From: Escherichia phage EcWhh-1
Reading direction: 5' to 3' (one strand)
Length of the DNA stretch: 64,000 nucleotides
Sequence record: MH791409.1
Shown here: piece after piece, positions 1-64,000 of the stretch
Layout: each line of letters begins with the position of its first letter
How positions within the stretch are numbered: the stretch's first letter is position 1
The notes under the pieces: generated by a model
The model's database searches: none
Seen by the model: the letters and a program-made list of their open reading frames with translations, nothing else
Told to the model about the DNA's origin: nothing
Program-made: the position numbers and the translations under genes

Positions 1-8
1 GCCCTTAA

Positions 9-170
9 TTAGTTGCTTGAATCGACTCTATAAACTTGACCACGGGTTTGGTAAACTTCGCCGTCCCATGTTTCAACTGTGATAGTAACGTACTCGGCAA
101 AAAGAGGACGTGTATCTGTCCAGAGATAACCATATTCACCTGTGACGAGCGTAACCCAGTACTTTCTCAT
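9..170 (-). CDS. small hypothetical protein (about 53 aa), not in ORF track
   Basis: ATG at 168-170 preceded by AAGGAG Shine-Dalgarno; lies immediately downstream of gene 39 on the same strand; conflicts with plus-strand track ORF 36..218, which lacks an RBS. Confidence 0.4.
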   Translation of the reverse strand: MRKYWVTLVTGEYGYLWTDTRPLFAEYVTITVETWDGEVYQTRGQVYRVDSSN

Positions 171-212
171 AAAGTCTCCTTTTATACGGTACTCATGTAC
201 CGTACGTATTTA

Positions 213-2033
213 TTATGACATCCAAGCCTTACGCAGCTGTGGGTCGTTTCCAAGGAGCATTTCGAACTGGTCTTTCCAATCTTCAGGTAATTGAACTACA
301 TCGAATTTAGGGTCTTGAATCATTCGACGGTATTCAGCCTTCTCAAGAGAACCGAGTCCTTTAATATAACGAATAGAATGCTTAGGTAGAGAGTCCTTAG
401 CTTTGGTATAACTAGGTACATCATAGAACCATTCCTGTTCTTTACCAACCTGAGCAATGATTACAGGAGTCTTACAGAAACGAATTCGTCCCTGTTCAAA
501 CAATTCCGGCCACTGACTAAAGAAAGCTAATAACGAAGGATAAATCGAACCAGTACCATCCACATCGGCGTCAGTCATGATAGCGATATTACGATAGTTG
601 GTTTTATCTGCAGGTTCACCAATAACCAGTCCAGTGATTGCACAGATATCAAACAATTCTTTGTTCTTCATGATATCGGCAGCAGTCATACCCCAGGTAT
701 TCATAACCTTTCCGCGTAACGGATAACCACCTTGGAGGTCTTTATTACGAACTTCAATGAAAGGACCCATTGCAGAATCACCTTCCGTAAGGAATAAAGT
801 CGTATCAGCATCTTTGCCATACATATTGGCTTTAATATGCTTATGGACCTTGGCTTTCAAAGCTTTCTTAGCAGCTTTTGTTTCGGCAGCCTTTTCAGCA
901 GCGAGCTTACGTGCTAATGCAGCCTCAATAATAGGCATCAACACAGCTTCATTAGCTAATATGGATTTAGCTAGTTTTTTAGAATCTAACTGAATATGCG
1001 AACGAATTTCACCATACGGCGATGTTAGACGTTCTTTAGTCTGGGAATCGAATCGCATATTTTTCATGCTTCGCACAAACATCAGCATCGTTAAACATTC
1101 TTTAATACGGGCTTTGGTTACTTCAATTTTAAACTTACGCTTAATTTGTGGGATAAGCTCGTCACAAATATCATCCATAACACATTCAACGTGGTGACCA
1201 CCGTTTTTAGTATGAATATTGTTCACGTACGTTAATTGTCGGAATCCATCAGGAGAGCGTCCTATAGATATCGAACAATTGTCCTGTTCTTGGATAATGC
1301 ACTCTTCGTCGAACTGTTTGGCGTATTTTTTAAACGACCCTTGGATTTTCTTACCATTAAATTTAAATTCAATATCAGGATAAATGACTGCTAAGGTTTG
1401 AAGTCGGTCAATGGTAATATCTTGATAAATTTTTTCAAATTGGTTCATTTCAAAGTGGCTAAAATCAGGTACAAATTCTACTTTGGTTCCATTAGTTTTA
1501 GATGGCTTTGATTTCCAAGAAACGTTTTCAGCGTTATTAGAGCAGTTAACAATAAGTTCAGATTTACCATCAGAAGTTGTGCCTGTAAACATCACAGAGA
1601 ATATATTTGTTAAACTGGAACCGACACCGTTTTGACCACCGGTAACACGTTCAGAGTCATCACCAAAGTTACCGCCTGCCTTGGTTTTTGTCCAAGCCGC
1701 GACGGGTCCTGGGATTTCTTCACCTTCAGGAGTAACCACTAGAGCTTGAGGAATACCACGGCCATTATCTTCTACAGTAACCTTATTAGAACTTAAATCA
1801 ATGCTTACTGAAATTTTGTTGGCAAACTTAAAATTAGTACGAATAGCTTCATCAACTGAGTTATCGATGATTTCATCAACTAATTTAAGAACACCCGCTA
1901 CATACCGTACTTTGGTAAACTCGCCGAAAAGAAATCGTTCATGGTCTTCAAATGATACACTTCCGATGTACATTCCAGGACGCTTAAGAACGTGTTCCTT
2001 ATCTGAAAGCATTTCAATTTTATTATCAATCAT
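213..2033 (-). CDS. 39: DNA topoisomerase II large (ATPase) subunit, un-split gene 39 form including the T4 gp60-equivalent C-terminus
   Basis: 606 aa; N-terminus MIDNKIEMLSDKEHVLKRPGMYIGS matches remembered T4 gp39; GyrB-like ATPase motifs; C-terminal IMTDADVDGTGSIYPSLL...WPELFEQGRIRF...IRYIKGLGSLE matches remembered T4 gp60; ATG start verified. Confidence 0.9.
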   Translation of the reverse strand: MIDNKIEMLSDKEHVLKRPGMYIGSVSFEDHERFLFGEFTKVRYVAGVLKLVDEIIDNSVDEAIRTNFKFANKISVSIDLSSNKVTVEDNGRGIPQALVVTPEGEEIPGPVAAWTKTKAGGNFGDDSERVTGGQNGVGSSLTNIFSVMFTGTTSDGKSELIVNCSNNAENVSWKSKPSKTNGTKVEFVPDFSHFEMNQFEKIYQDITIDRLQTLAVIYPDIEFKFNGKKIQGSFKKYAKQFDEECIIQEQDNCSISIGRSPDGFRQLTYVNNIHTKNGGHHVECVMDDICDELIPQIKRKFKIEVTKARIKECLTMLMFVRSMKNMRFDSQTKERLTSPYGEIRSHIQLDSKKLAKSILANEAVLMPIIEAALARKLAAEKAAETKAAKKALKAKVHKHIKANMYGKDADTTLFLTEGDSAMGPFIEVRNKDLQGGYPLRGKVMNTWGMTAADIMKNKELFDICAITGLVIGEPADKTNYRNIAIMTDADVDGTGSIYPSLLAFFSQWPELFEQGRIRFCKTPVIIAQVGKEQEWFYDVPSYTKAKDSLPKHSIRYIKGLGSLEKAEYRRMIQDPKFDVVQLPEDWKDQFEMLLGNDPQLRKAWMS

Positions 2034-2703
2034 TATGTTTTCTCTCGAATTGTTTTAAAATATTTTTATAGGACCCTTCAGGAAATCCACGTTTAATACT
2101 TTCTTTCATGAATTTAGCCAGTTTAGGTTTATCTAATTCTAACCATAAATCTTCTAAAGCGGATTCATATTCCCAAACAGGGCTTTTACGATTTTTAAGA
2201 CCGCATTTGATTAAGGCCTCGTCTGTATGTTTCTTACCAAAGAAAGGGTTGTTTTCTTTAGCCATTGCTTTGGAATGTTCAGGGCGTTTAATCCCATACA
2301 TAGGGTTAAGTTCACCTAATTTAAGGCCTGATTGGATTTTTATAGTTTCATGAGAATGATGTTTGTTAAAGAAAGGATTGTTTTCTTTACTAACGTCGGA
2401 GCCGAAAAATCCTTTAGGTGCTGCAGTTGCTCTATTAAAAAATAAATCAGATTTAGCCGCATTATTAAGGACTTGATACTTATACTCCGCTTTAGTAGCT
2501 TCTTCTCTTGTCTCGAATTCTTCAACTATCAAACTATCGAAAAGCTCAGGATGGGCAGCCAATTCAGACTTGTAAATCTCTTGGTACTTTTTAGATTTTA
2601 CGGAGCCGTGGTATCCGTTTAAATGTTTTTCTAGGCTAGTCGAACCTATATAAAATGGAGGTAATTTGTCTCCGGAATAAATCGTCAAGTAAACTATAAA
2701 CAT
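2026..2703 (-). CDS. GIY-YIG homing endonuclease, Seg-like, with NUMOD3-type repeats
   Basis: N-terminal IVYLTIYSG...FYIGST (GIY...YIG spacing); two repeats ENNPFF(N/G)KKH(S/T)...; ATG with AGGAGGA Shine-Dalgarno. Confidence 0.6.
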   Translation of the reverse strand: MFIVYLTIYSGDKLPPFYIGSTSLEKHLNGYHGSVKSKKYQEIYKSELAAHPELFDSLIVEEFETREEATKAEYKYQVLNNAAKSDLFFNRATAAPKGFFGSDVSKENNPFFNKHHSHETIKIQSGLKLGELNPMYGIKRPEHSKAMAKENNPFFGKKHTDEALIKCGLKNRKSPVWEYESALEDLWLELDKPKLAKFMKESIKRGFPEGSYKNILKQFERKHND

Positions 2704-2726
2704 ACATCCTCCTTTAATTTATGAAG

Positions 2727-2756
2727 ATTATATCATGGCTTTATTGGAGCGTAAAC
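2727..2756 (-). promoter_or_regulatory. early-type sigma70 promoter (GTTTAC, 18 nt, TG-n-TATAAT) upstream of the Seg-like gene
   Basis: minus strand reads GTTTAC at 2751-2756 and TATAAT at 2727-2732 with extended TG; overlaps the upstream terminator. Confidence 0.4.
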
Positions 2757-2775
2757 AAAAAAAGGGCCGAAGCCC
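2754..2775 (-). terminator. rho-independent terminator
   Basis: minus strand GGGCTTCGGCCC stem-loop (GC stem, TTCG loop) followed by T7 run, directly after the stop of the lipoprotein gene. Confidence 0.55.
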
Positions 2776-3036
2776 TTATTCGAATCGAATAGTAGAGTTT
2801 TTAAACAGTAATCCTGAGCACACGGTACCCTTAACAGTTTTACCTGTAGGACCTACAGCAATGAATCCTGTACGTTGGAAGTCATCTTCAGAACATCCAA
2901 ACAAGCTATAACCTGTGATTTGGACCTGATCGAACCCGTTTGCATTCAAAACTTTAACAGCATTATCAGCATCAGTACAACCAACCAACGAAACTGCTAG
3001 TACAAGAGCCGCAATAGAACGATTAACATATTTCAT
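2776..3036 (-). CDS. small lipoprotein (signal peptide with lipobox LVGC)
   Basis: MKYVNRSIAALVLAVSLVGCTD...: basic n-region, hydrophobic core, lipobox Cys; ATG start verified. Confidence 0.5.
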   Translation of the reverse strand: MKYVNRSIAALVLAVSLVGCTDADNAVKVLNANGFDQVQITGYSLFGCSEDDFQRTGFIAVGPTGKTVKGTVCSGLLFKNSTIRFE

Positions 3037-3042
3037 AATTTC

Positions 3043-3219
3043 TCACTTAGTTAGCAGGTCATAGAACCCGCCGTTAACATGTTTAGGAGCTGAAACTAGC
3101 CGAACAGCCGGCCGATGGCAATCAGGGCAAACATCATTATCTCTTTCAGAGATTTTCTTGATTTTTTCGTATTCTTTTGCACAGTCTTCGGATTGGCATT
3201 TGTAATCATAAAGTGGCAT
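3043..3219 (-). CDS. FmdB-like zinc-ribbon small protein (58 aa), not in ORF track
   Basis: translation MPLYDYKCQSEDCAKEYEKIKKISERDNDVCPDCHRPAVRLVSAPKH...; two CxxC pairs in FmdB-family arrangement; ATG with AAGGAA Shine-Dalgarno. Confidence 0.5.
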   Translation of the reverse strand: MPLYDYKCQSEDCAKEYEKIKKISERDNDVCPDCHRPAVRLVSAPKHVNGGFYDLLTK

Positions 3220-3220
3220 A

Positions 3221-3658
3221 TTATTCCTTAAAGTGCGCTTTCAGCATCTGGTAAACAGTCCAGGCTTCAGAATTATTAGAGATAGTGATTTTAGTCAAAG
3301 GGAAATCACTCGGTTCAGATGGGGCTGCATCTTCAGACTGGTCTTCGTCTTCAGAAAAACCATCTTCGGCCCATTCGTCTTCACTGTCAACTACAACCAT
3401 TTCCGTAAAGAATTTACGCTCGCTTGGATATAAAACCATATCAATGTTATCACCATAAGCCAAGTCCACGTTCATCACATAACCTGCCGCTAATCTAACA
3501 GGGCAAAACCCTTCAGCATTGACAATAATATCGGCTAAGCTAGAATTATCAGGATTCCTAATATTATGGGCATTCAGCTTACGGAATTCAGCTTCTGCAG
3601 CGTCATCTTTAAAATAGTACCATTTACCTTTTTCAAATTCGAGTTCTTGATTAAGCAT
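3221..3658 (-). CDS. hypothetical acidic protein
   Basis: track ORF 3221..3751 trimmed to internal ATG (MLNQELEFEKGKWYYF...) that abuts the stop of the upstream ORF; acidic C-terminal half. Confidence 0.45.
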   Translation of the reverse strand: MLNQELEFEKGKWYYFKDDAAEAEFRKLNAHNIRNPDNSSLADIIVNAEGFCPVRLAAGYVMNVDLAYGDNIDMVLYPSERKFFTEMVVVDSEDEWAEDGFSEDEDQSEDAAPSEPSDFPLTKITISNNSEAWTVYQMLKAHFKE

Positions 3659-3869
3659 TGTAAGTTTCCTTCCAGAAGTCGGTGCCTTCAGCAGTGATTT
3701 CACGGAACACTGCATAGATAGGGTTTTTATCACCTTGATTTTCGTATACATAAACCGACGATAAATGAGAAAACGTATCAGAATGTTCCTTTTGAACCAC
3801 GATTAAATCAGGGTTGAACAGAACATCTTCAAATTCTTCACGAGTCGAGTTCACAGTAACTTTAGCCAT
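3651..3869 (-). CDS. hypothetical protein
   Basis: track ORF; GAGGAA Shine-Dalgarno before ATG; early-type promoter just upstream. Confidence 0.45.
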   Translation of the reverse strand: MAKVTVNSTREEFEDVLFNPDLIVVQKEHSDTFSHLSSVYVYENQGDKNPIYAVFREITAEGTDFWKETYNA

Positions 3870-3900
3870 TTTATTTTCCTCTCATTTGTTGATAGGGTAA

Positions 3901-3930
3901 ATAGTATCACTACCCTACCGTATTGTATAC
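3901..3930 (-). promoter_or_regulatory. early-type promoter variant (GTATAC / TACTAT)
   Basis: minus strand GTATAC, 17 nt, TACTAT, followed by CTATCAAC-like leader shared with other cassettes. Confidence 0.3.
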
Positions 3931-3943
3931 TATTTTTTAAACT

Positions 3944-4510
3944 TTATGCACGGTGAATGTTAGCATATTCAACAATAAAGCTTTCAGGAACAACCTTAAA
4001 GGTTCCAAGGAACACGATGTTATAGAGCTTAACGCCACCTTCAACCCACTGGTCTGTGATGTAACCAGACATGCTACTGGTTTCGTAAGTACCAAAAGGT
4101 TCGTCAACATATTTGAACGGTTTAGGAGTATTAAAACACACTCCTCGACCTAATTTCCATTTGAAATCAACGCCAACATGGGACTGGTCGATAGTTTCAA
4201 CGTCTTGAGCTACTACGCCACGGATATCATTGCTTTCACATACATACCCATCATGGGATTCAACTTCTTCAACTACAGGAGCGATGTACCCGGTAAATTC
4301 AGTCGATTCCAAGAATTTAGCACGCACATAACCGAATTGAGTTTCAGTCTGGCGATTTTTAGGAATGATACGAACTTTTACTTCATAATTTTCTTCACTG
4401 ACACCTTCTTTAAGTTGGATGCTAACAACTTCAACTAAACTGCCCGCAGCTTTTGAACGAGACTTTTTGGATACACGAACGATACTGCCGATATCGGAAA
4501 TAGTAATCAT
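3944..4510 (-). CDS. hypothetical protein, paralog of 4584..5132
   Basis: C-terminal region GYITDQWVEGGVKLYNIVFLGTFKVVPESFIV resembles GWVTDQWIEDGVELLNVVHAGDFSIVPRSAVV in the neighbouring ORF. Confidence 0.5.
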   Translation of the reverse strand: MITISDIGSIVRVSKKSRSKAAGSLVEVVSIQLKEGVSEENYEVKVRIIPKNRQTETQFGYVRAKFLESTEFTGYIAPVVEEVESHDGYVCESNDIRGVVAQDVETIDQSHVGVDFKWKLGRGVCFNTPKPFKYVDEPFGTYETSSMSGYITDQWVEGGVKLYNIVFLGTFKVVPESFIVEYANIHRA

Positions 4511-4552
4511 AATTTTTCTCTCTTGGTTAAAGGTTTATAATCCATGAGAGCC

Positions 4553-4581
4553 ATTATAACATGGCTCTCGATAAAGTAAAC
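4553..4581 (-). promoter_or_regulatory. early-type promoter (GTTTAC, 17 nt, TATAAT) with -10 box inside a 9-bp inverted repeat
   Basis: minus strand GTTTAC ... CGAGAGCCATGTTATAATGGCTCTCATGG. Confidence 0.45.
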
Positions 4582-4583
4582 TA

Positions 4584-5132
4584 TTAATTCAATACGTTAA
4601 CCACTGCACTACGAGGTACTATGCTAAAATCACCAGCATGTACAACGTTCAGGAGTTCAACACCATCTTCAATCCACTGGTCTGTTACCCAACCACAGAT
4701 AGGATTATCAAAAGGACGACGGATAGCCACAGCAGCACACAACAGGTCGGTAGGGCCTTGTTCTTCAACTTCTTGGAACAGGATGAACTCATCTTCATAA
4801 ACCAGGTTTTTCTCTATTTTGTTATTATCTAACCGGCGACCGTGGATGACGTAAGATTTGTCAAACCACTCACTTTTGGCGAATTCTTCAACAATAAATT
4901 CGCCTTCGCCAAAAACATCAGTCAGAGTTTTATAACCAGAAATCAAGGCCTTAGTTTTAATTTCAGGTTCAACCAGTTTGTAGGTTTTGCCGATTTCGAT
5001 AGTCTGAGTAGTCATAGTGGTTTCCTTAATTTCCAGTGGTTTAACAGGGCATACATAAGTGCTTAAAACATCAAAATCAATCAGTTTAGCTGCCGGATTC
5101 GGGGTGTATTTAGGGTTGTAATTAAATTTCAT
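4584..5132 (-). CDS. hypothetical protein, paralog of 3944..4510
   Basis: shared C-terminal motif with adjacent ORF (see 3944..4510). Confidence 0.5.
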   Translation of the reverse strand: MKFNYNPKYTPNPAAKLIDFDVLSTYVCPVKPLEIKETTMTTQTIEIGKTYKLVEPEIKTKALISGYKTLTDVFGEGEFIVEEFAKSEWFDKSYVIHGRRLDNNKIEKNLVYEDEFILFQEVEEQGPTDLLCAAVAIRRPFDNPICGWVTDQWIEDGVELLNVVHAGDFSIVPRSAVVNVLN

Positions 5133-5638
5133 ATTGTTCTCAATTCAATAAAATCTACGAGTTCGGCATAGGATTTGCGGAACATTACTTGGCGGCCACC
5201 AATGACAACCTCATCTTCAGGTATTTCGTAAACAGCAAGATAGAATCCTTTAGAAGATAATTCTTTACGCTCTTCACGAGTGAACCAGCGCATCATATCA
5301 TACTCACTGGCAAAAGCAAAATGGTAGAGGTTAACAAACCAGCCTGGAATATAATCGTCGCAGCCTTCATAATCAGGTCGTTTCCACTTAGTTCTAATGG
5401 TTTTATTAGAATTTTCTACCAGCAACTTATCTTGACTTGGTAGTGGGATATTTTTATTAATGCTATGATGATGTCTAAAAATAGGTCTGTCTAAACCTAC
5501 TTCTAATAACCAGCCTTCACTCCATGAGTCTGTTGTACTTCTATACGGGGTCATTTGGGTACAGAGGTCTCGTCGTATTGTGATAGCGTTTCCATCATCT
5601 AAGATACTGAACGATGACTCAACTCGATAAATTTTCAT
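5129..5638 (-). CDS. hypothetical protein
   Basis: track ORF 169 aa; preceded by promoter cassette and GAGGAG Shine-Dalgarno. Confidence 0.45.
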   Translation of the reverse strand: MKIYRVESSFSILDDGNAITIRRDLCTQMTPYRSTTDSWSEGWLLEVGLDRPIFRHHHSINKNIPLPSQDKLLVENSNKTIRTKWKRPDYEGCDDYIPGWFVNLYHFAFASEYDMMRWFTREERKELSSKGFYLAVYEIPEDEVVIGGRQVMFRKSYAELVDFIELRTI

Positions 5639-5665
5639 TTTGTTCTCCTCATGTTGATAGGGTAG

Positions 5666-5694
5666 ATAATATCATGTCATGAGGAGAAGTAAAC
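5666..5694 (-). promoter_or_regulatory. early-type promoter (GTTTAC, 17 nt, TG-n-TATTAT)
   Basis: minus strand GTTTACTTCTCCTCATGACATGATATTATCTACCCTATCAACATGAGGAG; inverted repeat CTCCTCATG/CATGAGGAG brackets the -10 and the Shine-Dalgarno. Confidence 0.5.
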
Positions 5695-5698
5695 ACTT

Positions 5699-6373
5699 TT
5701 ATCGATTTTTTACACTTAATGGGTCTGGATTCTCAGGAACATCTTCCAGGTTTAAAGCATATCGTTGGGCATATTTCAGCATCAAGATATCCTTAGCACA
5801 GTCATGGATAGAGTCATGGGCTACAAAGCCATTCAATGTTCCGTTAGGCAGAGGGCACATGCTTAATCCACGCGTCAGTGAATAGGCTTCAATGGCCGTG
5901 CGGATATCACGTTGGTTCCAGAATTTAACCGGTTCCAACTTAGTGGTATCGATTTCGTTCTCAGGAACACCTTCAGAACGATAAGCATCGCGAATAAGGT
6001 CCACTAAGATTGGAAAGTCAAAGGACATTCCGCGGCACCACATCTGCGATTTCCATTGGTCCACTTCGTTTTTACGGCAGTATTCCAGGAAATTACCAAT
6101 GCCGATAGAAGTACTCACATCAATTTCGGACGGAGCCAGGTTTTTACGTGCTTCGGGTCCTTGTTCTTTCCACCACTGCAATGTGCTTTTAGAGAACAGA
6201 CGTTTATCGCGTTGAGAAGCCAAATCGAATTTAATACGAAGGCCACGTTGAGTAAGCTCTTCAAACGATTCTACTACCTCTGGATTAGGGTCATAAGCAA
6301 TTACGGCGAGGTCGATAACTGCTGCATTTTGGGTAGTGGCAAAGGTTTCGAAGTCAATAATTATATCTTTCAT
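5699..6373 (-). CDS. dexA: exonuclease A (DnaQ-like 3'-5' exonuclease)
   Basis: 224 aa; MKDIIIDFET...AVIDLAVIAYDPNPEVVE...GMSFDFPILVDLIRD...HDSIHDCAKDILM closely matches remembered T4 DexA. Confidence 0.85.
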   Translation of the reverse strand: MKDIIIDFETFATTQNAAVIDLAVIAYDPNPEVVESFEELTQRGLRIKFDLASQRDKRLFSKSTLQWWKEQGPEARKNLAPSEIDVSTSIGIGNFLEYCRKNEVDQWKSQMWCRGMSFDFPILVDLIRDAYRSEGVPENEIDTTKLEPVKFWNQRDIRTAIEAYSLTRGLSMCPLPNGTLNGFVAHDSIHDCAKDILMLKYAQRYALNLEDVPENPDPLSVKNR

Positions 6374-6660
6374 TTAACGTACCTCATAAGGTCTCGGATT
6401 TGGCCAACAGTATAGTCTTCAATATAAACCGAAGAGATATTGTCGTCCATCAGTTTTTGCACTGCAATAAAATCACTTTCAATCTCTTTAAGTGAATGCA
6501 AGACCTTATGAGCCTTGCCACGGATATTTGTATCGTCTGGGTTGACCTTAATAATATATTCCGTCTCGAATTTCAACTTATAAAATTGGTCTTTAGTTAC
6601 TTTAATCATATTTTCCTCAAACATAATAGGCATCAGTACGAGCACGGGTAATACTAACAT
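6370..6660 (-). CDS. hypothetical protein (dexA.1 position)
   Basis: track ORF, overlaps dexA start by 4 nt; true start may be internal. Confidence 0.4.
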   Translation of the reverse strand: MLVLPVLVLMPIMFEENMIKVTKDQFYKLKFETEYIIKVNPDDTNIRGKAHKVLHSLKEIESDFIAVQKLMDDNISSVYIEDYTVGQIRDLMRYVK

Positions 6661-7948
6661 AAGCCAGCTGTGAAGCTAAATTGGCATCTGCCATGTGCAT
6701 GCACGGAGTATAGATGAAACTGTTTTGGACAGTAAGACCCTGTGATTTATGAACAGTGCTCACCGGAAGAGCTCGAACCTTAGTGAACATTCGCTTAGCT
6801 TTCCAGAAATCAGCCCACTTAGGTTTCTTACCAGTTCCACGCATAGCCTTGTACTCAGTAGCCACCTTAGCCAAGAAATAATGGAACTTCTCAACTGAAG
6901 CCTCATCAATAACTTTCAAGTGTTCTACATAGTACTCGTCATCCTCATCAACAGATTCAACCTGGAGGTCCCAGTAATTAATCATCTGGCGAGTGCCTAC
7001 ATCCTTGGCAGACAAGAACAATGAGGTGTGGTTCACATCTAAAATACGAACCATCTGGCCGTTATTAAAAATGGTTTCAGAGAATTTCTTACCGTCGTAT
7101 TCAAGTTCCTTAATAAAAGGCTCTTGCATCACGAGGATTTCGCCCTTGATATAAGGCGCATCGGTTTCATAAAGCTTTTTACGAATAATACTATTCAGTT
7201 TTTCAACTGATTTATTTGTATAAGCAAACATCCTATTCTCAAACAAGGCATCGGCATCTTTTACGATGGAAAAATAATTCATCATAAAATCTTTTAAAGC
7301 CGTTTGAGATTTAAAACCATGGACACCGTGACCTTCGAATATACAATCTCGGAACCATCCACCATTACGGATTTCAGTAGCAACCTCAATGATGGGAGCA
7401 TTACTACGCATTACTTCAGTAAGGTGCAGCTGTTTAATTTTAGGATGAGTAAAGAATGGAGACAACTGAGGGCTTCCATCACTTCCTGGTTCTACAGGTT
7501 GTAACTGTGCTCGGTCGCCAATCCCTAGTACAGTGCACCATGGTGGAACCGAAGCTTCGATAATCTTAAACAGCTTGCCGTCAATCATTGAGCCTTCGTC
7601 GACCACAAGAACATTACATTTGCTCAAGTCAGGAGCTTCACGTTGTTCAAAAATATCCTGGTCTTCGTATGTAGTCGGGTTAATCTTTAAGATTCGGTGG
7701 ATTGTCGATGCTTCTTGGCCTGCGAGTTTCGACAATACCTTCTTGGCCGCGTGTGTAGGTGCGGTCAAAATAACTCCGAGTTCGCCATTCTTGACTAAGT
7801 GGTCAAGGATAAATTTAGTAAGGGTCGTTTTACCTGTACCCGCAGGACCATTCAATGTAATCCATTCGCCCTTACGTCGTTTAATAGCTTCAATGATTTC
7901 TTTAAAGGCCGTCCGTTGCCCAATATTCAAGTCTTCAAATGTAATCAT
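6617..7948 (-). CDS. dda: Dda DNA helicase (SF1B)
   Basis: 443 aa; Walker A GPAGTGKTT, APTHAAKK, later helicase motifs; near full-length similarity to remembered T4 Dda. Confidence 0.9.
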   Translation of the reverse strand: MITFEDLNIGQRTAFKEIIEAIKRRKGEWITLNGPAGTGKTTLTKFILDHLVKNGELGVILTAPTHAAKKVLSKLAGQEASTIHRILKINPTTYEDQDIFEQREAPDLSKCNVLVVDEGSMIDGKLFKIIEASVPPWCTVLGIGDRAQLQPVEPGSDGSPQLSPFFTHPKIKQLHLTEVMRSNAPIIEVATEIRNGGWFRDCIFEGHGVHGFKSQTALKDFMMNYFSIVKDADALFENRMFAYTNKSVEKLNSIIRKKLYETDAPYIKGEILVMQEPFIKELEYDGKKFSETIFNNGQMVRILDVNHTSLFLSAKDVGTRQMINYWDLQVESVDEDDEYYVEHLKVIDEASVEKFHYFLAKVATEYKAMRGTGKKPKWADFWKAKRMFTKVRALPVSTVHKSQGLTVQNSFIYTPCMHMADANLASQLAYVSITRARTDAYYV

Positions 7949-8244
7949 GCCAATTTTACTCGCTTAACATATAAAGTATCTAAAATCAATTTTAATTCTC
8001 GGGCCCGTTCTTTGGTAGGAAAAACTGTTTTAGTTTCCCACTTATCAAACCACCACTTTCTTGGCGTGCACACTGTTTCAAGGCGTCCAAGCCGAAGATA
8101 TCTTTTTGTTGAGATTTCATAAGCCTCTAAAGCAGTGTCAGCCCCAATCTTTGTCGAATACAAAGTCACTTCACCGGCATCTTCTAACGGAATTTCATAC
8201 CCGTCTTTGTCCTTGTGAACCAATACGTATGCATAGTACATCAC
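7945..8244 (-). CDS. hypothetical protein (dda.1 position)
   Basis: track ORF 99 aa, ATGA-coupled to dda. Confidence 0.45.
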   Translation of the reverse strand: MMYYAYVLVHKDKDGYEIPLEDAGEVTLYSTKIGADTALEAYEISTKRYLRLGRLETVCTPRKWWFDKWETKTVFPTKERARELKLILDTLYVKRVKLA

Positions 8245-8245
8245 G

Positions 8246-8995
8246 TTAACCTCTAATCAGTGAAAAAATTGAAGCATTCAGCGGAAGACCTTTTTTCAAC
8301 TTCAATTTGTCAATAAAAGAAAGGTGTTCTAAACGCTCCAGACCTTGAATAATTTTATCATACATATCGTAACGCGTTTCTGCTTCAGACAATTTAAACT
8401 TGACACGCCAGTCAGGTCCACCAATTAAAGATTTAAGACCTTTTTCCATAGTACCGATTGAAGCATTAGAACCGTGGATACGGGCCTTAACTGCGATAAC
8501 AGAAGGAGTCTTATCAGTAGCTCCTGATTTAATAAGGTCTTTAAGACGTTTTTCACGTTTTTTAAGACCTCTTTGGGTATCTTTTATATTTTTAACGATT
8601 TTACGGATTTTATAATAATTATCAGGGGTAACTTTAAAACTATTAGGCATTTTAGAACTACCTGAAATACGAACTGCTAAACGAGTCTGAGCACGTTTCA
8701 GTTCATCAAGGGACAAATCGGCACGTAAGCTGTTATACTTAACTTTAACTGGGATTACATTACCCTCAATATAGCCGATATCGTTGTTAAAACGTTCAAA
8801 TGAAATCTTATCATTAACTGAATTTTCATCAAAGTACTCGCCTGAATAAGCGCACACTTTTTGTTCGAGAAGTCTACGAACATATTTACTAGACAGATTG
8901 AAGTCCTTACCACGTTTATAAGCAGAAGCTTTGGTGTGTTTGCGGCGGTTGTAAACCTTTAACTCAAATTCATCGTTAGTTTTAATAGTAGGCAT
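8246..8995 (-). CDS. hypothetical basic protein; possible degenerate HNH-type endonuclease motif; occupies the T4 srd position
   Basis: 249 aa, K/R-rich; segment CAYSGEYFDEN...SFERFNNDIGYIEGNV resembles the C-x-YCG ... S-x-DRID-x-x-GY-x-x-NV pattern of some HNH families; assignment uncertain. Confidence 0.35.
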   Translation of the reverse strand: MPTIKTNDEFELKVYNRRKHTKASAYKRGKDFNLSSKYVRRLLEQKVCAYSGEYFDENSVNDKISFERFNNDIGYIEGNVIPVKVKYNSLRADLSLDELKRAQTRLAVRISGSSKMPNSFKVTPDNYYKIRKIVKNIKDTQRGLKKREKRLKDLIKSGATDKTPSVIAVKARIHGSNASIGTMEKGLKSLIGGPDWRVKFKLSEAETRYDMYDKIIQGLERLEHLSFIDKLKLKKGLPLNASIFSLIRG

Positions 8996-9035
8996 GATAT
9001 TTTTCTCATCTTACGGACGATTAGTTGATAGGTCT

Positions 9036-9064
9036 ATAGTATCATGTTGCTTGATAAAGTAAAC
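9036..9064 (-). promoter_or_regulatory. early-type promoter cassette (GTTTAC, 17 nt, TG-n-TACTAT, CTATCAAC leader)
   Basis: minus strand GTTTACTTTATCAAGCAACATGATACTATAGACCTATCAAC. Confidence 0.5.
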
Positions 9065-9133
9065 ACTTTTTTGCTTTAAATTTTCAACGGTATAATGAAT
9101 CAAGGACTTTGCCTTTCAATTAAACCGGGTGGT

Positions 9134-9748
9134 TCAGTAAGAAAGAACGGAAAGATTCCAAATGGTGTAATTATTCCATTTAGGATTTCTCTCAATAGAG
9201 TCTACGCGCAGCGTAGTTCCCGCAGGGAACATCATCTCATCTTCATCATTAATTAATTGTAAGTTTGCTACACGTGTAGATTCAGGAAATGCGCCTGGGA
9301 ACTCTTCAGGGGGCGCAGCACATAACATTTTAAAGATTTCTTCCTGATAATTGTACACAAATGGCGCATCATTAATACAAAAGATATTAAATGTGCCGTA
9401 GAAGTTATAAGATGCGAAATTCCTTGCTACGTTGAAGTCTTTAGAGAAGCTCATCACACGGTCGAATTCAATTACCGCACCCACACACATTGTGGACTCT
9501 AGATACTTCAGGGTCTTTTTAGATATACCGCGATAGAGCTTATCAGGCACTACAGAAGTCAGGTTCTTACGAATAATTTTGTTCAGAGTTTCCTGGATAG
9601 AATCAGGTTTATTTTCCATACACTGCCAGAGCGTGCTCTGTTCTAAATCAGAATACACCTCATCAATTTCTATCTGAGTATTCTCACGGAAATCATCGCA
9701 TTTGGCATTGTTGATAAATTCTGCTAATTTATGGCTTGGATATAACAT
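9134..9748 (-). CDS. ADP-ribosyltransferase (ModA/ModB-like)
   Basis: 204 aa; R-S-E triad candidates: LYRGIS, SFSKDF, NDEDEMMF; tandem with a second paralog as in T4 modA/modB. Confidence 0.55.
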   Translation of the reverse strand: MLYPSHKLAEFINNAKCDDFRENTQIEIDEVYSDLEQSTLWQCMENKPDSIQETLNKIIRKNLTSVVPDKLYRGISKKTLKYLESTMCVGAVIEFDRVMSFSKDFNVARNFASYNFYGTFNIFCINDAPFVYNYQEEIFKMLCAAPPEEFPGAFPESTRVANLQLINDEDEMMFPAGTTLRVDSIERNPKWNNYTIWNLSVLSY

Positions 9749-9773
9749 ATTATTCTCCTCAGTTGATAGAAAG

Positions 9774-9803
9774 ATAGTAACATAAGCATCCTTGCCTGTA
9801 AAC
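9774..9803 (-). promoter_or_regulatory. early-type promoter (GTTTAC, 18 nt, TACTAT)
   Basis: minus strand GTTTACAGGCAAGGATGCTTATGTTACTATCTTTCTATCAAC. Confidence 0.4.
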
Positions 9804-10372
9804 TAAAAATCTAACATTTTTAAATGAATTGTTTTATACTCGATTTCGTATGGATCCCTTTTGACGGTTTCGATTGCAACAATCTCAAATCGCGATAGAC
9901 TAGAGACCATGAACTCACATTCAGTTTCAACCATATCATAGAGGTCGATACGAGATTCATCTATTTCAAGCTCATCCACATTCCCTGCAAGAACAAGGTC
10001 GATAGCATGATTGTAGTAGTCGAAAATGAACGGTGCATTCCTGAGACTTAAAATGGTTTTGGTTCCATACTCCCATGCCCCTGCGAACTGACGAGCCTGA
10101 GAGTATTGTGTACTAAAAGAAGTAACTCGACCAGGAGACCATTGACACCCTACTGAAAGGAGCTCTAATTGCTCAAGTTCTCTGGTGGTAATCCCACGAT
10201 ACAACTCTACTGGAACCGCTGAAGTAACATGCTTGCGAACCAGTTTGTCGAGGTCGTAATGGAAGTTAGGGTCTTTTTTGGCGTCCAGACATTTCTCTAA
10301 CAACGCTTGTTCAGATTTTGAAAATTTAGAATTGATTCGGTCTTGATAAAGACATTTTTGTTCGATGTTCAT
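9803..10372 (-). CDS. ADP-ribosyltransferase (ModA/ModB-like)
   Basis: 189 aa; LYRGITTRE (Arg), SFSTQYSQAR (S-T-S), ECEFMVSS (E-x-E). Confidence 0.55.
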   Translation of the reverse strand: MNIEQKCLYQDRINSKFSKSEQALLEKCLDAKKDPNFHYDLDKLVRKHVTSAVPVELYRGITTRELEQLELLSVGCQWSPGRVTSFSTQYSQARQFAGAWEYGTKTILSLRNAPFIFDYYNHAIDLVLAGNVDELEIDESRIDLYDMVETECEFMVSSLSRFEIVAIETVKRDPYEIEYKTIHLKMLDF

Positions 10373-10396
10373 ATGACCTCCAGTGATTTAGAGGTC

Positions 10397-10425
10397 ATTA
10401 TAACATGAAGGGAGGGGGTGTAAAC
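10397..10425 (-). promoter_or_regulatory. early-type promoter (GTTTAC, 17 nt, TG-n-TATAAT)
   Basis: minus strand GTTTACACCCCCTCCCTTCATGTTATAATGACCTC. Confidence 0.45.
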
Positions 10426-10679
10426 TACTTAAACACACCAAGTGGGACGCCAAACACTGCAATGTCGGCAGCCATGCCTAATGAGGATTGGGTATATGAA
10501 GTATAGGAGCTTTTTGATTCATAAGAGCTTTTTGTTTCTGGCTTCTCAGCTTCAATCTTAGGAGCTTTTGCCTGAATATTTTTTTGCTCGGTTTCCTTAC
10601 GAGCTTGTTTACGGTCGATATCCAACGCCGATGTAGGTATATTAGTTAGCCAATTCATTATTTTACCCAAGGGGCCCAA
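10425..10679 (-). CDS. hypothetical protein
   Basis: track ORF 84 aa; start uncertain. Confidence 0.3.
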   Translation of the reverse strand: MGPLGKIMNWLTNIPTSALDIDRKQARKETEQKNIQAKAPKIEAEKPETKSSYESKSSYTSYTQSSLGMAADIAVFGVPLGVFK

Positions 10680-10846
10680 GGTGGAGGGTCTTGATAGTAA
10701 GAAGCTAGGTCACTAAGGACCTCTTTAGGCAACTTAAAACCGTGCTTCTGTATAATCATATCAAGTTCGTTGACAAGGTCAACAGGCGGCTCCTGAGTTG
10801 TTTCAGGCTCAGGGTCCGGAATGACAAACATATCAAATAAGTCCAT
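10658..10846 (-). CDS. hypothetical small acidic protein
   Basis: track ORF 62 aa. Confidence 0.3.
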   Translation of the reverse strand: MDLFDMFVIPDPEPETTQEPPVDLVNELDMIIQKHGFKLPKEVLSDLASYYQDPPPWAPWVK

Positions 10847-11337
10847 TAGTAACCACCGATAGGACCATAACCATACATACGAGCTCGTAACTTAGCATCA
10901 CGAATAGCTTCTTCGGTCGGGGTAAAACGCAAACCAATATCAAAGTGTTTCCAAATCTGACATTCTACCTCCGTCAGGTCTTCGACGGTAGAAATCAGAT
11001 AAGTACGACCTTTAAGACGTTCAGTAGCCATTCTATCTCTATCTTTATAGAAAATATCCATTGTTCCATCGGCATACGGGTCTGCCGGGTAACGATAGCC
11101 TTTGATATGCAAGGCTTGAGCCACACTAAAAGGGCACCCCTCAGCGACATCAACATTTTTGTTATGGTAAGCCTTCATCAGAATATTTTCTGGCAGCTTA
11201 ATATCTTTTAATCTTGTTTCTAACTGGGTTATAGAATTCATACCATTGTCGACAAAGATAAGACACGCCGTAGCATCATAAGGACGCGTTTGGCCTGATG
11301 AATCACGTACATGGAATTCGAGTTCATAGACTTTCAT
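10846..11337 (-). CDS. hypothetical protein
   Basis: track ORF 163 aa. Confidence 0.45.
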
Positions 11338-11487
11338 TATGTTTTCCTCTTTTTAGTTTACCTACTAAAGGACCATCCGGAATTTTATTTTCCTGGATGT
11401 ATTTCTCGTTTTCTTCCATCATTTTACTACCAATTTTAAGAAGCAAATCCATTGCCTCTTTAGTACGTGCTTCAGCTTCTTCAATAG

Positions 11488-11688
11488 TCATGATTTATCC
11501 CCATAGATATCACGCATAATCCTAAGGGCCTCGCGTTCTAATTTCTTTTCGCGTTCGTCACGGATGCCTTTAAGAATCCATTCCTCTGATTCACGTTTCA
11601 TTTCTGCATTAGCTTGGTCTAACCAACCGTCATCAAGATAATCACCGGGACGGTCTAGCCAATCTTTAAGCCATGATAAAGGTTTCAT
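11488..11688 (-). CDS. hypothetical protein
   Basis: track ORF 66 aa, coupled to upstream ORF. Confidence 0.4.
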
Positions 11689-12023
11689 TAATCACACGAG
11701 CCGGACGATGAGTCACAGCTTCCTGAGTCAGAATAAGACGAATCGCCGGTCCAAGAACTAACGGCAGCCGCTACTACAATAGGAGTGGTATCAATATAAT
11801 TTTGCCTTTGCGCTCGCTCGTCTTTTAATTTTTCTAAACGGGCTTTTAATTCGTCGGCATTTAAGCTCGAAGCGTGAGACCCAACATTGCCTGCTTTTTC
11901 AGGCTGACGGATAACTTCTTCCATCATACCGTCGCCTACATAAACATATTCCTTCGGGCCTGAGATAGGAACTACACCTTCGCCAGGAGTGGTCTTGAAA
12001 AAATTCTTAAGCCACTGAATCAT
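11688..12023 (-). CDS. hypothetical protein with Ser/Cys-rich C-terminal tail
   Basis: 111 aa ending ...SSWTGDSSYSDSGSCDSSSGSCD. Confidence 0.45.
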   Translation of the reverse strand: MIQWLKNFFKTTPGEGVVPISGPKEYVYVGDGMMEEVIRQPEKAGNVGSHASSLNADELKARLEKLKDERAQRQNYIDTTPIVVAAAVSSWTGDSSYSDSGSCDSSSGSCD

Positions 12024-12253
12024 AGGAAACCTCGTTTAAATTCAACTTTATCAATATCATCAGTCTCGTGACGGATTTCGGCGTTAAATTCGATAGAACC
12101 GTCTTCATGCATCATAAATGAATGGACAATAACTTCGGTATACCAAGGAGTATAGAAATACTTTTTCAATACGTGATTAGCGATAATTTCATCCAAAGTT
12201 TTATTTGGTTTAATCCAACGATTTAACATAGTGTTCTCCTCTATAAGATACAT
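12020..12253 (-). CDS. hypothetical protein
   Basis: track ORF 77 aa. Confidence 0.45.
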   Translation of the reverse strand: MYLIEENTMLNRWIKPNKTLDEIIANHVLKKYFYTPWYTEVIVHSFMMHEDGSIEFNAEIRHETDDIDKVEFKRGFL

Positions 12254-12255
12254 CT

Positions 12256-12285
12256 ATCTTAACATGGCCTACTCGTAAAGTAAAC
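12256..12285 (-). promoter_or_regulatory. early-type promoter (GTTTAC, 18 nt, TAAGAT)
   Basis: minus strand GTTTACTTTACGAGTAGGCCATGTTAAGATAGATG. Confidence 0.35.
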
Positions 12286-12289
12286 TACT

Positions 12290-12318
12290 AAAACGAAAAA
12301 AGGAACCCGAAGGTTCCT
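12290..12318 (-). terminator. rho-independent terminator after soc
   Basis: minus strand GGAACCTTCGGGTTCC hairpin followed by T-run. Confidence 0.5.
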
Positions 12319-12323
12319 TATAA

Positions 12324-12557
12324 TTAAACAATATCGGTAGGCGTAAACATCGCCGCGTTCTTAGTTCGCCAATCGGCTGCATCAGTCACTACAGTAGTAT
12401 AGGCTGCAACGGCCGAAGGGAAAGTCTGATAATGAGCATTAGCAATACGATGCTCATTTGAATAGATTTCAAACGGAACTGAAACCTCAGTACCTTTAAC
12501 TTCTTTACCTTCACCAGCTGGATGCGTAAAGGTTTTGATATTAACGAAACCACCCAT
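12324..12557 (-). CDS. soc: small outer capsid protein Soc
   Basis: 77 aa; GFVNIKTF...GKEV.GTEVSVPFEIYSNEHRIANAHYQTFPSAVAAYTTV matches remembered T4 Soc; AAGGAG Shine-Dalgarno. Confidence 0.7.
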   Translation of the reverse strand: MGGFVNIKTFTHPAGEGKEVKGTEVSVPFEIYSNEHRIANAHYQTFPSAVAAYTTVVTDAADWRTKNAAMFTPTDIV

Positions 12558-12588
12558 AATTAACTCCTTTGTTGTTTAATTACAGGTG

Positions 12589-12596
12589 TATTTATA
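12589..12596 (-). promoter_or_regulatory. late promoter TATAAATA upstream of soc
   Basis: exact T4 late-promoter octamer on minus strand about 30 nt upstream of soc ATG; soc is a late (capsid) gene. Confidence 0.4.
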
Positions 12597-12598
12597 AC

Positions 12599-13120
12599 TT
12601 AATAACCTCGGTCTTGACGAGCAAAGTTCTCGGCATTTTTCAGGTAATACAGTTTAAAGATTTCTTCAGCGGTCAGTCCAAGACCCTGGAACATATTCAG
12701 AACAAAGTGCAGAATATCAATCATTTCGAATTTAATTTCGAGCTGGTCTTCAGGAGACAAATCGTTAATCAGGGTTTCACGACGTTCAGCATGTTGAGCT
12801 TTCCAAGGCTTCCATACTGCAGATGCATCTTTTTCACCATTGCTCATACCACCAAGAGAAGTCAGAAGTTCACGGAATTCGTCATCAATATAATCTTTCT
12901 GGTTGCGAAGCCAATCGACAACTTCACCCGCAGTGGCCAAATCATCAGGATGACGATTATATTCAGGCTTATCTTTAGCTAAACGAACCTGCAAAGATTT
13001 CTGCATATCAAGCATAACCTGCAGAGGGTCTTTATCTTCGTGAATCAGAGCATTAAAATAAGCTTCTTCAGCTTTATCGGCACCGGCAATCAGTTGAGAA
13101 CATTCATTAAAATGAGCCAT
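12599..13120 (-). CDS. 56: dCTPase / dCTP pyrophosphatase (MazG-like)
   Basis: start moved to MAHFNEC (ATG verified); DPLQVMLDMQ...EFRELLTSLG...EIFKLYYLKNAENFARQDRGY closely matches remembered T4 gp56. Confidence 0.85.
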   Translation of the reverse strand: MAHFNECSQLIAGADKAEEAYFNALIHEDKDPLQVMLDMQKSLQVRLAKDKPEYNRHPDDLATAGEVVDWLRNQKDYIDDEFRELLTSLGGMSNGEKDASAVWKPWKAQHAERRETLINDLSPEDQLEIKFEMIDILHFVLNMFQGLGLTAEEIFKLYYLKNAENFARQDRGY

Positions 13121-13214
13121 TATATTTTTCCTTATCAATTCATTTGTTAGTAAGTTAGATAATTATAAACTGCTAGATTAAAGCGAATAAATATTAATTT
13201 AACAGGAGGATAAC

Positions 13215-13415
13215 ATGGGTAGTATTTTTTACCAAATCTGGAAATTGGCTGAAAAGAAAGACAAGAAAATGATGTTAGGTTTTCTTGCGCTAGACGTATT
13301 CCTTTGGAATCTTTTAGTAGTTCCTGTAGCCGCTAGCCAAGGGGTAATTTTACCAGCGGTTACAATGGAACACGTATTAAGCATAATTGGATTCTTTAGC
13401 GGAGTTCCTGTCTAA
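13215..13415 (+). CDS. small hydrophobic membrane protein, plus strand
   Basis: 66 aa; AGGAGG Shine-Dalgarno 6 nt before ATG; hydrophobic stretches; convergent with gene 61; the only plus-strand ORF with a strong RBS that does not lie inside a minus-strand gene. Confidence 0.45.
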   Translation: MGSIFYQIWKLAEKKDKKMMLGFLALDVFLWNLLVVPVAASQGVILPAVTMEHVLSIIGFFSGVPV

Positions 13416-14440
13416 ATTTTAGAATATTTTGAAAGCCTCATTTTTGCCATTAACCCTTGGGCTATATTAGCTTTCATATACGCCAATATATCATTTATAT
13501 CAGCTTTATCTTTCATAACCATATCATTTATATCTTTAGAAGGCCATGGAGCCTTGTCCCAGAATAGGACCCTTTCGCCGGCATCAACTAATCGTTGCAT
13601 ACGCTTAATTGTGTCAGGATGACGGGGTTCATTGTCCATTACCCAAGCACGAGTTTCTTTACATGGAACCATAGCCAAGTCCAACGACCCACCAGTAATT
13701 GCTATTGCATTAGGTACGAATAATGAATCAATAGGACCTTCCATTACCCACACCAATTGACGTTCGTCAACTGTATCCATTCCATATATTTTTGTAGCTT
13801 GGTCATGAGCTTTTATTGTAATATATTTTTGTGGAGCATCTTTACGCAAGGCTCGGCCCTGAAAACTTTCAATTTGTTTATTCTTATTGAAAATTGGAAT
13901 AACCAAACGTGGTTCAGGCATTTCTTTGGAATAGGTCCCCGGATTAACAGAATTCACCAATGCAGGCCATTCTTTAGTAAACCATAACCGATTCCATTTA
14001 TTTTCAGGAATGCACCGCAGAGTTACATACTTAATAATAGGATGGTCCTTAGGCATTCTATCTAATCGTTCACAGAAATTAAGCTTTTCGATGACAGGCA
14101 TCTTAGCTTTAATTTTTTCAGATATCTCCACCTTAGGTGCAGCTTGTCTCCCAAACGATTGCTCTTTATGTTTCTCAAGAATATATTCGCGATATAAATC
14201 AGGCTCATATTCGTATAGGTACTTCTTAATTCCTGCCGAATAATCACAGTTAAAACAGTGTAGCATTACAGAGCCGTCATTGGCCGGATAGGCCCAGAAT
14301 CGAGCTTTGTTCTCATCCTTTTGGGAGTCGCCACATACACGACAACGACAGTTTAATTTAAAATCACTACCAGTTACTTGTCTGAATTTAGGTTGGTAAT
14401 TCAAGGCACGTACAGCAAATTCTCTATCGACATATGACAT
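13412..14440 (-). CDS. 61: DNA primase
   Basis: 342 aa, same length as T4 gp61; N-terminal Cys-rich zinc finger (CRCRVCGDS...HCFNCDYS) plus TOPRIM region. Confidence 0.9.
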   Translation of the reverse strand: MSYVDREFAVRALNYQPKFRQVTGSDFKLNCRCRVCGDSQKDENKARFWAYPANDGSVMLHCFNCDYSAGIKKYLYEYEPDLYREYILEKHKEQSFGRQAAPKVEISEKIKAKMPVIEKLNFCERLDRMPKDHPIIKYVTLRCIPENKWNRLWFTKEWPALVNSVNPGTYSKEMPEPRLVIPIFNKNKQIESFQGRALRKDAPQKYITIKAHDQATKIYGMDTVDERQLVWVMEGPIDSLFVPNAIAITGGSLDLAMVPCKETRAWVMDNEPRHPDTIKRMQRLVDAGERVLFWDKAPWPSKDINDMVMKDKADINDILAYMKANIAQGLMAKMRLSKYSKI

Positions 14441-14478
14441 TATTTTTCCTTGGGCTCTAAATTAATAGAGCCATTATA

Positions 14479-14640
14479 TCATTCGTTTTCGGATTTTTCT
14501 TTACGCTTTTTGGATGGGATTTGTTCAGGCCCTTTGTTGACGACTGCACCTGAGGTAGTTCCGGAGGCAATATTAGATGGGTTTCCACCTGCATCGCCTG
14601 CGACCATATCTTCGTTCATAACTTCTTTAAAAGATTTCAT
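14479..14640 (-). CDS. small hypothetical protein (53 aa), not in ORF track
   Basis: MKSFKEVMNEDMVAGDAGGNPSNIASGTTSGAVVNKGPEQIPSKKRKEKSENE; AGGAG Shine-Dalgarno; TATAAATA octamer at 14656-14663 just upstream. Confidence 0.35.
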   Translation of the reverse strand: MKSFKEVMNEDMVAGDAGGNPSNIASGTTSGAVVNKGPEQIPSKKRKEKSENE

Positions 14641-14656
14641 AGGCTCCTGGCCTTAT

Positions 14657-14848
14657 TTATATTACGAAAATAGCTTTGTCACCGTTGGCGTCAGTGACTT
14701 CGTACGTATCTTCGTGGTAAAGTGGGATAATCCAGGTCACACCATCATCAGCAATAACATGGATAGCTTCTTGGTCTTTTGATACGATTTCATATTCTTC
14801 GAACAACTCGAATACAGAAATCTTAGAGCCCGTACACATTGCACTCAT
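14657..14848 (-). CDS. hypothetical protein
   Basis: track ORF 63 aa. Confidence 0.4.
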   Translation of the reverse strand: MSAMCTGSKISVFELFEEYEIVSKDQEAIHVIADDGVTWIIPLYHEDTYEVTDANGDKAIFVI

Positions 14849-15044
14849 ATTGTTCCCTTCTTTTAATCAGTTGACGATGGGCCTTTTTAAGTTTACGAAG
14901 CTGGCGCTTAGTTGGCCGTGCAACATAAGCTTGAGTAGTTACTCGTCCAAAAACACCATACTTAGGTGAAGGAGAATCAATAAAGACTTCCCACTGGCAG
15001 GAGTAACCATATACCGCTTTAGAGAATTGAGTTAAAACAAACAT
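14823..15044 (-). CDS. small basic protein, RPTKRQ-motif family
   Basis: 73 aa with ARPTKRQLRKLKKAHRQL; paralogous to 15866..16129 and 40002..40187. Confidence 0.45.
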   Translation of the reverse strand: MFVLTQFSKAVYGYSCQWEVFIDSPSPKYGVFGRVTTQAYVARPTKRQLRKLKKAHRQLIKRREQYECNVYGL

Positions 15045-15045
15045 A

Positions 15046-15486
15046 TCAACCTCGATTCATAAAGGCATTAAAAATCTGGTCGTCAATTGAATAAACCGGA
15101 GCTTCCAGAATTTTCAACAGGCTATTTTTGATATACTTGCTAGGGATATCCATATTAACGCAGTCGTTCAATTCATTGTCCGGGAGGATATCTTTAAATT
15201 CGAATCCTTCAAATTCAACCTTGTCAGGAAAACCATCAGCGAAAAAATAAACCAATTGGTGTATTGTATTGCGCGAAAATAATTTAGACTTAACAGCAAT
15301 AAGTTCTTGCCAGTGGTTTAATTCTCTATTAAGAAGTTTATGGGCAAATACAATCCTATCATCGCTATCAACAATAAAATAACCCAGGTATTGATGGTCG
15401 TCGCTCCAATACATTCTGTATGCCTGGGCATTTGGATTTTTACAACGAAGTTTTTTGATAACCAAATTTCTGTTAATCTTATTCAC
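15046..15486 (-). CDS. hypothetical protein
   Basis: track ORF 146 aa. Confidence 0.45.
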   Translation of the reverse strand: MNKINRNLVIKKLRCKNPNAQAYRMYWSDDHQYLGYFIVDSDDRIVFAHKLLNRELNHWQELIAVKSKLFSRNTIHQLVYFFADGFPDKVEFEGFEFKDILPDNELNDCVNMDIPSKYIKNSLLKILEAPVYSIDDQIFNAFMNRG

Positions 15487-15772
15487 CTGTCACCTCTTTA
15501 ACGATATTTTTGTTATCGAAATTAGCATCACAGTACAGAACATAGTTATACTGCATAACACCGCTAGAAGCCAATTGGTCAGATACTTCTTTAACCATAT
15601 CAGGACGGTCACGTTTAGTGATGTTCATGATATCGGCATAAATCTGATGCTCAACTGCTTCTTGATCGGCAGTCATAGACCACTCACAAAGGTCTGCGTC
15701 ATAACCGGCCGTTACCGGAGCCGTGCCACATGATGCTACTGTAAGGATTGCTGCGATTAATAACTTTTTCAT
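15479..15772 (-). CDS. lipoprotein / periplasmic protein (possible Spackle-position protein)
   Basis: start moved to MKKLLIAAILTVASCG (signal peptide with lipobox); lies in the 61.x block where T4 encodes periplasmic Sp. Confidence 0.4.
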   Translation of the reverse strand: MKKLLIAAILTVASCGTAPVTAGYDADLCEWSMTADQEAVEHQIYADIMNITKRDRPDMVKEVSDQLASSGVMQYNYVLYCDANFDNKNIVKEVTGE

Positions 15773-15800
15773 TTTTAACTCCTCGTTAGTTGATAGGTCC

Positions 15801-15830
15801 ATAGTATCATTACCATAGACCATTGTAAAC
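15801..15830 (-). promoter_or_regulatory. early-type promoter cassette
   Basis: minus strand GTTTACAATGGTCTATGGTAATGATACTATGGACCTATCAAC. Confidence 0.45.
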
Positions 15831-15865
15831 ACTTATTTTACTTTAGCGTAATCTAAAGTTACTAA

Positions 15866-16129
15866 CTATGATTCCATTATCAGACGACGTTGACGACGGA
15901 GAACCTCACCGCCGACATAAGCACGAAAAGCTTTTTTGCACTGACGAATCTGGCGCTTAGTAGGACGAACAGTAAATTCGTAGAACTCTACAAAATCCAT
16001 TTCACCTTTAGTTTCCTGAGAAAGGACAAGTTCCCAGCGACTGTTAATACGATCTGCATAAATCTTATGCTTACCGAAAGACCGGTCCCAAAAGCCACTT
16101 TTAACAGGCTTCATAATTTGGATATTCAT
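15866..16129 (-). CDS. small basic protein, RPTKRQ-motif family
   Basis: start moved to MNIQIM (ATG with GAGGAA Shine-Dalgarno); contains VRPTKRQIRQCKKAFRAYV. Confidence 0.45.
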   Translation of the reverse strand: MNIQIMKPVKSGFWDRSFGKHKIYADRINSRWELVLSQETKGEMDFVEFYEFTVRPTKRQIRQCKKAFRAYVGGEVLRRQRRLIMES

Positions 16130-16130
16130 T

Positions 16131-16271
16131 TTATTCCTCGTCTTCATGTTTATGAGCAATTTCTTCGAATTCACTGTCACAGTCTAAACAGGTTGCGTTG
16201 TCCCAAGCATCAAATACCGCTTGCTCTTCACAAACTGAACAGCCGCACACTACACATTCTACTTCTTCCAT
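16131..16271 (-). CDS. small Cys-rich (CxxC...CxxC) acidic protein, not in ORF track
   Basis: MEEVECVVCGCSVCEEQAVFDAWDNATCLDCDSEFEEIAHKHEDEE; ATG start. Confidence 0.35.
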   Translation of the reverse strand: MEEVECVVCGCSVCEEQAVFDAWDNATCLDCDSEFEEIAHKHEDEE

Positions 16272-16538
16272 TTAGATTTCCTCAATGCGGGCATCATATT
16301 CAAAAACTTTATTGTCATTAACAAAGGCTTTCACCAGCGCATTATTCACTTCTGCATACTGCACCGTAACCCATTCAATCATATTTTGGTCACTAACATC
16401 CAGCGCAGTTTCTTTGGTAAACATATTACCATTTTCAAACCAACCAATAAACACTACGATCTCTTCTAATTTACGCATTTTAGATTTCCTCACAGAAGGC
16501 CCATTCAGCATGATAAACCGTGGCGCCTTTAGTATCAT
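16272..16538 (-). CDS. hypothetical protein
   Basis: track ORF 88 aa. Confidence 0.4.
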   Translation of the reverse strand: MILKAPRFIMLNGPSVRKSKMRKLEEIVVFIGWFENGNMFTKETALDVSDQNMIEWVTVQYAEVNNALVKAFVNDNKVFEYDARIEEI

Positions 16539-16809
16539 TTAAACAAACCACATCTACCGGAGCAATTACACGATAAAGACGAGGTTCTCCTCCCACTGAA
16601 CGAGCAGCTCGTCCAGCATAAATCTTAGCCAAACCGATATCTTCAGTAAAGAATACACGATTCAGGTTTTTCTTACGACCAGTTTCAGACAGAACTCCTG
16701 TTTCCTCAGGAGGACAAAGCATATTACCAATATTAGCCACACTACAACTTCCGTGATAATACACTTTATATTCTGCTTTACAGTCGATGGTTTTCATTTT
16801 GTTCTCCAA
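16480..16809 (-). CDS. hypothetical protein
   Basis: track ORF 109 aa; start may be internal. Confidence 0.4.
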   Translation of the reverse strand: MENKMKTIDCKAEYKVYYHGSCSVANIGNMLCPPEETGVLSETGRKKNLNRVFFTEDIGLAKIYAGRAARSVGGEPRLYRVIAPVDVVCLNDTKGATVYHAEWAFCEEI

Positions 16810-16821
16810 GTTGATAGGTCT

Positions 16822-16850
16822 ATAGTATCATGCCTATAGGAGATGTAAAC
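16822..16850 (-). promoter_or_regulatory. early-type promoter cassette
   Basis: minus strand GTTTACATCTCCTATAGGCATGATACTATAGACCTATCAAC. Confidence 0.5.
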
Positions 16851-16854
16851 CCTT

Positions 16855-16879
16855 AAAACAAAAAAGGAGCCGAAGCTCC
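16855..16879 (-). terminator. rho-independent terminator after gene 41
   Basis: minus strand GGAGCTTCGGCTCC hairpin followed by T-run, directly 3' of the gene 41 stop. Confidence 0.5.
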
Positions 16880-18319
16880 TTAAAATTTGATAGATGCTGC
16901 TAAATCGTCTAAATCACTTCTATTAACACGCGACTGGCGATTGACCTCTGCTTGGCGGTTCATTTCACCTGTAGCCTCACGAACAGTGTTCACTGGACCT
17001 GGGTTAAAATCGTCTTCAACTTCATACCAACGCTGGTTTCCTTTCTTAACACCAATCTTAAATTTGTTGTAGTAGCTCTTATCACCATAACGAGATTTAA
17101 GCTGCTTAACCATCTGCATACCCATCTGAGCAAACTCTTCTGTCTCGACCACACCTAACATGAAGTCTGCAGTATGTGCAATACCAAAGGATTCAGCGAT
17201 ATCAGCCATATCGATTTCGGCGGCAACGTTCGCACCACGAGTAGTCTGGGCTGCAGTCCACAACAATAATTTCTTCTCTACTGCAAGTCCACGTAGTTCT
17301 TCGGCAACCATCTTAATCAATCCATAACTGTTTTCAGAGAAAACTTTCGTACGGGATGAAGCACAGATAGCCAAGTAGTCGACGATAACGACCTGTGGGA
17401 CAAAGTTTTGTTTGAGCTTGTATTCGTTTAATAATGCACGGAATGTATCGGCATTAGCACCACCAGTAGGGTACTGTTTAATCTTTAAACGACCTAAAGT
17501 AGCAGTTGAACGCCACTTATCCATCTTAGCTTTATATTCAGGCCATGAGACGTGACCATCATCGATATCATCCAGTGATACATCCAGAAGGTTAGCATCG
17601 ATACGCTTAGCACATACTTCCTCTGCCATCTCCATAGAGATATAAAGAACATCATAACCGGATTGAAGGTAATCAGCAGCCAATGAACACAGTCCAAGAG
17701 ACTTACCTACGTTTGTTCCTGCCAACAATACGTTTTCAGTACCAAACTCTGCTCCACCCTTAGTAATCTTGTTCAGAATATTAAGACGGAATGGAACCTT
17801 ACGTGCTTTATCGGAATAACTTTTGAATCGTTCTTCATAGTCATCCATCCAGTCATGACCTAATTCGGAATCGAAACAAATCGATAATGCATCACGCATG
17901 ATATCTGGAATAGCACCAATACCTGGAAGTTTTCTATTTTGTTGCTCAACCGGAAGGTCGGCATTAGTTTGGATTTCAATGATTTTTGAAGTTGCATTAT
18001 ACATCGCTGCTTTCTGAACGTATTTCTCCGTTTCTTTAACCAACCATTCTTGGTCTTCGGGTCCAGCATTCAGTGAGCTTAAAAGCTCTTTAGCTCCTTG
18101 ATGTTCAACTTCTGAAAGCGTACTGTTATCTAATGCAATGCTCAATGCGTTCTTAGAAGGCACTGCATTATATTCATTGACGTGTTTTTTAATTTCTTTG
18201 AAAAGGGTCTTTGCAGGACCCTGGTCAAAATATGAATCATTCATATAAGGCCAGACCTTAGTGAAATAATCACTATTGCCTAGCAGTTGAGCCAAAATAG
18301 TTTCTACCACTTCCACCAC
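16880..18319 (-). CDS. 41: replicative DNA helicase (DnaB-like)
   Basis: 479 aa; near full-length similarity to remembered T4 gp41 (Walker A GTNVGKSLG, ...LYISMEMAEEVCAKRIDANLLDVSLDDIDDGH...); annotated start codon appears to be GTG. Confidence 0.9.
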   Translation of the reverse strand: MVEVVETILAQLLGNSDYFTKVWPYMNDSYFDQGPAKTLFKEIKKHVNEYNAVPSKNALSIALDNSTLSEVEHQGAKELLSSLNAGPEDQEWLVKETEKYVQKAAMYNATSKIIEIQTNADLPVEQQNRKLPGIGAIPDIMRDALSICFDSELGHDWMDDYEERFKSYSDKARKVPFRLNILNKITKGGAEFGTENVLLAGTNVGKSLGLCSLAADYLQSGYDVLYISMEMAEEVCAKRIDANLLDVSLDDIDDGHVSWPEYKAKMDKWRSTATLGRLKIKQYPTGGANADTFRALLNEYKLKQNFVPQVVIVDYLAICASSRTKVFSENSYGLIKMVAEELRGLAVEKKLLLWTAAQTTRGANVAAEIDMADIAESFGIAHTADFMLGVVETEEFAQMGMQMVKQLKSRYGDKSYYNKFKIGVKKGNQRWYEVEDDFNPGPVNTVREATGEMNRQAEVNRQSRVNRSDLDDLAASIKF

Positions 18320-18633
18320 CTCTTAGATTTAATTTTATCCAGTTCTTCTTGTATTTGCATTGTAACACATTTTTCTACATGAAGCGCTAGCTCTTCTTTT
18401 CGGTCTTCGGAAGGTGTTCCGAAATCAACCGACACTTTTCCATCTTTCTCAATAACAATATTCATCACATAAACGATGTGAGCAGTGCCATCGGGTAAAG
18501 TAAGCATAATTTCCTGCTTAACAGAACCCATTGACTTACGGATTATATCTAATGATTTCTCATAATAACGAGGGTCACTAGGACCCTCTTCGGTATCTTT
18601 AACAAAATTATCTAAATCAGATAAATCAGTCAT
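18304..18633 (-). CDS. hypothetical protein at the T4 gene 40 position
   Basis: 109 aa between uvsX and 41, ATGA-coupled to uvsX; positional assignment only. Confidence 0.45.
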   Translation of the reverse strand: MTDLSDLDNFVKDTEEGPSDPRYYEKSLDIIRKSMGSVKQEIMLTLPDGTAHIVYVMNIVIEKDGKVSVDFGTPSEDRKEELALHVEKCVTMQIQEELDKIKSKRWWKW

Positions 18634-19807
18634 GGTCGCTCACAAAATTCATGTTTTCTAAATCGCTTTCGATGTCAGCAGCGCTTTGGGTATTTCCACC
18701 TAATTTAACAGAAACGTTCTTAGAGACACGAGAGTTAATAAGGTCGTTCACTGCATCGTCAACTTCTTTAATAGAATTAATTGCACCGAGCTTATACTTA
18801 TTCTCGATTGCTTCACGGAACGGAGCATGTTTAAACAGTGGTCCCCAGAACTCAACACAATCGGTAGCTTTAGCACGCCATGCTTTTTCTTCTTGAACCA
18901 TTTCACCTGTGGTTTCGTCAAGGAATGCACGATTATACCACCCAGCTTTAGGTTTCACGACAAAGCCGATATCAGTAGCCATTTCAAGCAATCCACTGAA
19001 TGGGTCGATACCGCCTTCAAAGTTAACGGTGATAGGGAACGTTGACTTCTCTTTAACCGTACGAGATTTCTCAGCCTTAAGTGTGAAGTCATAACCAGTG
19101 AGCTCAGTACCATCTTTAACCTGGCGTTTAGAGATAAAGAACACGGTAGAAGCAGAGTACAGAATACCAGTACCACCACCCATAATCTCTTTAGGATACA
19201 TTCCACCAATTTCCATAGCCGTGTGGTTAATTGCTACACAAGGGATATCCTTGATGGTCAGATAAGGTGTTACGATACGGAACAGAGATTTCAGTGACTT
19301 AGCACGAGTCATATCACCTACAACTTTCTCGTTCAAAGCATCTTCGGTTTCTTTCTTAGAAGCAGTGTTACCAATGGAGTCGATAAAGATAATAACCTTT
19401 TCGCCACGAGTAATTTCTTCTAACTGGTTGGTCATATCAACTTTAAGCTGTTCGACTGACTGGATTGGTGTATGAACCACACGTTCCAAATCAACACCCA
19501 TCGAACGGAAATAAGATTCTGAAGCACCGAACTCAGAGTCATAGAACAAGCAAATTGCGTCTGGATATTTCTTCATATATGCCGCAACCATAGTTAATCC
19601 AAACAACGTTTTAAAGTGTTTAGACGGTGCAGCAAAGATTGTCAAACCTGATTGTAAGCCTGCATTCAACGCACCACCCAATGCAATATTAAGCATAGGA
19701 ATACGAGTAGGAACTTCGTCACGACCATTAAACAATTTAGATTTGGTCAGGTCGGCAGTCATTTTAGAAGTAGAAGCTTTAATCAAACGGGATTTTAAAT
19801 CAGACAT
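18626..19807 (-). CDS. uvsX: UvsX recombinase (RecA-like)
   Basis: 393 aa; MSDLKSRLIKASTSK... and RecA-fold motifs nearly identical to remembered T4 UvsX. Confidence 0.92.
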   Translation of the reverse strand: MSDLKSRLIKASTSKMTADLTKSKLFNGRDEVPTRIPMLNIALGGALNAGLQSGLTIFAAPSKHFKTLFGLTMVAAYMKKYPDAICLFYDSEFGASESYFRSMGVDLERVVHTPIQSVEQLKVDMTNQLEEITRGEKVIIFIDSIGNTASKKETEDALNEKVVGDMTRAKSLKSLFRIVTPYLTIKDIPCVAINHTAMEIGGMYPKEIMGGGTGILYSASTVFFISKRQVKDGTELTGYDFTLKAEKSRTVKEKSTFPITVNFEGGIDPFSGLLEMATDIGFVVKPKAGWYNRAFLDETTGEMVQEEKAWRAKATDCVEFWGPLFKHAPFREAIENKYKLGAINSIKEVDDAVNDLINSRVSKNVSVKLGGNTQSAADIESDLENMNFVSDHD

Positions 19808-20009
19808 TATATTTTTCCATAGGCATCATTATATTTTTCTCACGTTTTAAGATAGGGTAATTATATCACTTCACAGCTACAGCATTACTTAATTCCTCGG
19901 TTGATAGCCTTATCGACTATCTTCCGAACTTCTCGTTTCTCGAGCCACACTAATAATAGCAAGCCTCCGAAAGAGAATAATAACAAACCTATAAAAAGCA
20001 ATAGAGGAC

Positions 20010-20903
20010 CTAGCATACTACGTCCTCATAACGTGGCATTTCGTATTCAGAATGAATATTGGCACCGAAATAAATGAATTCAGCCAGACCAGGATGGAAT
20101 ACTAAACCTGGGTTCTCATGATAAATGATATGTGGTCTTGATTTCAGAATTTGATAATATTCAACCTTACTCGGTTTGAATTTAATAATCTCTACATCAG
20201 GACGATAGTCTTCGCGCTTAAATGAATCATTAGGGTCGGTGATATAAAGACGAGCACCTTCAGCGGCAGCTTGGTCTACAACTCTTTCGAATTGATAACA
20301 CTTATCCGAAATACGGAATGGATGGAAAATACCATCAATTTTAATAGGCGCTAGACCTTCAGAGTAACGCTCAATTACTGCAGGATTAATTACCTTTTGG
20401 TCTACAAAAATCTTATCAGAGGATGCACCTCGTGACATCAGGACGTCTTTCTGGCATTGATTCAAGACTGTAGTATAAAGTGAACGTTCAACTGAAGCCA
20501 CATCAATATCAATGAACTCGTCGATATAATAACGAGGAACTTCAGGGTCCATTGTGATATTAAAGTTGAATTGTACAGTATGAGCACCATCATAACCGGT
20601 GATATCGGTCACCAGTCCTGAGCAATCATAGTATTCGATTAGTGAATCGACTACAAACTCATTTTCAGACCAGAAATGTTTACGGGTTTCATAAGCATTT
20701 TCTTTATACCAAAGTGGTACGAAATTCAGTTCTGGGAATAATTCAATGCATTCTTTGATATCGCTCGAATTTCTAGGATAAGCCAGATAATCACCTGGAC
20801 GAGCACGATTTAAATGGAGTTGAAAATTACCGTCCTTAAGGACGGCATATTCACCTGTTTCGTAACTACGCATACTGAAAATAGGAACGATAAACAAACT
20901 CAT
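20010..20903 (-). CDS. unrecognised protein in the beta-glucosyltransferase slot; candidate hmC-modifying transferase
   Basis: 297 aa, no motif I can recognise; last gene of the coupled operon (ATGA overlap with the hydroxymethylase stop); occupies the uvsX-42 interval where T4 has beta-gt. Confidence 0.4.
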   Translation of the reverse strand: MSLFIVPIFSMRSYETGEYAVLKDGNFQLHLNRARPGDYLAYPRNSSDIKECIELFPELNFVPLWYKENAYETRKHFWSENEFVVDSLIEYYDCSGLVTDITGYDGAHTVQFNFNITMDPEVPRYYIDEFIDIDVASVERSLYTTVLNQCQKDVLMSRGASSDKIFVDQKVINPAVIERYSEGLAPIKIDGIFHPFRISDKCYQFERVVDQAAAEGARLYITDPNDSFKREDYRPDVEIIKFKPSKVEYYQILKSRPHIIYHENPGLVFHPGLAEFIYFGANIHSEYEMPRYEDVVC

Positions 20904-21598
20904 TTCAGGAAACCTCGGACGTAGTCAAAATCACGTTCAAACACGTGTGCACTTACCATGGTGTGGGAATATGTACCTAAACCGACACCACACTGTTCAG
21001 CAATAAATGCCATCAGTTTACCCTGCAGATAGAAATCCAGCTGCATAACAACGGCGCAGTTTTGTGAACGCATATGAGTGTGTGCATACAGACGTCCATC
21101 ACGAATATAATATGTTACCGAATCGGTACACGGATATTCTAGGGATTCGTCAGAATCAAGGAGGGCTTGGTCTTGTTCTTGGAGAATTTGGAACACAACT
21201 CGTCTCGAGTTAGGCTTTTCTTTAAGCTCTTTAAGTAGGGCTGGGAGTTGGGCCACAATTCGAGGGCCATAGAAAGTGTTGAAGTTTGCAGGCAATACGT
21301 CACTTTTCGGCTTATCAATGAACTTAGCAACATTAGGGTATTCCTTAAATGCTTCGGCAGCGTCAGTACCACCAGAAATCATAAATTTCCAAAAGGATTC
21401 GGCATATTCATAACTAATACGATTGATACGTGGGTCGGTGAATTTATAGGTGCTTGCATCCAGTACTTCTACCGAAGCAGAACCAATTTCATAACAACGT
21501 CCGATACGAGAATCAACTGCAAACTGTGGAGCTTCCAGGATTTCTTCGTTCATTTGTTTAAATGCATTTTCAAAACTAACAGCGGTAATGTGTTTCAT
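20900..21598 (-). CDS. 42: dCMP hydroxymethylase (thymidylate-synthase fold)
   Basis: 232 aa; PCTDSVTYYIRDGRLY...MRSQN......QLDFY aligns with thymidylate synthase PCHAFFQFYVADGKLS...YQRSCD......LPFNIAS; catalytic Cys conserved and Asp at the TS Asn177-equivalent position, the cytosine-specificity signature. Confidence 0.8.
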   Translation of the reverse strand: MKHITAVSFENAFKQMNEEILEAPQFAVDSRIGRCYEIGSASVEVLDASTYKFTDPRINRISYEYAESFWKFMISGGTDAAEAFKEYPNVAKFIDKPKSDVLPANFNTFYGPRIVAQLPALLKELKEKPNSRRVVFQILQEQDQALLDSDESLEYPCTDSVTYYIRDGRLYAHTHMRSQNCAVVMQLDFYLQGKLMAFIAEQCGVGLGTYSHTMVSAHVFERDFDYVRGFLK

Positions 21599-22131
21599 TT
21601 ATTCACCTTATTTTCAATATATTCGTTCAGACGTTTTAATTCTACCATATCAACATTAAGCAAATTATTATGGCCGTCATGATTTAAGATTTTAAACACG
21701 TTTTCAAAACATGTTTCGTATTGCCGGATAGTTAGGTTGAACTCATCTTTGGTTAATTTAATAAGGTCGTCTTCGAAGTCTTCGTCTAATGGATTGCGAG
21801 TTAAAATAACCTCGATAACGTTAAATTCGGATTTAAACCCTTTCCAATCTTCCAGTTCTACATAAGGGTCCATTTCACCACGAAGGAATCCTGAGTAAAC
21901 AATATTACTTGGATAACCACGGTCAAGGATATAAACGAAATTAGGGTCTAAAAACTTATACAGAGTTTCAACTAAAGCCTTATCGTTATCAGTTCCTAAT
22001 GAAATACACTTGCCATTAATCTTTTTAGGAAAATCAATAAGGCGGTATTTCTTATTGGATAACAGATTTTTAATTAAAGTGGACTTCCCGGAATTATCCG
22101 GGCCGTCTATAACAATGATTTTTGGATTCAT
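21595..22131 (-). CDS. P-loop nucleoside-monophosphate-kinase-like protein
   Basis: 178 aa; IVIDGPDNSGKSTL Walker A resembling thymidylate/dNMP kinases; ATGA-coupled on both sides within the operon. Confidence 0.55.
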   Translation of the reverse strand: MNPKIIVIDGPDNSGKSTLIKNLLSNKKYRLIDFPKKINGKCISLGTDNDKALVETLYKFLDPNFVYILDRGYPSNIVYSGFLRGEMDPYVELEDWKGFKSEFNVIEVILTRNPLDEDFEDDLIKLTKDEFNLTIRQYETCFENVFKILNHDGHNNLLNVDMVELKRLNEYIENKVNK

Positions 22132-22526
22132 GGATGATAGGCCTTATAACTATCAAGAGTTCCTTCACGAACCATTTCTTTAAAGTGGTCAGGACGGATT
22201 GCTCGGTCATCGATGATAAAAGTATAACTCGGCTTATGCGTAAGCAGATTATGATATTTCAATCCAATCTTTTCAAGGTTCTTAACCAATGCAGGAACTA
22301 CTTCAACCAAGATTCGACCTGGGCCACATGAAGTCATGCCACGGGCAGTGAATAATGTAATCTCGTACCCTTCATCATAAAGCTTATTAATCATGGACAC
22401 CATTTCGGTGTCCGGTTTAAAGTTCTCATAATCACGGTCATGGTTCCAAATCGTGATTGTGTTATCGATATCAAAACATAAATGTGGCTTATTTTCTACT
22501 CGATGCGACATTAAATTTTCTTCCAT
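22128..22526 (-). CDS. HAD-superfamily phosphatase-like protein
   Basis: 132 aa; CFDIDNTIT (DxDxT motif I), LFTAR (motif II Thr); start may be the second ATG at 22511, which overlaps the upstream stop as TAATG. Confidence 0.5.
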   Translation of the reverse strand: MEENLMSHRVENKPHLCFDIDNTITIWNHDRDYENFKPDTEMVSMINKLYDEGYEITLFTARGMTSCGPGRILVEVVPALVKNLEKIGLKYHNLLTHKPSYTFIIDDRAIRPDHFKEMVREGTLDSYKAYHP

Positions 22527-24184
22527 TGTTTGTGGAGTTCAGTAGAACCTGTAGGTTTATATTTTACACCAGTTTCCTGGTCAAGCAAAACCCACTTATC
22601 AGGACAACGAGTAATAATTTGAGCCGTGATAGGGTCACGAACTTCATCGACAAATTCACCAGTAATAAGCTTACGCTTATGAGGATGCCGCTTCAGCAGC
22701 ACACTCAGTTGATACAAACCGTTATAATAAGCACCCAGAGCTTTCAGAGGGTTATTCTTAAAGTAACCTGCCAGCGCCATCCAAATAACAGCAATCCAGA
22801 GCTTGTGCTTAAATGTGCACATAGGAATATCGTCTAAAGGCATAACCTTTTCGATATCAACGAATACACGAGTTCCGTTACGAGTTAATCCACCCCATAG
22901 AGGGTCTGAGTTAAATTTGTCATAGCCATCGATAGAATAAAGCACCTTAGCTTCATCATAAATCGCAGGGCCTTTAGAACTATTACCGAAATAACCACGT
23001 GGGTCGATGATTTTAATATCACCTTCGTCCGACAGCATAATATTACTGTAGTGCGGGTCGCCATGAATAAGTTGGTACGGTTCTTTATGTTCAGACAGAA
23101 TTTCTAGTGCATGGCGGAGAAGTTTTTCGGGGTCGCCTACTTTGAAATCGTTAACATAGGTAATGCCCTGTGGAGCAAAGCCTTCAATCAATCCGGCAAT
23201 AGAAGCATTACGAATAAGGACCTTGTCCAACACTTCTTTCTTAACATCGGAATACCATTGCTCATCGGACGGGTTATCGATAGTTCCACCGAATGAACGT
23301 AATGCACTAATGACCTTATAAACCATGAGGACTTTAGTTTCTTTGGACATAAACCGGTAGGCATCTGCCATGGTACGACCAAAGATACGTTCCATTTTAA
23401 TGAATTCGCCTGGAGAAAAGTCTACAATGCTAGGAACGAATTCAGAATCAATAGAATTATACCAATTGATTTCTTTAGATTGAATTTCTTTACCTAATTC
23501 GTTAGTTGGTACTTTAATAGCCAGATTCTCGGTGAACTCTAATTTATTAAATTCACGGTTAATTTCAGAATCTTCATGGGCCTTGGCAAGTTTCAATTTG
23601 TCACCGACATCAACTACAAAATCCAGTTTACGTTCAGTCAAATAGACCATTGAATCCAGGTTATCAGCAAGGTCTTCGCCATAATTAGAACGGTCGAAAC
23701 CTGTCCAATTGGCTACCTGATACAAACCAACTACACCGCCACCGGTACCAATTTCACGTAAGTACGGTTCTTCAAATGTAAAGCGACAGTCAGTTCCATA
23801 GGTATAACAATAGTCGTTACCCCATTCAACTTTATGACCGATAGGAATGATGTCACACCAGTTAAACAGGACATTATGGCCAATGATATCTTCGGCAATG
23901 CAATCGATAGCATGAGCTGAACCATTAGCAACATCAACGTTACGAATAGTGAATTTAGGCTTATCACCAGTAATCATGTTAATGGATTTAATATAGCCTT
24001 TAACGAGGTCGTTAAATTTGCTGTGAATAACCAGAATAATTTCATCTGATTGGTTACTATACAAATCATACAAATGTTTTAATACCGTATGTTGTTTGTA
24101 GTTAACCAATACCTTTGGGATTTCGTTAGTAATTGGATACAACCGTGAGCCAAGACCTGCGCCTAAAATAACAACCTTTTTCAT
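22511..24184 (-). CDS. bifunctional sugar-1-phosphate nucleotidyltransferase (N-terminal) / APH-ChoK-type sugar kinase (C-terminal)
   Basis: start moved to MKKVVILGAGLGSRLYPIT... (GxGxR nucleotidyltransferase signature); C-terminal HGDPHYSNIML...IKIIDPRGYFG (Brenner HGDxxxxN plus DxxG kinase motifs); ATG with GAGGAA Shine-Dalgarno. Confidence 0.6.
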   Translation of the reverse strand: MKKVVILGAGLGSRLYPITNEIPKVLVNYKQHTVLKHLYDLYSNQSDEIILVIHSKFNDLVKGYIKSINMITGDKPKFTIRNVDVANGSAHAIDCIAEDIIGHNVLFNWCDIIPIGHKVEWGNDYCYTYGTDCRFTFEEPYLREIGTGGGVVGLYQVANWTGFDRSNYGEDLADNLDSMVYLTERKLDFVVDVGDKLKLAKAHEDSEINREFNKLEFTENLAIKVPTNELGKEIQSKEINWYNSIDSEFVPSIVDFSPGEFIKMERIFGRTMADAYRFMSKETKVLMVYKVISALRSFGGTIDNPSDEQWYSDVKKEVLDKVLIRNASIAGLIEGFAPQGITYVNDFKVGDPEKLLRHALEILSEHKEPYQLIHGDPHYSNIMLSDEGDIKIIDPRGYFGNSSKGPAIYDEAKVLYSIDGYDKFNSDPLWGGLTRNGTRVFVDIEKVMPLDDIPMCTFKHKLWIAVIWMALAGYFKNNPLKALGAYYNGLYQLSVLLKRHPHKRKLITGEFVDEVRDPITAQIITRCPDKWVLLDQETGVKYKPTGSTELHKQWKKI

Positions 24185-24244
24185 TATCTGTTCCTCAAGT
24201 GAATGTAGGTACATTATACACTATTTTTAATAAATTTCTATTGC

Positions 24245-24745
24245 TTAAATCTTATCTTTACCGTATTCCATGCACTGTTCTACTGCAGCAGGCACTTTGG
24301 TCTTAAGCTTGTTGATTTGTTTCTTATAATCACGAGCCTTATCGAAGCTCTCGGTTTCGAGCATTTCGTAATAACGAGCCTCGTGGACAGAAATCTGTAG
24401 ATTGATATGGTTTACACACATGGCATACAGTTTCTGCTTTTTGTACAAATCATCTTGGCGCTTCATTTCTGCCTGGTGTTTGGCTAGTACCGCTTCACGC
24501 TTAGACTCTTGTTCACGTTGGAATTCGATTTCCCTTTGAGCATATTTTGCACAGTTATTACCACATTGATTATTAGCTCGGGTGTACACAAGTCCAGAAC
24601 CGGCACGGAATTTCATTTCGCCGTCGAATTGTTTCTGTTCAGCTGCGATACGAGCTTTACCAACTTCATCAGCAGAAACTGCATCACCGTATTGGACTGC
24701 GCAACCTGATAGGAGCATACTCATTGCGATAATTAACTTTTTCAT
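24245..24745 (-). CDS. lipoprotein with coiled-coil region
   Basis: MKKLIIAMSMLLSGCAVQ (lipobox LSGC); K/E/Q-rich heptads. Confidence 0.5.
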   Translation of the reverse strand: MKKLIIAMSMLLSGCAVQYGDAVSADEVGKARIAAEQKQFDGEMKFRAGSGLVYTRANNQCGNNCAKYAQREIEFQREQESKREAVLAKHQAEMKRQDDLYKKQKLYAMCVNHINLQISVHEARYYEMLETESFDKARDYKKQINKLKTKVPAAVEQCMEYGKDKI

Positions 24746-24886
24746 AATATCCTCAATTAAAACAGTTATACTTAATTTGTGCTATAAGAATAATCCATCC
24801 CATGATTAATGTTGGAATCATTGGAGGAATTGCCACTGCCCAATAAACGGTAAAGGCAGCCATTATAAGAAATAAAATAATTATCT

Positions 24887-25123
24887 TCATTGTTTAACGA
24901 TAATGATTTGTGCGTTTGATTTATGTTCAGCGACTATAGCCCAGATTAAAGCCACTACCCAACCAATCATCGTCCACCCTAACAGGAGATTAAGGAAGAA
25001 GATTCCGACATTGCTACGAGTGCCTCGCAGAAGGGCCAGAATCCATGGTAAAAAGTAACCAATGAACATAATAACCAGAGAACCGAATCCTAAAACACCA
25101 GCACTAACGATTAAAGCTTCCAT
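24887..25123 (-). CDS. imm: superinfection immunity protein Imm-like membrane protein
   Basis: start moved to MEALIVSAGVLG (ATG with GAGGAA Shine-Dalgarno); two TM helices with FLPWILALL...GWTMIGWVVALIWA; sits between 42 and 43 as in T4. Confidence 0.5.
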   Translation of the reverse strand: MEALIVSAGVLGFGSLVIMFIGYFLPWILALLRGTRSNVGIFFLNLLLGWTMIGWVVALIWAIVAEHKSNAQIIIVKQ

Positions 25124-25154
25124 TGTAATTTCCTCTAAGTAGTTGATAGGAAGG

Positions 25155-25184
25155 ATACTACCACGTTCCTTGTGGTATGTAAAC
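25155..25184 (-). promoter_or_regulatory. early-type promoter (GTTTAC, 18 nt, TAGTAT)
   Basis: minus strand GTTTACATACCACAAGGAACGTGGTAGTATCCTTCCTATCAAC. Confidence 0.4.
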
Positions 25185-25186
25185 AC

Positions 25187-35147: not shown

Positions 35148-35442
35148 TGATAATTTCCCAAATCTGTTTACGCGTAGTTTCCCACATAACTCTAACGATT
35201 TCGTCAGTAGTCGGTTGACGGTAAATACCACGTAATTTAATTATAGCATATTTGTAAGCTTCGAAATTGTTTTCGAGAACAGCGCCCTGAGCATGTGTAT
35301 TAAGACGCTTAATTTCACGGGCATTCTTTTTAAGAATTTTGGCAGCTTGAGAAGCGGCTTCTTTAGCATTATTCTCTTCTAAACGCTTCTGGGCTTCTTC
35401 AATTTGCTCTTCGGTCAATTGAGAAATGTCGGTGCTTTGCAT
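35131..35442 (-). CDS. hypothetical helical protein
   Basis: track ORF 103 aa. Confidence 0.45.
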   Translation of the reverse strand: MQSTDISQLTEEQIEEAQKRLEENNAKEAASQAAKILKKNAREIKRLNTHAQGAVLENNFEAYKYAIIKLRGIYRQPTTDEIVRVMWETTRKQIWEIINGASK

Positions 35443-35443
35443 A

Positions 35444-35671
35444 TTAATCCTTGTAATTCAGTTTTATATAAAAATCTTCGTCGGTAACGTGATAGTTATA
35501 AGTTAATGTTCCTTTTTCAGCTTTAATTTCTACCGAATCAGGGTGTTTTGGGTCTATTACAATAGGAAGCTTGGCAATATCCTTAAGATACATTTTAAGA
35601 ACATAAGGAATTGCCGAATACTCTCCATCTACTTCTTCTAAAAGGCCTACCAGGTTAATCTTGAGTTCCAT
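35444..35671 (-). CDS. hypothetical protein
   Basis: track ORF trimmed to ATG at 35671. Confidence 0.4.
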
Positions 35672-36212
35672 ATAAAAAATCCAGCTCACCAACTTTAGAT
35701 TCGGCGCTCTTATCAGACCCTGGCGCTTTAACTAAAGAGGTTTCATACTGAGTCATTTTGTCGTAAATATCCTGGATAAAAGTTTCATCTGCGATACCTA
35801 CCATGTCGTCGTCATTGGCGTCATAAACGTTATGGACGAAGTAGCTGTATTTCTTTGCCATTTCTTTACGTTCTTTCTTGATACGCTGAACAAAGGCATT
35901 AAAACAAGCCATAGTGATATATGCATGCGGGTTGTCGTATTTTGTTTCGTCGAAGTTATGAAGACCTTTAATAGAGGCTTCGATTCCATCAGCAATCATT
36001 TCTTGCTTCCAAGATTGGGTATATCCGGAGAAGTTGAAACGCTTAGAAAGGCCTTCAGCAATGAGCATAATAGCCAAGCCGATAACGTCGTTCTGACGAA
36101 CTATTTTATTAGGGTCGGTATTTTCTCGGAGTTCTGTTTTCCACTGGGTAATGGCTTTCAGAAGCTCCTTATTATTTACATAGTTATTTTTAGTCAGTTT
36201 AATTTCGGTCAT
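35655..36212 (-). CDS. 55: late-transcription sigma factor
   Basis: 185 aa, same length as T4 gp55; [16 protein letters not shown]...[59 protein letters not shown] nearly identical to remembered T4 gp55. Confidence 0.92.
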
Positions 36213-36251
36213 TGTTACCTCAGATAACTCAAATCATAGGTCTATTATATC

Positions 36252-36280
36252 ATAGTATTTGGAGACCCGTTTAAAGCATC
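36252..36280 (-). promoter_or_regulatory. candidate middle promoter (MotA-box-like TGCTTTAA plus TACTAT) upstream of gene 55
   Basis: minus strand GATGCTTTAAACGGGTCTCCAAATACTATGATATAATAGACC. Confidence 0.3.
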
Positions 36281-36542
36281 AACGGAGTAAGCAATAAGCC
36301 TGAAATACTGTTTCAAGGATTTGTATGAACTCGGGATAAGAAATTGTATCAGTACATCCATGTTCGGACATATATCCGCAAAATTCTTTAAAAAGTTCCG
36401 GATAATCCCGATGGTTGTATTTGGAAATATGAGACTTCCATACTAAAGAAGTCTCACCACAAACAAACTCAACATCCATACAGTTATCTATTAAGAAAAA
36501 TCCGAGACCTTCATAAGCGAGGGTGGTGGATATGGGTTTCAT
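36279..36542 (-). CDS. hypothetical protein
   Basis: track ORF 87 aa. Confidence 0.4.
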   Translation of the reverse strand: MKPISTTLAYEGLGFFLIDNCMDVEFVCGETSLVWKSHISKYNHRDYPELFKEFCGYMSEHGCTDTISYPEFIQILETVFQAYCLLR

Positions 36543-36805
36543 TGTAGGAATCGAGCTCCTTCTAATGCATCATCAAGATTATCAAACTCATCGACGTAAT
36601 CAATACCGCCAACTTCATCTTTAGCGTATAGCCAGTACCGTTTAAATTCATATTCGATAATAAAGTGGTCACCTTCAATCTGGAGAGCCCCATCACCATT
36701 AAATTGGACTGCATAACCTGTAAAGCGGACATCATTCAGGAGTTCTTCTTTCATAGCAATCATTTCCAAGTTTTTATCGTAATTAGAGAGTTTTATTTTA
36801 ATCAT
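36539..36805 (-). CDS. hypothetical protein
   Basis: track ORF 88 aa, ATGA-coupled. Confidence 0.4.
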   Translation of the reverse strand: MIKIKLSNYDKNLEMIAMKEELLNDVRFTGYAVQFNGDGALQIEGDHFIIEYEFKRYWLYAKDEVGGIDYVDEFDNLDDALEGARFLQ

Positions 36806-37046
36806 TTAAATAATCCTCAAATTCATTTAATGTCATGCCTTCGTCCCAAGCTATTTTAGGATCGGGCATTTTCATATAAGTGGTCTTAGAGCTTATAGGA
36901 AATATCCTGAAATCGCGATGACTTCCACTTAGCATATTAGCCGCTTTTATAATGGTTTCACTATTATTCATCATAGGGGTACGTTGGAAACCGGCTAAAG
37001 CTTTAAGGACTATTATAACCGATACATCTTCAGGCAAATTACTCAT
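36798..37046 (-). CDS. hypothetical protein
   Basis: track ORF 82 aa. Confidence 0.4.
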   Translation of the reverse strand: MSNLPEDVSVIIVLKALAGFQRTPMMNNSETIIKAANMLSGSHRDFRIFPISSKTTYMKMPDPKIAWDEGMTLNEFEDYLND

Positions 37047-37372
37047 TTAGCTGCCTTAACAATTTTCAGGTCAACGAATTTTTTCTTACGTTGATTCTTC
37101 ATACGACGGATGGTTTTGTCTGTGATTTCACCTGGCTGCCAAGCTTTAGATTCGACACCAAAGGCGGCCACATCAAACTCGTCGAGAATATATTGAACCA
37201 GGATTTCACGAATACCGTTCTTACCAATTTTTTGGTCTTTAGAGTGCATGATTGGTAACAGTTCAGCAACCCATTGGTCAAGAACCTGAGGAGTTACAAA
37301 GCCAGTTTTCATCAGTTCATTAACTTTATCGAAAGCGAAAGAGTTCAGTACGTTTTTAATAGCTTGTGACAT
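37043..37372 (-). CDS. hypothetical protein (N-terminus MSQAI..., shared with 44090..44938)
   Basis: track ORF 109 aa. Confidence 0.4.
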   Translation of the reverse strand: MSQAIKNVLNSFAFDKVNELMKTGFVTPQVLDQWVAELLPIMHSKDQKIGKNGIREILVQYILDEFDVAAFGVESKAWQPGEITDKTIRRMKNQRKKKFVDLKIVKAAK

Positions 37373-37441
37373 AATAATTTCCTCAGTTTAAAAATTTATA
37401 ATCCGTAGGACCATTATACTCTGGTCCCAAGAGTTTGTAAA

Positions 37442-37642
37442 CTATTTTTGTGCTAATGCACCTTTCCAACCTTCATACATCATTGCGGCTGATATTAATA
37501 TTGCTCCTGCGCATTTTGAATATTTGTTATTCCAAAACCAGTTTAGAAAAACTTCGTCATCAATACCTTGAGCTATCATATTTTCAAAGAACTGACGACG
37601 GGCTTCAGCAATTCGTTGTGATAATTTAGATTCAGGATTCAT
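37442..37642 (-). CDS. hypothetical protein
   Basis: track ORF 66 aa. Confidence 0.4.
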   Translation of the reverse strand: MNPESKLSQRIAEARRQFFENMIAQGIDDEVFLNWFWNNKYSKCAGAILISAAMMYEGWKGALAQK

Positions 37643-37774
37643 TTAAATTTTCCAGTTGCCGTTTTCATCAATAAATTTAATCCAGTCATTTACTGACCAC
37701 TTAGTCGTATCGCCTTTTGGAGTAACATTTAAAGTGTATAATCCTTGTTTAAAAAGCATACGTTTGATATTCAT
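37643..37774 (-). CDS. hypothetical small protein
   Basis: track ORF 37643..37867 trimmed to the in-frame ATG with GAGGAA Shine-Dalgarno that follows the upstream stop. Confidence 0.35.
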   Translation of the reverse strand: MNIKRMLFKQGLYTLNVTPKGDTTKWSVNDWIKFIDENGNWKI

Positions 37775-37781
37775 ATTTTCC

Positions 37782-38075
37782 TCAGCTGTAACGATAGCAT
37801 TCGTTTGATTTACGTTTTGCAACTCGATGAGAAGTATTGTAATCAGGTTCATCGTCGCTGTAAACATCTTTTTTCAGTTTTCTCACTTCTTTACGAAGTT
37901 GGCGGTTCATTTCATTCTTAACTTCAGAATCAACGCCGCTAAAGCGTTTCCATTTATCTGACCGGAAGATATTTTCATTCAAAGTTTCTTCCGATACGCC
38001 ATCAGGTGCTTTACGTCTAGCAATGCAATTAAAATCTCTAGATGGCAATTCTTTACGACGGATAGTTTTACCCAT
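37782..38075 (-). CDS. hypothetical basic protein
   Basis: track ORF 97 aa, K/R-rich. Confidence 0.4.
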   Translation of the reverse strand: MGKTIRRKELPSRDFNCIARRKAPDGVSEETLNENIFRSDKWKRFSGVDSEVKNEMNRQLRKEVRKLKKDVYSDDEPDYNTSHRVAKRKSNECYRYS

Positions 38076-38077
38076 AG

Positions 38078-38332
38078 TTACCTCAACAGTTTGTATCCAA
38101 TAAGGTTTTTAATGTACTGGATGTCTTTGATATCCAAATCCAACTTAAGGTCTTTCAGACGGTCGGCCAGGGTCAAAAAGGTTACATGCTTCCAATTCTT
38201 AACAGGACAGCAATAAGTCTTAGGACCATTTGCAATTTCAATATTCTTATCAGTGACGGTGAGAAAAATTAGGCGCTCATCATCCAGATTAAGGGTGATG
38301 ACATTTTTCATTGAATGCAATTTCAGGCTCAT
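38078..38332 (-). CDS. hypothetical protein
   Basis: track ORF 84 aa. Confidence 0.4.
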   Translation of the reverse strand: MSLKLHSMKNVITLNLDDERLIFLTVTDKNIEIANGPKTYCCPVKNWKHVTFLTLADRLKDLKLDLDIKDIQYIKNLIGYKLLR

Positions 38333-38505
38333 AATTTAATTTCCTTAGCTATCGAACAAAATACACCACGGTCACAAATCATTTTAATATTAAGGTCAAT
38401 TATGGTATACCACACGTCTAGGCTAGATATTTCAGTTACTAGAACAGCTTTGCCGTTGATTGAATAATACTGGTTGACTTTAATTTCTTTATCTTGGATA
38501 GTCAT
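38329..38505 (-). CDS. small hypothetical protein (58 aa), not in ORF track
   Basis: MTIQDKEIKVNQYYSINGKAVLVTEISSLDVWYTIIDLNIKMICDRGVFCSIAKEIKL; GAGGAG Shine-Dalgarno; stop overlaps downstream ATG. Confidence 0.4.
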   Translation of the reverse strand: MTIQDKEIKVNQYYSINGKAVLVTEISSLDVWYTIIDLNIKMICDRGVFCSIAKEIKL

Positions 38506-38534
38506 AATGTTCTCCTCATGTGTTGATAGGATAG

Positions 38535-38563
38535 ACTATAACACGTGAGGAGAGGAAGTAAAC
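38535..38563 (-). promoter_or_regulatory. early-type promoter cassette (GTTTAC, 17 nt, TATAGT)
   Basis: minus strand GTTTACTTCCTCTCCTCACGTGTTATAGTCTATCCTATCAACACATGAGGAG with inverted repeat CTCCTCACGTG/CACATGAGGAG. Confidence 0.5.
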
Positions 38564-38564
38564 A

Positions 38565-38882
38565 CTAATCTTCAATTAAATCTCGGTCATAACCAAGTTC
38601 AATCAAAAGTGACTTAAAGGCAGGAATATTTTCTATTTTCTTATTATCGACAAATATGACAGGATAGCGTATCGCTAAGCTCTTGAAGCCGGCACGTTTG
38701 GCCAATGATACTATAAGAGGCTTGTCATATACCGCGCCTGACGGCGTCTGGTTAATCACAGGATAGAAAGTATGTGGGATAGAAAGGGAATTTAGGAGCG
38801 ATAGAACTGCAATGCACCCTGGACAGCGCATGACTGTCTCAGGGATACCGTAAATCTCAATTTTAGTTAACTTTTGGTCCAC
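38565..38882 (-). CDS. glutaredoxin/NrdH-like redoxin with probable GTG start
   Basis: CPGC active-site motif 15 residues after a GTG that is preceded by AAGGAG at 7-nt spacing; the longer track ORF would overlap the upstream gene by about 160 nt. Confidence 0.5.
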   Translation of the reverse strand: MDQKLTKIEIYGIPETVMRCPGCIAVLSLLNSLSIPHTFYPVINQTPSGAVYDKPLIVSLAKRAGFKSLAIRYPVIFVDNKKIENIPAFKSLLIELGYDRDLIED

Positions 38883-39159
38883 AGGAAATAACTCCTTGGT
38901 AGTCCCAAGTTTTGATAACTTCTTCGTCATTAGTGTTGTACGGAACGTAAACCTGTACAAGAAAACCTGTGTCATCGAAAGAGAAATAAACGGTTGGTTT
39001 GATTCCGTGAATCTCTGATAGAGCATAGATATCTTTAAGGTCTTCTTCCTTATCTTTAAAGAATTCGGGGTTCAGGTCACAGTCATGGAAGTACCAATCA
39101 TCACCGAACTTGTCCCATGCGGTCCAATTGGTAGCTACATATTCTTCAAAACGTTTCAT
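38863..39159 (-). CDS. hypothetical protein
   Basis: track ORF 98 aa. Confidence 0.4.
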   Translation of the reverse strand: MKRFEEYVATNWTAWDKFGDDWYFHDCDLNPEFFKDKEEDLKDIYALSEIHGIKPTVYFSFDDTGFLVQVYVPYNTNDEEVIKTWDYQGVISCGPKVN

Positions 39160-39383
39160 TCTTTCACCTTCATCATTTTAGAAATAACACCATGAACAGA
39201 CTGGATTCGTTTTTCGAACTCAGACCCTTCAAGACCTTTTTCAGTACTCAGGGCACCGATAATAACAAACAGTAATCCAAACGGGATGACCAGGATTAAA
39301 AGGCACACGATAAACAAGGCAAATGTAATATTGGCCAGGATATCGGAAACAGCATTACGAAATTTGTTCATTAAAGAACCCAC
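39156..39383 (-). CDS. small membrane protein
   Basis: 75 aa with a central 35-residue hydrophobic segment. Confidence 0.4.
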   Translation of the reverse strand: MGSLMNKFRNAVSDILANITFALFIVCLLILVIPFGLLFVIIGALSTEKGLEGSEFEKRIQSVHGVISKMMKVKE

Positions 39384-39492
39384 ATGTTAGTTACAACAAA
39401 TAACCATTGAGCAGGATACTCAACACCCATAATACGCACCGCATCGTTCAGAGATTCGGCTAAAGCATAAAATGTGTAGCCATAAAAATTAA

Positions 39493-39966
39493 TCATTTAA
39501 GCGATTTCCTCAGTTGTTTTTTAAACGAATCGACCATTTGTTTCTTAGTGGCAGATTCATTATAAGTCATTCCATGTGAAAGCATTTCAGCAATCATTTC
39601 TTCCTTACCCAACCTGCTGAACTCTTTGGTTTTATCAGGAACGAAATTAGGATGAATATTATTTTCAGTATAATCAGCTTTCAGATAGACCAGCAAATTC
39701 TCTAACCATTCGAGGTAGTCAACGTTTTGACCTTTAAGACCAGAACGGTTGAACTTATGCTTCATTTGTCCTTCTGCAGCATTGCACAGGTTACATAGTA
39801 AACCACGAACCTTACCGGCTTTTGGCCCGTTTAACTCGTGGTCGTGGTCAAGGTGGTTACTTTGAACATCAGGGTTTAATTCACGTTTACAAATCAAACA
39901 CTTACCACATTGTGCATCATAAAGTTTTTGTTTTTCTTCTTTGTATAATTTGCCGGTCAACAACAT
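39493..39966 (-). CDS. 49: endonuclease VII (Holliday-junction resolvase)
   Basis: 157 aa; MLLTGKLYKEEKQKLYDAQCGKCLICKRELNPDVQSNHLDHDHELNGPKAGKVRGLLCNLCNAAEG... about 90 percent identical to remembered T4 gp49. Confidence 0.93.
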   Translation of the reverse strand: MLLTGKLYKEEKQKLYDAQCGKCLICKRELNPDVQSNHLDHDHELNGPKAGKVRGLLCNLCNAAEGQMKHKFNRSGLKGQNVDYLEWLENLLVYLKADYTENNIHPNFVPDKTKEFSRLGKEEMIAEMLSHGMTYNESATKKQMVDSFKKQLRKSLK

Positions 39967-40001
39967 AATAAACCCTTACCATTATTAGATAAGGGTATTT
40001 A

Positions 40002-40187
40002 TTATTTTTCAAATGTACTATAGAACGAACGATGCAACCGTTTAAATTGACGAATCATCTTTTTGGTAGGGCGAGTATACAATCCTACACAGGTGGCCAT
40101 AAACTGGTCGGTAGGACTTCCTTTGATAAGAAGTTTCCAGACCTTACTGCCATCCAACTTTTCGGTATAGACTAATTTAGTTTTCAT
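40002..40187 (-). CDS. small basic protein, RPTKRQ-motif family
   Basis: 61 aa with TRPTKKMIRQFKRLHRSFY. Confidence 0.45.
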   Translation of the reverse strand: MKTKLVYTEKLDGSKVWKLLIKGSPTDQFMATCVGLYTRPTKKMIRQFKRLHRSFYSTFEK

Positions 40188-40476
40188 CAGAACGCCTTAT
40201 CAGCAAAGCGAAGTTGAGCTTCAAGCCAATGGATATAGTCGGCTGCAGCTTTAATCAAATCGGATTCTAGGTCAGGTAAAGAACCCGAATCCGACAACTC
40301 GTAAAGCGAATGTTCAATCAGACGGCCTTTGTGACGGCCAATTTCAATTTTGGTACTCATATCCAAACTCCATATCGATTAAATCATTGTTTGAAGGTTC
40401 ATTATACTCTATTTCGGAATCGTTGTAAACCGGTTCCTCTGGCTCGGTAGTTTCCCACCGAGCGACATACCATGGC

Positions 40477-40785
40477 TTAACGGTCACACCACCAACTCGA
40501 TACTTCAAAATCGGGTTCACCATCTTCCCAGTACCAAGGGCCGACCGGGTGCCAATCGCCGTGTTCATCTTCTTCAAATTCTTCGGATTCAAGCCCAACG
40601 TATTGCCATTGGACCTCATAAGCGGTGCCACCAATTACAACAGTGTTCTCGCCATACGGGTGAGCTACAGCAAAGTCTATACCTTCTGCTTTAGCCAGCC
40701 AAACCATATATTCGTATAGTTTATATTCCAGGTCATCTTCGGTGCCATCACCTAGAAAAATGGTTTGTTCGTTTAATTCAATCAT
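40477..40785 (-). CDS. hypothetical acidic, Trp-rich protein
   Basis: 102 aa; the downstream overlapping frame continues with a similar acidic sequence. Confidence 0.4.
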   Translation of the reverse strand: MIELNEQTIFLGDGTEDDLEYKLYEYMVWLAKAEGIDFAVAHPYGENTVVIGGTAYEVQWQYVGLESEEFEEDEHGDWHPVGPWYWEDGEPDFEVSSWWCDR

Positions 40786-41039
40786 AATTCCACCATAAAT
40801 TCAAATAGCTGGTCACGTACACAAGTATCAGTCCAACCCCATTTGGTGGCTTCTTCTTTTAACCAATCCGGGAGATTTGCCAATACGGTTTCTTTACTAG
40901 GCGCAGGAGTATCAAACTCACTTGCAAACTCTCTTGCGCAGGTTCCATAAGCTATATCAAATTCGGTCATTTGAAGTTCCAGAATGAAGCACCAACCAGA
41001 AATAAAGGCCAACAAATCATAGACGTCAGCCACCAACAA
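40782..41039 (-). CDS. hypothetical protein
   Basis: track ORF 85 aa. Confidence 0.4.
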   Translation of the reverse strand: MLVADVYDLLAFISGWCFILELQMTEFDIAYGTCAREFASEFDTPAPSKETVLANLPDWLKEEATKWGWTDTCVRDQLFEFMVEL

Positions 41040-41130
41040 AAGTCACCTGCACCGAAATCATCTAATTTAGCTAGGGTCTTAGCATAACCAATACCGATGA
41101 TAAGATACAAAATACCCAACAATAATTCAA

Positions 41131-41394
41131 TCATTTGAAATACGCTCGCAGTTGGTCAAAGCCACCAATAGAAGTTCCATCGGGAGCAAATACCTGTGGC
41201 ATAGTCAAACCTACCTGAGATTCACGTCCAAGAGCAGCCAGGAGTTCGGCAATCTTCTCATCATCAAATACACCTTTTTCCGGCATCACGTTAATGAATT
41301 CGTAAGGTTGTTTCTTAACATCAAGCAGACGTTTGGCATTATCACAGAAAACACAACGGTGAATATTTGAATCGTAACCATAAACTTTAAACAT
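41131..41394 (-). CDS. nrdC: thioredoxin/glutaredoxin NrdC
   Basis: 87 aa; MFKVYGYDSNIHRCVFCDNAKRLLDVKKQPYEFINVMPEKGVFDDEKIAELL... nearly identical to remembered T4 NrdC (CxxC active site). Confidence 0.9.
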   Translation of the reverse strand: MFKVYGYDSNIHRCVFCDNAKRLLDVKKQPYEFINVMPEKGVFDDEKIAELLAALGRESQVGLTMPQVFAPDGTSIGGFDQLRAYFK

Positions 41395-41395
41395 T

Positions 41396-41632
41396 TTAAA
41401 TTCCTAATATTTGTTTGAATGCTTCAGAACGGTCGAGTTCTGTTCCATATTTTTCCGTGTGCTCATTTTTTAAATCATACACATCAGATAGTATATTATT
41501 ATACGAACGAGTTAAAGCAGATTTTAAAACTGAATAACTGTCCGGAAATTTACCGTGCTCTTTATAATAAGCTAGAGTAAGTTCGCGGACTGCCTTATCG
41601 GCAGCCTCTACATATTCTTTACGCTTTGCCAT
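41396..41632 (-). CDS. hypothetical protein
   Basis: track ORF trimmed to internal ATG ([15 protein letters not shown]...) to resolve overlap with the upstream ORF. Confidence 0.35.
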
Positions 41633-41930
41633 TTTCGTCTCGCTCAAATCGGTGTTTGCAATGGCGGCATTTATATCGAAGATTACTGGTTTGCCAATGG
41701 ACCAATTGAACCTGTTCTGTGCCACACTTAGGACAGTTAGGAACATTCTTAGAAGCTTGTTCTCGTCGTGCGACCATAGCCATTACAGCATCCCAATTAA
41801 CGGCATCACCATAATCATCACAACCATGAATTTTACCGACCAATTCAACTTCAACATCCTCGGCTTTAATAAATTTCAATAAACCGGTATTAGATGCTGA
41901 AGCAATATCTTCAGCTAAACGTTGTTTCAT
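41619..41930 (-). CDS. zinc-ribbon protein
   Basis: 103 aa; CPKCG...(14)...CRHCKHRF. Confidence 0.45.
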
Positions 41931-42937
41931 TTCAGCAGCTCCAGAGCCTGTTCAAGACGGTCTAAACGATTGGTAGACTCTTCCCAAAGTTTCTTGGCAG
42001 CGGTATATTGCCCGGTCAGTTTTTTGTTAATAGCCAAGGCATCTTTATACGCTTTTTCTAAGGCAACGATTTCCGGTAACTTGGATTTAGTAATTGGTGT
42101 ATGGGCCATGATAGGGCTGTTCAAGTCGTTAATCAAGTCTTCTAATGTAGCAGGCTCTTTATCAGTATTCACAATTTCCTCACATTTTTCTTGGTAAATT
42201 TCAGCGTCAGTTTTTGGAACGGTACATTTGATTTCGCGAACTGTTACTAAGACCTCATATCCTTTCCAGCCTAAGCGGTGTTTAACTTCTTGGGTCTCAT
42301 ATTTCTCTACTGTATCCATCAAAGCTAGGGCTTGTTCGATAGTATTCAAGGTATCGTAAGCAATATCTTGATACTTTACAACTTCCGCATCATCTTTAGG
42401 TTTCCTATTAGGTGACCAAATAACAGAAATAATAGCTTTTCCTTTATAACTATTTGTTTTAATCATGCAATTAGCCATCGGGTGAATAGTACGACAATCA
42501 CCGGAAACTATAGTTTTAGAGGCCGCTTTGAGAATTAATGCAGAGTTAGCCTTGAATTCGCTAACCCAACGTTGCGGAAATAAACTACTAGGGTCCATAC
42601 CTTTAATTTTGATATAACCTTTTATGGTATCACCAAACCATTTGTAGCTAACAACGTGGCTAGAACCCGGATATTTCTCTTTACCGAACTCAGAAAGGAT
42701 GTCCTTATTGACCAGTCGAGAAAGCAGTCGAGAACCTTTAAATGTATCTACGATATCAGGAATAAACAAACGACCCGCTATCTTTTCGATTTCAGCTTTG
42801 AAACAGCGCGATAATGCATCATCAATTTGGTCGACCCATTTATTGATATTAGAAACTATTACCACATATGGGGTTAATGGAGGGGTGTTGGCAGTGATAT
42901 ACGTAGTAAAGGCATTGATGTATTCAGTACGAGTCAT
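41927..42937 (-). CDS. hypothetical protein with C-terminal coiled coil
   Basis: 336 aa; ends ...[20 protein letters not shown]. Confidence 0.5.
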   Translation of the reverse strand: MTRTEYINAFTTYITANTPPLTPYVVIVSNINKWVDQIDDALSRCFKAEIEKIAGRLFIPDIVDTFKGSRLLSRLVNKDILSEFGKEKYPGSSHVVSYKWFGDTIKGYIKIKGMDPSSLFPQRWVSEFKANSALILKAASKTIVSGDCRTIHPMANCMIKTNSYKGKAIISVIWSPNRKPKDDAEVVKYQDIAYDTLNTIEQALALMDTVEKYETQEVKHRLGWKGYEVLVTVREIKCTVPKTDAEIYQEKCEEIVNTDKEPATLEDLINDLNSPIMAHTPITKSKLPEIVALEKAYKDALAINKKLTGQYTAAKKLWEESTNRLDRLEQALELLK

Positions 42938-42963
42938 GATATTCTCCTCAAGTTGATAGAAAG

Positions 42964-42993
42964 ATTATACTCCATCCATCCTTGGATGTAAAC
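42964..42993 (-). promoter_or_regulatory. early-type promoter (GTTTAC, 18 nt, TATAAT)
   Basis: minus strand GTTTACATCCAAGGATGGATGGAGTATAATCTTTCTATCAAC. Confidence 0.45.
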
Positions 42994-42994
42994 A

Positions 42995-43906
42995 TTATTT
43001 TAGAGCTAATACTGCAGCGCGGAGCTTGTCACGCTGGAGTTCCATGTTCTTGATGCGAATCAATACGTCTTGGATACTCTTTTTCTCATCTTCGATCTGG
43101 CCGTTTAAACGGTGGATTGATTCCTGGAGATGGTCCTCATGATACTTCTCGATAGGTTTCATCGTAGGGTTAGTAACCACCATAGAATTATCAGGTGTAA
43201 TTTTCCAATGATACGGTTTGGAATTGAATGGACTCGGTACAGCCGTGGTTTTGAATTTGTCATAGGCTGCATACTGGCCTACACTGTCACATGATACTGC
43301 AGAGGTAGAGATACGTCGTTCCATTTGTGGGTCCTTTTGTTGGGATTGGTAAGGGGCATAAGACAAAAGATATTCGCGAGTTAGTTTAATTCTGATGTAT
43401 ACTGCATCAGCCAGCCCGGAACATTCTGCGTACTCGTCAGTAGTAACCTTATATGATTCTACAGCCTTAATACGAGCCATTGCTTCTCTGAATAAGGTTT
43501 CAAATGCTTCACGAAGGGCCTTATTACCTTTTGAGGTAGGACGGAAACGAACTTGAACACCATCATCCAAAATATTAATGACCAGGTTACGAGCTGTAAA
43601 ATTAATATTTTTGATATTGACAGGAACCGTAGAAATACGCCCTGCAGTAGCCAATAGGTCTTTGATATTAGCTCGTAATGTTGCACCAAACAGATGGGCC
43701 GGGCTACGGCAATAATCATTCAAAGAGCTGATGTAAGTTCCTTTACGGCCTACACCATAAGTATAATTACCATTACAAATATGACCAAAGTCAGCTAGGC
43801 GGTCAATAGCGATACGACGAGTCGTGTCATGGTCATAGATGGAATATTCTTTACGTGTTTTAATGTTCATATTAAAGTCCAAATAATTTTTCATAGAGTT
43901 TAGCAA
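42995..43906 (-). CDS. hypothetical protein with C-terminal coiled coil
   Basis: 303 aa; ends ...RIKNMELQRDKLRAAVLALK. Confidence 0.5.
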   Translation of the reverse strand: MLNSMKNYLDFNMNIKTRKEYSIYDHDTTRRIAIDRLADFGHICNGNYTYGVGRKGTYISSLNDYCRSPAHLFGATLRANIKDLLATAGRISTVPVNIKNINFTARNLVINILDDGVQVRFRPTSKGNKALREAFETLFREAMARIKAVESYKVTTDEYAECSGLADAVYIRIKLTREYLLSYAPYQSQQKDPQMERRISTSAVSCDSVGQYAAYDKFKTTAVPSPFNSKPYHWKITPDNSMVVTNPTMKPIEKYHEDHLQESIHRLNGQIEDEKKSIQDVLIRIKNMELQRDKLRAAVLALK

Positions 43907-44087
43907 TAGGCCATAGAACTAGCATACATAGCCAGGCAAAGCAAAATACCGGCCATACGAATGTAATGAATACTGCATCATAGCTTGATTCAATTTCAAC
44001 CGGGTTCCATGCACCGGACTTATGAACAAATAATGCAGTAATAAATCCTATCACAAGATATCCAATAATAAAACTGATAATTTCCAT
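43872..44087 (-). CDS. small membrane protein
   Basis: 71 aa with two hydrophobic helices. Confidence 0.4.
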   Translation of the reverse strand: MEIISFIIGYLVIGFITALFVHKSGAWNPVEIESSYDAVFITFVWPVFCFAWLCMLVLWPIAKLYEKLFGL

Positions 44088-44089
44088 AA

Positions 44090-44938
44090 TTAATCCTTAA
44101 GAAGATTTAGGATATCGATATATTTTTGACGTTCAGCCTTAGCTTTAGCATTCAGACCAGAGAGTCGGAAAATCTCATCATCTTGTTGTTGGATTGTAAC
44201 ATTCAAGCAAGTAAGCAAATTGCTAAAATACTCAATCTGGGCTTGATGCTTCTCATTGCTGCGCACTGGCACAGGTTCCGGTTTAGGAGCTTGTTCTGAA
44301 GGCTCTTCAGTCAGGTCTTTAATTTGGTACAGTTTAATACGCTGACCCGCTCCAGTTTCGGCATCACCAAAACTAAGAACACCATGCCGTTCTAATTCAG
44401 ACAGGGCTAAGCGCAGGTGGAACTTCCAGTTGTCATATTGACAACCACTATAAGTGGAAACAATATACCCACCATGTTCAGGTATTTGACTTTTAATAAT
44501 ATTAAAGACAATCCAATCGCCTGAACCATTGGTCTTAAAGGTCATTTGTTTATCAAGACCTTTTGCAAGGCGAGCGCCAAGAGCCAGTAGACGCCGTTGG
44601 TTGGCATGAAGGTCTTGAACAACTTCGTCAAATGACATCGCCGGGATTAAACGACCATAAAGGTCGTAGCCTTTGTTATAATTTTTAAGAATAATTTTGG
44701 CATTAGCACGAGACAACATACCTGTTTTACGAAGAGTTTTCATGACTCGGTCTTCTAACGTAAACGAACCTTTAGTCTTGTCAAAGATTTTAGTGAAGTC
44801 ATCTTTAACAGTACAAACATTGAACTTGTCCCACATCATATATAGAACCCTTTCAACCACTTCATTAGAACTCGGAATAAAACCAAAATTAATAACTTTT
44901 TTAACTTCAGAACGAATTTGATTAATTGCCTGTGACAT
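44090..44938 (-). CDS. hypothetical protein with C-terminal coiled coil
   Basis: 282 aa; ends ...ERQKYIDILNLLKD. Confidence 0.5.
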   Translation of the reverse strand: MSQAINQIRSEVKKVINFGFIPSSNEVVERVLYMMWDKFNVCTVKDDFTKIFDKTKGSFTLEDRVMKTLRKTGMLSRANAKIILKNYNKGYDLYGRLIPAMSFDEVVQDLHANQRRLLALGARLAKGLDKQMTFKTNGSGDWIVFNIIKSQIPEHGGYIVSTYSGCQYDNWKFHLRLALSELERHGVLSFGDAETGAGQRIKLYQIKDLTEEPSEQAPKPEPVPVRSNEKHQAQIEYFSNLLTCLNVTIQQQDDEIFRLSGLNAKAKAERQKYIDILNLLKD

Positions 44939-45001
44939 AATAATTTCCTCAGTAAGTAATTAAGAACCTAGAACCATTATACCATCCTTGGTATAAAGCG
45001 T

Positions 45002-45526
45002 TTATGCGAGAACCGTCTTTAAACGCTCTTCAAATTTCTGAAGCAGAGCTTGGCGTTCAGCTCGTTGTGATTTGTACTGCTCGATACGACCTGAAGTGAG
45101 GGCGTACTGTTCGTTTACTGATTCCCGCATGAATTCAGGAATCTCTTTACACGCTTTGATTTCGTCAAACTTATCAATAACCGCTTGTTCCTCGGCAATC
45201 AGATTATCGAAATAAGCGATATCAGATTTAACATTTGCCAGGTCGGATTCAGTAGGCATTAAACGTTTGTTACGTTCAGCTTGATAAGCTTGATTGTTTT
45301 CACGGCTCCAGTAAAGAATACGTTTTTTGTTAGTGTTTTTATAGAGCTCTACAATACCAACTGAATCGATGATAGCAATCCAGTTCCAACGGCTTTTGTA
45401 AATCTCTCCTCCAGATACGGTAATCTCATTACCACAAGCAACGTCGTTAAAGAACTTGCTTTGTTTTTCAGATTTGAAATTACCATTATTAAAATTAATC
45501 AGTGAAAAAATATCTTTAGCGTTCAT
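45002..45526 (-). CDS. hypothetical protein
   Basis: track ORF 174 aa. Confidence 0.45.
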   Translation of the reverse strand: MNAKDIFSLINFNNGNFKSEKQSKFFNDVACGNEITVSGGEIYKSRWNWIAIIDSVGIVELYKNTNKKRILYWSRENNQAYQAERNKRLMPTESDLANVKSDIAYFDNLIAEEQAVIDKFDEIKACKEIPEFMRESVNEQYALTSGRIEQYKSQRAERQALLQKFEERLKTVLA

Positions 45527-45552
45527 GATAACCTCCAGTAGTTGATAGGTCT

Positions 45553-45581
45553 ATAGTATCATTTCTACTGGAGATGTAAAC
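45553..45581 (-). promoter_or_regulatory. early-type promoter cassette
   Basis: minus strand GTTTACATCTCCAGTAGAAATGATACTATAGACCTATCAACTACTGGAGG with inverted repeat CTCCAGTAG/CTACTGGAG. Confidence 0.5.
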
Positions 45582-45583
45582 AA

Positions 45584-45925
45584 CTAATAGAAACTTTTTT
45601 CACCGGATTGACCACTAAACCAAGCGGATTGGGTGTTCTCTTTCCGTTGGTGTTTAATACGAATAAGGTATTCATTCCTGATGGCGCAGAGTTCACCTCG
45701 GAAGTCGCCTGCCAACTTTACCTGCTTACGGTCTAGATTTATTAAGGCCTGAGTCTTAGCGGCCAAGGCCAGTCTCTTGTAGTCTCCTTCTTCACAATCG
45801 GTTTTATAAACCTTTTCGGCGAATTTGTATTTAAATTCATTATCATAGTCCTCGACGGACTGTTTCATGGCATTAGAGTACTTCAACTCTGCTTTTATAA
45901 GGTCGTAACTAAATTGTTCGAACAT
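45584..45925 (-). CDS. hypothetical protein
   Basis: track ORF 113 aa. Confidence 0.4.
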   Translation of the reverse strand: MFEQFSYDLIKAELKYSNAMKQSVEDYDNEFKYKFAEKVYKTDCEEGDYKRLALAAKTQALINLDRKQVKLAGDFRGELCAIRNEYLIRIKHQRKENTQSAWFSGQSGEKSFY

Positions 45926-45935
45926 AATTTCACCT

Positions 45936-46931
45936 TTATTTCAGAAGTGTAACTTCAGCGATTTCGTTCCAGTCATTTTTATCAGTGGCAATGAAGTCCG
46001 CCAGATAAAGAGCTGTACGTAATGATACGTTACGAAGACGAGATACATTAGCCTTCATCCATGCTAAAGCTTGATAAGTCTCAGCATCAGTCAGACCTCG
46101 ATTTTGCATCATATCAGTGGACAGGATAACGTCTTCAACACGAACCATAATCTCTTCGTTCGAGTGAACTCCGAGGTCTAAGTAAACTGAACGAGATACT
46201 AAAGCCTGGAGGTGTGGAGCAAGTTTAGTTCCACGCTCTAATTCACGGTCAATATCAACGTTGGTGATGAACACGATGGTGCCTTCGTATTCGAATTCTT
46301 TATCGATATTTTTATCATCGAGGTAAGAACTTGAAGTGCTCCAGCACACTTTACGTTTTTCACCAGTATCCAATGCTGCTTTTAACAGGTTCAGGATATC
46401 CATATCAGAGAATACATCAACATCATCGATAAGAAGAACACTATTAGGGCCGCGGTTATTCCAAAGCTGCTCGTAAAGACCGATTCCACTAATCTTTCCG
46501 TTGATTGATTTATATTCGATAGTTTCATTTTCGTGGGCATTTTGTAATGCTTTATCCAAAGAATACGTTTTACCAATACCTGCGGCACCAGAGATGATAA
46601 GGGAACGAATTTTACCATCGATGATTCCGTTGGTCATCATGTTCATTACTTTAAAACGTTTGTTGATGCGATGTTTCATTTCTTCAGCGGATTCAGTAAT
46701 CACTACAGGAGCTTCAGTACCTTCCATTTCAACGTCACATTTGAACACCCATACACCACGTTCAACACCATCAATCTGTACGAATACCTTGCCATCACCG
46801 AGGTGAGCTTCGGATTCATGAATTTTATTTGGGAACCAGGTTTTACCTGAACTCATGAACGTACCAGAGATTTCATTACCGCGATAGATACCTTTGTTGA
46901 TTTTGATAGTTAACATTTTATTCTCCTTCAC
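45936..46931 (-). CDS. P-loop (AAA-like) ATPase
   Basis: 331 aa; Walker A ISGAAGIGKTYS, Walker B VLLIDDVDVF, sensor-like FITN. Confidence 0.55.
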   Translation of the reverse strand: MKENKMLTIKINKGIYRGNEISGTFMSSGKTWFPNKIHESEAHLGDGKVFVQIDGVERGVWVFKCDVEMEGTEAPVVITESAEEMKHRINKRFKVMNMMTNGIIDGKIRSLIISGAAGIGKTYSLDKALQNAHENETIEYKSINGKISGIGLYEQLWNNRGPNSVLLIDDVDVFSDMDILNLLKAALDTGEKRKVCWSTSSSYLDDKNIDKEFEYEGTIVFITNVDIDRELERGTKLAPHLQALVSRSVYLDLGVHSNEEIMVRVEDVILSTDMMQNRGLTDAETYQALAWMKANVSRLRNVSLRTALYLADFIATDKNDWNEIAEVTLLK

Positions 46932-46951
46932 TCAGTAGATTTGATAGGTCT

Positions 46952-46980
46952 ATAATAACATGTTTGAAATGGATGTACAC
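46952..46980 (-). promoter_or_regulatory. early-type promoter variant (GTGTAC / TG-n-TATTAT)
   Basis: minus strand GTGTACATCCATTTCAAACATGTTATTATAGACCTATCAAATC. Confidence 0.4.
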
Positions 46981-46982
46981 AC

Positions 46983-47213
46983 TTATTTTGCAATAATTTC
47001 ACAGAAGCCATCTTTATAGCGGGCCCATGTTTCACCATTTACTGTATAAAGAGCAGCTTTACGACCATTAGGCATAACAACTTGTTTACCTTTGTTTTTA
47101 GTTACAGCTTCAATAATTTCGTATTCTTCGGCACGATCAGCTTTAAATGTATCTTCCAGAGCGATCAAGTTAGTAGTGTAAGAACCGTATTTGTAATTTT
47201 TGATAGCGTACAT
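46983..47213 (-). CDS. hypothetical protein
   Basis: track ORF 76 aa. Confidence 0.4.
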   Translation of the reverse strand: MYAIKNYKYGSYTTNLIALEDTFKADRAEEYEIIEAVTKNKGKQVVMPNGRKAALYTVNGETWARYKDGFCEIIAK

Positions 47214-47263
47214 TTTTATATCTCCGTTTGGTTTAAGTTTTCAGCTCTTTAGCTGATAGGTCT

Positions 47264-47291
47264 ATAATAACATGTTTAAAGCAGATGTACA
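47264..47291 (-). promoter_or_regulatory. early-type promoter variant (GTGTAC / TATTAT)
   Basis: near-duplicate of the 46952..46980 cassette: GTGTACATCTGCTTTAAACATGTTATTATAGACCTATCAGC. Confidence 0.4.
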
Positions 47292-47311
47292 CTACTTTTT
47301 TGCACTAAACC

Positions 47312-47333
47312 CAAAAAAGGCCCGAAGGCCTTT
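47312..47333 (-). terminator. rho-independent terminator (symmetric A-run / T-run)
   Basis: AAAAAAGGCCCGAAGGCCTTTT immediately 3' of the stop of 47336..48346. Confidence 0.5.
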
Positions 47334-47335
47334 TA

Positions 47336-48346
47336 TCATTTATAATACGAGTTATGGTTTTCTAGGTAAACCTGCTCAACGAACTTGTCCCAGAACTTCA
47401 TATCTACCTTATCAGGCATACCGTTCTTAGCTGCCCAGATGGCATTGGTTTCGACTTCATCAACTATAGCTTCGAGCTCAGCCTGTACATCTTTAAAAGC
47501 ATGTAGCCCCTGTTTGATTTCAAGGATAAATGGTGCTGTTCGTAAAGGATATTGAAGGTCACCGGTCATATAGATTTCCTTCAACTGATATCCAGCACGA
47601 TAAGCATGGCTCAGAGCTTTCCAGTCAATACCTTCATTAGCTTCAGCCTTACGAGCACGTTCGCCATATTCTGCATCAAGTTTATTCAGAGATTGCTTAA
47701 GCTCGACCAATGACAGAGTAGTTTGGTACTTACGTCCGAGGACAGTATAGAACGTTTGAGGACCTGTTTTCTCGTGGTTATGAAATACCCATTCACAGAA
47801 CTCGTTTTCAGGGAGCCGGTGCTTAATATCTTCTACCTTAGTACGTCGTTGCTTAGTAGAACCATCTTCTTGATAATCAACCCACTGTTCAGGAATCTGG
47901 TTAACGATAGCCAGTACACCACGCAGAGCAGCCAGACGAGAACCCTTAACACCATATTTAGAAGCTTGCTTACGAACGTACCCTAAATAGGCTTTCATGT
48001 TGGTTGTATAGAACCGAGAACGATTGTCTTGGATAAATTTCCATACATCAGGTAAATCAGATTTAACCACCAGTTCAGGTGGAGTATGAATCATGTCCAG
48101 AGCAACTGTTTCGCCATCAGCCGCTAGTTTAAAGAAATATTTCAGGCTGTAAAGCTCGTGGTCGACATCATCTTTAGTGTTTTTGGAAGCAGTGTTATTC
48201 GTGTTCAGGTTGGTATGGTTCATAGCCGTACCTAACAGAATATCACGCGGATGCGGAACAAAGATTTCTTTAAAATCGACATCAGATTCCGGAGTACTTG
48301 TTCCATAAAGGTGGCTACCGAAGTAGCCTTTCATAACTGTTCTCAT
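47336..48346 (-). CDS. Pol-beta-superfamily nucleotidyltransferase-fold protein
   Basis: 336 aa; N-terminal GSHLYGTSTPESDVDFKEIFVP fits the GS-x(9-13)-D-x-D nucleotidyltransferase signature; helical C-terminal half. Confidence 0.5.
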   Translation of the reverse strand: MRTVMKGYFGSHLYGTSTPESDVDFKEIFVPHPRDILLGTAMNHTNLNTNNTASKNTKDDVDHELYSLKYFFKLAADGETVALDMIHTPPELVVKSDLPDVWKFIQDNRSRFYTTNMKAYLGYVRKQASKYGVKGSRLAALRGVLAIVNQIPEQWVDYQEDGSTKQRRTKVEDIKHRLPENEFCEWVFHNHEKTGPQTFYTVLGRKYQTTLSLVELKQSLNKLDAEYGERARKAEANEGIDWKALSHAYRAGYQLKEIYMTGDLQYPLRTAPFILEIKQGLHAFKDVQAELEAIVDEVETNAIWAAKNGMPDKVDMKFWDKFVEQVYLENHNSYYK

Positions 48347-48795
48347 TCTTTATTCTCGAAGTGGATTACAGGGCAGACCTTAGATTTACGAGCTTTGATA
48401 TATTGGATGACAACGTTTTCTTTAGTTTCTCGGCCTTCACGCTCAGCTTGAATACGTTGCCATTCCTTTTCTTCTCTACGGGCATCATACCATGAGTGTA
48501 AATTCATCGCACCGAATGCCAAACCAATGGATAGCGCAATAATAAGAGATATTGCAACCAACCCTAAAACAAACCCGAGACTCAACAGAACAGGGGTACT
48601 TAATACAAAGAAATGCTCTAATACACCAGCACCTGCAACAGTTAATCCAAAAAGCGTACTACCTGCAACAACAGCACAAGCAAAACAAGCCCAAACCATT
48701 TTCCAGAAGTAAGCACACAAAGAGTGTGGTCGAGAATGGCGGTCATAAAAACGGTCGTGTAATTTAACGTGCCAAGAGTTTGTATTGATAATCAT
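48343..48795 (-). CDS. integral membrane protein
   Basis: 150 aa with at least three hydrophobic helices. Confidence 0.45.
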   Translation of the reverse strand: MIINTNSWHVKLHDRFYDRHSRPHSLCAYFWKMVWACFACAVVAGSTLFGLTVAGAGVLEHFFVLSTPVLLSLGFVLGLVAISLIIALSIGLAFGAMNLHSWYDARREEKEWQRIQAEREGRETKENVVIQYIKARKSKVCPVIHFENKE

Positions 48796-48804
48796 AATAT
48801 TTCC

Positions 48805-49365
48805 TTAAGAGTTCATAGTTGGGATAACAGAGTTCAGATAAGAGACTAAAGCTTTGAGCTCGTCCTTAGTAAATACCACTTCATTTTCACCGTCGTGTCT
48901 TTGGGTCAAGGATAGCAAATCACGACCCTGATGTTGATACACAGACAATTCGGTGTCATAATCCATTTCTTCTTCATCACCTTCAAAGGTTTCACTAGAA
49001 CGAATTACCGCATCTTGGCCAGGGACTTTCCATTCAACTTCTGGATGGCATTCTTCCTGGAACAGTTTAAAAATATATTTAAAGAAATTAGCAGAATCAC
49101 TAATGCTTAGACATTCCCCATCCGTTTCCAAATTAAACCCGTTGTCATGGTTATAAATCTGGGCCCACATATCATCGTTAATATTAAATACACCTCTAAA
49201 ACTACCATTAAGATATTGGTGTTTGTCCAAAACCTTTAAATCGTAAAGTGGTTTGATATCTTGGATAGTCAGTACGATTTTATCGTCTTCTTGTGAAAGC
49301 ACAATTGCATTATCAACTACTTCAGCGGTCAGGTCACCAAACAACCCAGATGTTTCAATAATCAT
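48805..49365 (-). CDS. hypothetical acidic protein
   Basis: track ORF 186 aa. Confidence 0.45.
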   Translation of the reverse strand: MIIETSGLFGDLTAEVVDNAIVLSQEDDKIVLTIQDIKPLYDLKVLDKHQYLNGSFRGVFNINDDMWAQIYNHDNGFNLETDGECLSISDSANFFKYIFKLFQEECHPEVEWKVPGQDAVIRSSETFEGDEEEMDYDTELSVYQHQGRDLLSLTQRHDGENEVVFTKDELKALVSYLNSVIPTMNS

Positions 49366-49375
49366 TTTCCGTTCC

Positions 49376-49558
49376 TCATTTCACATTTTGTTTAATAAAA
49401 TTTAACAACTCTTTAAGAGCTTCATCTTCTTCTTTAGAAAGCCTGCTACATTCACTAGCTGGGTAATCATTGCAAAACGCAGTTTCAAATCTGGCCACTG
49501 CTCCAGCATATGACTCGATAAGCTCTTCAAGTTTTAAATGCTTTTCTTCGGTTTTCAT
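49376..49558 (-). CDS. hypothetical small protein
   Basis: track ORF 60 aa. Confidence 0.35.
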   Translation of the reverse strand: MKTEEKHLKLEELIESYAGAVARFETAFCNDYPASECSRLSKEEDEALKELLNFIKQNVK

Positions 49559-49561
49559 AAA

Positions 49562-49834
49562 TCACCGGTTGTGTTTTAAAATACTATAAAGCTCTTCGAC
49601 CTGGCTTGCGTTCAGACAAATCATATCATTTTCTTGTTGGAGCGTAATTCCACCTTTTTCTTCCCAATCTTTAACAAAGATGTCATCGTCAGACTCTTCA
49701 ACATCGGCCAAAAGGACGATAATACCGTCTTCAGAATTACCACTCGGATCGTATAACATTACAGTTTCCTCGCTAACCATGAAAAGAATAAACCAATTAA
49801 AACAGGCCCTACAGCCATTGTTAGCCAAGCCCAA
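49562..49834 (-). CDS. hypothetical protein
   Basis: track ORF 90 aa. Confidence 0.35.
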   Translation of the reverse strand: MGLANNGCRACFNWFILFMVSEETVMLYDPSGNSEDGIIVLLADVEESDDDIFVKDWEEKGGITLQQENDMICLNASQVEELYSILKHNR

Positions 49835-49878
49835 GGTTCAAGATAGTAAATCATCTCATGCTCCTGTGCCATCAGCCA

Positions 49879-50061
49879 TTATGCTTTCAATTCTTCTAAA
49901 TAATCAACCAAAGCCTGTTTTGATTTAGCCAAATCTCGTTTACACCGTTCTATTCCAGAATATGAATAACCTTCACACATCTCAACCGCAAGGTCGTTAG
50001 AATCTCTTTCAATTTCAATAGCCAATTTAAGAATTTTTGCACACTGTTCAGTAGTTAACAT
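49879..50061 (-). CDS. hypothetical small protein
   Basis: track ORF 60 aa. Confidence 0.35.
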   Translation of the reverse strand: MLTTEQCAKILKLAIEIERDSNDLAVEMCEGYSYSGIERCKRDLAKSKQALVDYLEELKA

Positions 50062-50065
50062 AATA

Positions 50066-50302
50066 TCACCAGTATTTGTTGATAGTAGAAATTAATTCTT
50101 GGGCTTGGGCTGTATTCAGTTTACACCCACAACCCTTTAATGTGTCTTTAAGGAGCCACGGTTCCTTGAGCTCGTCCTTTTCCAGACGAATTCTGTATCC
50201 TCGATAATCGGCAAAGATACTTCGGTCGTCGAATATCTTAATCTCAAGGATACGACCATTGATTTCATATTCTAATGAAACCGTAGTACTTGTAAGTTTC
50301 AT
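50066..50302 (-). CDS. hypothetical protein
   Basis: track ORF 78 aa. Confidence 0.4.
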   Translation of the reverse strand: MKLTSTTVSLEYEINGRILEIKIFDDRSIFADYRGYRIRLEKDELKEPWLLKDTLKGCGCKLNTAQAQELISTINKYW

Positions 50303-50315
50303 ACTGTTTTCCTCA

Positions 50316-50546
50316 TTAAATTTTTTCGAATAATGCTAAAGCTTTTTCGATAGCTACAGATTTAGTACCAATAACCATTTTAGGCTGGTATTGGAACTTA
50401 GTAGCTTCGTAAACTTCTAAACCGGTTACTTTACCATTTTGTTCGATAATAGCAAAGGTGGCGTTTTCAAAATCTTCAGCTTTAACTTTAAGTGCTTTAG
50501 AAGCTTTAGCGATATCGATAACTTTCAGGTTGGTGATGGTTTTCAT
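50316..50546 (-). CDS. hypothetical protein
   Basis: track ORF 76 aa, directly downstream of a promoter cassette. Confidence 0.4.
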   Translation of the reverse strand: MKTITNLKVIDIAKASKALKVKAEDFENATFAIIEQNGKVTGLEVYEATKFQYQPKMVIGTKSVAIEKALALFEKI

Positions 50547-50574
50547 TTTGTTCTCCTCATTAGTTGGTAGGTCT

Positions 50575-50603
50575 ATAGTATCATGTTCCTAGAGGATGTA
50601 AAC
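50575..50603 (-). promoter_or_regulatory. early-type promoter cassette
   Basis: minus strand GTTTACATCCTCTAGGAACATGATACTATAGACCTACCAACTAATGAGGAG. Confidence 0.5.
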
Positions 50604-50612
50604 ACCTAAACG

Positions 50613-50642
50613 AAAAAAGGTCCCACCGAAGTGAGACCTTTG
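50613..50642 (-). terminator. rho-independent terminator
   Basis: minus strand AAAGGTCTCACTTCGGTGGGACCTTTTTTCG hairpin plus T-run, directly after the stop of 50644..51027. Confidence 0.45.
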
Positions 50643-50643
50643 A

Positions 50644-51027
50644 TTATTCTAACGTCAGCAAATACTTAGTCTGGTAAAAGACGCCAGTGATATCGTCCAA
50701 AGTCGACTGGATGGCCTTGGGAAGGGTGTCATAGATTTTATCAGTTGCTTTAAGAAGCTCATCAAGGAAATCTACAGGGTCCTTAGGCAAGTCTGAAGCA
50801 GACGGTAATGATGCTTTATATTCTTTGCCACTGAATCCAAGATATTGCTCACTAAATTGGTCCAGAGGTCCTTGAACTTCTACATAATAGAAGTCATACG
50901 CTTTGTGTCTTGCATAGCTTTTGGTTTCTAAATGGGCTGACTTAAAATAGGCTAAAGAAACCAGTAGCCAACCAATATAAGAATCCACTTCAGACCCTCG
51001 ACCGGGTACGAAATCATTGAATTTCAT
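50644..51027 (-). CDS. hypothetical protein (rI.-1 position)
   Basis: track ORF 127 aa. Confidence 0.4.
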   Translation of the reverse strand: MKFNDFVPGRGSEVDSYIGWLLVSLAYFKSAHLETKSYARHKAYDFYYVEVQGPLDQFSEQYLGFSGKEYKASLPSASDLPKDPVDFLDELLKATDKIYDTLPKAIQSTLDDITGVFYQTKYLLTLE

Positions 51028-51307
51028 CTTCTACCTTCATTAGTTTTGCATAACGCTCTCCGATGGCACGACCTTCAATTGAGCATGCTTCTATAGTCCG
51101 ACAACTTGAATTCTTCCAGGAAGCCGTAACATAGGCCCAATAGTCTTCGGAGGCCTTTACGCTTGGTCTACTCATTTGCGCATAAACAGGCATCGCACTA
51201 CTAGCAAACGCGTCCATCAATTTATCATTGGTATCATTTGCTAGTGAAACTGAAGGGCCTAAACATCCCGCCATAAGGATACAAGCCGCTGTACGGAAAA
51301 TATCCAT
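51014..51307 (-). CDS. rI: lysis-inhibition regulator RI-like (periplasmic antiholin)
   Basis: 97 aa, same length as T4 RI; N-terminal hydrophobic signal-anchor and C-terminal CRTIEACSIEGRAIGERYAKLM resembling T4 RI CSSDFECIERGAEMAQSYARIM. Confidence 0.55.
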   Translation of the reverse strand: MDIFRTAACILMAGCLGPSVSLANDTNDKLMDAFASSAMPVYAQMSRPSVKASEDYWAYVTASWKNSSCRTIEACSIEGRAIGERYAKLMKVEDEIQ

Positions 51308-51399
51308 ACAAATGTCCTTTGTTGTTTTATACTATTTGCCTTTCGGCCTTAACCGATAGCGATTACCAAAAGCTAAAGCTCTACGGTTAGTATTATTAT

Positions 51400-51678
51400 T
51401 TATAGCTTTTTAAGCTTACGACAATAAGAATAGAACACGTCGTTAAAATTATATTCAACCCAATTCCTCTGTATAGGCGAGGTAATGGAAAGCATATAAT
51501 GCGCTTTAATTAAATCCATCCCATTTTTATTAGGACACTCTTTATTATTAGCATTATACGTCGCTGCTACAACCTCTATCTCTCTTTTGTAAGCCACATC
51601 ATCCATGATAGGCGAAAGAACAATATAAGAAATAGCCACAGCGAACGCTAGAATTAAAATCTTTGAATTTAGGTCCAT
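51400..51678 (-). CDS. membrane-anchored hypothetical protein
   Basis: 92 aa with N-terminal hydrophobic helix. Confidence 0.4.
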   Translation of the reverse strand: MDLNSKILILAFAVAISYIVLSPIMDDVAYKREIEVVAATYNANNKECPNKNGMDLIKAHYMLSITSPIQRNWVEYNFNDVFYSYCRKLKKL

Positions 51679-51685
51679 AGTACCC

Positions 51686-52258
51686 TCAACTCGTTATTTC
51701 TATCCAGTGCTTCCTGCACAATGACACGTAAGAATCGTTGCCACCTATAGAAACTTGGGCTCCGTCCTTAATTGCGATACCATCTTGGATACGAGCCGTC
51801 ATAGTAGCTTTACGGCCGCAATGGCACACACCTTTGTACTCAACGAGTTTATCTGCCGTAGCGAGTAATTCAGCAGAGCCAGGAAACAGTTTACCCTGAA
51901 AATCAGTTCTTAGTCCATAGCACATAACTGGAACATTATAATTGTCTACTATCTTTGCCAGTTGTTTTATCTGTACAGGTTCTAAGAATTGTGCTTCATC
52001 CACAAACACACAGTGGATATCTTTTTGAGATTCAGCCCAACGATAGAACTCGTATAGGTCCATATCCGGAGTCACTGCATTAGCCTCTTGGCTAATCCCT
52101 ATACGAGATGAAATGCTATGGCTTGATTCTCTATTGTCTATCGCAGGCTTTAAAAGGAGTACGCCCATACCACGTTCTTTGTAGTTATGAGCGGCTGTTA
52201 GCAATGAAGCGGTCTTCCCGGAATTCATTGCTGCGTAGTGAAAATAAAGTTGGGCCAT
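51686..52258 (-). CDS. tk: thymidine kinase
   Basis: 190 aa; MAQLYFHYAAMNSGKTASLL (P-loop), VDEAQF, CYGLRTDFQG, zinc ribbon C.CGRKA...VSLCRKH; matches the TK family. Confidence 0.9.
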   Translation of the reverse strand: MAQLYFHYAAMNSGKTASLLTAAHNYKERGMGVLLLKPAIDNRESSHSISSRIGISQEANAVTPDMDLYEFYRWAESQKDIHCVFVDEAQFLEPVQIKQLAKIVDNYNVPVMCYGLRTDFQGKLFPGSAELLATADKLVEYKGVCHCGRKATMTARIQDGIAIKDGAQVSIGGNDSYVSLCRKHWIEITS

Positions 52259-52267
52259 ATTACCTTC

Positions 52268-52474
52268 TTAAAGACTATTTACATAAGCTATTAATTCATT
52301 TTCTTTCTCATCAAATCGATTGGCAAATTCTTCCTGGTGTTCGGCATCTATAGGGCCATATTCATCATAAAAAGAATTTGCTTCTGCATGCTCATCCAAA
52401 AGCTCATGGATAAGCTCAAATAATTTATCTTTCTGTTCTTTACTCAGACTCATAACCATTGCACCTTTAAGCAA
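52268..52474 (-). CDS. hypothetical small acidic protein
   Basis: track ORF 68 aa. Confidence 0.35.
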   Translation of the reverse strand: MLKGAMVMSLSKEQKDKLFELIHELLDEHAEANSFYDEYGPIDAEHQEEFANRFDEKENELIAYVNSL

Positions 52475-52662
52475 TATTCTTCTACATGATGTTTACGTTT
52501 ATTTTTATCTATAAAAGTATATTCAACGTATTCACCGATATACCATTTATCGGTGTTGTGTTGACTTTTTATAGGGCATTTAGTTACTCGGGTTTCAGTC
52601 CAACGTCGAATAATTTCCGCTTTGTTTTTAGGGTCAAACGGATGTGGGTAATGGGCTTTCAT
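52450..52662 (-). CDS. hypothetical small protein
   Basis: track ORF 70 aa. Confidence 0.35.
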   Translation of the reverse strand: MKAHYPHPFDPKNKAEIIRRWTETRVTKCPIKSQHNTDKWYIGEYVEYTFIDKNKRKHHVEEYCLKVQWL

Positions 52663-53101
52663 AATCTACCACCACTAAATTAATATCAGGAGTAAACAAA
52701 TTAATCAATTGATAAACCTTGTCCCAATCACCACCAGCAATACCACAACCGATACGAGGGATATAAATTCTTGGTTTAAACAAAAGACCCTTTGCGGTAC
52801 GGTTTAATTCTATCATACAGTTTACTAAAGCACCGTAATCAAGATTAGGACCTGGTTCGTATTGGGTGTATAAATTATAGCAAATTTGGCCCTTATTACC
52901 TGTGGCTTGAGTAAACGTGCCAAGTTTTTCCAAATGGCCTAAATAAGTGGTTTTATCGATAGCGAGAATAGGCGGATAAGCCTTAGCCAATTGTCCGGCT
53001 ACACCTGAACCCATTGTGTGGAAACAGTTGCACCCGTGCGCAACATTATTGCCTTGAAGAAACAGGGCGACGATATCGCCCTTAATATAATCAATAATCA
53101 T
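52634..53101 (-). CDS. macro-domain-like protein (ADP-ribose binding/processing fold)
   Basis: 155 aa; GDIVALFLQGNNVAHGCNCFHTMGSGVAGQL aligns with the macro motif GDIT...VNAAN..L.GGGGV.GAI, and IPRIGCGIAGG with the second glycine-rich macro motif. Confidence 0.5.
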   Translation of the reverse strand: MIIDYIKGDIVALFLQGNNVAHGCNCFHTMGSGVAGQLAKAYPPILAIDKTTYLGHLEKLGTFTQATGNKGQICYNLYTQYEPGPNLDYGALVNCMIELNRTAKGLLFKPRIYIPRIGCGIAGGDWDKVYQLINLFTPDINLVVVDYESPLPTSV

Positions 53102-53454
53102 TTAGAGTTTAATCCTCGATTGTAAGAATCGACGAGTCTGTCTACCATAGACGCGCACATTTCTTTGTACTTTTTATCAGATGGAATACATTCAGTAACG
53201 TTTAGACGTTGCTCGTATCTTTTAGAAAGAGTTTTCTCTTTCATTCGGCGATGCTCTACGTCGTTCTGGCCATCTTTAAAAGCAGCTGTGATTTTTGAAC
53301 TGAATTCGATAACGCATTCAGTATTACTTGGATGACAATAATCTTTTGCTGTACGGGTAGCATACTCGACAATTGAATTATTGCTATCATCAACTTGTGA
53401 CGCTAATACTCCCGGAGCTATCAACATAAGCGCTATAGTCATCTGCTTAATCAT
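53098..53454 (-). CDS. secreted/periplasmic hypothetical protein
   Basis: 118 aa; signal peptide MIKQMTIALMLIAPGVLASQ. Confidence 0.45.
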   Translation of the reverse strand: MIKQMTIALMLIAPGVLASQVDDSNNSIVEYATRTAKDYCHPSNTECVIEFSSKITAAFKDGQNDVEHRRMKEKTLSKRYEQRLNVTECIPSDKKYKEMCASMVDRLVDSYNRGLNSK

Positions 53455-53994
53455 TTAATATACCGCCTCAAACATCTTTTTAGATTTTAGGTAATTGGCC
53501 TTTTCTAGAACTTCAGAAGCATATTTACTGCCTGCTTTGACGTTCCAGCCCGCATTATAAGAAGCAATCGCTTTTCTCAGGTCACCTTTGTGAACATCAA
53601 TCCAATAAGACAGTTCAATGTAGGCCCAAGAGGCACTGTTCTGTCGTTTTTGGACCATACGAATTATTTCTTTGTCTGACATCTTCCAACCTACCTGTTG
53701 AACACGACTTCTTAACGTAGGCAAGTAATTTTGGAACATGCCATAAGCATGGTGCTTATCTTTATTTAAACCTTGATTAATTCCGGCTGATGATTCCTGC
53801 CATAGTAATCCGGCCATGATATATCCTAATCCTTTTTGATTAGGGTTTTCTTTGAACTTTCCCGACTTTTGGTATTGTTCACCGAAAGCATACGCATAAT
53901 GTAAATTATCGAGTTGTTCATTACTGAAAGTAGGCTCTACGCTATAGGCAGACATACTAACTGTCAATAGTAAAGTGGCTAATACTTTTTTCAT
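53455..53994 (-). CDS. periplasmic lytic transglycosylase (SLT domain)
   Basis: 179 aa; signal peptide MKKVLATLLLTVSMSAYS; SLT motifs in order: catalytic E-S (LLWQESSAG), GLMQ-type (AYGMFQ), AYNAG-type (ASYNAGWN). Confidence 0.6.
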   Translation of the reverse strand: MKKVLATLLLTVSMSAYSVEPTFSNEQLDNLHYAYAFGEQYQKSGKFKENPNQKGLGYIMAGLLWQESSAGINQGLNKDKHHAYGMFQNYLPTLRSRVQQVGWKMSDKEIIRMVQKRQNSASWAYIELSYWIDVHKGDLRKAIASYNAGWNVKAGSKYASEVLEKANYLKSKKMFEAVY

Positions 53995-54006
53995 GAGACC
54001 TCATTA

Positions 54007-54465
54007 TTAAAGATAGATTACTTTCGTGCTGGTTTTACCTTCTAAACGTTTAGAGTTAACAAATGCCATACGACATTTTAATGAATATCCTTTATCAGGA
54101 TGTTTACGATCTACGGTCATACCCAACCATAAGGTTTTATCGGTAATCTCGAGACGCAGCGGACGATACACCTTACCTGGGACAATTTCGGATTCTACAT
54201 CAGGCAGAGGTTCCTGGATTAAGAATTCATGGATTTCTTTAACATGGTTATGGAGTTGCTTGAATAAAGCAAAAACGTATTTTTCGTCGATTTCACGTTG
54301 GATAGCACGGTCCAACAAATGATTGGAGTACTTAATAAAGAAGGCTGGGACTCCGCTCTTAATGGCGGCTTTTTTGATGGACGCATTCAGTTCACGGAAT
54401 TCGGTTTCAAACTGACGACGTAATTTGTTGCGGCGGATGAATACTTCTGAATTAATTTCTGACAT
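54007..54465 (-). CDS. regB: site-specific endoribonuclease RegB
   Basis: 152 aa; EVFIRRNKLRR.FE.EFR..N..I......G...F..KYS.HLLDRAIQREIDE.YVF.LF...YRP.RLEITD..LWLG closely matches remembered T4 RegB. Confidence 0.9.
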   Translation of the reverse strand: MSEINSEVFIRRNKLRRQFETEFRELNASIKKAAIKSGVPAFFIKYSNHLLDRAIQREIDEKYVFALFKQLHNHVKEIHEFLIQEPLPDVESEIVPGKVYRPLRLEITDKTLWLGMTVDRKHPDKGYSLKCRMAFVNSKRLEGKTSTKVIYL

Positions 54466-54493
54466 TTTGTAATCTCCTGTAGTTGATAGGTTT

Positions 54494-54522
54494 ATAGTAT
54501 CATGTCTACAGGAGATGTAAAC
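54494..54522 (-). promoter_or_regulatory. early-type promoter cassette upstream of regB
   Basis: minus strand GTTTACATCTCCTGTAGACATGATACTATAAACCTATCAACTACAGGAG with inverted repeat CTCCTGTAG/CTACAGGAG. Confidence 0.5.
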
Positions 54523-54526
54523 TGCT

Positions 54527-54778
54527 TTATTCTTGGAATGGGGTAAGTTTTCCAGCAGCTGAACAAATTTCTACCAGTACAGGGTAAAACTCTTTCACTT
54601 GTTCAAGGCGTTGGGCTGCATACTGTACTTCGCCTTCTTCGAGACAAGCCATTTGGTCGTCAAGCAAGTATTTGTGGTAACCAGTACAGGCTTCACCGAT
54701 GATACGTTGGAAATCTTGCAAACTTTCAATTTTCATCAGTATTTTTCCTCGGGTTGGAAAACGGAACGACATGCCCAC
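54527..54778 (-). CDS. hypothetical small protein (vs.x block)
   Basis: track ORF 83 aa. Confidence 0.35.
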   Translation of the reverse strand: MGMSFRFPTRGKILMKIESLQDFQRIIGEACTGYHKYLLDDQMACLEEGEVQYAAQRLEQVKEFYPVLVEICSAAGKLTPFQE

Positions 54779-55014
54779 ATGCTTGCTTCTTTCAAGCGTT
54801 CGATTGCTGTACGAATCTGGGCTAGGCGTTCATGGGTGAGGTTGAATTCTTCATCACTCATTTTATCAACACCCGAGCATGTAAAGGCTTCAACATATTC
54901 TTCTTCCAAGGCTTTAAAGATTAACCCTAATCGAACTTCAGCATCTTTAATCGCGTTCACTTTACCGATTTTATCGTCGGTATGCGGCTTATAACCCTTA
55001 ATATCTTCAATCAT
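54736..55014 (-). CDS. hypothetical small protein (vs.x block)
   Basis: track ORF 92 aa. Confidence 0.35.
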   Translation of the reverse strand: MIEDIKGYKPHTDDKIGKVNAIKDAEVRLGLIFKALEEEYVEAFTCSGVDKMSDEEFNLTHERLAQIRTAIERLKEASMWACRSVFQPEEKY

Positions 55015-55229
55015 TTCGCTTCCTCATCAGATGCAATATCGTATTCAACTAAATGAATCCCATCATATCCACCACGAACAGAGATATATGTGCTAGGATA
55101 AACGGTTTCTTTACCGTTCCATTGTCCACCATTCCAACATTCCAAAAAGCCTTGTTCGCCCTGTTCGTGGAACCAGTCAACAAACATCTTCAGAGCTTCA
55201 TCAGAGCCTTCAATTGTCAATTTAGACAT
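55011..55229 (-). CDS. hypothetical small acidic protein (vs.x block)
   Basis: track ORF 72 aa. Confidence 0.35.
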   Translation of the reverse strand: MSKLTIEGSDEALKMFVDWFHEQGEQGFLECWNGGQWNGKETVYPSTYISVRGGYDGIHLVEYDIASDEEAK

Positions 55230-55566
55230 ATTTCTTCCAGTCAGAAATCATATAAATCTCTTGGTCATATGTCAAGAGACTACGAGTTATAATACCCTTA
55301 CAAGGCCCTGAGATGAACTCGAGGGTGAAGTAAGGAACCTGTTTCATTAATCGGATGCTCGGGGCATGACATCTAAAACGAGAGCCCTTAAAGGGCCCTG
55401 TCATGAATACATATTCTAATGGATAGAAATAAGCATACTCGAAATTTTTAGTAAGGTCCTCTCTTCGAACCTTACGTGAGAAATAACAGAACTCAAAAAG
55501 TTCTTCATCAGTCATCATTGCATTCCTATCACAAAGAACAGAGGCAAAGGCTTGTCGCCTTGACAC
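55222..55566 (-). CDS. hypothetical protein (vs.x block)
   Basis: track ORF 114 aa. Confidence 0.35.
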   Translation of the reverse strand: MSRRQAFASVLCDRNAMMTDEELFEFCYFSRKVRREDLTKNFEYAYFYPLEYVFMTGPFKGSRFRCHAPSIRLMKQVPYFTLEFISGPCKGIITRSLLTYDQEIYMISDWKKYV

Positions 55567-56042
55567 ATAAATTTATTAATCATTACCTGGTAAGCTTCAT
55601 AGAACTTATCCATCGCCGGAAGGCGCATCGGCTCTTCGATAATAATCAATAATCGAGTAACAGATAGTCCACGATACTTATGGAAATTGTCTTCATCAAG
55701 GAAACTGCGCACAGTATCATAGACAACAAAACCAGGACCTTCGACTTGGAGATGTGGTTGTGCCTTAGAAACCTGTTTTATTACATTACAAATTTCCCGC
55801 GAGCGATGCGAAGAACTTGACATAACAATCACATCATTACCTTTGGAAACCCAATCAGCTGCGAACTGAGCAAGGGCACTTGTTTTACCTGTTTGGCGTC
55901 CGCCGTCAAGTCGAAGAGTACCAAACTCTTGCATTCTTGAAGCTGGTTCATACCAGGTGTATTGGTCTGAGTCTAAACGTTCAATGGCGCGTTCAGCGAA
56001 GGCGTGCATTAAGGTTAGATAAATGGGAGTTAAAAATTTCAT
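55515..56042 (-). CDS. small P-loop NTPase-like protein
   Basis: 175 aa; Walker A GGRQTGKTS; hydrophobic stretch LLIIIEE as a possible Walker B. Confidence 0.4.
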   Translation of the reverse strand: MKFLTPIYLTLMHAFAERAIERLDSDQYTWYEPASRMQEFGTLRLDGGRQTGKTSALAQFAADWVSKGNDVIVMSSSSHRSREICNVIKQVSKAQPHLQVEGPGFVVYDTVRSFLDEDNFHKYRGLSVTRLLIIIEEPMRLPAMDKFYEAYQVMINKFMCQGDKPLPLFFVIGMQ

Positions 56043-56203
56043 AGTAGTCTCTTAGCGGTGGGGCCGTTCCTTGGCACATTAAGTCGTCCATGTATCCGTA
56101 TGTAAACCCTTTACCGCACTTGGGCTCGACCTTATTACAGGTAGGGAAAGGCCCATCACTCAGAGGACGCAACGTTCATGAGGAGAGGGTCGGCTTGCCT
56201 TTA

Positions 56204-56503
56204 TTAGAAAGAACCAGAACCTTTAATTGTGTTCTGACGACCTTTATTTTCTAATTCAGAGTGGTCGATTTCATATGCTTGTGCTACGCCAAAGGCCTTT
56301 TTAACTTTAGCTAAAGAACCTTTAGATGTAACAATATTAAAAGTATTACCTTTGGTAAAATCAACCAAATCGACTTGTACACCCTGTTTACCAAGGCTTG
56401 CTACAATAGCGTCAACATATTCTTGGTCTAAAGTGCCTTGGACTCCAATTTGAAATGCTTTAGGGGCTTTGGCTTCTGTAATAAATTCTTGATAAGTTTT
56501 CAT
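56204..56503 (-). CDS. capsid internal protein (IPII-like) with N-terminal capsid-targeting sequence
   Basis: 99 aa beginning MKTYQEFITEA, the conserved T4 internal-protein targeting/propeptide sequence. Confidence 0.6.
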   Translation of the reverse strand: MKTYQEFITEAKAPKAFQIGVQGTLDQEYVDAIVASLGKQGVQVDLVDFTKGNTFNIVTSKGSLAKVKKAFGVAQAYEIDHSELENKGRQNTIKGSGSF

Positions 56504-56524
56504 ATTATTCCTTAAGTTGATAGA

Positions 56525-56554
56525 AGTATTCTATCACGGATTTAATTAAGCGTA
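56525..56554 (-). promoter_or_regulatory. early-type promoter variant (ATTTAC / TAGAAT)
   Basis: minus strand ATTTACGCTTAATTAAATCCGTGATAGAATACTTCTATCAAC; overlaps the 3' end of denV. Confidence 0.3.
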
Positions 56555-56962
56555 AATAGCCTTACCATAATGTTTGTACCAGGTAGGGCGCTGTGCAATT
56601 TTTTCGTCTAAACGGGCTTGTGAAATAGCGATAGAAGCTTCGTGAGGAACATAATCACCACGGAATTCCTGAGGAATATCACTAATGTCCTGGACCGTAG
56701 TATCCTTGATATTAAAACCACGTTTTAAACATTCGGCTATAAGCTCAATTTGTCGCTTACGTAAAAATTCAAGCTTATCGTAAAAGAATGTAACATGGCC
56801 TGTGCCAAGGATAAAAGTAGGACTGATTTTAAAATCACGAACACGTTTACCGTTAGCAACATGCTTACGAACTGCACCGAAAACACGTGGTAATTCACGA
56901 TATTCAGCCATTAAGTGTTGGTCAGCCAATTCAGATACTAAGGTAAGGTTGATACGAGTCAT
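56546..56962 (-). CDS. denV: endonuclease V (pyrimidine-dimer DNA glycosylase/AP lyase)
   Basis: 138 aa; [53 protein letters not shown]... essentially identical to remembered T4 DenV. Confidence 0.95.
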
Positions 56963-56990
56963 TTTTTAATCTCCTGTAGTTGATAGGTCT

Positions 56991-57019
56991 ATAGTATCAT
57001 GCCTACAGGAGAAGTAAAC
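56991..57019 (-). promoter_or_regulatory. early-type promoter cassette upstream of denV
   Basis: minus strand GTTTACTTCTCCTGTAGGCATGATACTATAGACCTATCAACTACAGGAGATTAAAAAATG; 9-bp inverted repeat CTCCTGTAG/CTACAGGAG places the Shine-Dalgarno in a hairpin only in read-through transcripts. Confidence 0.55.
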
Positions 57020-57418
57020 TTATTTGTAAGTTTTCATCCAATTCTTAAACAAAGCTGCGACGTCTTTCTCTTTAACGTTCAATTTAACGTCCAGCATTTT
57101 GCCACCAGCGGCACGTGTCTGACGAATCTTAGCCGTACCGGTTTCGCCATTCCACTCAACATAATACTGTCCGGTGTTCATAGCGATACCATCGCCATAG
57201 TCTTCGTTCTTAGAAGTAGTGAATGCTAACTTCATGGTCTTAGAGACACGGGCCTGCATGCCTGTCTGCAGAGCGTTACGAACGCGAATAACCTGAGGAG
57301 TGGCCTGGGTAAGGTTCTCATTCAGTTCTTCAGTGAACTCTTCGGATTCAAACATCGCCAAAAGTTCTTTAGATGCAGGAATTACATTCTCTGCGATAAA
57401 TTCATTATAAGTTTTCAT
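57020..57418 (-). CDS. capsid internal protein (IPIII-like) with N-terminal capsid-targeting sequence
   Basis: 132 aa beginning [10 protein letters not shown]. Confidence 0.6.
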
Positions 57419-57899
57419 ATGCTTTCCAAGTACCTGTTTTAAATGTAGAAATCACGCGCTTAGCACGATTAGGAGTTTGTCTATACCAACGAGATTGAGC
57501 CAGGTTAACTGCCGCATCGTCCCAACGTTTCTGTTGGAGCATACGTAAAGAGTTAGTGAACCCTGCTACGCCTGCTTCACCCATTTGGAAGACCATGTTA
57601 ATTAAAGCACAACGACGAACTTCGTCCAGTACATCATAAACAGGTTTCAATTTAGGATTACGCAGAATAGCTCTACGAGCATTTTCAACCGATCGGTTAA
57701 AGAGTTGCTCAGCTTCAGCCATAGTAATACGACCGTTGCAAACTCGACCCATAAGCTTATCAAGTTCAGCGCGAGCAACATCTTTAGATGGGTTCTTGGT
57801 AATCAACTGGCCAATGCCAATAGTCCAATAACCTTCGGTGTCTTTATAAAGATTTAAATCAAGACCTTCGTCTTGACGTAACATATCAAAAATATCCAT
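57405..57899 (-). CDS. e: endolysin (T4 lysozyme)
   Basis: 164 aa, same length as T4 lysozyme; [22 protein letters not shown]...A..ELDK..GR.CNG.IT..EAE.LFN......[68 protein letters not shown]. Confidence 0.95.
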
Positions 57900-57903
57900 A
57901 ATA

Positions 57904-57921
57904 CCTCCTGAGTATAGGAGG
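57904..57921 (-). promoter_or_regulatory. RBS-sequestering hairpin in the gene e leader
   Basis: minus strand CCTCCTATACTCAGGAGG: 6-bp stem whose 3' arm is the AGGAGG Shine-Dalgarno of e. Confidence 0.45.
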
Positions 57922-57929
57922 TATTTATA
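57922..57929 (-). promoter_or_regulatory. late promoter TATAAATA for gene e
   Basis: exact late-promoter octamer immediately 5' of the hairpin; a late transcript would start at the hairpin 5' arm and leave the Shine-Dalgarno free. Confidence 0.5.
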
Positions 57930-58379
57930 TCAAAAGAGCGAATCTAAAACCTTAAACATCGACGGACCCATGACATATTCCCATTGAGGACGTTTAATCA
58001 AGGCGAACGCATCGAATTCAGGAACCGTGCGACCATCAGGGAACGTATGGTAAGCGGTACATTTGCAATCCTTGAACTGCTCGTGTTCCACAGGCACAGT
58101 ATATAAGAACAGATGTAGATTCTTATTGCTTGAATATTTGAACTCACCTAGGTCTTTCAGGAACGCAGGATCGTATGCTGTGAATCCGATCTCTTCTTCG
58201 GTTTCACGCATTGCCGCTTGAATAGGCTCTTCGCCCGGTTCGACATGGCCTTTAGGAATGTCCCATTTATGACGCATGTTCTCTGGATTACGAGAGCCTG
58301 TTACACGACCCATAACTAGTTCTTTATCAACGGTCATGAATAAAATACCGGCAGATAATTCTTTCGCTTTCTTACTCAT
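57930..58379 (-). CDS. nudE: Nudix hydrolase
   Basis: start moved to MSKKAKELSAGILF (ATG verified); Nudix box GHVEPGEEPIQAAMRETEEEIGF; sits immediately after e as in T4. Confidence 0.75.
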   Translation of the reverse strand: MSKKAKELSAGILFMTVDKELVMGRVTGSRNPENMRHKWDIPKGHVEPGEEPIQAAMRETEEEIGFTAYDPAFLKDLGEFKYSSNKNLHLFLYTVPVEHEQFKDCKCTAYHTFPDGRTVPEFDAFALIKRPQWEYVMGPSMFKVLDSLF

Positions 58380-58608
58380 CGTCTCGTTCCCATGATTGTT
58401 TAAAGATATCTCGTATAATAATTTCAACACATGTTTCTGTTGACGGACTTTCACTATCAGATATTTGGACCATATAATCAGAAATAGGTCGGAACATATC
58501 CAAGTCGCTTTCTAAATCTTCTTTGATTTTCTCTTCTGATGTTCCGGTGTCATAGGAATACAGATAAGAATCACATGACTCGGATTTAATATAAATTGCA
58601 ATACTCAT
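58372..58608 (-). CDS. hypothetical small acidic protein
   Basis: track ORF 78 aa. Confidence 0.35.
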   Translation of the reverse strand: MSIAIYIKSESCDSYLYSYDTGTSEEKIKEDLESDLDMFRPISDYMVQISDSESPSTETCVEIIIRDIFKQSWERDDE

Positions 58609-59192
58609 TTACGGCATTCCTCAATAAAGGAGTTCAATGTATTTTTCTTGGTGTTATCATCATATACCTTTTTAACTTTAGAAATACGAAAAGGTACTTC
58701 GATAACCGAGGTCCATAAAAATGACGCAATAAGACCTGAGATAGCCGCAGACATCGCTGAAGCAAATACACAAATAGGCAGGTCATTATCTGTTTTCAGG
58801 AAAAACCAAAGGAGTGGAAAAAATAATATTCCCATCCAAACATAGAACCTAGAACTCACTAATTTGTCATATTCGTCACTCCATGCACGAAAGCCGTATT
58901 TTTTGCTATAACAAATCAATGGGTCGGGTGTCTGTTCTTTGAGTGGTTCTGGTTGCCAACCGTTTACGATATAGCCCATTTTATATTCCTCAATTAAAAG
59001 CCGTTTCATTTCAGCAGTACAACCGGACCAATCTATCGTACTAGCTGGAATTCCTTCATCGCCATCATCAATATTTCGCCAAGACTTTTTAATAACCATA
59101 TTCTCACCACTTGGGATAATAATTCCAGCATTTTCCGACCGACGGATGAAGTTTGCATCAATACCCATACACCCAGGTTCATAAAGGGCCAT
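58605..59192 (-). CDS. membrane protein
   Basis: 195 aa with two C-terminal hydrophobic helices. Confidence 0.4.
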   Translation of the reverse strand: MALYEPGCMGIDANFIRRSENAGIIIPSGENMVIKKSWRNIDDGDEGIPASTIDWSGCTAEMKRLLIEEYKMGYIVNGWQPEPLKEQTPDPLICYSKKYGFRAWSDEYDKLVSSRFYVWMGILFFPLLWFFLKTDNDLPICVFASAMSAAISGLIASFLWTSVIEVPFRISKVKKVYDDNTKKNTLNSFIEECRK

Positions 59193-59878
59193 TACCAGCC
59201 CTCCATAGGAAATTCCAGATAAACTTGAGCATTAACACGGATTTCATTAGTAATCTTTTTAACACGGTCGGTATTACGAGAGACACGACCAAACCAGCGC
59301 CAACCGTTACTTACTGCACGAGAACCTGTATGCCATGTCTGCCAATCAAACTGGAGTAACGTGCGGTCAGGGGCATCCCACTTGGTTAATTCATTAGACT
59401 CAATTTTTTCCAGAACTTCTTTATGCCACTGGCGATAGATAAGTTCGCCTTCAGGAATCTGGCTAAATTGTGCAGTTCCGGTTGCAAAATAAGTAGGACA
59501 CACATCAGCGTTAACAAGACCGAGAATATGTTCAGAATGGTAACGAGGATTATCATAATCAGGTTGCCCTGCGGTAATAAAGTGCTGGCCAACCGGAATA
59601 TCCGGACGCGGTACATCATCATGATGATAACCTGGGATAGCAGGGTACCAACCAGGCATCAGCATATGAACACGAGAATCAAATACAACCTGGTCGGTGT
59701 TCCAATCATCTGGTAGGTTCATGATGAAGCTGCGGGTAATAGGTCCGCCATTATCAAAAGCGAAGGCTAACGAGCTGTTGAAGAACATAGGTTCGTTTTT
59801 GATTTTATCATTAGAAATTTTACCAGCGAAACCGCCTACTGCACGAGCTTTAGAATTAAAAGTTTTTGGACCGTTCAT
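59192..59878 (-). CDS. hypothetical protein
   Basis: track ORF 228 aa. Confidence 0.45.
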   Translation of the reverse strand: MNGPKTFNSKARAVGGFAGKISNDKIKNEPMFFNSSLAFAFDNGGPITRSFIMNLPDDWNTDQVVFDSRVHMLMPGWYPAIPGYHHDDVPRPDIPVGQHFITAGQPDYDNPRYHSEHILGLVNADVCPTYFATGTAQFSQIPEGELIYRQWHKEVLEKIESNELTKWDAPDRTLLQFDWQTWHTGSRAVSNGWRWFGRVSRNTDRVKKITNEIRVNAQVYLEFPMEGW

Positions 59879-59892
59879 AATATTTTCCTCAC

Positions 59893-60105
59893 TTACTTTT
59901 TGTTGAAAAAGTACATTTTACCTTTAGGGGACAAGGATACACGAAGTGCATTACCAATACCAACTGAACATTTAACCAGGTCAGCAGATTTCAATTCACC
60001 AAATGCTTGACGAAGGTCTCCATCACGAGTGTTAACCATCAGGCATTTAGCACCAGCTGCACGAACTTCGTTTAACATGTTGATTGCTTGATTAGAAAGT
60101 TTCAT
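59893..60105 (-). CDS. hypothetical protein
   Basis: track ORF trimmed to ATG with GGAGAA Shine-Dalgarno (MKLSNQAINMLNEV...); the longer track start would overlap the promoter cassette. Confidence 0.4.
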   Translation of the reverse strand: MKLSNQAINMLNEVRAAGAKCLMVNTRDGDLRQAFGELKSADLVKCSVGIGNALRVSLSPKGKMYFFNKK

Positions 60106-60142
60106 TTTATTCTCCATTTCACTCTGTTGTTTTGATAGGTCT

Positions 60143-60171
60143 ATAGTATCACACCTATAGACCTTGTAAAC
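60143..60171 (-). promoter_or_regulatory. early-type promoter cassette
   Basis: minus strand GTTTACAAGGTCTATAGGTGTGATACTATAGACCTATCAAAAC. Confidence 0.5.
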
Positions 60172-60183
60172 AATTTTATGCAA

Positions 60184-61143
60184 TTATTTTTCGAAAGGAC
60201 GAATTAAATGATGGTTATCTTGGAATCGTTTGATGTAGTCACTTTCACCTAAAGTCTTGTACATATTAACCACAGCTTGGTAGTTTTCCCATGCATAAGT
60301 GCGGAACCAACCTGAAGTGATTGAGGTACACACTTTCTCAAGAGCCATATAGAAACTTAATGATGGTGAAATATTGAAGTCATTAGGAACCTGTGAACGT
60401 TCTAGTGCCAGGACACAAGTTTCTTCATATACACCAGCCAGTTTAATAGCTTCAGGCAAAGCCTCGAACTTCTCACGAGAGGTCATGACTTCAGAACCTT
60501 CCTTCATATAAAAGGTATATGCAGGGCGCCCTGCCAATGCCACTGCTTCATGGATAGAGTCGTGGTCTAGCGTATAAATGGTATCGTTAAAGAACGATGA
60601 TTTGTTTACATCCAATTTAGGGTGCTTGTAGCTCAACGTTTCTTTTTGACGTTGCAGCATAATTTCCTGGAGTTCTTCGTTCAGGGTGATACCTTTATTA
60701 CGAAGGTATTTGATGTGGGACATAGTTTTCAGGAAGAAAGGATTATTCTTCAGGAAACGATGAGAGGTTTTGATAGCCAGACAGATATCAGGCGTGGCCC
60801 AATAAAAGCCTGTCATACGGTCCTTTTTAATATGATTTTCAGCATATTTTAGGAGACGATAACTTGAGGTGAAATCTTCGTCTTGAAGCTCACCGGTGAT
60901 TTCTCGTACGTTAGTCAGAGCACGAACGATATATGCTTCAAAATAGGTTTCTTTACCGTTGTACATGCATTTAAAAGCCTGGACATCAGGGTTATCCACA
61001 GGAACATGGGCGCCGAACATCCGAGCTTTAAAGTGGTTCCATGAGCCTTGGTCGGCAATGAAATCCCAATCAGAATTTTCGATATACTTACTTTCAATCA
61101 GACCAGCGTGGTGCAGTGCACGAGAACCAATAACTAACATCAT
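60184..61143 (-). CDS. hypothetical protein
   Basis: track ORF 319 aa; ATG with GAGGAA Shine-Dalgarno. Confidence 0.45.
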   Translation of the reverse strand: MMLVIGSRALHHAGLIESKYIENSDWDFIADQGSWNHFKARMFGAHVPVDNPDVQAFKCMYNGKETYFEAYIVRALTNVREITGELQDEDFTSSYRLLKYAENHIKKDRMTGFYWATPDICLAIKTSHRFLKNNPFFLKTMSHIKYLRNKGITLNEELQEIMLQRQKETLSYKHPKLDVNKSSFFNDTIYTLDHDSIHEAVALAGRPAYTFYMKEGSEVMTSREKFEALPEAIKLAGVYEETCVLALERSQVPNDFNISPSLSFYMALEKVCTSITSGWFRTYAWENYQAVVNMYKTLGESDYIKRFQDNHHLIRPFEK

Positions 61144-61156
61144 AATATTTTCCTCA

Positions 61157-61324
61157 TTAGTAGAGACGAGTTACTTCATATTTACCTAGTTCAGATTTTT
61201 TTGCTTCAACACGCGTGGCAGCGAGATTAGCGGCCTCTAGTGAAGAAAATTGAAGCACTTGTGAAGTATTCTGCCTTACGCCACCTTGTGGGTGAGTAAC
61301 AAAAACAATAAGAACATTATACAT
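61157..61324 (-). CDS. small hypothetical protein (55 aa), not in ORF track
   Basis: MYNVLIVFVTHPQGGVRQNTSQVLQFSSLEAANLAATRVEAKKSELGKYEVTRLY; GAGGAA Shine-Dalgarno. Confidence 0.35.
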   Translation of the reverse strand: MYNVLIVFVTHPQGGVRQNTSQVLQFSSLEAANLAATRVEAKKSELGKYEVTRLY

Positions 61325-61345
61325 AATATTTTCCTCAGAGTAAAC

Positions 61346-61585
61346 TTAAATTTCGGCAACGTAAGTATTATGCAATTCCCACATATCATCGGAATTACTC
61401 TCAACGATAGGAATTATCTCATTAGAAATTTCTTCTGCATAAGGGTCATTGATACAGTGGGCATCTTCAAAACGAACACCGTAATCAGACTTCTTATAGG
61501 CAAAGCCATAAATCTTTTTAAACTTGGCACGAGTAATGCGTACCGGTTCATTAGACTTATCGGACATCGGAGCGTAATACCACAT
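61346..61585 (-). CDS. hypothetical protein
   Basis: track ORF 79 aa. Confidence 0.4.
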   Translation of the reverse strand: MWYYAPMSDKSNEPVRITRAKFKKIYGFAYKKSDYGVRFEDAHCINDPYAEEISNEIIPIVESNSDDMWELHNTYVAEI

Positions 61586-61611
61586 ATGTTCTCCTCATGT
61601 TTGTGTAGGGT

Positions 61612-61641
61612 AATAGTAACACGTATTTTTAGAGTTGTACA
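61612..61641 (-). promoter_or_regulatory. early-type promoter variant (TGTACA / TACTAT)
   Basis: minus strand GTGATGTACAACTCTAAAAATACGTGTTACTATTACCCTACACAAAC. Confidence 0.3.
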
Positions 61642-61979
61642 TCACTTCTGCAATATTCTAAAAATAATTTATCGTTGTCTACCGTATCCCAACGACGCCA
61701 AGATGGATTCCAGACCAGAGCGTTGTCACCACAATCATTGAGCTTAAAATGGTCGTAGTACATAGCTATACGTCTAGTTTCGTCACCAGAGAACCCCAGT
61801 ATAGGCTCACCATGGGTGTGATACATATGATGGTGCATTGAGAGGTCGCATTTGTAAAACATCTCACGTTTACCACGAACGAACAAGAAGGCTTGCCCAT
61901 TCATATAGAATTCTTTGTCTGTTTTCAAAAGATATTTGAATACCGAATCTTTATGCATAAATCCTCCTACCACATCCAT
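61629..61979 (-). CDS. hypothetical His-rich protein
   Basis: track ORF 116 aa; start probably internal. Confidence 0.35.
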   Translation of the reverse strand: MDVVGGFMHKDSVFKYLLKTDKEFYMNGQAFLFVRGKREMFYKCDLSMHHHMYHTHGEPILGFSGDETRRIAMYYDHFKLNDCGDNALVWNPSWRRWDTVDNDKLFLEYCRSDVQL

Positions 61980-61988
61980 GTGGTTAAA

Positions 61989-62216
61989 TTATTTTCCTAA
62001 CGAAACACGAGTAGGTTTTTTACCAAAATAGTCTTCGTAAGAACCATCTAAACGACCTGCTTTAGACCGACAATACGAATCATACTTTTTGTAATAAGTC
62101 ATCTCAGTATTATAACGTGGGTGTCTATCGGCCATAATAATACTTAGTGGCCAACCTTTGGCATAATCGCGAAGACCGTTTATTTTACGAATGTATCGTT
62201 TTTTCAATTTTAGCAT
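61989..62216 (-). CDS. hypothetical basic protein
   Basis: track ORF 75 aa. Confidence 0.4.
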   Translation of the reverse strand: MLKLKKRYIRKINGLRDYAKGWPLSIIMADRHPRYNTEMTYYKKYDSYCRSKAGRLDGSYEDYFGKKPTRVSLGK

Positions 62217-62434
62217 GAGCTTGGGTACCAGATTTCACCATCGGCACGAGCAACGAAGGTGCGACCAGCTTCTTCACCATAACAAGAGCTATTCAGCCAA
62301 TCTTCGAGACGAACTTCACCGTCATAATCGTCGAGCTCAACACCAAAATCCTGAGCAGAAGCCATATCTTTTACTTTCTTATACAGTGCAGCCAGTTCAA
62401 GTGCCGCTTTTTCTAATTCATTAATAGTAGTCAT
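62210..62434 (-). CDS. Cys-tail small protein family, member 5
   Basis: start moved to MTTINELEKAALELAALYKK (ATG with AAGGTGA Shine-Dalgarno); ends ...GEIWYPSSC; also has internal DWLNSSC. Confidence 0.5.
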   Translation of the reverse strand: MTTINELEKAALELAALYKKVKDMASAQDFGVELDDYDGEVRLEDWLNSSCYGEEAGRTFVARADGEIWYPSSC

Positions 62435-62444
62435 TTTTATCACC

Positions 62445-62654
62445 TTAGCAAGACATAGAGGAGCTAAACCAGAAACCTTCACCTTCAGGAATACCGTAAT
62501 CATCACGGACCCATTCGTAATCATCATATTCCGGACTAGAAGCTGGAATATATTCTTCGCCACCAGCGTGGAAGTGCTGACCTGTTTCGTCAGCCACGGA
62601 CTGGCCTTTACGTACTAATTCACGGATTTGTTTTTCAATTTCATCAATAGTCAT
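62445..62654 (-). CDS. Cys-tail small protein family, member 4
   Basis: 69 aa; ends ...GEGFWFSSSMSC. Confidence 0.5.
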   Translation of the reverse strand: MTIDEIEKQIRELVRKGQSVADETGQHFHAGGEEYIPASSPEYDDYEWVRDDYGIPEGEGFWFSSSMSC

Positions 62655-62663
62655 TTTATTTCC

Positions 62664-62861
62664 TTAGCATTCGTAAGAGGAGGACACCCAGGAGCCACCT
62701 GTAATTGTAATACAGCCATTGTAAATCGTGATATGACGGTCCAGATGGTTTTCACCATCGATATAGATATCAGCTTCTTCGCGTTCTTCTTTACAAATCT
62801 GGATAACGTTTTCAATAGCTGCGGCTGCAGTACGGATTGCACAATCTAGTTCACGAGACAT
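62664..62861 (-). CDS. Cys-tail small protein family, member 3
   Basis: 65 aa; ends ...TGGSWVSSSYEC. Confidence 0.5.
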   Translation of the reverse strand: MSRELDCAIRTAAAAIENVIQICKEEREEADIYIDGENHLDRHITIYNGCITITGGSWVSSSYEC

Positions 62862-62870
62862 AATAATTCC

Positions 62871-63152
62871 TTAACATTCAGAAGAAGAGGACACCCAACC
62901 ACCATTTTCTAGGCTGGTAGTGTAATCATGTTGGTTTACAATAGCGTACTGAGCTTCACCGTATTCTTCCCAGTGGGCAAGGTCGGCTTTCAGGGCGCCA
63001 GGAGAATAATAGTCACCGCCCATACCGCGAGCAGGGTATATATTAAAATGAGTCTCATATTTGTTAGCAATTTCCTCAGCACGTCGAATAGCTTTATGGA
63101 TATCATTTACTGCTTTGGCCAGCTCTTTATTTTTACGGTAATCATTCATCAT
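62871..63152 (-). CDS. Cys-tail small protein family, member 2
   Basis: 93 aa; ends ...ENGGWVSSSSEC. Confidence 0.5.
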   Translation of the reverse strand: MMNDYRKNKELAKAVNDIHKAIRRAEEIANKYETHFNIYPARGMGGDYYSPGALKADLAHWEEYGEAQYAIVNQHDYTTSLENGGWVSSSSEC

Positions 63153-63161
63153 AGTGTTTCC

Positions 63162-63452
63162 TTAGCACATTGCTGAAGAGGAGACCCAAGCACCAACTGT
63201 AACGACACCATTTTCAACTTCACCGCCGTTGTTTTCAATTTCATCTTTAAACCACTGGGAGCATTCATAACCGACAGGATAATATGTACGGCCTGAACCA
63301 TAATCACCGGTGCCGAATTGGATACCATACTTATCGGCAATAGCTTCGCATTCATGTTCGATGGCATCTACTTTATTCAGAAGAGCATAGATAGCCTTTT
63401 CTGCAGATTTCTCGTCATTGTGTTCTGGGATTTCAATTTCAATTTTATTCAT
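63162..63452 (-). CDS. Cys-tail small protein family, member 1
   Basis: 96 aa; ends ...TVGAWVSSSAMC. Confidence 0.5.
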   Translation of the reverse strand: MNKIEIEIPEHNDEKSAEKAIYALLNKVDAIEHECEAIADKYGIQFGTGDYGSGRTYYPVGYECSQWFKDEIENNGGEVENGVVTVGAWVSSSAMC

Positions 63453-63838
63453 GATTTACATTCCTTAATAAAGGTTTCAAGGTCATTACGTTTAGTTTGT
63501 TTTACATACTCATTATAATTAGCCATCTCTAAAGCATATCTCTTACGGATGGGAGCATTCAAAGCATTTGTATGGCAAATATCATACACGAGAGGGATAA
63601 AATAGGCCACAACTGCTGGAGCGATTATCATATAGAAACCCATCTCAATAGGTGTGACTCCTTCGATTACAGCCATAACCACGGTCATTACCAGGCCAAT
63701 TAGGCCACCAAGCATGGCTGTAACAATCCCTAATAATAAATTGGCACCAATATCATATTCAGCCAATTGATAAACATGCGATGAAAGACTAGGCCGTTCC
63801 ATTTTGAACCTCTTTAGCGTATTCACGGCATTCAGCAA
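63449..63838 (-). CDS. integral membrane protein
   Basis: 129 aa with two long hydrophobic helices. Confidence 0.45.
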   Translation of the reverse strand: MLNAVNTLKRFKMERPSLSSHVYQLAEYDIGANLLLGIVTAMLGGLIGLVMTVVMAVIEGVTPIEMGFYMIIAPAVVAYFIPLVYDICHTNALNAPIRKRYALEMANYNEYVKQTKRNDLETFIKECKS

Positions 63839-63989
63839 TAAAGCGATTAAGCTTCCGTTGTTGTTTACGACTTTCTAATGTGTACTCAGCAGTTAAGATA
63901 CCAAGCTCGGCTTTATCATAATTTTTAATATCAGTGTAAGATGGTCGACGGTCGACCATTCCAAATACATCACCATTTTCTAAAGCCAC
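63789..63989 (-). CDS. hypothetical small protein
   Basis: track ORF 66 aa near the window edge. Confidence 0.3.
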   Translation of the reverse strand: MALENGDVFGMVDRRPSYTDIKNYDKAELGILTAEYTLESRKQQRKLNRFIAECREYAKEVQNGTA

Positions 63990-64000
63990 ATAGCATACTA

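Follow-up and report, generated by a model that had tools for sequence, protein, structure and literature searches.

Three diverged members of the TifA family of phage proteins in the T4-like Escherichia phage EcWhh-1

Results

Genomic context of three small genes

We analyzed a stretch of 64,000 nucleotides of Escherichia phage EcWhh-1 (MH791409.1; hereafter the window), which belongs to a T-even phage of the JS98-like type (Dhakavirus) and follows a T4-like gene order with primase gene 61, 61.1, a variable stretch, spackle (sp), dmd, and helicase gene 41. The interval between 61 (13412..14440) and 41 (16880..18319) is 98.4% identical to the one of phage UP19, 97% to that of IME281, and 91% to that of JS98. 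A preliminary description of the sequence had listed three small open reading frames that share a basic block, two of them in the 61-41 interval and one next to gene 49. These are present with the sequences and placement given there, all on the minus strand: P1 (14823..15044) and P2 (15866..16129) between 61 and 41, and P3 (40002..40187) immediately upstream of gene 49 (endonuclease VII; 39493..39966). Each of the three abuts or overlaps the stop codon of the gene upstream.

P1 encodes 73 amino acids and is preceded by a Shine-Dalgarno sequence (GAGG) with a 5-nt spacer before the ATG. It has a 63-aa ORF on one side and a 146-aa ORF (15046..15486, minus strand) on the other, whose stop codon abuts the P1 start and which occupies the position of 61.2/adfA in T4. 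AdfA (T4 gp61.2) is an anti-DarT factor, i.e., it counters a DNA ADP-ribosyltransferase toxin. All that the 146-aa ORF has in common with AdfA are the last 14 residues of the latter, a C-terminal tail reading SIDDQIFNAFMNRG. As a neighboring gene with an anti-TA role in the T4 island described below, adfA is comparable to P1–P3, but it has no sequence relationship with any of them.

P2 encodes 87 amino acids (MNIQIMKP...; Shine-Dalgarno sequence GAGGA) and lies between dmd and sp as tifA does in T4, downstream of the co-directional dmd gene (16272..16478, minus strand; Pfam Dmd, E 1e-19), from which it is separated by a 46-aa ORF. Dmd (T4 gp61.5) is a phage antitoxin against RnlA/LsoA that works without RNA, by binding directly to the toxin protein. 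As a small early accessory protein of the same operon or island that inhibits a host endoribonuclease toxin, it resembles what we propose below for P1–P3, but it is unrelated to them in sequence and family (Pfam PF17587). The stretch with dmd, tifA, and adfA is regarded as a probable anti-TA island by the authors of the TifA studies, and both P1 and P2 lie inside it.

P3 encodes 61 amino acids and is located between gene 49 and a short pin homolog (40187..40366, minus strand) that covers only the C-terminal part of PinA, a member of the Lon protease inhibitor family (Pfam Inhibitor_I24, E 9.7e-7; PHROG 9092, E 4.3e-41). The P3 start overlaps the pin stop codon (TGATG), a weaker AAGG can be read by eye upstream of this start, and the two genes are apparently translationally coupled.

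Candidate early promoters precede both dmd-P2 and pin-P3. A match to the consensus (TTTACA-16-TACTAT, with TG; 16822..16849, minus strand) follows the gene 41 hairpin and could drive orf109-dmd-orf46-P2, while another (TTTACA-17-TATAAT; 40401..40429, minus strand; 11/12 sigma-70-like positions) could drive the short pin homolog together with P3; both are consensus matches only, and such matches are no commoner than in shuffled sequence. In T4, dmd-tifA is expressed from an early promoter (PMC9391042).

The three proteins belong to the TifA family

P1, P2, and P3 share the motif RPTK(R/K)xxRxxK(K/R), which is contained in the blocks RPTKRQLRKLKKAHR (14874..14918), RPTKRQIRQCKKAFR (15923..15967), and RPTKKMIRQFKRLHR (40029..40073), respectively (all minus strand; translations of the blocks). 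Six-frame translation of the window yields three instances of RPTK[RK] where 0.09 are expected, and three of PTK[RK]..R..K[KR] where 0.005 are expected from nucleotide shuffles and 0.0 from amino-acid shuffles. Pairwise BLASTP comparisons among the three proteins gave E-values of 1e-6, 2e-5, and 1e-4, with alignments that extend upstream to a conserved tryptophan of strand 2 in two of the three pairs. All three match Pfam family PF23945 (DUF7279), with E-values between 1e-16 and 1e-19 and scores of 60–67 bits where the cutoff is 24.5 bits (P1: E 9.5e-19, 67.5 bits; P2: E 9.9e-17, 61.0 bits; P3: E 2.1e-16, 60.0 bits), and they match PHROGs 3272/2375 (P3 to PHROG 3272: E 4.8e-34). Their membership in the TifA family (DUF7279) is therefore secure. 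This family had already been named and partly characterized, which is beyond the reach of a reader who has only the sequence.

The shared block is rich in lysine and arginine, which would be the obvious argument for a chance resemblance of low-complexity basic segments, and the preliminary description had itself named similarity confined to such residues, without conserved spacing in homologs, as the outcome that would speak against a family. We found the opposite. The spacing of W...(R/K)PTK(R/K)QxRxxK(R/K)xxR is fixed in family alignments of 47 and 110 sequences, so low complexity does not account for the similarity; the proline, threonine, and first arginine are invariant in the 47-sequence alignment, and the tryptophan and lysine nearly so. 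Together with the motif counts, the Pfam E-values of 1e-16 or below, and a shared predicted fold (see below), this excludes chance similarity.

Hidden Markov models built from 4 and from 110 sequences found no fourth member in the window, and an HMM scan found no further one in positions 1–112 kb of UP19, the closest relative, which correspond to the remainder of the genome beyond the window, so this type of genome carries three members. The proteins are diverged from one another, with an overall identity of only 21–28% and different loop lengths.

P2 is the tifA ortholog of EcWhh-1

A tifA locus, understood as one that adjoins dmd and lies between 41 and sp, is occupied by P2 only. P1 lies elsewhere because it is found between sp/orf146 and 61.1, and P3 sits between pin and 49. 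P2 is 42% identical to T4 gp61.4/TifA (E 1e-14; the match is also found by tblastn), and the JS98 gene at its position is annotated as 61.4. Given this similarity and the T4-like placement between dmd and sp, P2 is, by position and sequence, the ortholog of T4 gp61.4/TifA. This answers for one of the three genes which T4 ORFs they correspond to, a point that the preliminary description had left open. A Pfam hit of P2 to RT_RNaseH was dismissed as being below threshold (E 0.04–0.1).

P2 is an allele of the VR7-type class whose reading frame is cut short by an in-frame amber codon (TAG, 15866..15868) that is followed by an intact remnant tail with codons for LVTLDYAKVK and a TAA (amber and tail together 15833..15868, minus strand). 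In IME281, this codon is CAG (Gln) and the ortholog is a 98-aa protein (...LIMESQLVTLDYAKVK), while UP19 shares the TAG. The simplest reading of these sequences would be a recent CAG-to-TAG change.

The amber codon and its remnant tail, as well as the loss or replacement of genes in the dmd-sp slot of some Dhakaviruses, would fit with one or more of the three copies, chiefly P2, being decaying relics. We consider this very improbable because the truncation costs P2 only a C-terminal extension, which is naturally absent also from JS98 gp61.4 and from RB69 TifA, which inhibits ToxN more strongly than T4 TifA does, and leaves the fold region and the motif of P2 intact. For P1 and P3, relic status is contradicted by purifying selection and for P1 also by its retention among Dhakaviruses, as set out in the following.

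P1 and P3 are diverged paralogs under purifying selection

When the whole T4 genome was scanned with an HMM in six frames, gp61.4 was the only TifA-family member found, and neither P1 nor P3 hence has a T4 ortholog; the closest T4 match of P1 is TifA itself. For P3, T4 gp49.1 was considered as a counterpart and ruled out since the sequences are unrelated, and the 49.1 homolog of the window is instead the C-terminal part of ORF 40344..40634.

Between EcWhh-1 and JS98, P1 shows 18 synonymous and four non-synonymous differences (dN/dS 0.047), and it is kept in all nine Dhakavirus loci that we retrieved from IMG/VR with 93–100% amino-acid identity. P3 compared with its RB32 counterpart gives a dN/dS of 0.15.

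We modeled P1 and P3 by AlphaFold2 with family alignments. The predicted structures comprise three strands and a C-terminal helix in both P1 (E2-8, E17-24, E34-40, H46-71; pLDDT 82.5) and P3 (E2-9, E15-22, E31-36, H42-59; pLDDT 89.2), with the helix starting right after the Pro-Thr pair in each case, and this three-stranded sheet plus C-terminal helix is the architecture published for TifA. No solved structure was matched in a sequence profile search of the PDB, Foldseek against the PDB gave no informative structural analog (best E 0.93), and a search of BFVD gave only weak matches, all to uncharacterized proteins of T4-like phages. The family is also small, with 72 clusters at 50% identity and E 1e-3 or below among 1.84 billion representatives.

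Across the family, conservation peaks at the strand-2 tryptophan (4.1 bits) and at (R/K)PTKRQxR..KK..R, where positions reach 3–4.25 bits (this includes the P1 block, i.e., its helix cap and basic face), and is low in the beta2-beta3 loop (0.6–0.85 bits). The same holds within the subfamilies: variable positions in the cap and helix core number one of 15 for P1 and four of 15 for P3, compared with eight of eight in the beta1-beta2 turn of P1 and five of eight in the beta2-beta3 loop of P3. This pattern parallels the “conserved helix, variable specificity loop” described for TifA. P1 and P3 are thus diverged paralogs with a predicted TifA-like fold that are maintained by purifying selection.

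Distribution of the paralogs and turnover of their loci

P1-type genes with at least 90% identity are found in 68 records including JS98, IME281, IME341, and VR26, and P3-type genes in 354 phage records (tblastn). Orthologs of P3 lie at the same place in RB32 (RB32ORF078c) and RB69 (RB69ORF087c), and RB69 has a second short or truncated member (ORF089c) on the opposite side of pin from ORF087c, so that this phage encodes TifA and two P3-type genes. In T2, T4, and T6, pin and 49 are 41 nt apart, and a P3-type gene is absent.

The dmd-sp slot varies among the nine Dhakavirus loci from IMG/VR. It can contain a 79-aa JS98-type TifA, a 98-aa VR7-type TifA, or a second dmd-like gene, or alternatively a gene for a 187-aa secreted protein, in which case dmd and tifA are both missing.

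Phage phiE142 was examined as a possible carrier from an unrelated lineage and ruled out since its locus order of 49.1 - member - 49 - nrdD is that of a T-even phage, and we therefore make no claim that the family has spread beyond T4-like phages. Homologs in the Pectobacterium phages CB1/CB4, listed by others, are an exception to a distribution limited to T4-like phages.

Discussion

TifA (T4 gp61.4) is an inhibitor of ToxN, the endoribonuclease of a type III toxin system (Srikant 2022, PMC9391042; Guegler 2023, PMC10853763). It binds RNA via its C-terminal basic helix, which is capped by a conserved Pro-Thr pair, and requires this RNA binding to bind and neutralize ToxN, which it traps on abundant RNA, in a ribonucleoprotein complex where 16S rRNA is enriched; residues of the loops, which face ToxN, decide which ToxN is recognized (PMC10853763). 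Substitutions P53A/T54A or K55A/R56A/R59A in RB69 TifA abolish both RNA co-purification and ToxN neutralization, and such substitutions abolish co-precipitation of ToxN with T4 TifA (PMC10853763). The residues P53, T54, K55, R56, and R59 of RB69 TifA correspond to P44, T45, K46, R47, and R50 in P1, to P56, T57, K58, R59, and R62 in P2, and, with a single Arg-to-Lys change, to P40, T41, K42, K43, and R46 in P3. The motif noticed in the preliminary description is therefore the published “PT motif plus basic cluster”, and RNA binding by P1, P2, and P3 would be expected from these conserved residues. The idea voiced there that such a basic helix could have nucleic acid or a host protein as its ligand is supported by the T4 member of the family, TifA, whose helix binds RNA and which itself binds ToxN (PMC9391042, PMC10853763). 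Since TifA also binds single- and double-stranded DNA in vitro (PMC10853763), a DNA-related role would be conceivable as well.

For two of the three ORFs, close relatives have already been cloned and assayed. The “TifA homologs” in Supplementary Table S2 of Guegler 2023 include TifA_vB_EcoM_005, to which P1 is identical at 71 of 73 positions (97%), TifA_vB_EcoM_VR7, which is the 98-aa full-length form of the P2 type, and TifA_JS98, which is JS98 gp61.4 (PMC10853763). Apart from the TifA proteins of T2, T4, T6, and RB69, the homologs of this panel neutralized none of seven type III toxins, namely six ToxN homologs and TenpN; expression was confirmed by immunoblot for two inactive homologs, and the FLAG-tagged constructs that are listed are the P1-type protein and the one of CB4 (PMC10853763). 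The panel thus covers the P1 type and the full-length P2 type, and the P3 type lies outside of it.

P1–P3 resemble TifA in their Pfam family and Pro-Thr-capped basic helix, P1 and P3 in addition in the predicted sheet-plus-helix fold, and P2 in its locus near dmd. They differ from it in that P1 and P3 are encoded at other loci with no T4 counterpart for either, that P3 is shorter, has a beta2-beta3 loop of 8 residues, and lacks a C-terminal extension, that P2 is truncated in EcWhh-1, and that the assayed proteins of the P1 and P2 types inhibited neither ToxN nor TenpN.

We favor a reading in which each of P1–P3 inhibits a different RNA-targeting toxin of the host, early in infection and anchored to RNA, and judge it to be probable with some reserve. 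The proteins would consist of a beta-sheet of three strands and an amphipathic C-terminal helix with a Pro-Thr cap and a conserved Lys/Arg face, and they are probably expressed early. P2 would act as the tifA ortholog of EcWhh-1, whereas P1 from the anti-TA island and P3, coupled to pin beside gene 49, would use the same RNA-anchoring helix against targets that are most likely different host RNA-targeting toxins or defense effectors and not E. coli ToxN. Different targets are suggested by the low identity among the three proteins, their unlike loop lengths, and the failure of P1-type and P2-type proteins in the published ToxN assays; since the loops of P1 and P3 differ, these two most likely neutralize different toxins or effectors. 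The accessory nature of P1–P3 fits with their patchy distribution and the turnover of gene cassettes at these loci.

P1–P3 might instead be general RNA- or ribosome-binding factors for host takeover that, for example, act on translation or mRNA stability early in infection, with anti-toxin activity being special to the TifA of T4 and RB69. Such a role would be in line with the little sequence specificity of RNA binding by TifA, the co-purification of 16S rRNA, and the conservation of the RNA-binding helix rather than the loops across the family, as well as with the fact that most assayed homologs, including P1-type and P2-type proteins, inhibit no toxin that was tried. However, P1 and P2 are placed among accessory anti-TA genes and in a slot of cassette swapping, P3-type genes are absent from T2, T4, and T6, and P1-type genes are absent from T4. 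This accessory placement and patchy presence argue for dispensable, host-specific functions rather than for a core function in takeover, and T4 tifA mutants plate normally in the absence of toxIN. We therefore regard general takeover factors as unlikely.

The copies could also be redundant in that all of them act on the same ToxN-like toxins and merely add dosage or breadth. Dosage does matter for TifA, because T4 overcomes plasmid-borne toxIN through segmental amplification of dmd-tifA (PMC9391042), and RB69, which is little affected by toxIN (PMC9391042), encodes TifA and two P3-type genes where T2, T4, and T6 have no P3-type gene. Yet this RB69 phenotype is already accounted for by its own TifA, which is a stronger ToxN inhibitor than T4 TifA when expressed ectopically (PMC9391042). 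Moreover, copies with only 21–28% identity and different loop lengths are not what simple redundancy would predict, and E. coli ToxN and five of its homologs are unaffected by P1-type and P2-type proteins. We thus give redundancy little credence and return to inhibitors with different targets as our preferred interpretation.

More speculatively, the TifA scaffold as such may serve T-even phages as a modular anti-toxin platform, with an RNA-anchoring helix that stays invariant, loops that can be exchanged, and several paralogs per genome, each tuned to another RNase toxin or RNA-targeting defense effector of the host. We put this forward tentatively and with more doubt than conviction. If true, EcWhh-1 would carry three such paralogs (P1, P2, and P3) and RB69 another three, and the neighborhood of pin and gene 49 would constitute a second anti-TA locus. 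P3-type genes could then share in phenotypes that have been credited to TifA alone, e.g., the insensitivity of RB69 to toxIN.

Published work already covers the TifA/DUF7279 family together with its motif and mechanism. In the literature, we found no paper that contains “DUF7279”, none on several or three diverged TifA homologs in one genome, and no later functional paper on other members of the family, and the word “paralog” is used in neither of the two TifA papers (PMC9391042, PMC10853763). What appears to be new is modest, namely a single genome that carries three diverged paralogs, and a conserved short subfamily by pin and gene 49, which RB69 has and T2, T4, and T6 lack. Compared with T4, Dhakaviruses and RB69 thus have two extra diverged genes of the TifA family, which are candidate inhibitors of other RNA-targeting defense toxins and call for caution where host-range phenotypes have been attributed to tifA alone.

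TifA-family genes beside pin and a hairpin before gene 49

The third of the TifA paralogs in the window, P3, lies between gene 49 and a short homolog of the Lon protease inhibitor gene pin (40187..40366, minus strand; PHROG 9092). The product of the latter, with only 57-59 amino acids, is equivalent to the last third of T4 PinA and matches the Pfam family Inhibitor_I24 at positions 88-136 of 136.

TifA-family genes also adjoin pin in other T-even phages. In RB69, pin is flanked by two extra members, ORF087c and the short or truncated ORF089c (9772..9951 and 10376..10516 of locus L035), and a metagenomic T-even contig (L032, 10497..10674) carries a pin-like ORF with a short TifA-family gene on each side. 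The gene-49-adjacent copy on this contig appears frameshifted, perhaps through decay into a pseudogene or through an error in the assembly. No TifA-family gene is found beside pin in T2, T4, or T6. The type III toxin-antitoxin system toxIN, whose toxin ToxN is inhibited by TifA, is reported to give strong protection from T2, T4, and T6 but weak protection from RB69 (Srikant et al. 2022, PMC9391042); a text search of the same article found a tifA knock-out for T4 only and none for RB69. The two extra RB69 genes might contribute to this difference.

Directly after P3, the minus strand can form a stable hairpin (39972..39996; -15.5 kcal/mol, z -3.35) with an extended stem spanning about 39960..40005, the 3' arm of which covers the Shine-Dalgarno sequence and first start-codon bases of gene 49. 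In early transcripts of T4 gene 49, a hairpin occludes the ribosome-binding site, and the hairpin of the window resembles this structure. Given this likeness and the position of its 3' arm, the hairpin, which had been called "terminator-like", may instead be a translational control element.

Truncation and variable gene content between genes 61 and 41

The tifA ortholog P2 is terminated by an in-frame TAG at a position where the related phage IME281 has CAG (Gln), while downstream the former reading frame continues undamaged for ten tail codons to its original TAA (15833..15868, minus strand). This TAG is also present in UP19, and the simplest reading is that P2 lost its C-terminal extension by a recent nonsense truncation.

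Between P2 and dmd lies an ORF for an acidic, cysteine-rich protein of 46 amino acids with two CxxC pairs (16131..16271, minus strand; PHROG 13952, unknown function), which is annotated in UP19 and not in JS98, though the JS98 sequence encodes it. Gene 41 is followed by a promoter-like site, and the first gene beyond this site is a 109-aa ORF (16480..16809, minus strand; PHROG 2110) that is kept throughout the examined Dhakavirus loci; it is labeled "nucleotidyltransferase" in some records and has no Pfam match.

Among the Dhakavirus loci L013-L021, the dmd-sp slot (locus positions about 8300-9300) is a variable cassette site between conserved flanking genes. It can contain a JS98-type or VR7-type TifA, a second dmd-like gene encoding 113 amino acids (L017), or, in L021, a 187-aa signal-peptide protein with neither dmd nor tifA.

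The position of T4 61.2/adfA is occupied by a 146-aa ORF (15046..15486, minus strand; PHROG 8539) whose C-terminal 14 residues (SIDDQIFNAFMNRG) are identical to the tail of T4 AdfA, and beyond this tail the two proteins share no similarity. Furthermore, L017 encodes a tandem pair of ORFs that each terminate in ...SVDDQIFNAFMKR(D/G). From this common tail and the like endings of the tandem ORFs, the AdfA-type tail appears to be a conserved tail or junction at which N-terminal modules have been swapped.

Follow-up and report, generated by a model that had tools for sequence, protein, structure and literature searches.

What does the T4-like Escherichia phage EcWhh-1 (MH791409.1) carry where T4 has beta-gt and gene 42? 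The T4 gene order is uvsX-segA-beta-gt-42-imm-43; in the 64,000-nucleotide stretch of EcWhh-1 DNA analysed here (the window), a five-gene operon sits between uvsX and imm/43. A sequence-only reading had proposed that it is a phage-encoded NDP-sugar pathway for a non-glucose modification of 5-hydroxymethylcytosine (hmC). Judging from orthology, these five genes are likely to form the minimal core of the system by which T4-like phages hypermodify their DNA with arabinosyl-5-hydroxycytosine. The system is already known as the RB69/HY126 cluster, published in 2025-2026.

Genome and operon organization

The window derives from a Dhakavirus, with 98-99.5% identity to JS98, JS10, IME281 and UP19. Five consecutive, overlapping ORFs occupy positions 20010-24214 of the minus strand. 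In order of transcription these are a fusion ORF (22511-24214; 567 aa in its longest form), a HAD-family ORF (22128-22526; 132 aa in its longest form), a P-loop kinase ORF (21595-22131; 178 aa), a thymidylate synthase (TS) homologue (20900-21598; 232 aa) and a glycosyltransferase ORF (20010-20903; 297 aa). The junctions read in the sequence, one TAATG (fusion stop and HAD ATG at 22511) and three ATGA, are those described previously. All five ORFs are real genes, as follows from their PHROG matches (E values 1e-39 to 1e-267) and from orthologues in 350-370 phage genomes. The fusion gene probably begins not at the longest-ORF start but at ATG 24184; this ATG is preceded by a GAGGA ribosome-binding site and falls opposite residue 1 of RB69 gp53 in the alignment. 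The HAD gene probably begins at ATG 22511, overlapping the upstream stop, since this matches the N-terminus of RB69 gp51.

The overlaps had been taken as a sign of shared function. They are there, but overlapping junctions are common in JS98 (20 of 56 in the first 36 kb), and other runs of 4-5 exist, so that junction coupling alone is weak evidence. Directly upstream lies a sigma-70-like match, TAGAAA-16-TATAAT (24213..24240, minus strand), which at 10/12 is the best in the region; because such matches are not more numerous there than expected from shuffled sequence, the evidence for it as the operon promoter is weak.

The predicted cytosine-modifying enzyme

The TS homologue (20900..21598, minus strand) stands in the place of T4 gene 42 and is predicted to be a 5-hydroxy-dCMP synthase of the TS superfamily. 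It is the orthologue of RB69 gp48, sharing 80% identity with that protein versus 25% with T4 gp42, and it matches PDB entries 9iqu/9iqc (E 1e-126). An alignment with E. coli ThyA, T4 gp42 and RB69 gp48 reveals that Cys146 is kept and that the protein carries D169N, N177D and L143E; T4 gp42 retains Asp at position 169. The three features that define the hydroxylase group, catalytic Cys146, Asp177 and Asn169, are present. RB69 gp48 has been proven experimentally to be a flavin/O2-dependent 5-hydroxy-dCMP synthase, by 18O2 labelling and its bound flavin, and the D169N/N177D/Cys146 signature, in which D169N is diagnostic, was tested on nine diverse enzymes (Lee et al., NAR 2026, PMC13326640). The EcWhh-1 protein is predicted to be a flavin/O2-dependent cytosine C5 hydroxylase; we read the base as 5-hydroxy rather than 5-hydroxymethyl on the strength of the identity to gp48 and of D169N, which is absent from T4 gp42. 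The earlier assignment as a dCMP hydroxymethylase acting toward hmC must therefore be given up. Its argument that Asp177 indicates cytosine specificity holds, but this residue does not signal hydroxymethylation.

Sugar activation

The fusion gene (22511..24184, minus strand) is predicted to encode a bifunctional enzyme, an N-terminal sugar-1-phosphate nucleotidyltransferase joined to a C-terminal APH-type sugar kinase, orthologous to RB69 gp53+gp52 and HY126 AfhE. It possesses the motifs LGAGLGSR, HGDPHYSN and IIDPRG and the Pfam domains NTP_transferase (residues 13-110) and APH (356-427), aligns colinearly and at full length with gp53 (44% identity) and gp52 (41%), matches phrog_4098 (E 1e-267) and has homologues in 367 phage records. 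The HAD-family protein (22128..22511, minus strand), a predicted sugar-phosphate phosphatase, is the orthologue of RB69 gp51 (62% identity) and HY126 AfhF. It carries the DxDxT motif (FDIDNT) and matches PDB 9iqw (E 7e-54) and, at 54 bits, the capsule-biosynthesis phosphatase family TIGR01689 of NCBIfam.

With a kinase, a phosphatase and a nucleotidyltransferase encoded, the idea of a phage-made NDP-sugar is borne out. The order proposed for it (phosphatase, anomeric kinase, nucleotidyltransferase) differs from that reported for HY126, where AfhE is a bifunctional kinase/uridylyltransferase and AfhF a Mg-dependent phosphatase; according to PMC13326640, arabinose-5-phosphate is converted to arabinose-1,5-bisphosphate by the kinase, then loses its 5-phosphate to the HAD enzyme and is uridylylated last. 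Arabinose is the predicted sugar of the EcWhh-1 fusion, though 41-44% identity to the RB69 proteins does not prove it. The arabinose-5-phosphate isomerase occurs in 276 phage records, leaving about 90 with the fusion but without the isomerase; a phage isomerase is thus not universal in the cluster. E. coli produces arabinose-5-phosphate constitutively, for Kdo synthesis.

The transferase and the nucleotide kinase

The 297-aa protein (20010..20903, minus strand), for which no motif had been recognized and no Pfam match was found, is a GT-B fold glycosyltransferase and the predicted first (base-proximal) arabinosyltransferase, a feature of cluster membership, in agreement with its nomination as the candidate transferase. 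It is orthologous to RB69 gp47+gp46, a single gene split by a sequencing error, with 65-69% identity. The remaining gene (21595..22131, minus strand), the RB69 gp45 orthologue, encodes a thymidylate-kinase-like P-loop nucleotide kinase (GPDNSGKST), a further feature of cluster membership. The motifs named by the sequence-only reading (fusion, HAD, P-loop, Asp at the ThyA Asn177 position) were all found. This kinase is assigned to the nucleotide side of the pathway and not to the sugar side, forming a conserved triad with the hydroxylase and first transferase, and its substrate is probably 5-hydroxy-dCMP or the glycosylated form thereof.

At what level the first sugar is added is left open by the authors of PMC13326640. 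We consider it possible, if rather unlikely, that the 297-aa transferase, itself acidic, arabinosylates 5-hydroxy-dCMP, the mononucleotide and not DNA, and that the polymerase then incorporates the pre-glycosylated nucleotide. The operon kinase may in that case phosphorylate the bulky arabinosyl-5-hydroxy-dCMP, which T4-type gp1 may not accept. Four observations mildly favour this: the conserved triad, in which kinase and transferase genes overlap as a rule, also in contigs of jumbo phages without sugar-activation genes nearby; the gp1 already carried by T4-like phages, which phosphorylates 5-hydroxy-dCMP (PMC13326640); the acidity of the transferase family (median pI 5.2 versus 9.05 for T4 beta-gt); and the inactivity of purified transferases on 5-hydroxycytosine DNA, no first transferase from any phage being reported as active on it in vitro (PMC13326640).

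T4 genes and accessory genes

A conventional alpha-gt or beta-gt elsewhere had been named as telling against the proposal; tblastn gives no significant match to either, whether in the window or across JS98 as a whole. The beta-gt slot is taken by the operon, as had been noted, and the alpha-gt slot is indeed empty, with about 72 nt between the 47.1 and a-gt.2 homologues where T4 carries alpha-gt. Neither the window nor JS98 contains a gp42-type dCMP hydroxymethylase with Asp169, the sole gp42-like sequence being the 25% identical protein with Asn169. RB69 gp3 (second arabinosyltransferase), gp50 (U32 protein) and gp55 (arabinose-5-phosphate isomerase) likewise have no match in either. JS98, 98% identical in the operon, stood in for the full genome of EcWhh-1 in these searches. 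The window's other large ORFs show no glycosyltransferase domain; sequence searches could nevertheless miss a second such enzyme that has diverged, as the Pfam result for the 297-aa enzyme illustrates. One associated step is encoded outside the operon, by the dCTPase (gene 56 homologue; 12602..13120, minus strand; 91% identical to RB69 gp28), which supplies dCMP and removes dCTP (established T4 biology; PMC13326640, Table 1).

Alternative explanations

Were the TS homologue a T4-like dCMP hydroxymethylase, arabinose or another sugar would sit on hmC. The TS fold and Asp at the Asn177 position would suit such an enzyme, and RB69 DNA was first described, in 2018, as carrying arabinosyl-hmC; but the enzyme that is 80% identical makes 5-hydroxy-dCMP, Asn169 replaces the Asp of T4 gp42, and two groups have since corrected the RB69 modification to ether-linked arabosyl-5-hydroxycytosine, which leaves this option highly improbable. 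The suggestion of an RB69-like arabinosyl-hmC thus stands as to RB69 (all five proteins are orthologous, at 38-80% identity) and falls as to hmC. Scarcely credible is a role in capsule/LPS sugar metabolism or choline/aminoglycoside phosphorylation. It could appeal to weak family matches (capsule phosphatase, APH, fructosamine kinase) and to public records named "capsule biosynthesis protein" and "phosphoheptose isomerase", yet the genes occupy the gene 42/beta-gt slot next to an enzyme that modifies dCMP, co-occur with it in >350 phage genomes, and have orthologues from which, according to PMC13326640, a UDP-arabinose pathway serving DNA modification has been reconstituted.

A different sugar on the same architecture is improbable to a lesser degree: the kinase domain might take, for example, ribose-5-phosphate, giving another pentosyl-5-hydroxycytosine. 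The missing isomerase, here and in the roughly 90 records mentioned, would fit, as would the modest identity of the fusion; the authors of the Thanatos study were unable to say which pentose it carries, and they reported in vitro activity as a UDP-xylose pyrophosphorylase for TH1_063 (a 300-aa homologue of the 297-aa protein) and not for the fusion TH1_060. Against this, E. coli itself makes arabinose-5-phosphate, the phosphatase and transferase are close to their RB69 counterparts (62% and 65-69%), and Thanatos is listed as mono-arabinosylated (PMC13326640).

Proposed pathway

The arabinosyl-5-hydroxycytosine reading rests on the finding that each of the five proteins has its orthologue in RB69 (gp45, gp46:47, gp48, gp51 and gp52:53), which the JS98 annotation notes also give; on the D169N/N177D/Cys146 signature and the close solved structures; on the pathway biochemistry known for RB69, DLP3 and HY126 (PMC13326640); and on the absence of gp42, alpha-gt, beta-gt, gp3, gp50 and gp55 homologues from the window and JS98. 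In its favour, too, PMC13326640 counts the dhakaviruses with the genera in which the cluster is syntenic, and gives Thanatos, which has one transferase of this family, as mono-arabinosylated. Counted against it are the lack of a phage isomerase, unlike RB69 and DLP3, the modest identity of the fusion to the RB69 proteins, and the in vitro results on first transferases. A literature search found no virion-DNA analysis for any Dhakavirus.

For EcWhh-1 we infer every step, including the host origin of arabinose-5-phosphate, mono-arabinosylation, the transferase acceptor and what the additional kinase does; in relatives, hydroxylase activity, a gp1-type kinase acting on 5-hydroxy-dCMP and, for HY126 according to PMC13326640, the AfhE/AfhF steps are experimental. 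The dCTPase would yield dCMP, which the TS homologue, with flavin and O2, would hydroxylate at C5. The product would reach the triphosphate through gp1 (encoded elsewhere) and/or the operon kinase, together with host NDP kinase, and the phage polymerase would insert 5-hydroxy-dCTP in place of dCTP. As no phage isomerase is present, arabinose-5-phosphate would come from host KdsD/GutQ; the fusion's kinase domain would phosphorylate C1, the HAD enzyme would strip the 5-phosphate, and the nucleotidyltransferase domain would form UDP-arabinofuranose, from which the GT-B enzyme would transfer arabinose to the 5-hydroxyl. With a single glycosyltransferase, the predicted end product is mono-arabinosyl-5-hydroxycytosine. 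DNA so modified would be shielded from restriction and CRISPR nucleases.

Comparison with known systems

RB69 (Mosigvirus; cluster gp45-gp55 plus gp3) shares the uvsX-to-gene-43 slot, the hydroxylase active-site signature and the dCTPase. It has in addition gp55, gp50, gp49 and gp3, all four missing here and the last responsible for di-arabinosylation, and its kinase gene follows the transferase, whereas here it lies between phosphatase and hydroxylase. In the Afh system of HY126 (He et al., Nat Chem Biol 2026, as described in PMC13326640 and PDB entries), AfhE corresponds to the fusion and AfhF to the HAD protein; the operon's hydroxylase has close homologues in 9iqu/9iqc, and its phosphatase has one in 9iqw. 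The closest experimentally studied one-transferase case is Shewanella phage Thanatos, with mono-pentosylated cytosine: its transferase, of the same family, is 52% identical, and the fusion, phosphatase, hydroxylase and kinase are shared. Unlike the operon here, the Thanatos cluster includes a U32 protein, which shares 79% identity with RB69 gp50, and has its kinase after the transferase.

The glucosyl-hmC system of T4 has the same slot and logic, in that dCMP is the substrate of a TS-family enzyme, a dCTPase keeps out dCTP and glycosylation falls to a GT-B enzyme. The chemistry differs: folate-dependent hydroxymethylation there, predicted flavin/O2 hydroxylation and an ether at C5 here; T4 draws on host UDP-glucose, while the donor here is predicted to be phage-made. 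In AmgK-MurU salvage, an anomeric APH-fold sugar kinase is paired with a sugar-1-phosphate uridylyltransferase. The fusion likewise combines an APH-fold kinase with a MurU-like nucleotidyltransferase, giving weak matches to MurU models, but with both activities in one protein, a predicted pentose-5-phosphate substrate and a phosphatase step between the reactions; for the N-terminal domain of RB69, PMC13326640 gives a match to MurU 4y7t. Rhizobium phage RL38J1 (hexosyl-5-hydroxycytosine) has the same triad, its D169N hydroxylase lying side by side with a nucleotide kinase and a first glycosyltransferase, but its sugars are galactose and glucose, a UDP-galactopyranose mutase replacing the arabinose route (PMC13326640).

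Genomic context and gene organization

Compared with Escherichia phage UP19, the region shows 99.5% identity; the figure is 99.2% for IME281 and 98% for JS98 and JS10, and all four phages belong to the genus Dhakavirus (Tevenvirinae). Five minus-strand ORFs at 20010-24214, encoding proteins of 297, 232, 178, 132 and 567 aa, lie between uvsX and imm/gene 43, a slot occupied in T4 by segA, beta-gt and gene 42; the sequence-only reading was correct in placing the operon in the beta-gt slot. Sequence inspection confirms these ORFs and their overlapping junctions (TAATG between the genes for the fusion protein and the HAD phosphatase, ATGA at the remaining three), and every motif named in that reading was found in the proteins. 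The overlaps had been taken to argue for a shared function, which is a weak sign here, since the first 36 kb of JS98 contains 56 junctions, 20 of which (36%) overlap, and further runs of four or five are present. Because such junctions are ordinary in this genome, the case for a shared function rests on homology and not on translational coupling. Scanning for promoters and terminators gave one good promoter-like candidate ahead of the operon, with counts not above shuffle expectation, and no terminator after it.

The fusion protein most likely starts at ATG 24184, because a GAGGA ribosome-binding site goes with this codon, the alignment to RB69 Gp53 runs from residue 1, and a TATAAT box overlaps the alternative upstream ATG at 24214. 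For the HAD protein, ATG 22511 is the most likely start, since it matches the N-terminus of RB69 Gp51.

An unannotated hydrophobic ORF of 43 aa (MLGPLLLFIGLLLFSFGGLLLLVWLEKREVRKIVDKAINRGIK; 19885-20016, minus strand) may be a sixth coupled gene, because its start codon and the TAG stop of the 297-aa gene overlap (ATGCTAG). Its product is identical to that of JS98 at 42 of 43 residues, and its DNA is confined to approximately 21 Dhakavirus records. Between imm and the operon, roughly where RB69 has its arabinose-5-phosphate isomerase, is the gene for a predicted 166-aa lipoprotein (24245-24745, minus strand; phrog_1754, function unknown) with a signal peptide ending in LSGC. A 225-aa homing endonuclease with GIY-YIG and NUMOD3 domains (2026-2703, minus strand) adjoins topoisomerase gene 39; as this stretch does not align with JS98, a mobile insertion is likely.

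Identity of the gene products

In RB69 and Acinetobacter phage DLP3, cytosine is replaced by mono- and poly-arabinosylated 5-hydroxycytosine, the sugar being linked to C5 via an ether oxygen with no hydroxymethyl group (Lee et al., NAR 2026, PMC13326640). An independent study of Mosigvirus NP confirmed the revised structure and termed the 2018 arabinosyl-hmC assignment erroneous. The modified base protects phage DNA against restriction enzymes, DNA glycosylases and some CRISPR systems. The chemistry is unexpected, a thymidylate-synthase fold having been turned into a flavin hydroxylase: RB69 Gp48, a flavin-bound thymidylate synthase (TS) homologue, converts dCMP to 5-hydroxy-dCMP with oxygen from O2, and the product is phosphorylated by a T4-type dNMP kinase (PMC13326640). 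The diagnostic change, Asp169 to Asn (E. coli ThyA numbering), was validated on nine diverse enzymes (PMC13326640).

The 232-aa TS homologue is 80% identical to RB69 Gp48, only 25% to T4 Gp42, and matches PDB 9iqu/9iqc at E 1e-126. In the alignment with ThyA, Cys146 is conserved and positions 143, 169 and 177 hold Glu, Asn and Asp, respectively; T4 Gp42, by contrast, retains Asp169. The HAD protein shares 62% identity with RB69 Gp51 (PDB 9iqw, E 7e-54), and the fusion protein (ORF 22511-24214), with its NTP_transferase and APH domains, is colinear with RB69 Gp53 plus Gp52 (44% and 41% identity). The earlier interpretation was partly right: a phage-encoded NDP-sugar pathway, a transferase and a link to RB69 all stand, while the 5-hmC base and the dCMP hydroxymethylase assignment do not. 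Nor does the proposed order of phosphatase, kinase and nucleotidyltransferase agree with phage HY126. As summarized in PMC13326640, AfhE (the fusion counterpart) converts arabinose-5-phosphate to the 1,5-bisphosphate, AfhF (the HAD counterpart) takes off the 5-phosphate, and AfhE then makes UDP-arabinofuranose.

In RB69, 24597-25497 (gp47 and gp46) and 28094-29780 (gp53 and gp52) are each colinear with one intact ORF of the window, which independently supports the view that the split ORFs of the RB69 reference are sequencing errors. The JS98 annotation (2007) already likens orf38-42 to RB69 ORFs 047c, 048c, 045c, 051c and 052c. Orthologues are labelled in GenBank/RefSeq as thymidylate synthase, dCMP hydroxymethylase, phosphoheptose isomerase, capsule biosynthesis protein, nucleotide-sugar epimerase and RNA polymerase binding protein; the published functions agree with none of these labels, and the annotations are misleading.

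Proposed pathway and its distribution

The best explanation of the operon, which we consider probably correct, is the following pathway. Gene 56 dCTPase (12602-13120) would supply dCMP, which the TS homologue would hydroxylate; kinases would carry the hydroxylated nucleotide on to its triphosphate, the form that would enter DNA. The fusion enzyme and HAD phosphatase would convert host arabinose-5-phosphate to UDP-arabinofuranose, from which the single GT-B enzyme would place one arabinose on the 5-hydroxyl. We infer that arabinose-5-phosphate comes from the host, that a single arabinose is added, and that each of these activities exists in this phage. Thanatos, which has one transferase of the same family as the 297-aa protein, is reported to be mono-arabinosylated (PMC13326640).

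T4 alpha-gt, beta-gt and gp42 used as queries (tblastn) gave nothing further in the window or the whole JS98 genome; td is the sole other TS-family gene. Where T4 has alpha-gt, the 47.1 and a-gt.2 homologues are separated by approximately 72 nt. No glycosyltransferase domain was seen in other large unknown ORFs of the window, though a divergent enzyme could escape. RB69 gp3 (second arabinosyltransferase), gp49, gp50 (U32 family) and gp55 (arabinose-5-phosphate isomerase) were likewise negative in the window and JS98 (tblastn).

Phage-collection records number 367 for the fusion enzyme, 352 for the first transferase, 276 for the isomerase and 222 for the U32 protein; clusters without the isomerase or the U32 protein are therefore a regular variant. 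The Dhakavirus set is exactly the five genes common to RB69, DLP3 and Thanatos, and the window is a clean example of this smallest version, with one transferase and neither isomerase nor U32 protein. Dhakaviruses are therefore convenient for asking which genes suffice, whether host arabinose-5-phosphate can feed the pathway, and what the conserved extra kinase does. Dhakaviruses are among the genera with a syntenic cluster (PMC13326640); the system is already in the literature (2025-2026), including for this genus by comparative genomics. Literature searches yielded no experiments on the DNA of a Dhakavirus.

The extra kinase and the first sugar

The hydroxylase, first transferase and 178-aa kinase have homologues that occur as a conserved triad, in which the genes for the kinase and the transferase usually overlap, in RB69, Thanatos and three jumbo-phage contigs. 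On the jumbo-phage contigs it is accompanied by a Flavodoxin_2 protein, with no sugar-activation genes nearby, and the hexose-using RL38J1 cluster carries the same triad (PMC13326640); the kinase therefore belongs to the nucleotide side, the simplest reading being a module-autonomous 5-hydroxy-dCMP kinase. Roles in regenerating UTP or in acting on DNA, like a 5-hydroxymethyluracil DNA kinase, are unsupported: the protein retains the motifs and fold of a thymidylate kinase, and it accompanies the hydroxylase and transferase, not the sugar genes. The structure model (pLDDT 86) was built on a shallow alignment, as a word-indexed search gave only 9 relatives.

The first sugar might instead go onto the mononucleotide, the kinase then handling a glycosylated nucleotide. 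That the transferase family is acidic, and that purified transferases were reportedly inactive towards 5-hydroxycytosine DNA (PMC13326640), is compatible with this but falls far short of proof.

A four-gene island is present on three large-phage contigs (L009 5426-8576, L012 4739-7594, L013 4793-7615), where it lies within a tail-gene region in the opposite orientation. Its products are a Flavodoxin_2 protein, a TS homologue with the D169N change (MRSQN), a homologue of the 297-aa transferase and a thymidylate-kinase-like protein. The island appears to be a compact module for 5-hydroxycytosine glycosylation that includes its own flavin reductase and presumably draws on an NDP-sugar of the host.

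RB69 Gp50

Members of the U32 family include the hydroxylases RlhA, TrhP and UbiU/V, which depend on prephenate and not on oxygen; RlhA produces 5-hydroxycytidine in 23S rRNA, and TrhP 5-hydroxyuridine in tRNA. RB69 Gp50 (26492-27661) belongs to the Peptidase_U32 family (42 bits), with a weak match to UbiU, and may be an anaerobic route to 5-hydroxycytosine; it is present in RB69 and missing from the window and other Dhakaviruses. In PMC13326640 it is termed a 'sugar or heterocycle reductase', with no mention of U32, RlhA or TrhP. On another phage contig (L011, 7049-8125) a homologue with 51% identity follows kinase and first-transferase homologues, with no TS homologue within 6 kb. Homologues in the phage collection come from phages of facultative anaerobes, Acinetobacter phages not being among those listed. 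Gp50 is unusually conserved, with 79% identity between RB69 and Thanatos.

What the first reader, a model, noticed from the sequence alone, without database searches (positions are those of the whole stretch)
20010..20903. Unrecognisable 297-aa protein as candidate novel hmC-DNA transferase
It occupies the exact position of beta-glucosyltransferase and is ATGA-coupled to the hydroxymethylase, yet shows no similarity I can recognise to T4 beta-gt or to standard GT-A/GT-B signatures. If the operon hypothesis holds, this is the enzyme that writes the modification and could represent a new transferase family.
Basis: inference. Interest (0 to 1): 0.65.

Follow-up and report, generated by a model that had tools for sequence, protein, structure and literature searches.

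The report
Known first-sugar transferase for arabinosyl-hydroxycytosine DNA
The 297-aa protein is real and unrecognisable by sequence, but it has a glycosyltransferase fold and is the ortholog of the putative "arabinosyltransferase 1" described in 2025-2026 for phages that decorate 5-hydroxycytosine (not hydroxymethylcytosine) with arabinose, so it is a member of a known family, not a new discovery.

Summary
ORF 20010-20903(-) encodes 297 aa. It overlaps the upstream thymidylate-synthase homolog by ATGA and sits where T4 has beta-gt. It matches no Pfam, NCBIfam or PDB sequence, nor T4 beta-gt.

The window is a Dhakavirus (JS98/UP19-like). The neighbour is not a dCMP hydroxymethylase: it is 80% identical to RB69 gp48, an experimentally shown 5-hydroxy-dCMP synthase, and carries its diagnostic Asn at the E. 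coli ThyA Asp169 position.

It most likely transfers arabinose from UDP-arabinose, made by the upstream genes, onto the 5-OH of cytosine.

My additions:
- The closest complete genome has no second glycosyltransferase and no arabinose-5-phosphate isomerase, so I predict mono-arabinosylation.
- Elsewhere the domain occurs fused to the pathway's phosphatase or nucleotide kinase.

The papers I could read report no positive transfer assay for this family, and whether the acceptor is DNA or a nucleotide is open. Two key papers were not readable. Low novelty, modest interest.

The parts
20010..20903 (-). 297-aa compact GT-B glycosyltransferase. Ortholog of RB69 gp46:47, DLP3 gp79 and Thanatos TH1_063 (putative 5-hydroxycytosine arabinosyltransferase 1).
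20900..21598 (-). 232-aa thymidylate-synthase homolog: 5-hydroxy-dCMP synthase (flavin-dependent dCMP 5-hydroxylase), not a hydroxymethylase.
   Evidence: PF00303. 80% identical to RB69 gp48 and 72% to DLP3 gp80, both experimentally 5hodCMP synthases (PMC13326640). E 1e-126 to PDB 9iqu/9iqc. Cys146 kept, D169->N, N177->D. 25% identity to T4 gp42.
21595..22131 (-). 178-aa thymidylate-kinase-like nucleotide kinase (RB69 gp45 / DLP3 gp78 homolog), additional to the T4 gp1-type dNMP kinase.
   Evidence: P-loop/kinase hits and phrog_761. 38-40% identical to RB69 gp45 and DLP3 gp78. UP19 also has a gp1-type dNMP kinase.
22128..22526 (-). 132-aa HAD-type sugar-phosphate phosphatase (RB69 gp51 / HY126 AfhF-like; proposed Araf-1,5-P2 to Araf-1-P).
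   Evidence: TIGR01689 capsule biosynthesis phosphatase E 1e-14. 61-64% identical to RB69 gp51 and DLP3 gp81. Function as cited in PMC13326640.
22511..24214 (-). Bifunctional sugar-1-P nucleotidylyltransferase (N-terminal) plus APH-type sugar kinase (C-terminal). RB69 gp52:53 / DLP3 gp82 / HY126 AfhE-like, makes UDP-arabinose. The true start is probably Met11 (24184).
   Evidence: PF00483 and PF01636. 44% identical to DLP3 gp82 and 41-44% to RB69 gp52/53. NCBIfam uridylyltransferase-type hits. The PHROG alignment starts at residue 11 and the UP19 CDS is 557 aa.
24213..24240 (-). Sigma-70-like promoter match (TAGAAA-16-TATAAT) just upstream of the five-gene block. A consensus match only.
   Evidence: The number of such matches in the region does not exceed that in shuffles, so this is weak evidence.
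12599..13138 (-). gp56-like dCTPase/dUTPase that supplies dCMP and depletes dCTP. This is the upstream step of the same modification pathway, encoded remotely.
   Evidence: PF08761 dUTPase_2. The UP19 counterpart is annotated as nucleoside triphosphate pyrophosphohydrolase. Role as for T4 gene 56 (PMC2993671).

Best explanation
The 297-aa protein is the base-proximal glycosyltransferase of the arabinosyl-5-hydroxycytosine DNA-modification pathway of a JS98-like Dhakavirus.

Proposed pathway:
- The gp56-like dCTPase yields dCMP.
- The ATGA-coupled ThyA homolog hydroxylates dCMP to 5-hydroxy-dCMP, using flavin and O2.
- The extra thymidylate-kinase-like kinase and host NDP kinase raise it to the triphosphate, which the phage polymerase incorporates in place of dC.
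- In parallel, the 567-aa kinase/nucleotidyltransferase and the 132-aa HAD phosphatase convert arabinose 5-phosphate into UDP-arabinofuranose. The arabinose 5-phosphate must come from host KdsD/GutQ, because this phage has no isomerase.
- The 297-aa enzyme binds UDP-arabinose in its C-terminal Rossmann-like domain. Likely contact residues are the family-invariant R197, D200, T222-D223-P224-N225, K246 and H270 with nearly invariant P271-G272. It binds the 5-hydroxycytosine acceptor in its highly conserved N-terminal domain (M11-R12-S13, D24-G25-N26, Y66, R74, ...). It forms the C5-O-arabinosyl ether.

Because no second glycosyltransferase is detectable in the closest complete genome, the product should be mono-arabinosylated.

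What is shown and what is inferred:
- Shown here: orthology, GT-B fold, operon structure, identity of the neighbours, conserved linkage and fusions.
- Shown by others on orthologs: 5hodCMP synthase activity, UDP-arabinose synthesis, and arabinosyl-5hoC in RB69, DLP3 and Mosigvirus DNA.
- Inferred: that this protein performs the first transfer, the donor, the residues named, and that the acceptor is 5hoC in DNA rather than a free nucleotide.
For: Orthology: full-length homology to DLP3 gp79 (49.8%), RB69 gp47+gp46 (69%/65%) and Thanatos TH1_063 (52%). Lee et al. assign these as arabinosyltransferase 1, partly because mono-arabinosylated Thanatos has only this one GT.

Neighbours: a D169N-type 5hodCMP synthase and the UDP-arabinose enzymes. 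Four consecutive overlapping junctions link the five genes.

Conserved linkage of ThyA homolog, GT and kinase: Pootjesviridae phiM9 and 356-383 kb metagenomic phage contigs.

Domain fusions of this GT with the pathway's KdsC-like HAD phosphatase and with its nucleotide kinase, inside the same module.

Sole GT: no homolog of RB69 gp3 or DLP3 gp76/77 anywhere in the 171-kb genome of UP19, which is 99.6% identical over this region.
Against: The papers I could read contain no positive transfer assay for any member of this family. DLP3 GTs tested singly gave no arabinosylation of 5hoC-DNA with UDP-Araf or UDP-Arap. Thanatos TH1_063 gave no transfer, though only to unmodified acceptors, and was instead reported to form UDP-xylose from UTP and xylose-1-P.

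No GT sequence motif is detectable, and there is no profile similarity to the secondary DNA arabinosyltransferases.

The protein is acidic (pI 4.9), which is unusual though not disqualifying for a DNA-binding enzyme.

No chemical analysis of Dhakavirus DNA was found.

The two papers most likely to contain direct data could not be read: He et al., Nat Chem Biol 2026, and Mahler et al., Cell Host Microbe 2025.
Confidence: 0.8

Rival explanations
1. Same enzyme and chemistry, but the acceptor is a free nucleotide (5-hydroxy-dCMP or its di- or triphosphate). Arabinosylation would then be pre-replicative: the dedicated kinase phosphorylates the glycosylated nucleotide and the polymerase incorporates it.
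For: Lee et al. state that their data cannot tell whether the first arabinosylation is on the mononucleotide or on DNA, and saw no activity of single GTs on 5hoC-DNA. The gene order ThyA homolog -> GT -> kinase is conserved in RB69, DLP3, Thanatos, phiM9 and metagenomic jumbo contigs. GT-kinase and kinase-GT fusion proteins exist. The protein is acidic, pI 4.7-5.5 across orthologs, against 5.7-7.2 for the DNA-acting secondary GTs. The N-terminal (acceptor) domain has many invariant residues including several Arg.
Against: Every characterised phage DNA glycosylation is post-replicative, as in T4 alpha/beta-gt (PMC2993671). The later arabinosylations were shown to occur on DNA. HAD-GT fusions show that fusion partners need not catalyse adjacent steps, so the kinase fusions are weak evidence. 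In this very window the kinase gene lies upstream of the ThyA homolog, not after the GT. A separate kinase is explained just as well by 5hodCMP needing its own kinase.
Confidence: 0.13
2. The protein is not a transferase onto the base. It would be an NDP-sugar-processing enzyme with a GT-B-like fold, such as a UDP-sugar epimerase-type enzyme or the 'UDP-pentose pyrophosphorylase' activity reported for Thanatos TH1_063. Transfer to the base would be done by something else.
For: Brandt et al. detected UDP-xylose formation from UTP and xylose-1-P with purified TH1_063, a 52%-identical ortholog. The best Foldseek E-values are to UDP-GlcNAc 2-epimerases, which share the GT-B fold.
Confidence: 0.05
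3. One reading: a novel transferase acting on hydroxymethylcytosine DNA, a functional analogue of T4 beta-gt.
For: Same genomic slot as T4 beta-gt, between uvsX and the gene-42-type gene. Older literature listed JS98 as a gene-42 (hydroxymethylase) phage lacking glucosyltransferases.
Against: The neighbour is a 5-hydroxy-dCMP synthase by 80% identity to RB69 gp48, by the D169N signature, and by E 1e-126 to the HY126 hydroxylase structures. T4 gp42 keeps Asp at that position and is only 25% identical. RB69-type DNA has since been shown to lack the methylene bridge.
Confidence: 0.02

Closest known systems
RB69 gp46:47 / Acinetobacter phage DLP3 gp79 / Shewanella phage Thanatos TH1_063: putative 'arabinosyltransferase 1' of arabinosyl-5-hydroxycytosine phages (Lee et al., NAR 2026, PMC13326640)
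   Different: In the Dhakavirus block the kinase gene sits upstream of the ThyA homolog instead of downstream of the GT. There is no arabinose-5-P isomerase, no gp50 (U32-like) gene and no secondary GT anywhere in the genome. The cluster is therefore minimal, and I predict mono-arabinosylation instead of di- or tri-arabosylation.
RB69 gp3 / phage HY126 glycosyltransferase (PDB 9iqz, 9ir0) / DLP3 gp76, gp77: secondary DNA arabinosyltransferases
   Different: No sequence or profile similarity (hhalign probability 0.1%). Those proteins are about 366-373 aa with recognisable GT4 features, add the second or third arabinose to already arabinosylated DNA, and are absent from this phage type. 9iqz is the gp3 ortholog, not this family.
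T4 beta-glucosyltransferase (and alpha-glucosyltransferase)
   Different: No sequence similarity (E 0.64). The acceptor is 5-hydroxycytosine, not 5-hydroxymethylcytosine. The donor is UDP-arabinose made by phage enzymes, not host UDP-glucose. At 297 aa it is smaller than beta-gt (351 aa).
Bacterial retaining GT4-type GT-B enzymes (sucrose-phosphate synthase 6kih, BshA 6n1x, PimA 2gej, MshA 3c4q)
   Different: Only 9-11% identity. No Pfam GT4/GT1 domain hit in any of 78 family members. The C-terminal domain is shortened (about 105 aa).
Rhizobium phage RL38J1 gp215 'galactosyltransferase 1' / Sinorhizobium phage phiM9 gp273 (Pootjesviridae)
   Same: phiM9 gp273 is a detectable homolog (27% identity, E 1e-13 pairwise) lying between a D169N ThyA homolog and a kinase. 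RL38J1 has the same gene triad.
   Different: Those proteins are about 50 aa longer. The base-proximal sugar in RL38J1 is galactose, not arabinose. I did not compare RL38J1 gp215 itself.

Membership tests
5-hydroxycytosine base-proximal glycosyltransferase family (RB69 gp46:47 / DLP3 gp79 / Thanatos TH1_063) | Full-length sequence homology to the named members | tested here: met
   49.8% over 297/305 aa to DLP3 gp79. 69% (aa 1-179) and 65% (aa 184-296) to RB69 gp47 and gp46. 52% to TH1_063, E 4e-99.
5-hydroxycytosine base-proximal glycosyltransferase family (RB69 gp46:47 / DLP3 gp79 / Thanatos TH1_063) | Encoded immediately downstream of a D169N-type ThyA homolog (5hodCMP synthase) | tested here: met
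   ATGA overlap with the 232-aa ThyA homolog. That homolog has N at D169, D at N177 and keeps C146, and is 80% identical to RB69 gp48.
5-hydroxycytosine base-proximal glycosyltransferase family (RB69 gp46:47 / DLP3 gp79 / Thanatos TH1_063) | Co-encoded UDP-arabinose synthesis genes (NTP-transferase/kinase fusion and HAD phosphatase) | tested here: met
   Genes at 22511-24214 and 22128-22526. The arabinose-5-P isomerase present in RB69 and DLP3 is absent.
5-hydroxycytosine base-proximal glycosyltransferase family (RB69 gp46:47 / DLP3 gp79 / Thanatos TH1_063) | Catalyses transfer of arabinose from UDP-arabinose to the 5-OH of cytosine | not testable with these tools
   Needs biochemistry. The published attempts I could read were negative or used wrong acceptors.
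GT-B fold glycosyltransferase superfamily (GT4-like) | Two Rossmann-like domains with an inter-domain cleft | tested here: met
GT-B fold glycosyltransferase superfamily (GT4-like) | Sequence-profile membership (Pfam Glycos_transf_1 / Glyco_trans_4 type domains, EX7E motif) | tested here: not met
   No Pfam GT hit in the protein or in any of 78 homologs at E <= 1. No PDB sequence hit with the family profile. hhalign against gp3-type GTs gave probability 0.1%. By eye, only a possible R197-x3-K201 and an H270-P-G-L-A-E275 remnant (inference).
GT-B fold glycosyltransferase superfamily (GT4-like) | Binds an NDP-sugar donor in the C-terminal domain | not testable with these tools
Inferred only from the fold and from conserved C-domain residues.
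T4 beta-glucosyltransferase family | Sequence homology to T4 beta-gt | tested here: not met
   BLASTP E 0.64, no meaningful alignment.
T4 beta-glucosyltransferase family | Acts downstream of a dCMP hydroxymethylase (hmC acceptor) | tested here: not met
   The neighbour is a 5hodCMP-synthase-type enzyme, 25% identical to T4 gp42 and 80% to RB69 gp48.
Secondary DNA arabinosyltransferases (RB69 gp3 / HY126 9iqz / DLP3 gp76, gp77) | Sequence or profile homology to gp3-type proteins | tested here: not met
   hhalign probability 0.1%. tblastn with gp3, gp76 and gp77 finds nothing in the window or in the whole UP19 genome.

The most novel reading that the evidence does not exclude
The first arabinose is added before replication, on the free nucleotide. 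This GT would glycosylate 5-hydroxy-dCMP (or its di- or triphosphate) as part of a ThyA-homolog/GT/kinase metabolon, and the phage DNA polymerase would incorporate an already glycosylated dCTP analogue. This would explain the conserved ThyA-GT-kinase triad, the GT-kinase fusion proteins, the dedicated extra kinase, the acidic pI and the published failure to arabinosylate 5hoC-DNA in vitro. It would be the first case of pre-replicative nucleotide glycosylation in a DNA hypermodification pathway. It may already be settled, either way, by He et al. 2026 or Mahler et al. 2025, which I could not read.
Probability: 0.13. Interest if true: 0.8.

Novelty: already known. Interest (0 to 1): 0.27.

Why it matters
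The finding answers, for JS98-type phages, a question posed in 2010 (PMC2993671): how do T4 relatives that have a gene-42-like enzyme but no glucosyltransferase protect their DNA? That answer was published for RB69, DLP3 and relatives in 2025-2026. The cytosines are hydroxylated, not hydroxymethylated, and then arabinosylated, and this protein family is the proposed first transferase.

What the present analysis adds is modest:
- A clean assignment of the Dhakavirus gene.
- The point that the closest complete Dhakavirus genome (UP19) carries a minimal cluster with one GT and no isomerase, so these phages should make mono-arabinosyl-5hoC using host arabinose 5-phosphate.
- Rosetta-stone fusions that tie this sequence-orphan GT-B domain to both the sugar branch and the nucleotide branch of the pathway.

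Practical relevance: such phages are used in therapy cocktails, and their DNA modification determines sensitivity to restriction, CRISPR and type IV systems. Most public annotations still call this gene 'hypothetical protein' and its neighbour 'thymidylate synthase' or 'dCMP hydroxymethylase'.

Tried and rejected
- Sequence-based family assignment (Pfam, NCBIfam and PHROGs for the protein; Pfam for all 78 homologs; PDB by sequence and by profile) gave nothing informative.
- Profile-profile comparison with the gp3-type arabinosyltransferases found no relationship. The two GT types in this pathway are related by fold only.
- Direct comparison with T4 beta-gt gave nothing.
- I looked in the window for a second GT among the larger unknown ORFs (41927-42937, 42995-43906, 44090-44938, 45936-46931, 47336-48346, 60184-61143). 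None looks like a GT: two have no hit and the rest are DUFs, an AAA ATPase and an RlaP-type nucleotidyltransferase.
- I searched the whole UP19 genome for RB69 gp3, gp50 and gp55 and for DLP3 gp76, gp77 and gp83. None was found.
- I tried to read Mahler et al. 2025 and He et al. 2026, the likeliest sources of direct data on this enzyme. Neither is held. Searches for HY126, Afh and Aat found only secondary citations.
- Contexts of two fusion proteins (P0210, P0144) were on contigs too short to be informative.
- Single-sequence phmmer of the window's own kinase and HAD proteins against the fusion proteins found nothing. Only phiM9 gp272 matched the kinase domain, and a profile was needed to identify the HAD domain.
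- The promoter/terminator scan gave no more sites than in shuffled sequence.
- I considered that the ORF could be a chance ORF or a pseudogene. I rejected this because of the deep, full-length conservation.

Full report
**1. What is in the sequence**

The window is a T4-like phage of the genus Dhakavirus. Region 19800-24300 is 99.6% identical to Escherichia phage UP19 and 98.2% identical to JS98 and JS10.

ORF 20010-20903 on the minus strand encodes 297 aa. Its ATG overlaps the stop codon of the upstream 232-aa thymidylate-synthase homolog as ATGA. The next two junctions upstream are also ATGA, and the fourth is a 16-nt overlap. Five genes therefore form one translationally coupled block between DNA polymerase/imm and uvsX:
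- 22511-24214, nucleotidyltransferase + kinase;
- 22128-22526, HAD phosphatase;
- 21595-22131, thymidylate-kinase-like kinase;
- 20900-21598, ThyA homolog;
- 20010-20903, the 297-aa protein.

The 'unrecognisable' part is also correct:
- no Pfam or NCBIfam hit;
- PHROG 3891 is 'unknown function';
- no PDB sequence match with the single sequence or with a 78-member profile;
- no Pfam glycosyltransferase hit in any of 78 homologs;
- E = 0.64 against T4 beta-gt.

**2. What the neighbours are**

The 'hydroxymethylase' is something else. The 232-aa protein is 80% identical to RB69 gp48 and 72% to DLP3 gp80. Lee et al. (PMC13326640) showed experimentally that both of those make 5-hydroxy-dCMP from dCMP with O2 and a flavin. 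It also matches the 'thymidylate synthase' structures 9iqu/9iqc/9ir2 at E 1e-126.

In an alignment anchored on the phage's own canonical td and on E. coli ThyA, it keeps the catalytic Cys146. It has Asp at the N177 position (dCMP specificity) and Asn at the D169 position. Lee et al. propose Asn at D169 as diagnostic of 5hodCMP synthases. T4 gp42 is only 25% identical.

The other three genes are orthologs of published enzymes:
- The kinase matches RB69 gp45 and DLP3 gp78.
- The phosphatase matches gp51 and gp81 (HY126 AfhF).
- The bifunctional arabinose-phosphate kinase/UDP-arabinose pyrophosphorylase matches gp52:53 and gp82 (HY126 AfhE).

**3. What the 297-aa protein is**

tblastn finds full-length homologs in 352 phage records. 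The DLP3 match is locus ADLP3_079, at 49.8% identity. In RB69 the protein matches ORF047c (residues 1-179, 69%) and ORF046c (residues 184-296, 65%). Lee et al. say a sequencing error splits that single gene. It is 52% identical to Thanatos TH1_063. JS98's and IME08's own GenBank notes already say 'similar to RB69 orf047c'.

Lee et al. list RB69 gp46:47 and DLP3 gp79 as '(alpha-)arabinosyltransferase 1'. They hypothesise that these add the first arabinose to 5-hydroxycytosine, partly because mono-arabinosylated Thanatos has only this GT.

- BshA 16.8;
- PimA 16.0;
- the HY126 phage glycosyltransferase 9iqz 14.0;
- T4 alpha-gt 13.4.

Every Foldseek hit shown is also in the GT-B superfamily, with E around 1e-5 and TM 0.45-0.60.

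It is a compact GT-B (297 aa, C-terminal domain about 105 aa) whose sequence has drifted beyond profile detection. hhalign against the secondary arabinosyltransferases gives probability 0.1%. 9iqz is the RB69 gp3 ortholog, not this family. I found no solved structure of this family in the PDB copy.

**4. Extra evidence gathered here**

(a) Sole glycosyltransferase. I fetched the entire UP19 genome and searched it with RB69 gp3, gp50 and gp55 and with DLP3 gp76, gp77 and gp83. Nothing was found, while DLP3 gp79 finds the 297-aa gene. None of the larger unknown ORFs scanned in the window resembles a GT. Dhakaviruses thus carry a minimal cluster with one GT, no arabinose-5-P isomerase and no U32-like gp50. 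I infer mono-arabinosylation and dependence on host arabinose 5-phosphate (KdsD/GutQ). I found no chemical analysis of Dhakavirus DNA.

(b) Conserved linkage. The triad ThyA(D169N)-GT-kinase recurs in the Pootjesviridae phage phiM9, which is 27% identical. It also recurs on 356-kb and 383-kb metagenomic contigs, the latter next to a flavodoxin-like FMN reductase.

(c) Family size. A profile search of 1.84 billion representatives finds only 239 clusters at E <= 1e-3.

(d) Domain fusions. Some members are fused to an N-terminal KdsC-like HAD phosphatase; a profile of that domain matches KdsC structures at E 1e-13 to 1e-9. Others are fused to a nucleotide kinase at either end. Two fusions lie in complete modules:
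- ThyA-[HAD-GT]-SIS isomerase-NTP transferase;
- [GT-kinase]-SIS-NTP transferase-...-U32.

A domain fused in different lineages to the sugar branch and to the nucleotide branch is what one expects of the enzyme that joins the two.

**5. Mechanism and its uncertainties**

Most likely (0.8), the protein uses UDP-arabinofuranose to glycosylate the 5-OH of cytosine. The C-terminal domain would bind the donor and the strongly conserved N-terminal domain the acceptor. The residues named in the structured fields are conserved, but their roles are inferred by analogy to GT4 enzymes, not by superposition.

Three things keep this from being settled in the literature I could read:
- Lee et al. saw no arabinosylation of 5hoC-DNA by single DLP3 GTs and state that they cannot tell nucleotide-level from DNA-level first glycosylation.
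- Brandt et al. saw no transfer by TH1_063, but only to unmodified acceptors, and reported UDP-xylose formation instead.
- The protein is acidic, pI 4.9.

I therefore keep a nucleotide-level acceptor as a live rival (0.13) and an NDP-sugar-processing role as a minor one (0.05). The hmC-DNA reading is essentially excluded (0.02).

He et al. 2026 and Mahler et al. 2025 probably contain relevant experiments, but they are not held in the library.

**6. Verdict**

Lee et al. state that 5hodC biosynthesis extends to Dhakaviruses, so I rate the novelty 'already known'.

The residual interest lies in the unresolved acceptor and activity of this GT family, the minimal Dhakavirus cluster, and the fusion architectures.

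Noticed in passing
window 19885-20016 (-): An unannotated 43-aa ORF (MLGPLLLFIGLLLFSFGGLLLLVWLEKREVRKIVDKAINRGIK) with one hydrophobic helix and a basic tail. Its ATG overlaps the stop codon of the glycosyltransferase gene (ATGCTAG). It is intact, with conservative substitutions, in JS98, UP19 and the 93%-identical IME08, yet none of the three records annotates a CDS there. It is probably a real small membrane protein gene.
   Followed up: partly
P0131, P0143, P0144, P0169, P0193, P0213 (HAD-GT); P0210, P0211, P0222, P0231, P0244, P0246, P0247, P0206 (GT-kinase); P0218 (kinase-GT); contexts L017, L018: The GT1 domain occurs fused to a KdsC-like HAD sugar-phosphate phosphatase or to a nucleotide kinase in metagenomic phages, inside otherwise complete arabinosylation-type modules. 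I did not see these fusions mentioned in the papers I read.
   Followed up: partly
L013 4426-4932 and L018 4781-5251 (metagenomic phage contigs): Flavodoxin_2 / FMN-reductase genes sit next to the ThyA homolog that precedes the GT. This fits the reported flavin dependence of the dCMP 5-hydroxylase and suggests that some phages bring their own flavin reductase. I saw no such gene in the window's cluster.
   Followed up: no
window 22511-24214 (-): The 567-aa ORF listed mechanically probably starts at Met11 (24184). The PHROG profile aligns from residue 11, and UP19 and JS98 annotate a 557-aa product. A TAGAAA-16-TATAAT match ends at 24213, which would otherwise abut the start codon.
   Followed up: partly
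whole UP19 genome (L003, L005-L007) and window: The Dhakavirus cluster lacks the arabinose-5-phosphate isomerase (RB69 gp55 / DLP3 gp83) and the U32-like gp50 found in RB69. This implies reliance on host KdsD/GutQ for arabinose 5-phosphate.
   Followed up: partly
public records matched: Annotation of this cluster is inconsistent and often misleading. The GT is called 'hypothetical protein' or 'RNA polymerase binding protein'. The 5hodCMP synthase is called 'thymidylate synthase' or 'dCMP hydroxymethylase'. The HAD phosphatase is called 'phosphoheptose isomerase'. Only one record among those listed (NRG-P0074) calls the GT a glycosyltransferase.
   Followed up: no
window 47336-48346 (-) and 45936-46931 (-): A 336-aa protein has an RlaP-type (RNA-repair pathway pol-beta family) nucleotidyltransferase domain, and a 331-aa protein combines a AAA/STAND-like NTPase with an HTH domain. 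Both are annotated as unknown function or 'nucleotidyltransferase' in UP19. They are unrelated to the finding.
   Followed up: no

Follow-up and report, generated by a model that had tools for sequence, protein, structure and literature searches.

A predicted anti-DarT2 macrodomain of the T4 Tk.4 type in a Dhakavirus

What does a small macrodomain protein do for a T4-like phage that also encodes ADP-ribosyltransferases of its own? The question is raised by a short gene in the 64,000-nucleotide stretch of phage DNA analysed here, which we refer to as the window. The original prediction proposed that the protein could reverse ADP-ribosylation, including DarT-type ADP-ribosylation of DNA by the host, or degrade NAD-derived defence signals. 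Coordinates of the features discussed are collected in Table 1.

Table 1. Features of the window, with positions counted from its first nucleotide.
Feature	Position	Strand	Basis or remark
tk.4/adfM-type macrodomain gene	52634..53101	minus	155 codons + stop, ATG start
vs (valyl-tRNA synthetase modifier), upstream neighbour	53098..53454	minus	PHROG 1256, E=3.6e-34; IME08 annotation
tk.3 (DUF7202), downstream neighbour	52450..52662	minus	Pfam PF23832, E=1.1e-36
ATGA, vs stop TGA overlapping tk.4 start ATG	53098..53101	minus	read from sequence
GAGGA	53113..53117		
Terminator-like hairpin in tk.4	53064..53082	minus	
Asn25 codon (HGCNC motif)	53027..53029	minus	= SCO6735 Asn27; phmmer vs 5e3b 'iahvcnd' / 'vahgcnc'
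First Gly-rich phosphate-binding loop, residues 30-36, MGSGVAG	52994..53014	minus	aligned to TARG1 MGAGIA (profile alignment)
Gln80 codon (NLYTQ motif)	52862..52864	minus	catalytic position: TARG1 Lys84, DarG Lys80, SCO6735 Gln85
Second Gly-rich loop, residues 118-124, GCGIAGG	52730..52750	minus	aligned to TARG1 GCGLDRL
Sigma-70-like promoter site	55247..55275	minus	TTGACA, 17 nt, TATGAT
ModA-like ADP-ribosyltransferase	9134..9748	minus	PHROG 832, E=1.5e-44; IME08 modA
ModB-like ADP-ribosyltransferase	9803..10372	minus	PHROG 832, E=2.9e-37; IME08 modB
Five-gene cluster, probable DNA hypermodification pathway	20010..24214	minus	homologous to RB69 orf047c-052c
NudE-like Nudix hydrolase	57930..58454	minus	Pfam NUDIX, E=1.1e-14

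The tk.4 gene and its surroundings

The protein consists of one macrodomain standing alone, of the ALC1/TARG1/DarG class. Its score of 32 bits on the Pfam Macro profile (PF01661) exceeds the cut-off of 22 (E=1.3e-7), and the match spans profile positions 2-117 of 118. It also matches PHROG 335 with E=5e-67, and a sequence search of solved macrodomains returned BT1257, SCO6735, Poa1p, the M. tuberculosis DarG macrodomain and TARG1. Its nearest structural relatives are TARG1, DarG and SCO6735/BT1257, not MacroD, PARG or the viral macros. The original prediction had read a macrodomain from a 155-residue ORF with both glycine-rich motifs of such domains; the motifs are present, the Pfam threshold is passed, and the three-layer alpha/beta macro fold, whose absence was to count against the idea, is found in the product. 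Both glycine-rich loops are conserved and putatively bind ADP-ribose. What had escaped notice is that the gene is tk.4, annotated in T4-like genomes for two decades, and that an anti-DarTG2 role was reported for its family in 2025. Homologues of the protein occur in 2731 of 50,697 phage records, and according to a published survey 41% of myoviruses have a macrodomain (PMC9503650), so that a macrodomain in a T4-like phage is ordinary.

The 4 kb around tk.4 are 97.7% identical to Escherichia phage IME08 (Dhakavirus, Tevenvirinae), and we assign the source phage of the window to the T4-like Dhakavirus. In IME08 the counterpart is already annotated as tk.4, within the series tk, tk.2, tk.3, tk.4, vs, vs.1 and regB, and an identical protein, from phage EcWhh-1, is already present in public databases. 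The order regB-vs.1-vs-tk.4-tk.3-tk.2-tk is the same in the window, in IME08 and in T4, and over 155 of 155 residues the window protein shares 53% identity with T4 Tk.4 (E=9e-62). Sequence and position make the ORF the syntenic counterpart and orthologue of T4 tk.4.

The stop codon of vs and the start codon of tk.4 overlap in an ATGA junction, which suggests translational coupling of the two genes, and a GAGGA lies 11 nt 5' of the tk.4 start codon. At the other end of the gene, 29 nt are shared with the start of tk.3 (ORF coordinates). It appears that tk.4 and vs probably belong to one tightly packed operon, co-transcribed and translationally coupled. A promoter scan found 7 candidates where 11.7 were expected from shuffled sequences, and because the scan was not enriched over the shuffles we claim no specific promoter. 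Further upstream in the regB, vs.1, vs and tk.4 cluster lies a near-consensus sigma-70-like site (11 of 12 matches). About 20 nt inside the 5' end of tk.4 there is a terminator-like GC-rich hairpin, AGGGCGATATCGTCGCCCT followed by GTTTCTT, which could be a chance occurrence or a modulator of coupled translation from vs. A T2 study found that the sRNA ArcZ touches tk.4 mRNA and that Tk.4 protein is unaffected; this contact was dropped as a functional clue.

Active-site residues

Conservation was assessed in 120 homologues together with the window protein. Gln80 is kept in all 120 sequences that cover its position and Asn25 in all 119 that cover its own, and in the first glycine-rich loop both G33 and A35 are invariant (121/121 each). 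A profile alignment places Thr79-Gln80 opposite Thr83-Lys84 of TARG1 and opposite the Gln of BT1257, and puts Ala122, in the second loop, in the column of TARG1 Asp125. When the full protein and then a C-terminal fragment were compared with SCO6735 (5E3B) by phmmer, only segments flanking the Gln region aligned. The equivalence of Gln80 is drawn from the TARG1/BT1257 profile alignment together with a published structural alignment, in which TARG1 Lys84, DarG Lys80 and SCO6735 Gln85 are structurally equivalent (PMC9411070). In a MAFFT alignment of five sequences the central part of BT1257 was wrongly placed and PhiKZ stood two residues off, and this alignment was not relied on; a nine-sequence alignment and the HMM alignment agree with each other.

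With Gln80 and Asn25 in these positions, the window protein is a Gln-type ALC1/TARG1-like member and not a Lys-type protein such as DarG. In SCO6735, the Q85A mutant is dead; the Gln is kept in position by Asn27, and an N27S mutant has almost no activity left (PMC9411070). The same enzyme efficiently strips the thymidine-ADP-ribose made by DarT, and it rescues E. coli from DarT (PMC9411070). Net charge was also considered as evidence against a DNA substrate, the window protein having a pI of 6.25, and was rejected, as PhiKZ AdfM, a proven DNA de-ADP-ribosylase, has a pI of 5.05.

Candidate functions

The evidence from T4 is genetic. HIDEN-SEQ, a transposon-sequencing method for phage gene essentiality, was described in November 2025 (bioRxiv 10.1101/2025.11.20.689424), and on a DarTG2-expressing host it identified tk.4 as the single T4 gene specifically depleted. 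A clean T4 tk.4 knockout was sensitised to DarTG2, and in the same preprint the gene was renamed adfM (anti-DarT factor, macrodomain), with enzymatic removal of ADP-ribose from DNA inferred by its authors. T4 that lacks both adfA and adfN, the latter encoding the NADAR protein gp30.3, is still resistant to DarTG2 (PMC11825919); this resistance predicts a further factor, and tk.4 fills the gap. The CmdTAC paper, tried as another link to macrodomains and tk.4, was set aside, as its mentions are confined to the reference list.

We put at about 0.65 the probability that the main role of the window gene is to strip DarT2-added ADP-ribose from thymidines in phage DNA, the protein acting as an orphan antitoxin. 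We infer that the 53%-identical orthologue has the same role as T4 Tk.4 and that it protects by hydrolysis, not by binding DarT2. The T4 support comes from a preprint and the phenotype is demonstrated only for T4; at 53% identity, specificity could differ. In the proposed mechanism, host DarTG2 would release DarT2; this toxin ADP-ribosylates thymidines of TNTC motifs in single-stranded DNA and blocks phage DNA replication. The macrodomain would bind the added ADP-ribose and hydrolyse the N-glycosidic bond between ribose and thymine, giving free ADP-ribose and restored DNA. The chemistry would be of the SCO6735 type, not the DarG type: the distal ribose would be positioned by Gln80, itself held by Asn25, with a water molecule standing in for the catalytic lysine.

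The alternative that survives best, although we consider it unlikely as the primary role, is that the protein is an ADP-ribose-1''-phosphate phosphatase of the Adpp/Poa1p kind, which would convert ADPR-1''P to ADP-ribose. ADPR-1''P arises from RES-domain NAD+ phosphorylases (e.g. aRES defence) or from KptA-type RNA repair. Database labels for the Dhakavirus gene read 'phosphatase', 'A1pp motif' or 'hypothetical protein'. Adpp of Vibrio phage Gary was reported in January 2026 to be an ADPR-1''-phosphate phosphatase (NARP1-AP) that lets NARP1 overcome aRES, which phosphorolyses NAD+ (bioRxiv 10.64898/2026.01.28.702374). By itself NARP1 does not withstand aRES, and all three genes of the operon were required. 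A homologue in Vibrio phage Rocket24 is 98.7% identical to Gary Adpp, and through this copy the window protein is 41% identical to Adpp, with the Gln, the Asn and both Gly loops in common. Because Adpp has the same Gln and Asn, the active site cannot separate a phosphatase from a DNA repair enzyme.

The ranking was instead made on gene context and on the signature of motif and loop. Adpp has NVYGQ with a 15-residue loop and is encoded between Adps and Namat, whereas the window protein has the T4-type signature, NLYTQ with an 8-residue loop; among the 121 sequences compared, which are close homologues, the loop has 8 residues in 89 and 11 in the rest. A phosphatase would be useful to the phage only as a feeder of NARP1, in the company of both NARP1 genes. 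Searches by tblastn with Rocket24 Adps and Namat found neither gene in the window, and neither was found in IME08 positions 2900-166500 (about 95% of the genome). This absence leaves no such alternative use and was counted for the anti-DarT2 role; the DarTG2 phenotype of the syntenic T4 orthologue also speaks against a primary phosphatase. On context and signature, we rank DNA de-ADP-ribosylation first and the phosphatase second as the primary role. The two activities would be mutually compatible, and phosphatase activity in vitro is quite possible.

The copies that do lie in NARP1 NAD+-reconstitution operons, in Rocket24 and in Pseudomonas phage HHBS9_1, have NVYGQ and a long loop. The gene order is Adps (PRPP-synthetase-like), macro, Namat (nicotinamide phosphoribosyltransferase-like) in Rocket24 (L005:3132-6138) and Adps, hypothetical, Namat, hypothetical, macro in HHBS9_1 (L009:472-3983). 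One cluster in the window was tried as NARP1, its 297- and 567-aa ORFs being sized like Adps and Namat, and was rejected, as Pfam/PHROGs and tblastn contradict this. Its five genes comprise a PHROG 3891 member (function unassigned), a thymidylate-synthase-like gene, a kinase-like gene, a phosphoheptose-isomerase-like gene and a 567-aa fusion of NTP-transferase and kinase. The cluster is homologous to RB69 orf047c-052c and probably encodes a pathway of DNA hypermodification; RB69-like phages carry arabinosyl-hydroxymethylcytosine.

A further alternative holds that the protein performs no DNA repair and acts mainly by binding and blocking a toxin (DarT2 or another ADP-ribosyltransferase), or by degrading or sequestering NAD-derived small molecules such as O-acetyl-ADP-ribose and Thoeris signals. 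We regard it as improbable: Q80, N25 and the two Gly loops are strictly conserved throughout the family, which argues for catalysis, and the protein is without a DarT-binding domain. The literature searched held no genetic or biochemical link of the family to Thoeris or sirtuin products, and 'deacetylase', a name given in metagenome records, is an automatic annotation. Neither the proposed degradation of NAD-derived defence signals nor an action on Thoeris signals or O-acetyl-ADP-ribose found support. The nearest fact is that the 41%-identical homologue dephosphorylates ADPR-1''P, a product of NAD breakdown that is not itself a signal.

Very improbable, finally, is an eraser of the phage's own ADP-ribosyltransferases (ModA, ModB and Alt) that reverses ADP-ribosylation or RNAylation of host proteins. 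Arginine is the residue that Alt, ModA and ModB modify, and ARH/DraG-type enzymes take off N-linked Arg-ADP-ribose, which macrodomains are not known to do. The ModA-like and ModB-like genes at 9.1-10.4 kb, which the original prediction had cited, are real, the related IME08 genome has two Alt-like genes, and protein ADP-ribose esters are among the substrates of SCO6735 and TARG1 (PMC9411070). However, the macro gene lies 42 kb from the ModA/ModB genes and is not co-located with them, and the tk.4 depletion reported in T4 is specific to the presence of DarTG2 (10.1101/2025.11.20.689424). The distributions also differ, 2731 phage records for the macro gene against 1063 for Mod: the former include Pseudomonas (182), Vibrio (130), Acinetobacter (93) and Aeromonas (86) phages, whereas the ten genera listed for Mod homologues are all enterobacterial and include none of those four. 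A functional tie to ModA/ModB did not survive this comparison; of the proposed reversal of ADP-ribosylation, what stands is the option of host DarT-type DNA modification, backed by the tk.4/adfM genetics.

Outside the window, IME08 carries tandem Alt-like genes, alta and altb, a 30.3 orthologue and 57B (L007:7655-11872, 14523-14990; L006:3945-4403). In T4, 30.3 is AdfN, a NADAR anti-DarTG1 factor, and 57B is Acb1. It is likely that the IME08 lineage counters both DarTG types with several layers of defence.

Relatives of the protein occur in several architectures. In P0114, a metagenomic homologue of 247 aa, a Tk.4-like macrodomain is naturally fused to a Nudix domain that follows it at the C-terminus (NUDIX E=3.8e-13), which suggests that release and breakdown of ADP-ribose are coupled in some relatives. 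The Felixounavirus SME50 member (L008:3495-4280) is extended by about 105 aa at its C-terminus, and there are no NARP1 genes near it. The member in Justusliebigvirus ESCO8 (L010:3240-3956) carries about 80 extra residues at its N-terminus and lies directly 3' of a gene annotated as orotate phosphoribosyltransferase. The window itself carries a NudE-like Nudix hydrolase; T4 NudE hydrolyses ADP-ribose, and the window enzyme could dispose of ADP-ribose released by the macrodomain.

A broader reading, possible and held tentatively, is that one Gln-type family (PHROG 335, about 2700 phage genomes) uses the same active site for two counter-defences. One would be repair of dT after DarT2 (NLYTQ, short loop, no NARP1), and the other dephosphorylation of ADPR-1''P that feeds NAD+ reconstitution (NVYGQ, long loop, in NARP1), with the window protein possibly bifunctional. 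If it is, the short- or long-loop signature would mark specialisation, and the mechanism in T4-like phages would be lysine-free and mediated by water, unlike that of DarG. Added here is that T4-type AdfM is Gln-type, like SCO6735 and not DarG-like, and forms a lineage apart from PhiKZ AdfM. Also added is that the T4-type family includes the NARP1-associated phosphatase Adpp, which its loop/motif signature and gene context set apart. Since the family contains Adpp, function should not be transferred across it without checking gene context. The Dhakavirus labels 'phosphatase' and 'hypothetical protein' could become 'AdfM-like anti-DarT2 macrodomain (predicted)', and for phage therapy the presence of the gene predicts Dhakavirus resistance to DarTG2-carrying hosts.

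Comparison with known macrodomain systems

DarG, the type II/IV antitoxin of DarTG2 (PDB 5M3I, 5M31/5M3E, 7OMU), has the catalytic Lys80 where the window protein has Gln80, and its C-terminal DarT-binding domain is absent from the window protein. The match to the NCBIfam model antitoxin_DarG, at positions 12-138 of 338, reaches 20 bits where the cut-off is 250, and the PADLOC DarG model is matched at positions 3-142 of 329 only. No DarT gene adjoins tk.4, its neighbours being vs and tk.3. Judged by the catalytic lysine, the C-terminal domain and an adjacent DarT gene, the window protein falls outside DarG.

SCO6735 (Streptomyces coelicolor, PDB 5E3B) and BT1257 (Bacteroides, 2AFC/2FG1) are Gln-type ALC1-like proteins of bacteria, whereas the window protein belongs to a phage. 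The Gln at the catalytic position and the conserved Asn that characterise SCO6735-type thymidine-ADPr DNA hydrolases are both found in it. It lacks the 5-7-residue insertion that follows the Gln in SCO6735/BT1257, and in the profile alignment its loop after the Gln is 6 residues shorter than that of BT1257 and contains no Lys. The extended basic mobile loop of SCO6735, with the DNA-contacting Lys89 and Lys94, is not in the window protein, and SCO6735 Val25, whose backbone holds the proposed catalytic water, is replaced by Gly23. These departures, like the missing lysine and C-terminal domain of DarG, weigh against the proposed DNA de-ADP-ribosylation. Gary Adpp is a closer homologue of the window protein than DarG is, and yeast Poa1p (6LFQ) is grouped with Adpp as a known relative on the phosphatase side.

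T4 Tk.4, that is AdfM, shares with the window protein its length of 155 aa, its position between vs and tk.3, NLYTQ and HGCNC, and the short loop. The two differ at 47% of residues, and GAGIGKG in T4 stands against GCGIAGG in the window. PhiKZ gp104, also named AdfM, is likewise a stand-alone phage macrodomain of similar size that protects against DarTG2, and it strips DarT2-made ADP-ribose from a TNTC oligonucleotide in vitro (PMC13309987, Cell Reports 2026), which gives a precedent for the role proposed here. It is 21% identical to the window protein (pairwise E=0.002) and is imported into the phage nucleus. With FPTKDNW it is Lys-type, with DarG-like chemistry, in contrast to the Gln-type window protein. 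On these comparisons, the name AdfM spans two separate lineages, one Gln-type, with T4 Tk.4, and one Lys-type, with PhiKZ gp104.

Follow-up and report, generated by a model that had tools for sequence, protein, structure and literature searches.

Escherichia phage EcWhh-1 carries, upstream of its denV gene, a promoter whose −35/−10 spacer contains the complement of the gene's own Shine-Dalgarno (SD) sequence. The locus raises the question of what such an arrangement means for the translation of denV, and whether it belongs to a repeated promoter module or to particular genes. Our analysis covered the window, that is, the whole 64,000-nucleotide stretch of sequence record MH791409.1, to which all coordinates below refer. 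Between positions 55000 and 59000 the window was 94–96% identical to JS98/JS10-like Dhakavirus phages, which are relatives of T4, and regB, denV, ipIII and e lie on the minus strand here according to the JS10 annotation. The gene content of the window tracks that of T4 from cef/motB through e. An Rfam search of the whole window matched no family.

The denV cassette, counted from the −35 GTTTAC to the ATG, occupies positions 56960–57019 of the minus strand. On that strand, 56991–57019 reads GTTTAC-TTCTCCTGTAGGCA-TGATACTAT and is followed by AGACCTATCAAC, CTACAGGAG and the denV ATG. The 5′ arm of the inverted repeat, TCTCCTGTAG (57003–57012), lies within the promoter spacer, and the 3′ arm, CTACAGGAGA (56970–56979), spans the SD core GGAG. 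The inferred transcription start is 56984, and the predicted hairpin has a free energy of −18.0 kcal/mol.

A repeated early promoter

A search for GTTTAC-N14-TGnTAYTAT found 15 matches in the window at up to two mismatches (1.68 ± 1.48 expected), and a looser scan raised the number of candidate cassettes to 23; every one of them, in both scans, was on the minus strand. These counts agree with the initial annotation, which had spoken of about 20 copies, and all ten of the positions it listed were recovered among the scan matches. The 17-nt spacer that it described holds as a −35/−10 spacing with TGn included, but not as N17 followed by TGn: the literal GTTTAC-N17-TGn pattern had no match in the window. 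The sequence AGACCTATCAAC occurred 15 times at up to two mismatches (4.7 expected), and 11 of the 15 occurrences abutted a cassette.

The cassettes share a layout in which GTTTAC, perhaps with an A-rich region upstream, is followed at a spacing of 17–18 bp by TGnTAnnAT and then by the conserved start sequence CTATCAAC, with the SD and ATG about 20 nt past it. The 25 nt upstream of the −35 element were 68% A+T (61% overall), with A at a frequency of 0.39 versus 0.31, a modest enrichment that the T runs of terminators confound. Counting 7 nt on from the −10 element, we placed the inferred +1 at the A of ATCAAC. The features of a T4-type early promoter (−35 GTTTAC, 17 ± 1 bp, extended −10 TGnTAnnnT) were present in 15 cassettes by the strict scan and 23 by the loose one. 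The genes 3′ of the cassettes are orthologues of T4 early genes (denV, regB, motB, cef, srd, modA/B-like, imm, sp and an internal head protein), and a comparison with T4 showed that it carries promoters at corresponding places. T4 early promoters have extra conserved positions (PMC2988021, PMC1524935). The cassettes resemble the T4 consensus (UP/GTTTAC/TGn/−10) in the −35, the extended −10, the spacing and the downstream genes, and differ from it in the stretch from −10 to +6 (TACTATAGACCTATCAAC), which in this phage varies far less from copy to copy than it does in T4. In an IMG/VR search the exact core TGATACTATAGACCTATCAAC was almost confined to about seven genomes of Dhakavirus size. Cassettes of early promoter, stem-loop, SD and ATG, termed PeSL (promoter-early stem-loop), have been published in T4-like phages (PMC2839356, PMC4122927), and JS98 was noted as holding PeSL-like sequences (PMC2839356). 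Judged by its sequence, the repeated element in the window is a T4-type sigma-70 early promoter, PeSL-like in form.

Inverted repeats between spacer and SD

Each cassette was scored by the longest perfect complement between its spacer and its leader. Perfect spacer/SD repeats of at least 8 bp were found in five of the 23 cassettes, which we refer to as gated: those of denV (10 bp), regB (11 bp) and the genes at 45.5 kb (9 bp), 38.5 kb (8 bp) and 5.6 kb (11 bp). At regB (cassette 54463–54522), the 5′ arm ATCTCCTGTAG (54506–54516) is complementary to CTACAGGAGAT (54472–54482), which contains the SD, and the predicted hairpin has −18.9 kcal/mol. The gene at 45002–45526 (phrog_2274; cassette 45524–45581) has the arms CTCCAGTAG (45565–45573) and CTACTGGAG (45533–45541, SD), with −18.3 kcal/mol. 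For the 58-amino-acid gene at 38329–38505 (cassette 38503–38563) they are TCTCCTCA (38546–38553) and TGAGGAGA (38511–38518, SD), with −21.1 kcal/mol, and for the gene at 5129–5638 (phrog_1106; cassette 5636–5694) they are TTCTCCTCATG (5678–5688) and CATGAGGAGAA (5643–5653, SD), with −18.8 kcal/mol. The last gene is probably the counterpart of motB.2, judged by its position. A sixth case is a variant: upstream of the modA/modB-like gene at 9803–10372 (cassette 10370–10425), ATGACCTC in the −10/discriminator (10391–10398) complements GAGGTCAT over the SD (10373–10380), with −14.3 kcal/mol.

Four further cassettes had only CTCC/GGAG-type matches of 4–5 bp, and the remaining cassettes had none. 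The repeat is missing from the cassettes of the internal-head-protein gene (56501–56557, with a weaker −35, ATTTAC), the imm-like gene (25121–25184), sp (spackle; 15770–15830, our negative control) and the second modA/modB-like gene (9746–9803), as well as from those at 47211–47292 and 46914–46980 (both with −35 GTGTAC), 42935–42993 (without TGn) and 12227–12285. It is also missing at 60103–60171, where the spacer sequence GGTCTATAG pairs with CTATAGACC just past the −10. The cassette at 50544–50603 has only a 5-bp CCTC/GAGG match, and that at 16795–16850 has a denV-type 5′ arm with an unmatched 3′ side (5 bp). The srd cassette (8993–9064), which has a long leader, is borderline, with only a 7-bp CATGATA/TATCATG pair over the AUG. 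A probable early promoter, GTTTAC-N18-TATAAT, at 40358–40430 lies inside the upstream ORF and is less certain; T4 has a similar site. The remaining cassettes are that of an HNH/homing-endonuclease gene (2701–2756) and three with a hairpin over the −10, to which we return below.

Repeats of at least 7 bp occurred in five cassettes, versus 0.4 with shuffled spacers and 1.7 with spacers swapped among cassettes, and a cassette's own spacer and leader were more complementary than swapped pairs (permutation test on mean length, p = 0.0005). The four inverted repeats quoted in the initial annotation are exact, and those at 38.5 kb and 10.4 kb add two more. Its statement that many cassettes are bracketed by such repeats was too broad, since they occur in only five of 23, or six with the 10.4 kb variant, about a quarter. 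For the same reason we do not follow its description of the repeat as a property of the reused module: the feature is gene-specific.

Terminators and transcription units

Convincing intrinsic terminators were few. Apart from one further site with a UUAG loop (34696–34677), all had UUCG loops and lay just upstream of non-gated cassettes: 50616–50641, with a T run, 13 nt upstream of the cassette ending at 50603; 47315–47334, upstream of cassette 47292; 16864–16881, upstream of cassette 16850; 12300–12319, upstream of cassette 12285; and 2762–2777, upstream of cassette 2756. Terminator scans found none ahead of any of the five gated cassettes. At all five, the stop codon of the upstream ORF lies 0–4 nt before the −35 element. 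The gated promoters are internal to long units free of terminators (60171–50616, 12285–2762 and 42993–34677), and the unit that begins at 47292 has no terminator before 45581. Because the gated promoters lie inside such units, read-through transcription is expected there.

The gene at 16.8 kb has a terminator and only 5–6 bp of pairing in the group to which the window belongs, and a 14-bp repeat in a terminator-free lineage. Across cassette groups, the hairpin was found in 0/8 with a terminator versus 13/39 without one (p = 0.085), which is only suggestive of a tie between the hairpin and the absence of a terminator at the level of cassettes.

Folding of read-through and promoter-started RNA

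In the five gated cassettes the 5′ arm lies 19–31 nt upstream of the inferred start, so only read-through RNA can form the hairpin. The start falls between the arms by geometry, and an error of ±5 nt in its position would still leave the 5′ arm outside the transcript. RNAfold placed the SD helix in the minimum-energy structure of the read-through RNA at 5/5 cassettes, and the helix was absent from the promoter-started RNA, whose leader of about 20 nt was predicted to be essentially open. The isolated hairpins had free energies of −18 to −21 kcal/mol at the five, compared with the −14.3 of the variant.

We scanned SD accessibility in 122 minus-strand genes. The probability that GGAG is unpaired in read-through RNA was 0.00–0.004 for the gated genes, which ranked 1st to 4th and 7th lowest of the 122. 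Over a 10-nt SD window, the unpaired probability was 0.01–0.29 in read-through RNA versus 0.32–0.71 in promoter-started RNA. As a positive control, the scan recovered the hairpin of gene e with its late promoter. The initial annotation had proposed that read-through RNA would occlude the SD downstream of these cassettes; the fold geometry bears this out for a subset and not for all cassettes, and the presumed consequence is a loss of translation.

Orthologous loci in related phages

A degenerate pattern search of relatives yielded 89 unique cassettes, among them the new arm pairs CATCTCCATTAG/CTAATGGAGATG and TTCTCCAGTAGTTG/CAACTACTGGAGAA. At least 8 of 11 Watson-Crick pairs were present in a single pairing register in 21 of the 89, versus 0–3 in slid registers. 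The covariation score in a gap-free alignment (A1) was 0.280, versus 0.175 ± 0.013 for shuffled data (0/500) and 0.13–0.20 for slid registers, a difference that relatedness among the sequences inflates. We therefore gave more weight to comparisons of orthologues.

At denV, the SD was occluded in read-through RNA, with an unpaired probability below 0.05, in 27 of 35 distinct upstream regions. The median unpaired probability was 0.001, compared with 0.32 when the upstream part was shuffled and 0.36 in promoter-started RNA. For this gene alone there are eight or more unrelated arm sequences, for example TCTCCTGTAG, TTCCTCCAAG, ATCTCCGTTTG, TCTCCTGTG and a 14-mer, and in several orthologues a 5′ arm in the −10/discriminator pairs with the stretch from SD to AUG. 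Four denV loci have a terminator hairpin within the promoter itself; they come from genomes of about 350 kb, and the SD was open in each of them. Occlusion was thus 0/4 with and 27/31 without this terminator (p ~0.001), although the four look like one clade. One denV locus (L140) was without pairing.

The gene at 5129–5638 had an occluded SD in 11/11 distinct upstream regions, with two arm types. For regB the count was 8 of 18, with two more regions near 0.1. The regB pairing is kept in T4, Dhakavirus and three other lineages with differing arms; it reaches 14 bp between spacer and SD at locus L049, two lineages combine it with an inner helix, and it is absent from three closely related loci of one arm type (L040–L042). 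One lineage of the 45.5 kb gene also lacked the pairing. Among 16 distinct upstream regions of the sp control, two were occluded, both of them paired in promoter-started RNA as well, and no promoter-dependent occlusion of the SD was found. Values for sp in read-through RNA of non-Dhakavirus relatives were 0.38–0.85, like the controls, and in Dhakavirus the sp SD was paired in promoter-started RNA too. That orthologues keep the pairing while the arm sequences change argues for selection.

T4 itself has the arrangement at some of its promoters. Its denV promoter matches the Dhakavirus consensus cassette at almost every base, both arms included; its regB promoter has the arm pair TCCTCTT/AAGAGGA; and at modB the start codon is covered by a pair of 8 bp. 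Such arms were absent from the other 12 or so early-promoter-like sites in about 60 kb of T4. Because T4 shares the arms at denV and regB, the feature is not peculiar to EcWhh-1, though it is more frequent here.

Proposed mechanism and alternatives

We propose that an anti-SD arm within the early promoter gates the cistron, which would be silent in read-through RNA and translated from its own promoter; we put the probability of this reading at roughly 0.6. In the subset comprising denV, regB, 45002–45526, 38329–38505, 5129–5638 and the variant 9803–10372, the spacer or discriminator holds the anti-SD arm. A polymerase coming from an upstream promoter would transcribe both arms, and the resulting RNA would fold into a helix of 8–11 bp with a loop of about 23–27 nt and −14 to −21 kcal/mol. 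With GGAG buried in this way, the cistron would not be independently initiated from read-through RNA. RNA from the gene's own promoter would begin between the arms and be translated, its leader of about 20 nt being free of structure. The gated genes would thus probably be translated only from transcripts of their own promoters. Early promoters become inactive within minutes, whereas read-through would go on, so synthesis of the gated proteins would be limited to an immediate-early pulse. Structural and phylogenetic evidence supports this reading well at denV, regB and three or four others, with silencing of read-through RNA as its predicted outcome. Ribosomes on the upstream ORF, which finish 8–12 nt before the 5′ arm, might open the helix partly.

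The complete burial of GGAG in the predicted helices would also suit another main role for the hairpin, the protection of internal GGAG sites in polycistronic read-through RNA against RegB and, later, RNase E/G. Silencing would then be a side effect, and long transcripts would stay intact for the downstream genes. RegB cuts GGAG in early SD sites and is inhibited by secondary structure, and 16 RegB-resistant T4 RNAs with GGAG in stable structures have been described (PMC3014915; PMC1702504). The denV site GGAGAUUAAAA is, in addition, close to the RegB consensus GGAGRAYARAA. However, most other GGAG sites in these transcription units are unshielded, and T4 keeps its denV hairpin though the GGAG there is already RegB-resistant through the 3′ sequence (PMC1702504). 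T4 denV RNA with an altered 3′ context becomes cleavable in vivo, which shows that early denV transcripts expose GGAG (PMC1702504). We consider shielding unlikely to be the main role of the hairpin, but it is compatible with gating and the two may coexist. A more doubtful proposal is that the repeats are PeSL-type stem-loops that attenuate or terminate transcription and provide patches of homology at which cassettes are shuffled, without affecting translation. The published PeSL cassettes have the same parts, and there are signs of cassette exchange: the 37-nt core of cassette 37442 is identical to the T4 motB promoter, although cassette 37442 precedes another gene, and spacer conversion is possible in L031. 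The PeSL stem-loops are placed in the −35/−10 interval or across the −10, and have terminator activity (PMC2839356, PMC4122927). The true UUCG terminators of the window, however, are separate elements, absent at the five gated cassettes. As predicted from sequence, the spacer-to-SD helices have no marks of a terminator: an A-rich sequence rather than a U run follows the 3′ arm, the loop is about 23–27 nt, and neither scan called them. The SD always forms their 3′ arm, downstream of the start, and this places them outside all five PeSL subclasses, in which both arms are at or before the start. We find this explanation quite improbable.

Slightly harder still to credit is a hairpin that enforces translational coupling: the SD in read-through RNA would be exposed only when ribosomes complete the upstream ORF, and the gene would be translated along with its neighbour instead of being silenced. 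Translational coupling is established at other phage and operon junctions, and the upstream stop codons, 0–4 nt before the −35, are near the 5′ arm. However, the arm begins 8–12 nt past the stop. By our reading of the geometry, this is on the edge of what a terminating ribosome can reach or outside it, and at most 1–2 pairs of a 9–11 bp helix would open, which makes coupling unlikely; a gene with its own strong promoter is also without obvious need of it. The least credible of the alternatives, in our judgement, is that the repeats have no function and arose through descent from duplicated cassettes, through gene conversion, or through template switching that corrects quasi-palindromes during replication. 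T4 is a classic system for quasi-palindrome mutagenesis, and the denV and regB cassettes of the window are near-duplicates. The tally of G·U versus A·C mismatches inside helices came to 5 versus 1, but four of the five cases are from sequences that hardly differ and are probably one lineage, and the tally says little about selection on the sense RNA. Against an origin without function stand the eight or more unrelated arm sequences at denV alone, the conservation of occlusion gene by gene with an sp control that does not have it, and the position of the five gated genes as extreme outliers among 122. We also considered a protein operator, which is unlikely: the arm sequences vary freely while complementarity is kept.

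Relation to known systems

The initial annotation noted that the occlusion principle is known for single T4 genes such as e, and this is correct. In T4 e, soc, 49 and I-TevI, the SD/AUG is sequestered in long transcripts, with 30S binding blocked by the structure, and RNA from an inner promoter, without the 5′ strand, is translatable (PMC3014915). The e-type gate, which the window's own e has, is alike in silico in that the SD is buried in the long transcript and the start lies between the arms. It differs in its inner promoter, which in those T4 genes is late (gp55, TATAAATA), so that the gate delays translation until the late phase; here the inner promoter is of the early sigma-70 type, with the opposite effect predicted. 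Unlike T4 e, soc, 49 and I-TevI, the gated cassettes have their 5′ arm in the −35/−10 spacer, and their translation is predicted to be confined to the first minutes. The mechanism is thus already known, as is the cassette; what would be new is the early inner promoter and the predicted reversal of timing. No prior description of SD occlusion tied to an early promoter was found in the reviews and papers searched, and an earlier mention is possible in older literature, which lay outside that search.

The PeSL cassettes (RB49/phi1, PST/T4, nt-1/KVP40) are similar in being a repeated, conserved intergenic module of early promoter, SD and ATG, and in that some copies have a terminator immediately before them and others a hairpin over the −10. 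Their stem-loops were taken to terminate or attenuate transcription and to serve as recombination linkers; a spacer-to-SD helix and a translational reading were not described there. RegB acts on GGAG SD sites of the same early genes, but as a trans-acting nuclease, whereas the element proposed here is a cis RNA structure, which would determine the transcripts on which GGAG is exposed. The regB gene is described as requiring tight control, and RegB cuts its own SD (PMC3014915), and the protein appears early (PMC9697503). For T4, primer extension with a denV primer has been described, with a legend that names the motB and mobD.5 promoters (PMC1702504, Fig. 5).

The timing of transcripts and proteins is decoupled for many T4 genes, and its cis determinants were an open question in 2022 (PMC9697503). 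Whether anti-SD arms in early promoters are a general, gene-specific gate across T4-like phages, restricting genes to their own promoter, seems to us an even bet. If they are, the arms would offer a way other than terminators to insulate early genes within long read-through units and, together with RegB, to whose nuclease control they would add a layer, would explain why synthesis of selected early proteins, among them RegB, DenV and the MotB.2-like protein, is cut off while RNA that codes for them is still made. An anti-SD arm would be a simple rule, readable from sequence, for which early cistrons of polycistronic RNA get translated, and would let annotators predict immediate-early-only genes in T4-like genomes. 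The same architecture at denV and regB of T4 makes the proposal testable in the best-developed phage system. For engineering, the cassette is predicted to be a compact part of about 60 bp that would tie the expression of a gene to its own promoter alone.

Other helices and the L031 cassette

The L031 cassette was considered as a recombinant with broken pairing and was rejected as such: two bases differ, and 8/9 pairs are kept, possibly through gene conversion. The cassette at 37370–37442 (GGGACC/GGTCC), the motB cassette (4508–4581; GAGAGCCAT/ATGGCTCTC) and the cef cassette (3867–3930, with −35 GTATAC) have a hairpin over the −10. As a candidate for a second conserved helix, this hairpin showed covariation not above controls. 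Orthologues of motB hint at compensation within it.

In cassettes of the window, the conserved start motif TATCA was complementary to TGATA of the extended −10 (for example at 56980–57000, minus strand). In read-through RNA these two elements would pair as an inner helix of 5 bp, stacked beneath the SD helix, and this pairing may be part of the reason for the conservation of CTATCAAC. The srd cassette (8993–9046, minus strand) had an unusually long leader of 34 nt in which a clear SD was absent. Here CATGATA of the extended −10 region faced TATCATG of the start codon region, a 7-bp complement that resembles an 8-bp pair in T4 modB.

Inspection of the sequence also revealed a second class of hairpin in four minus-strand cassettes (3901–3930, 4553–4581, 37413–37442 and 60143–60171). 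In this class the bases directly after the −10 pair with the spacer arm, so that the −10 hexamer forms the loop and both arms lie 5′ of the start. T4 motB likewise has a hairpin spanning the −10, with arms GGGACC/GGTCCC, whereas the arms at the window's motB are different (GAGAGCCAT/ATGGCTCTC).

One of these four cassettes, that at 37442, shared a 37-nt promoter core (TAGTTTACAAACTCTTGGGACCAGAGTATAATGGTCC; 37406–37445) with PmotB of T4 (L105), the two being identical, yet it stands before a gene other than motB (37043–37372). This sequence identity suggests shuffling of promoter cassettes. In the JS98-like genome L031, the cassette of the orthologue of the 45.5 kb gene carried a spacer with both base differences typical of another L031 cassette (ATCTCCATTAGACA), and these changes led to one mismatch in the helix. 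Judged from the spacer bases, gene conversion between L031 cassettes is possible.

Strong intrinsic terminators were found on the minus strand at 2762–2777, 12300–12319, 16864–16881, 47315–47334 and 50616–50641. All five had a UUCG tetraloop, and each lay 5–22 nt 5′ of the −35 of a cassette, which is the terminator-plus-promoter arrangement of the published promoter-early stem-loop (PeSL) cassettes. At denV of ~350-kb phages (L131, L135, L137, L141), a terminator hairpin, GGGTTGACTTCGGTCAGCCC, and its T run were located within the promoter itself, between the −35 TTGAC and the −10 TATAAT; the denV SD was accessible in all four loci, and the promoter matches the RB49-type PeSL design.

Gene e (lysozyme; 57405–57960, minus strand) showed the classical T4 layout, in which the late promoter TATAAATA is followed by an ACCTCCT/AGGAGGT hairpin covering the SD; the accessibility scan also picked up this hairpin. 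In the region 39966–40010 (minus strand), the gene at 39966 begins within the hairpin AAATACCCTTATC...GGTAAGGGTTTATT, and the late-promoter-like TAATAAATA lies 5′ of that structure. This hairpin, which was also among the entries of the terminator scan, may be another e-type gate.
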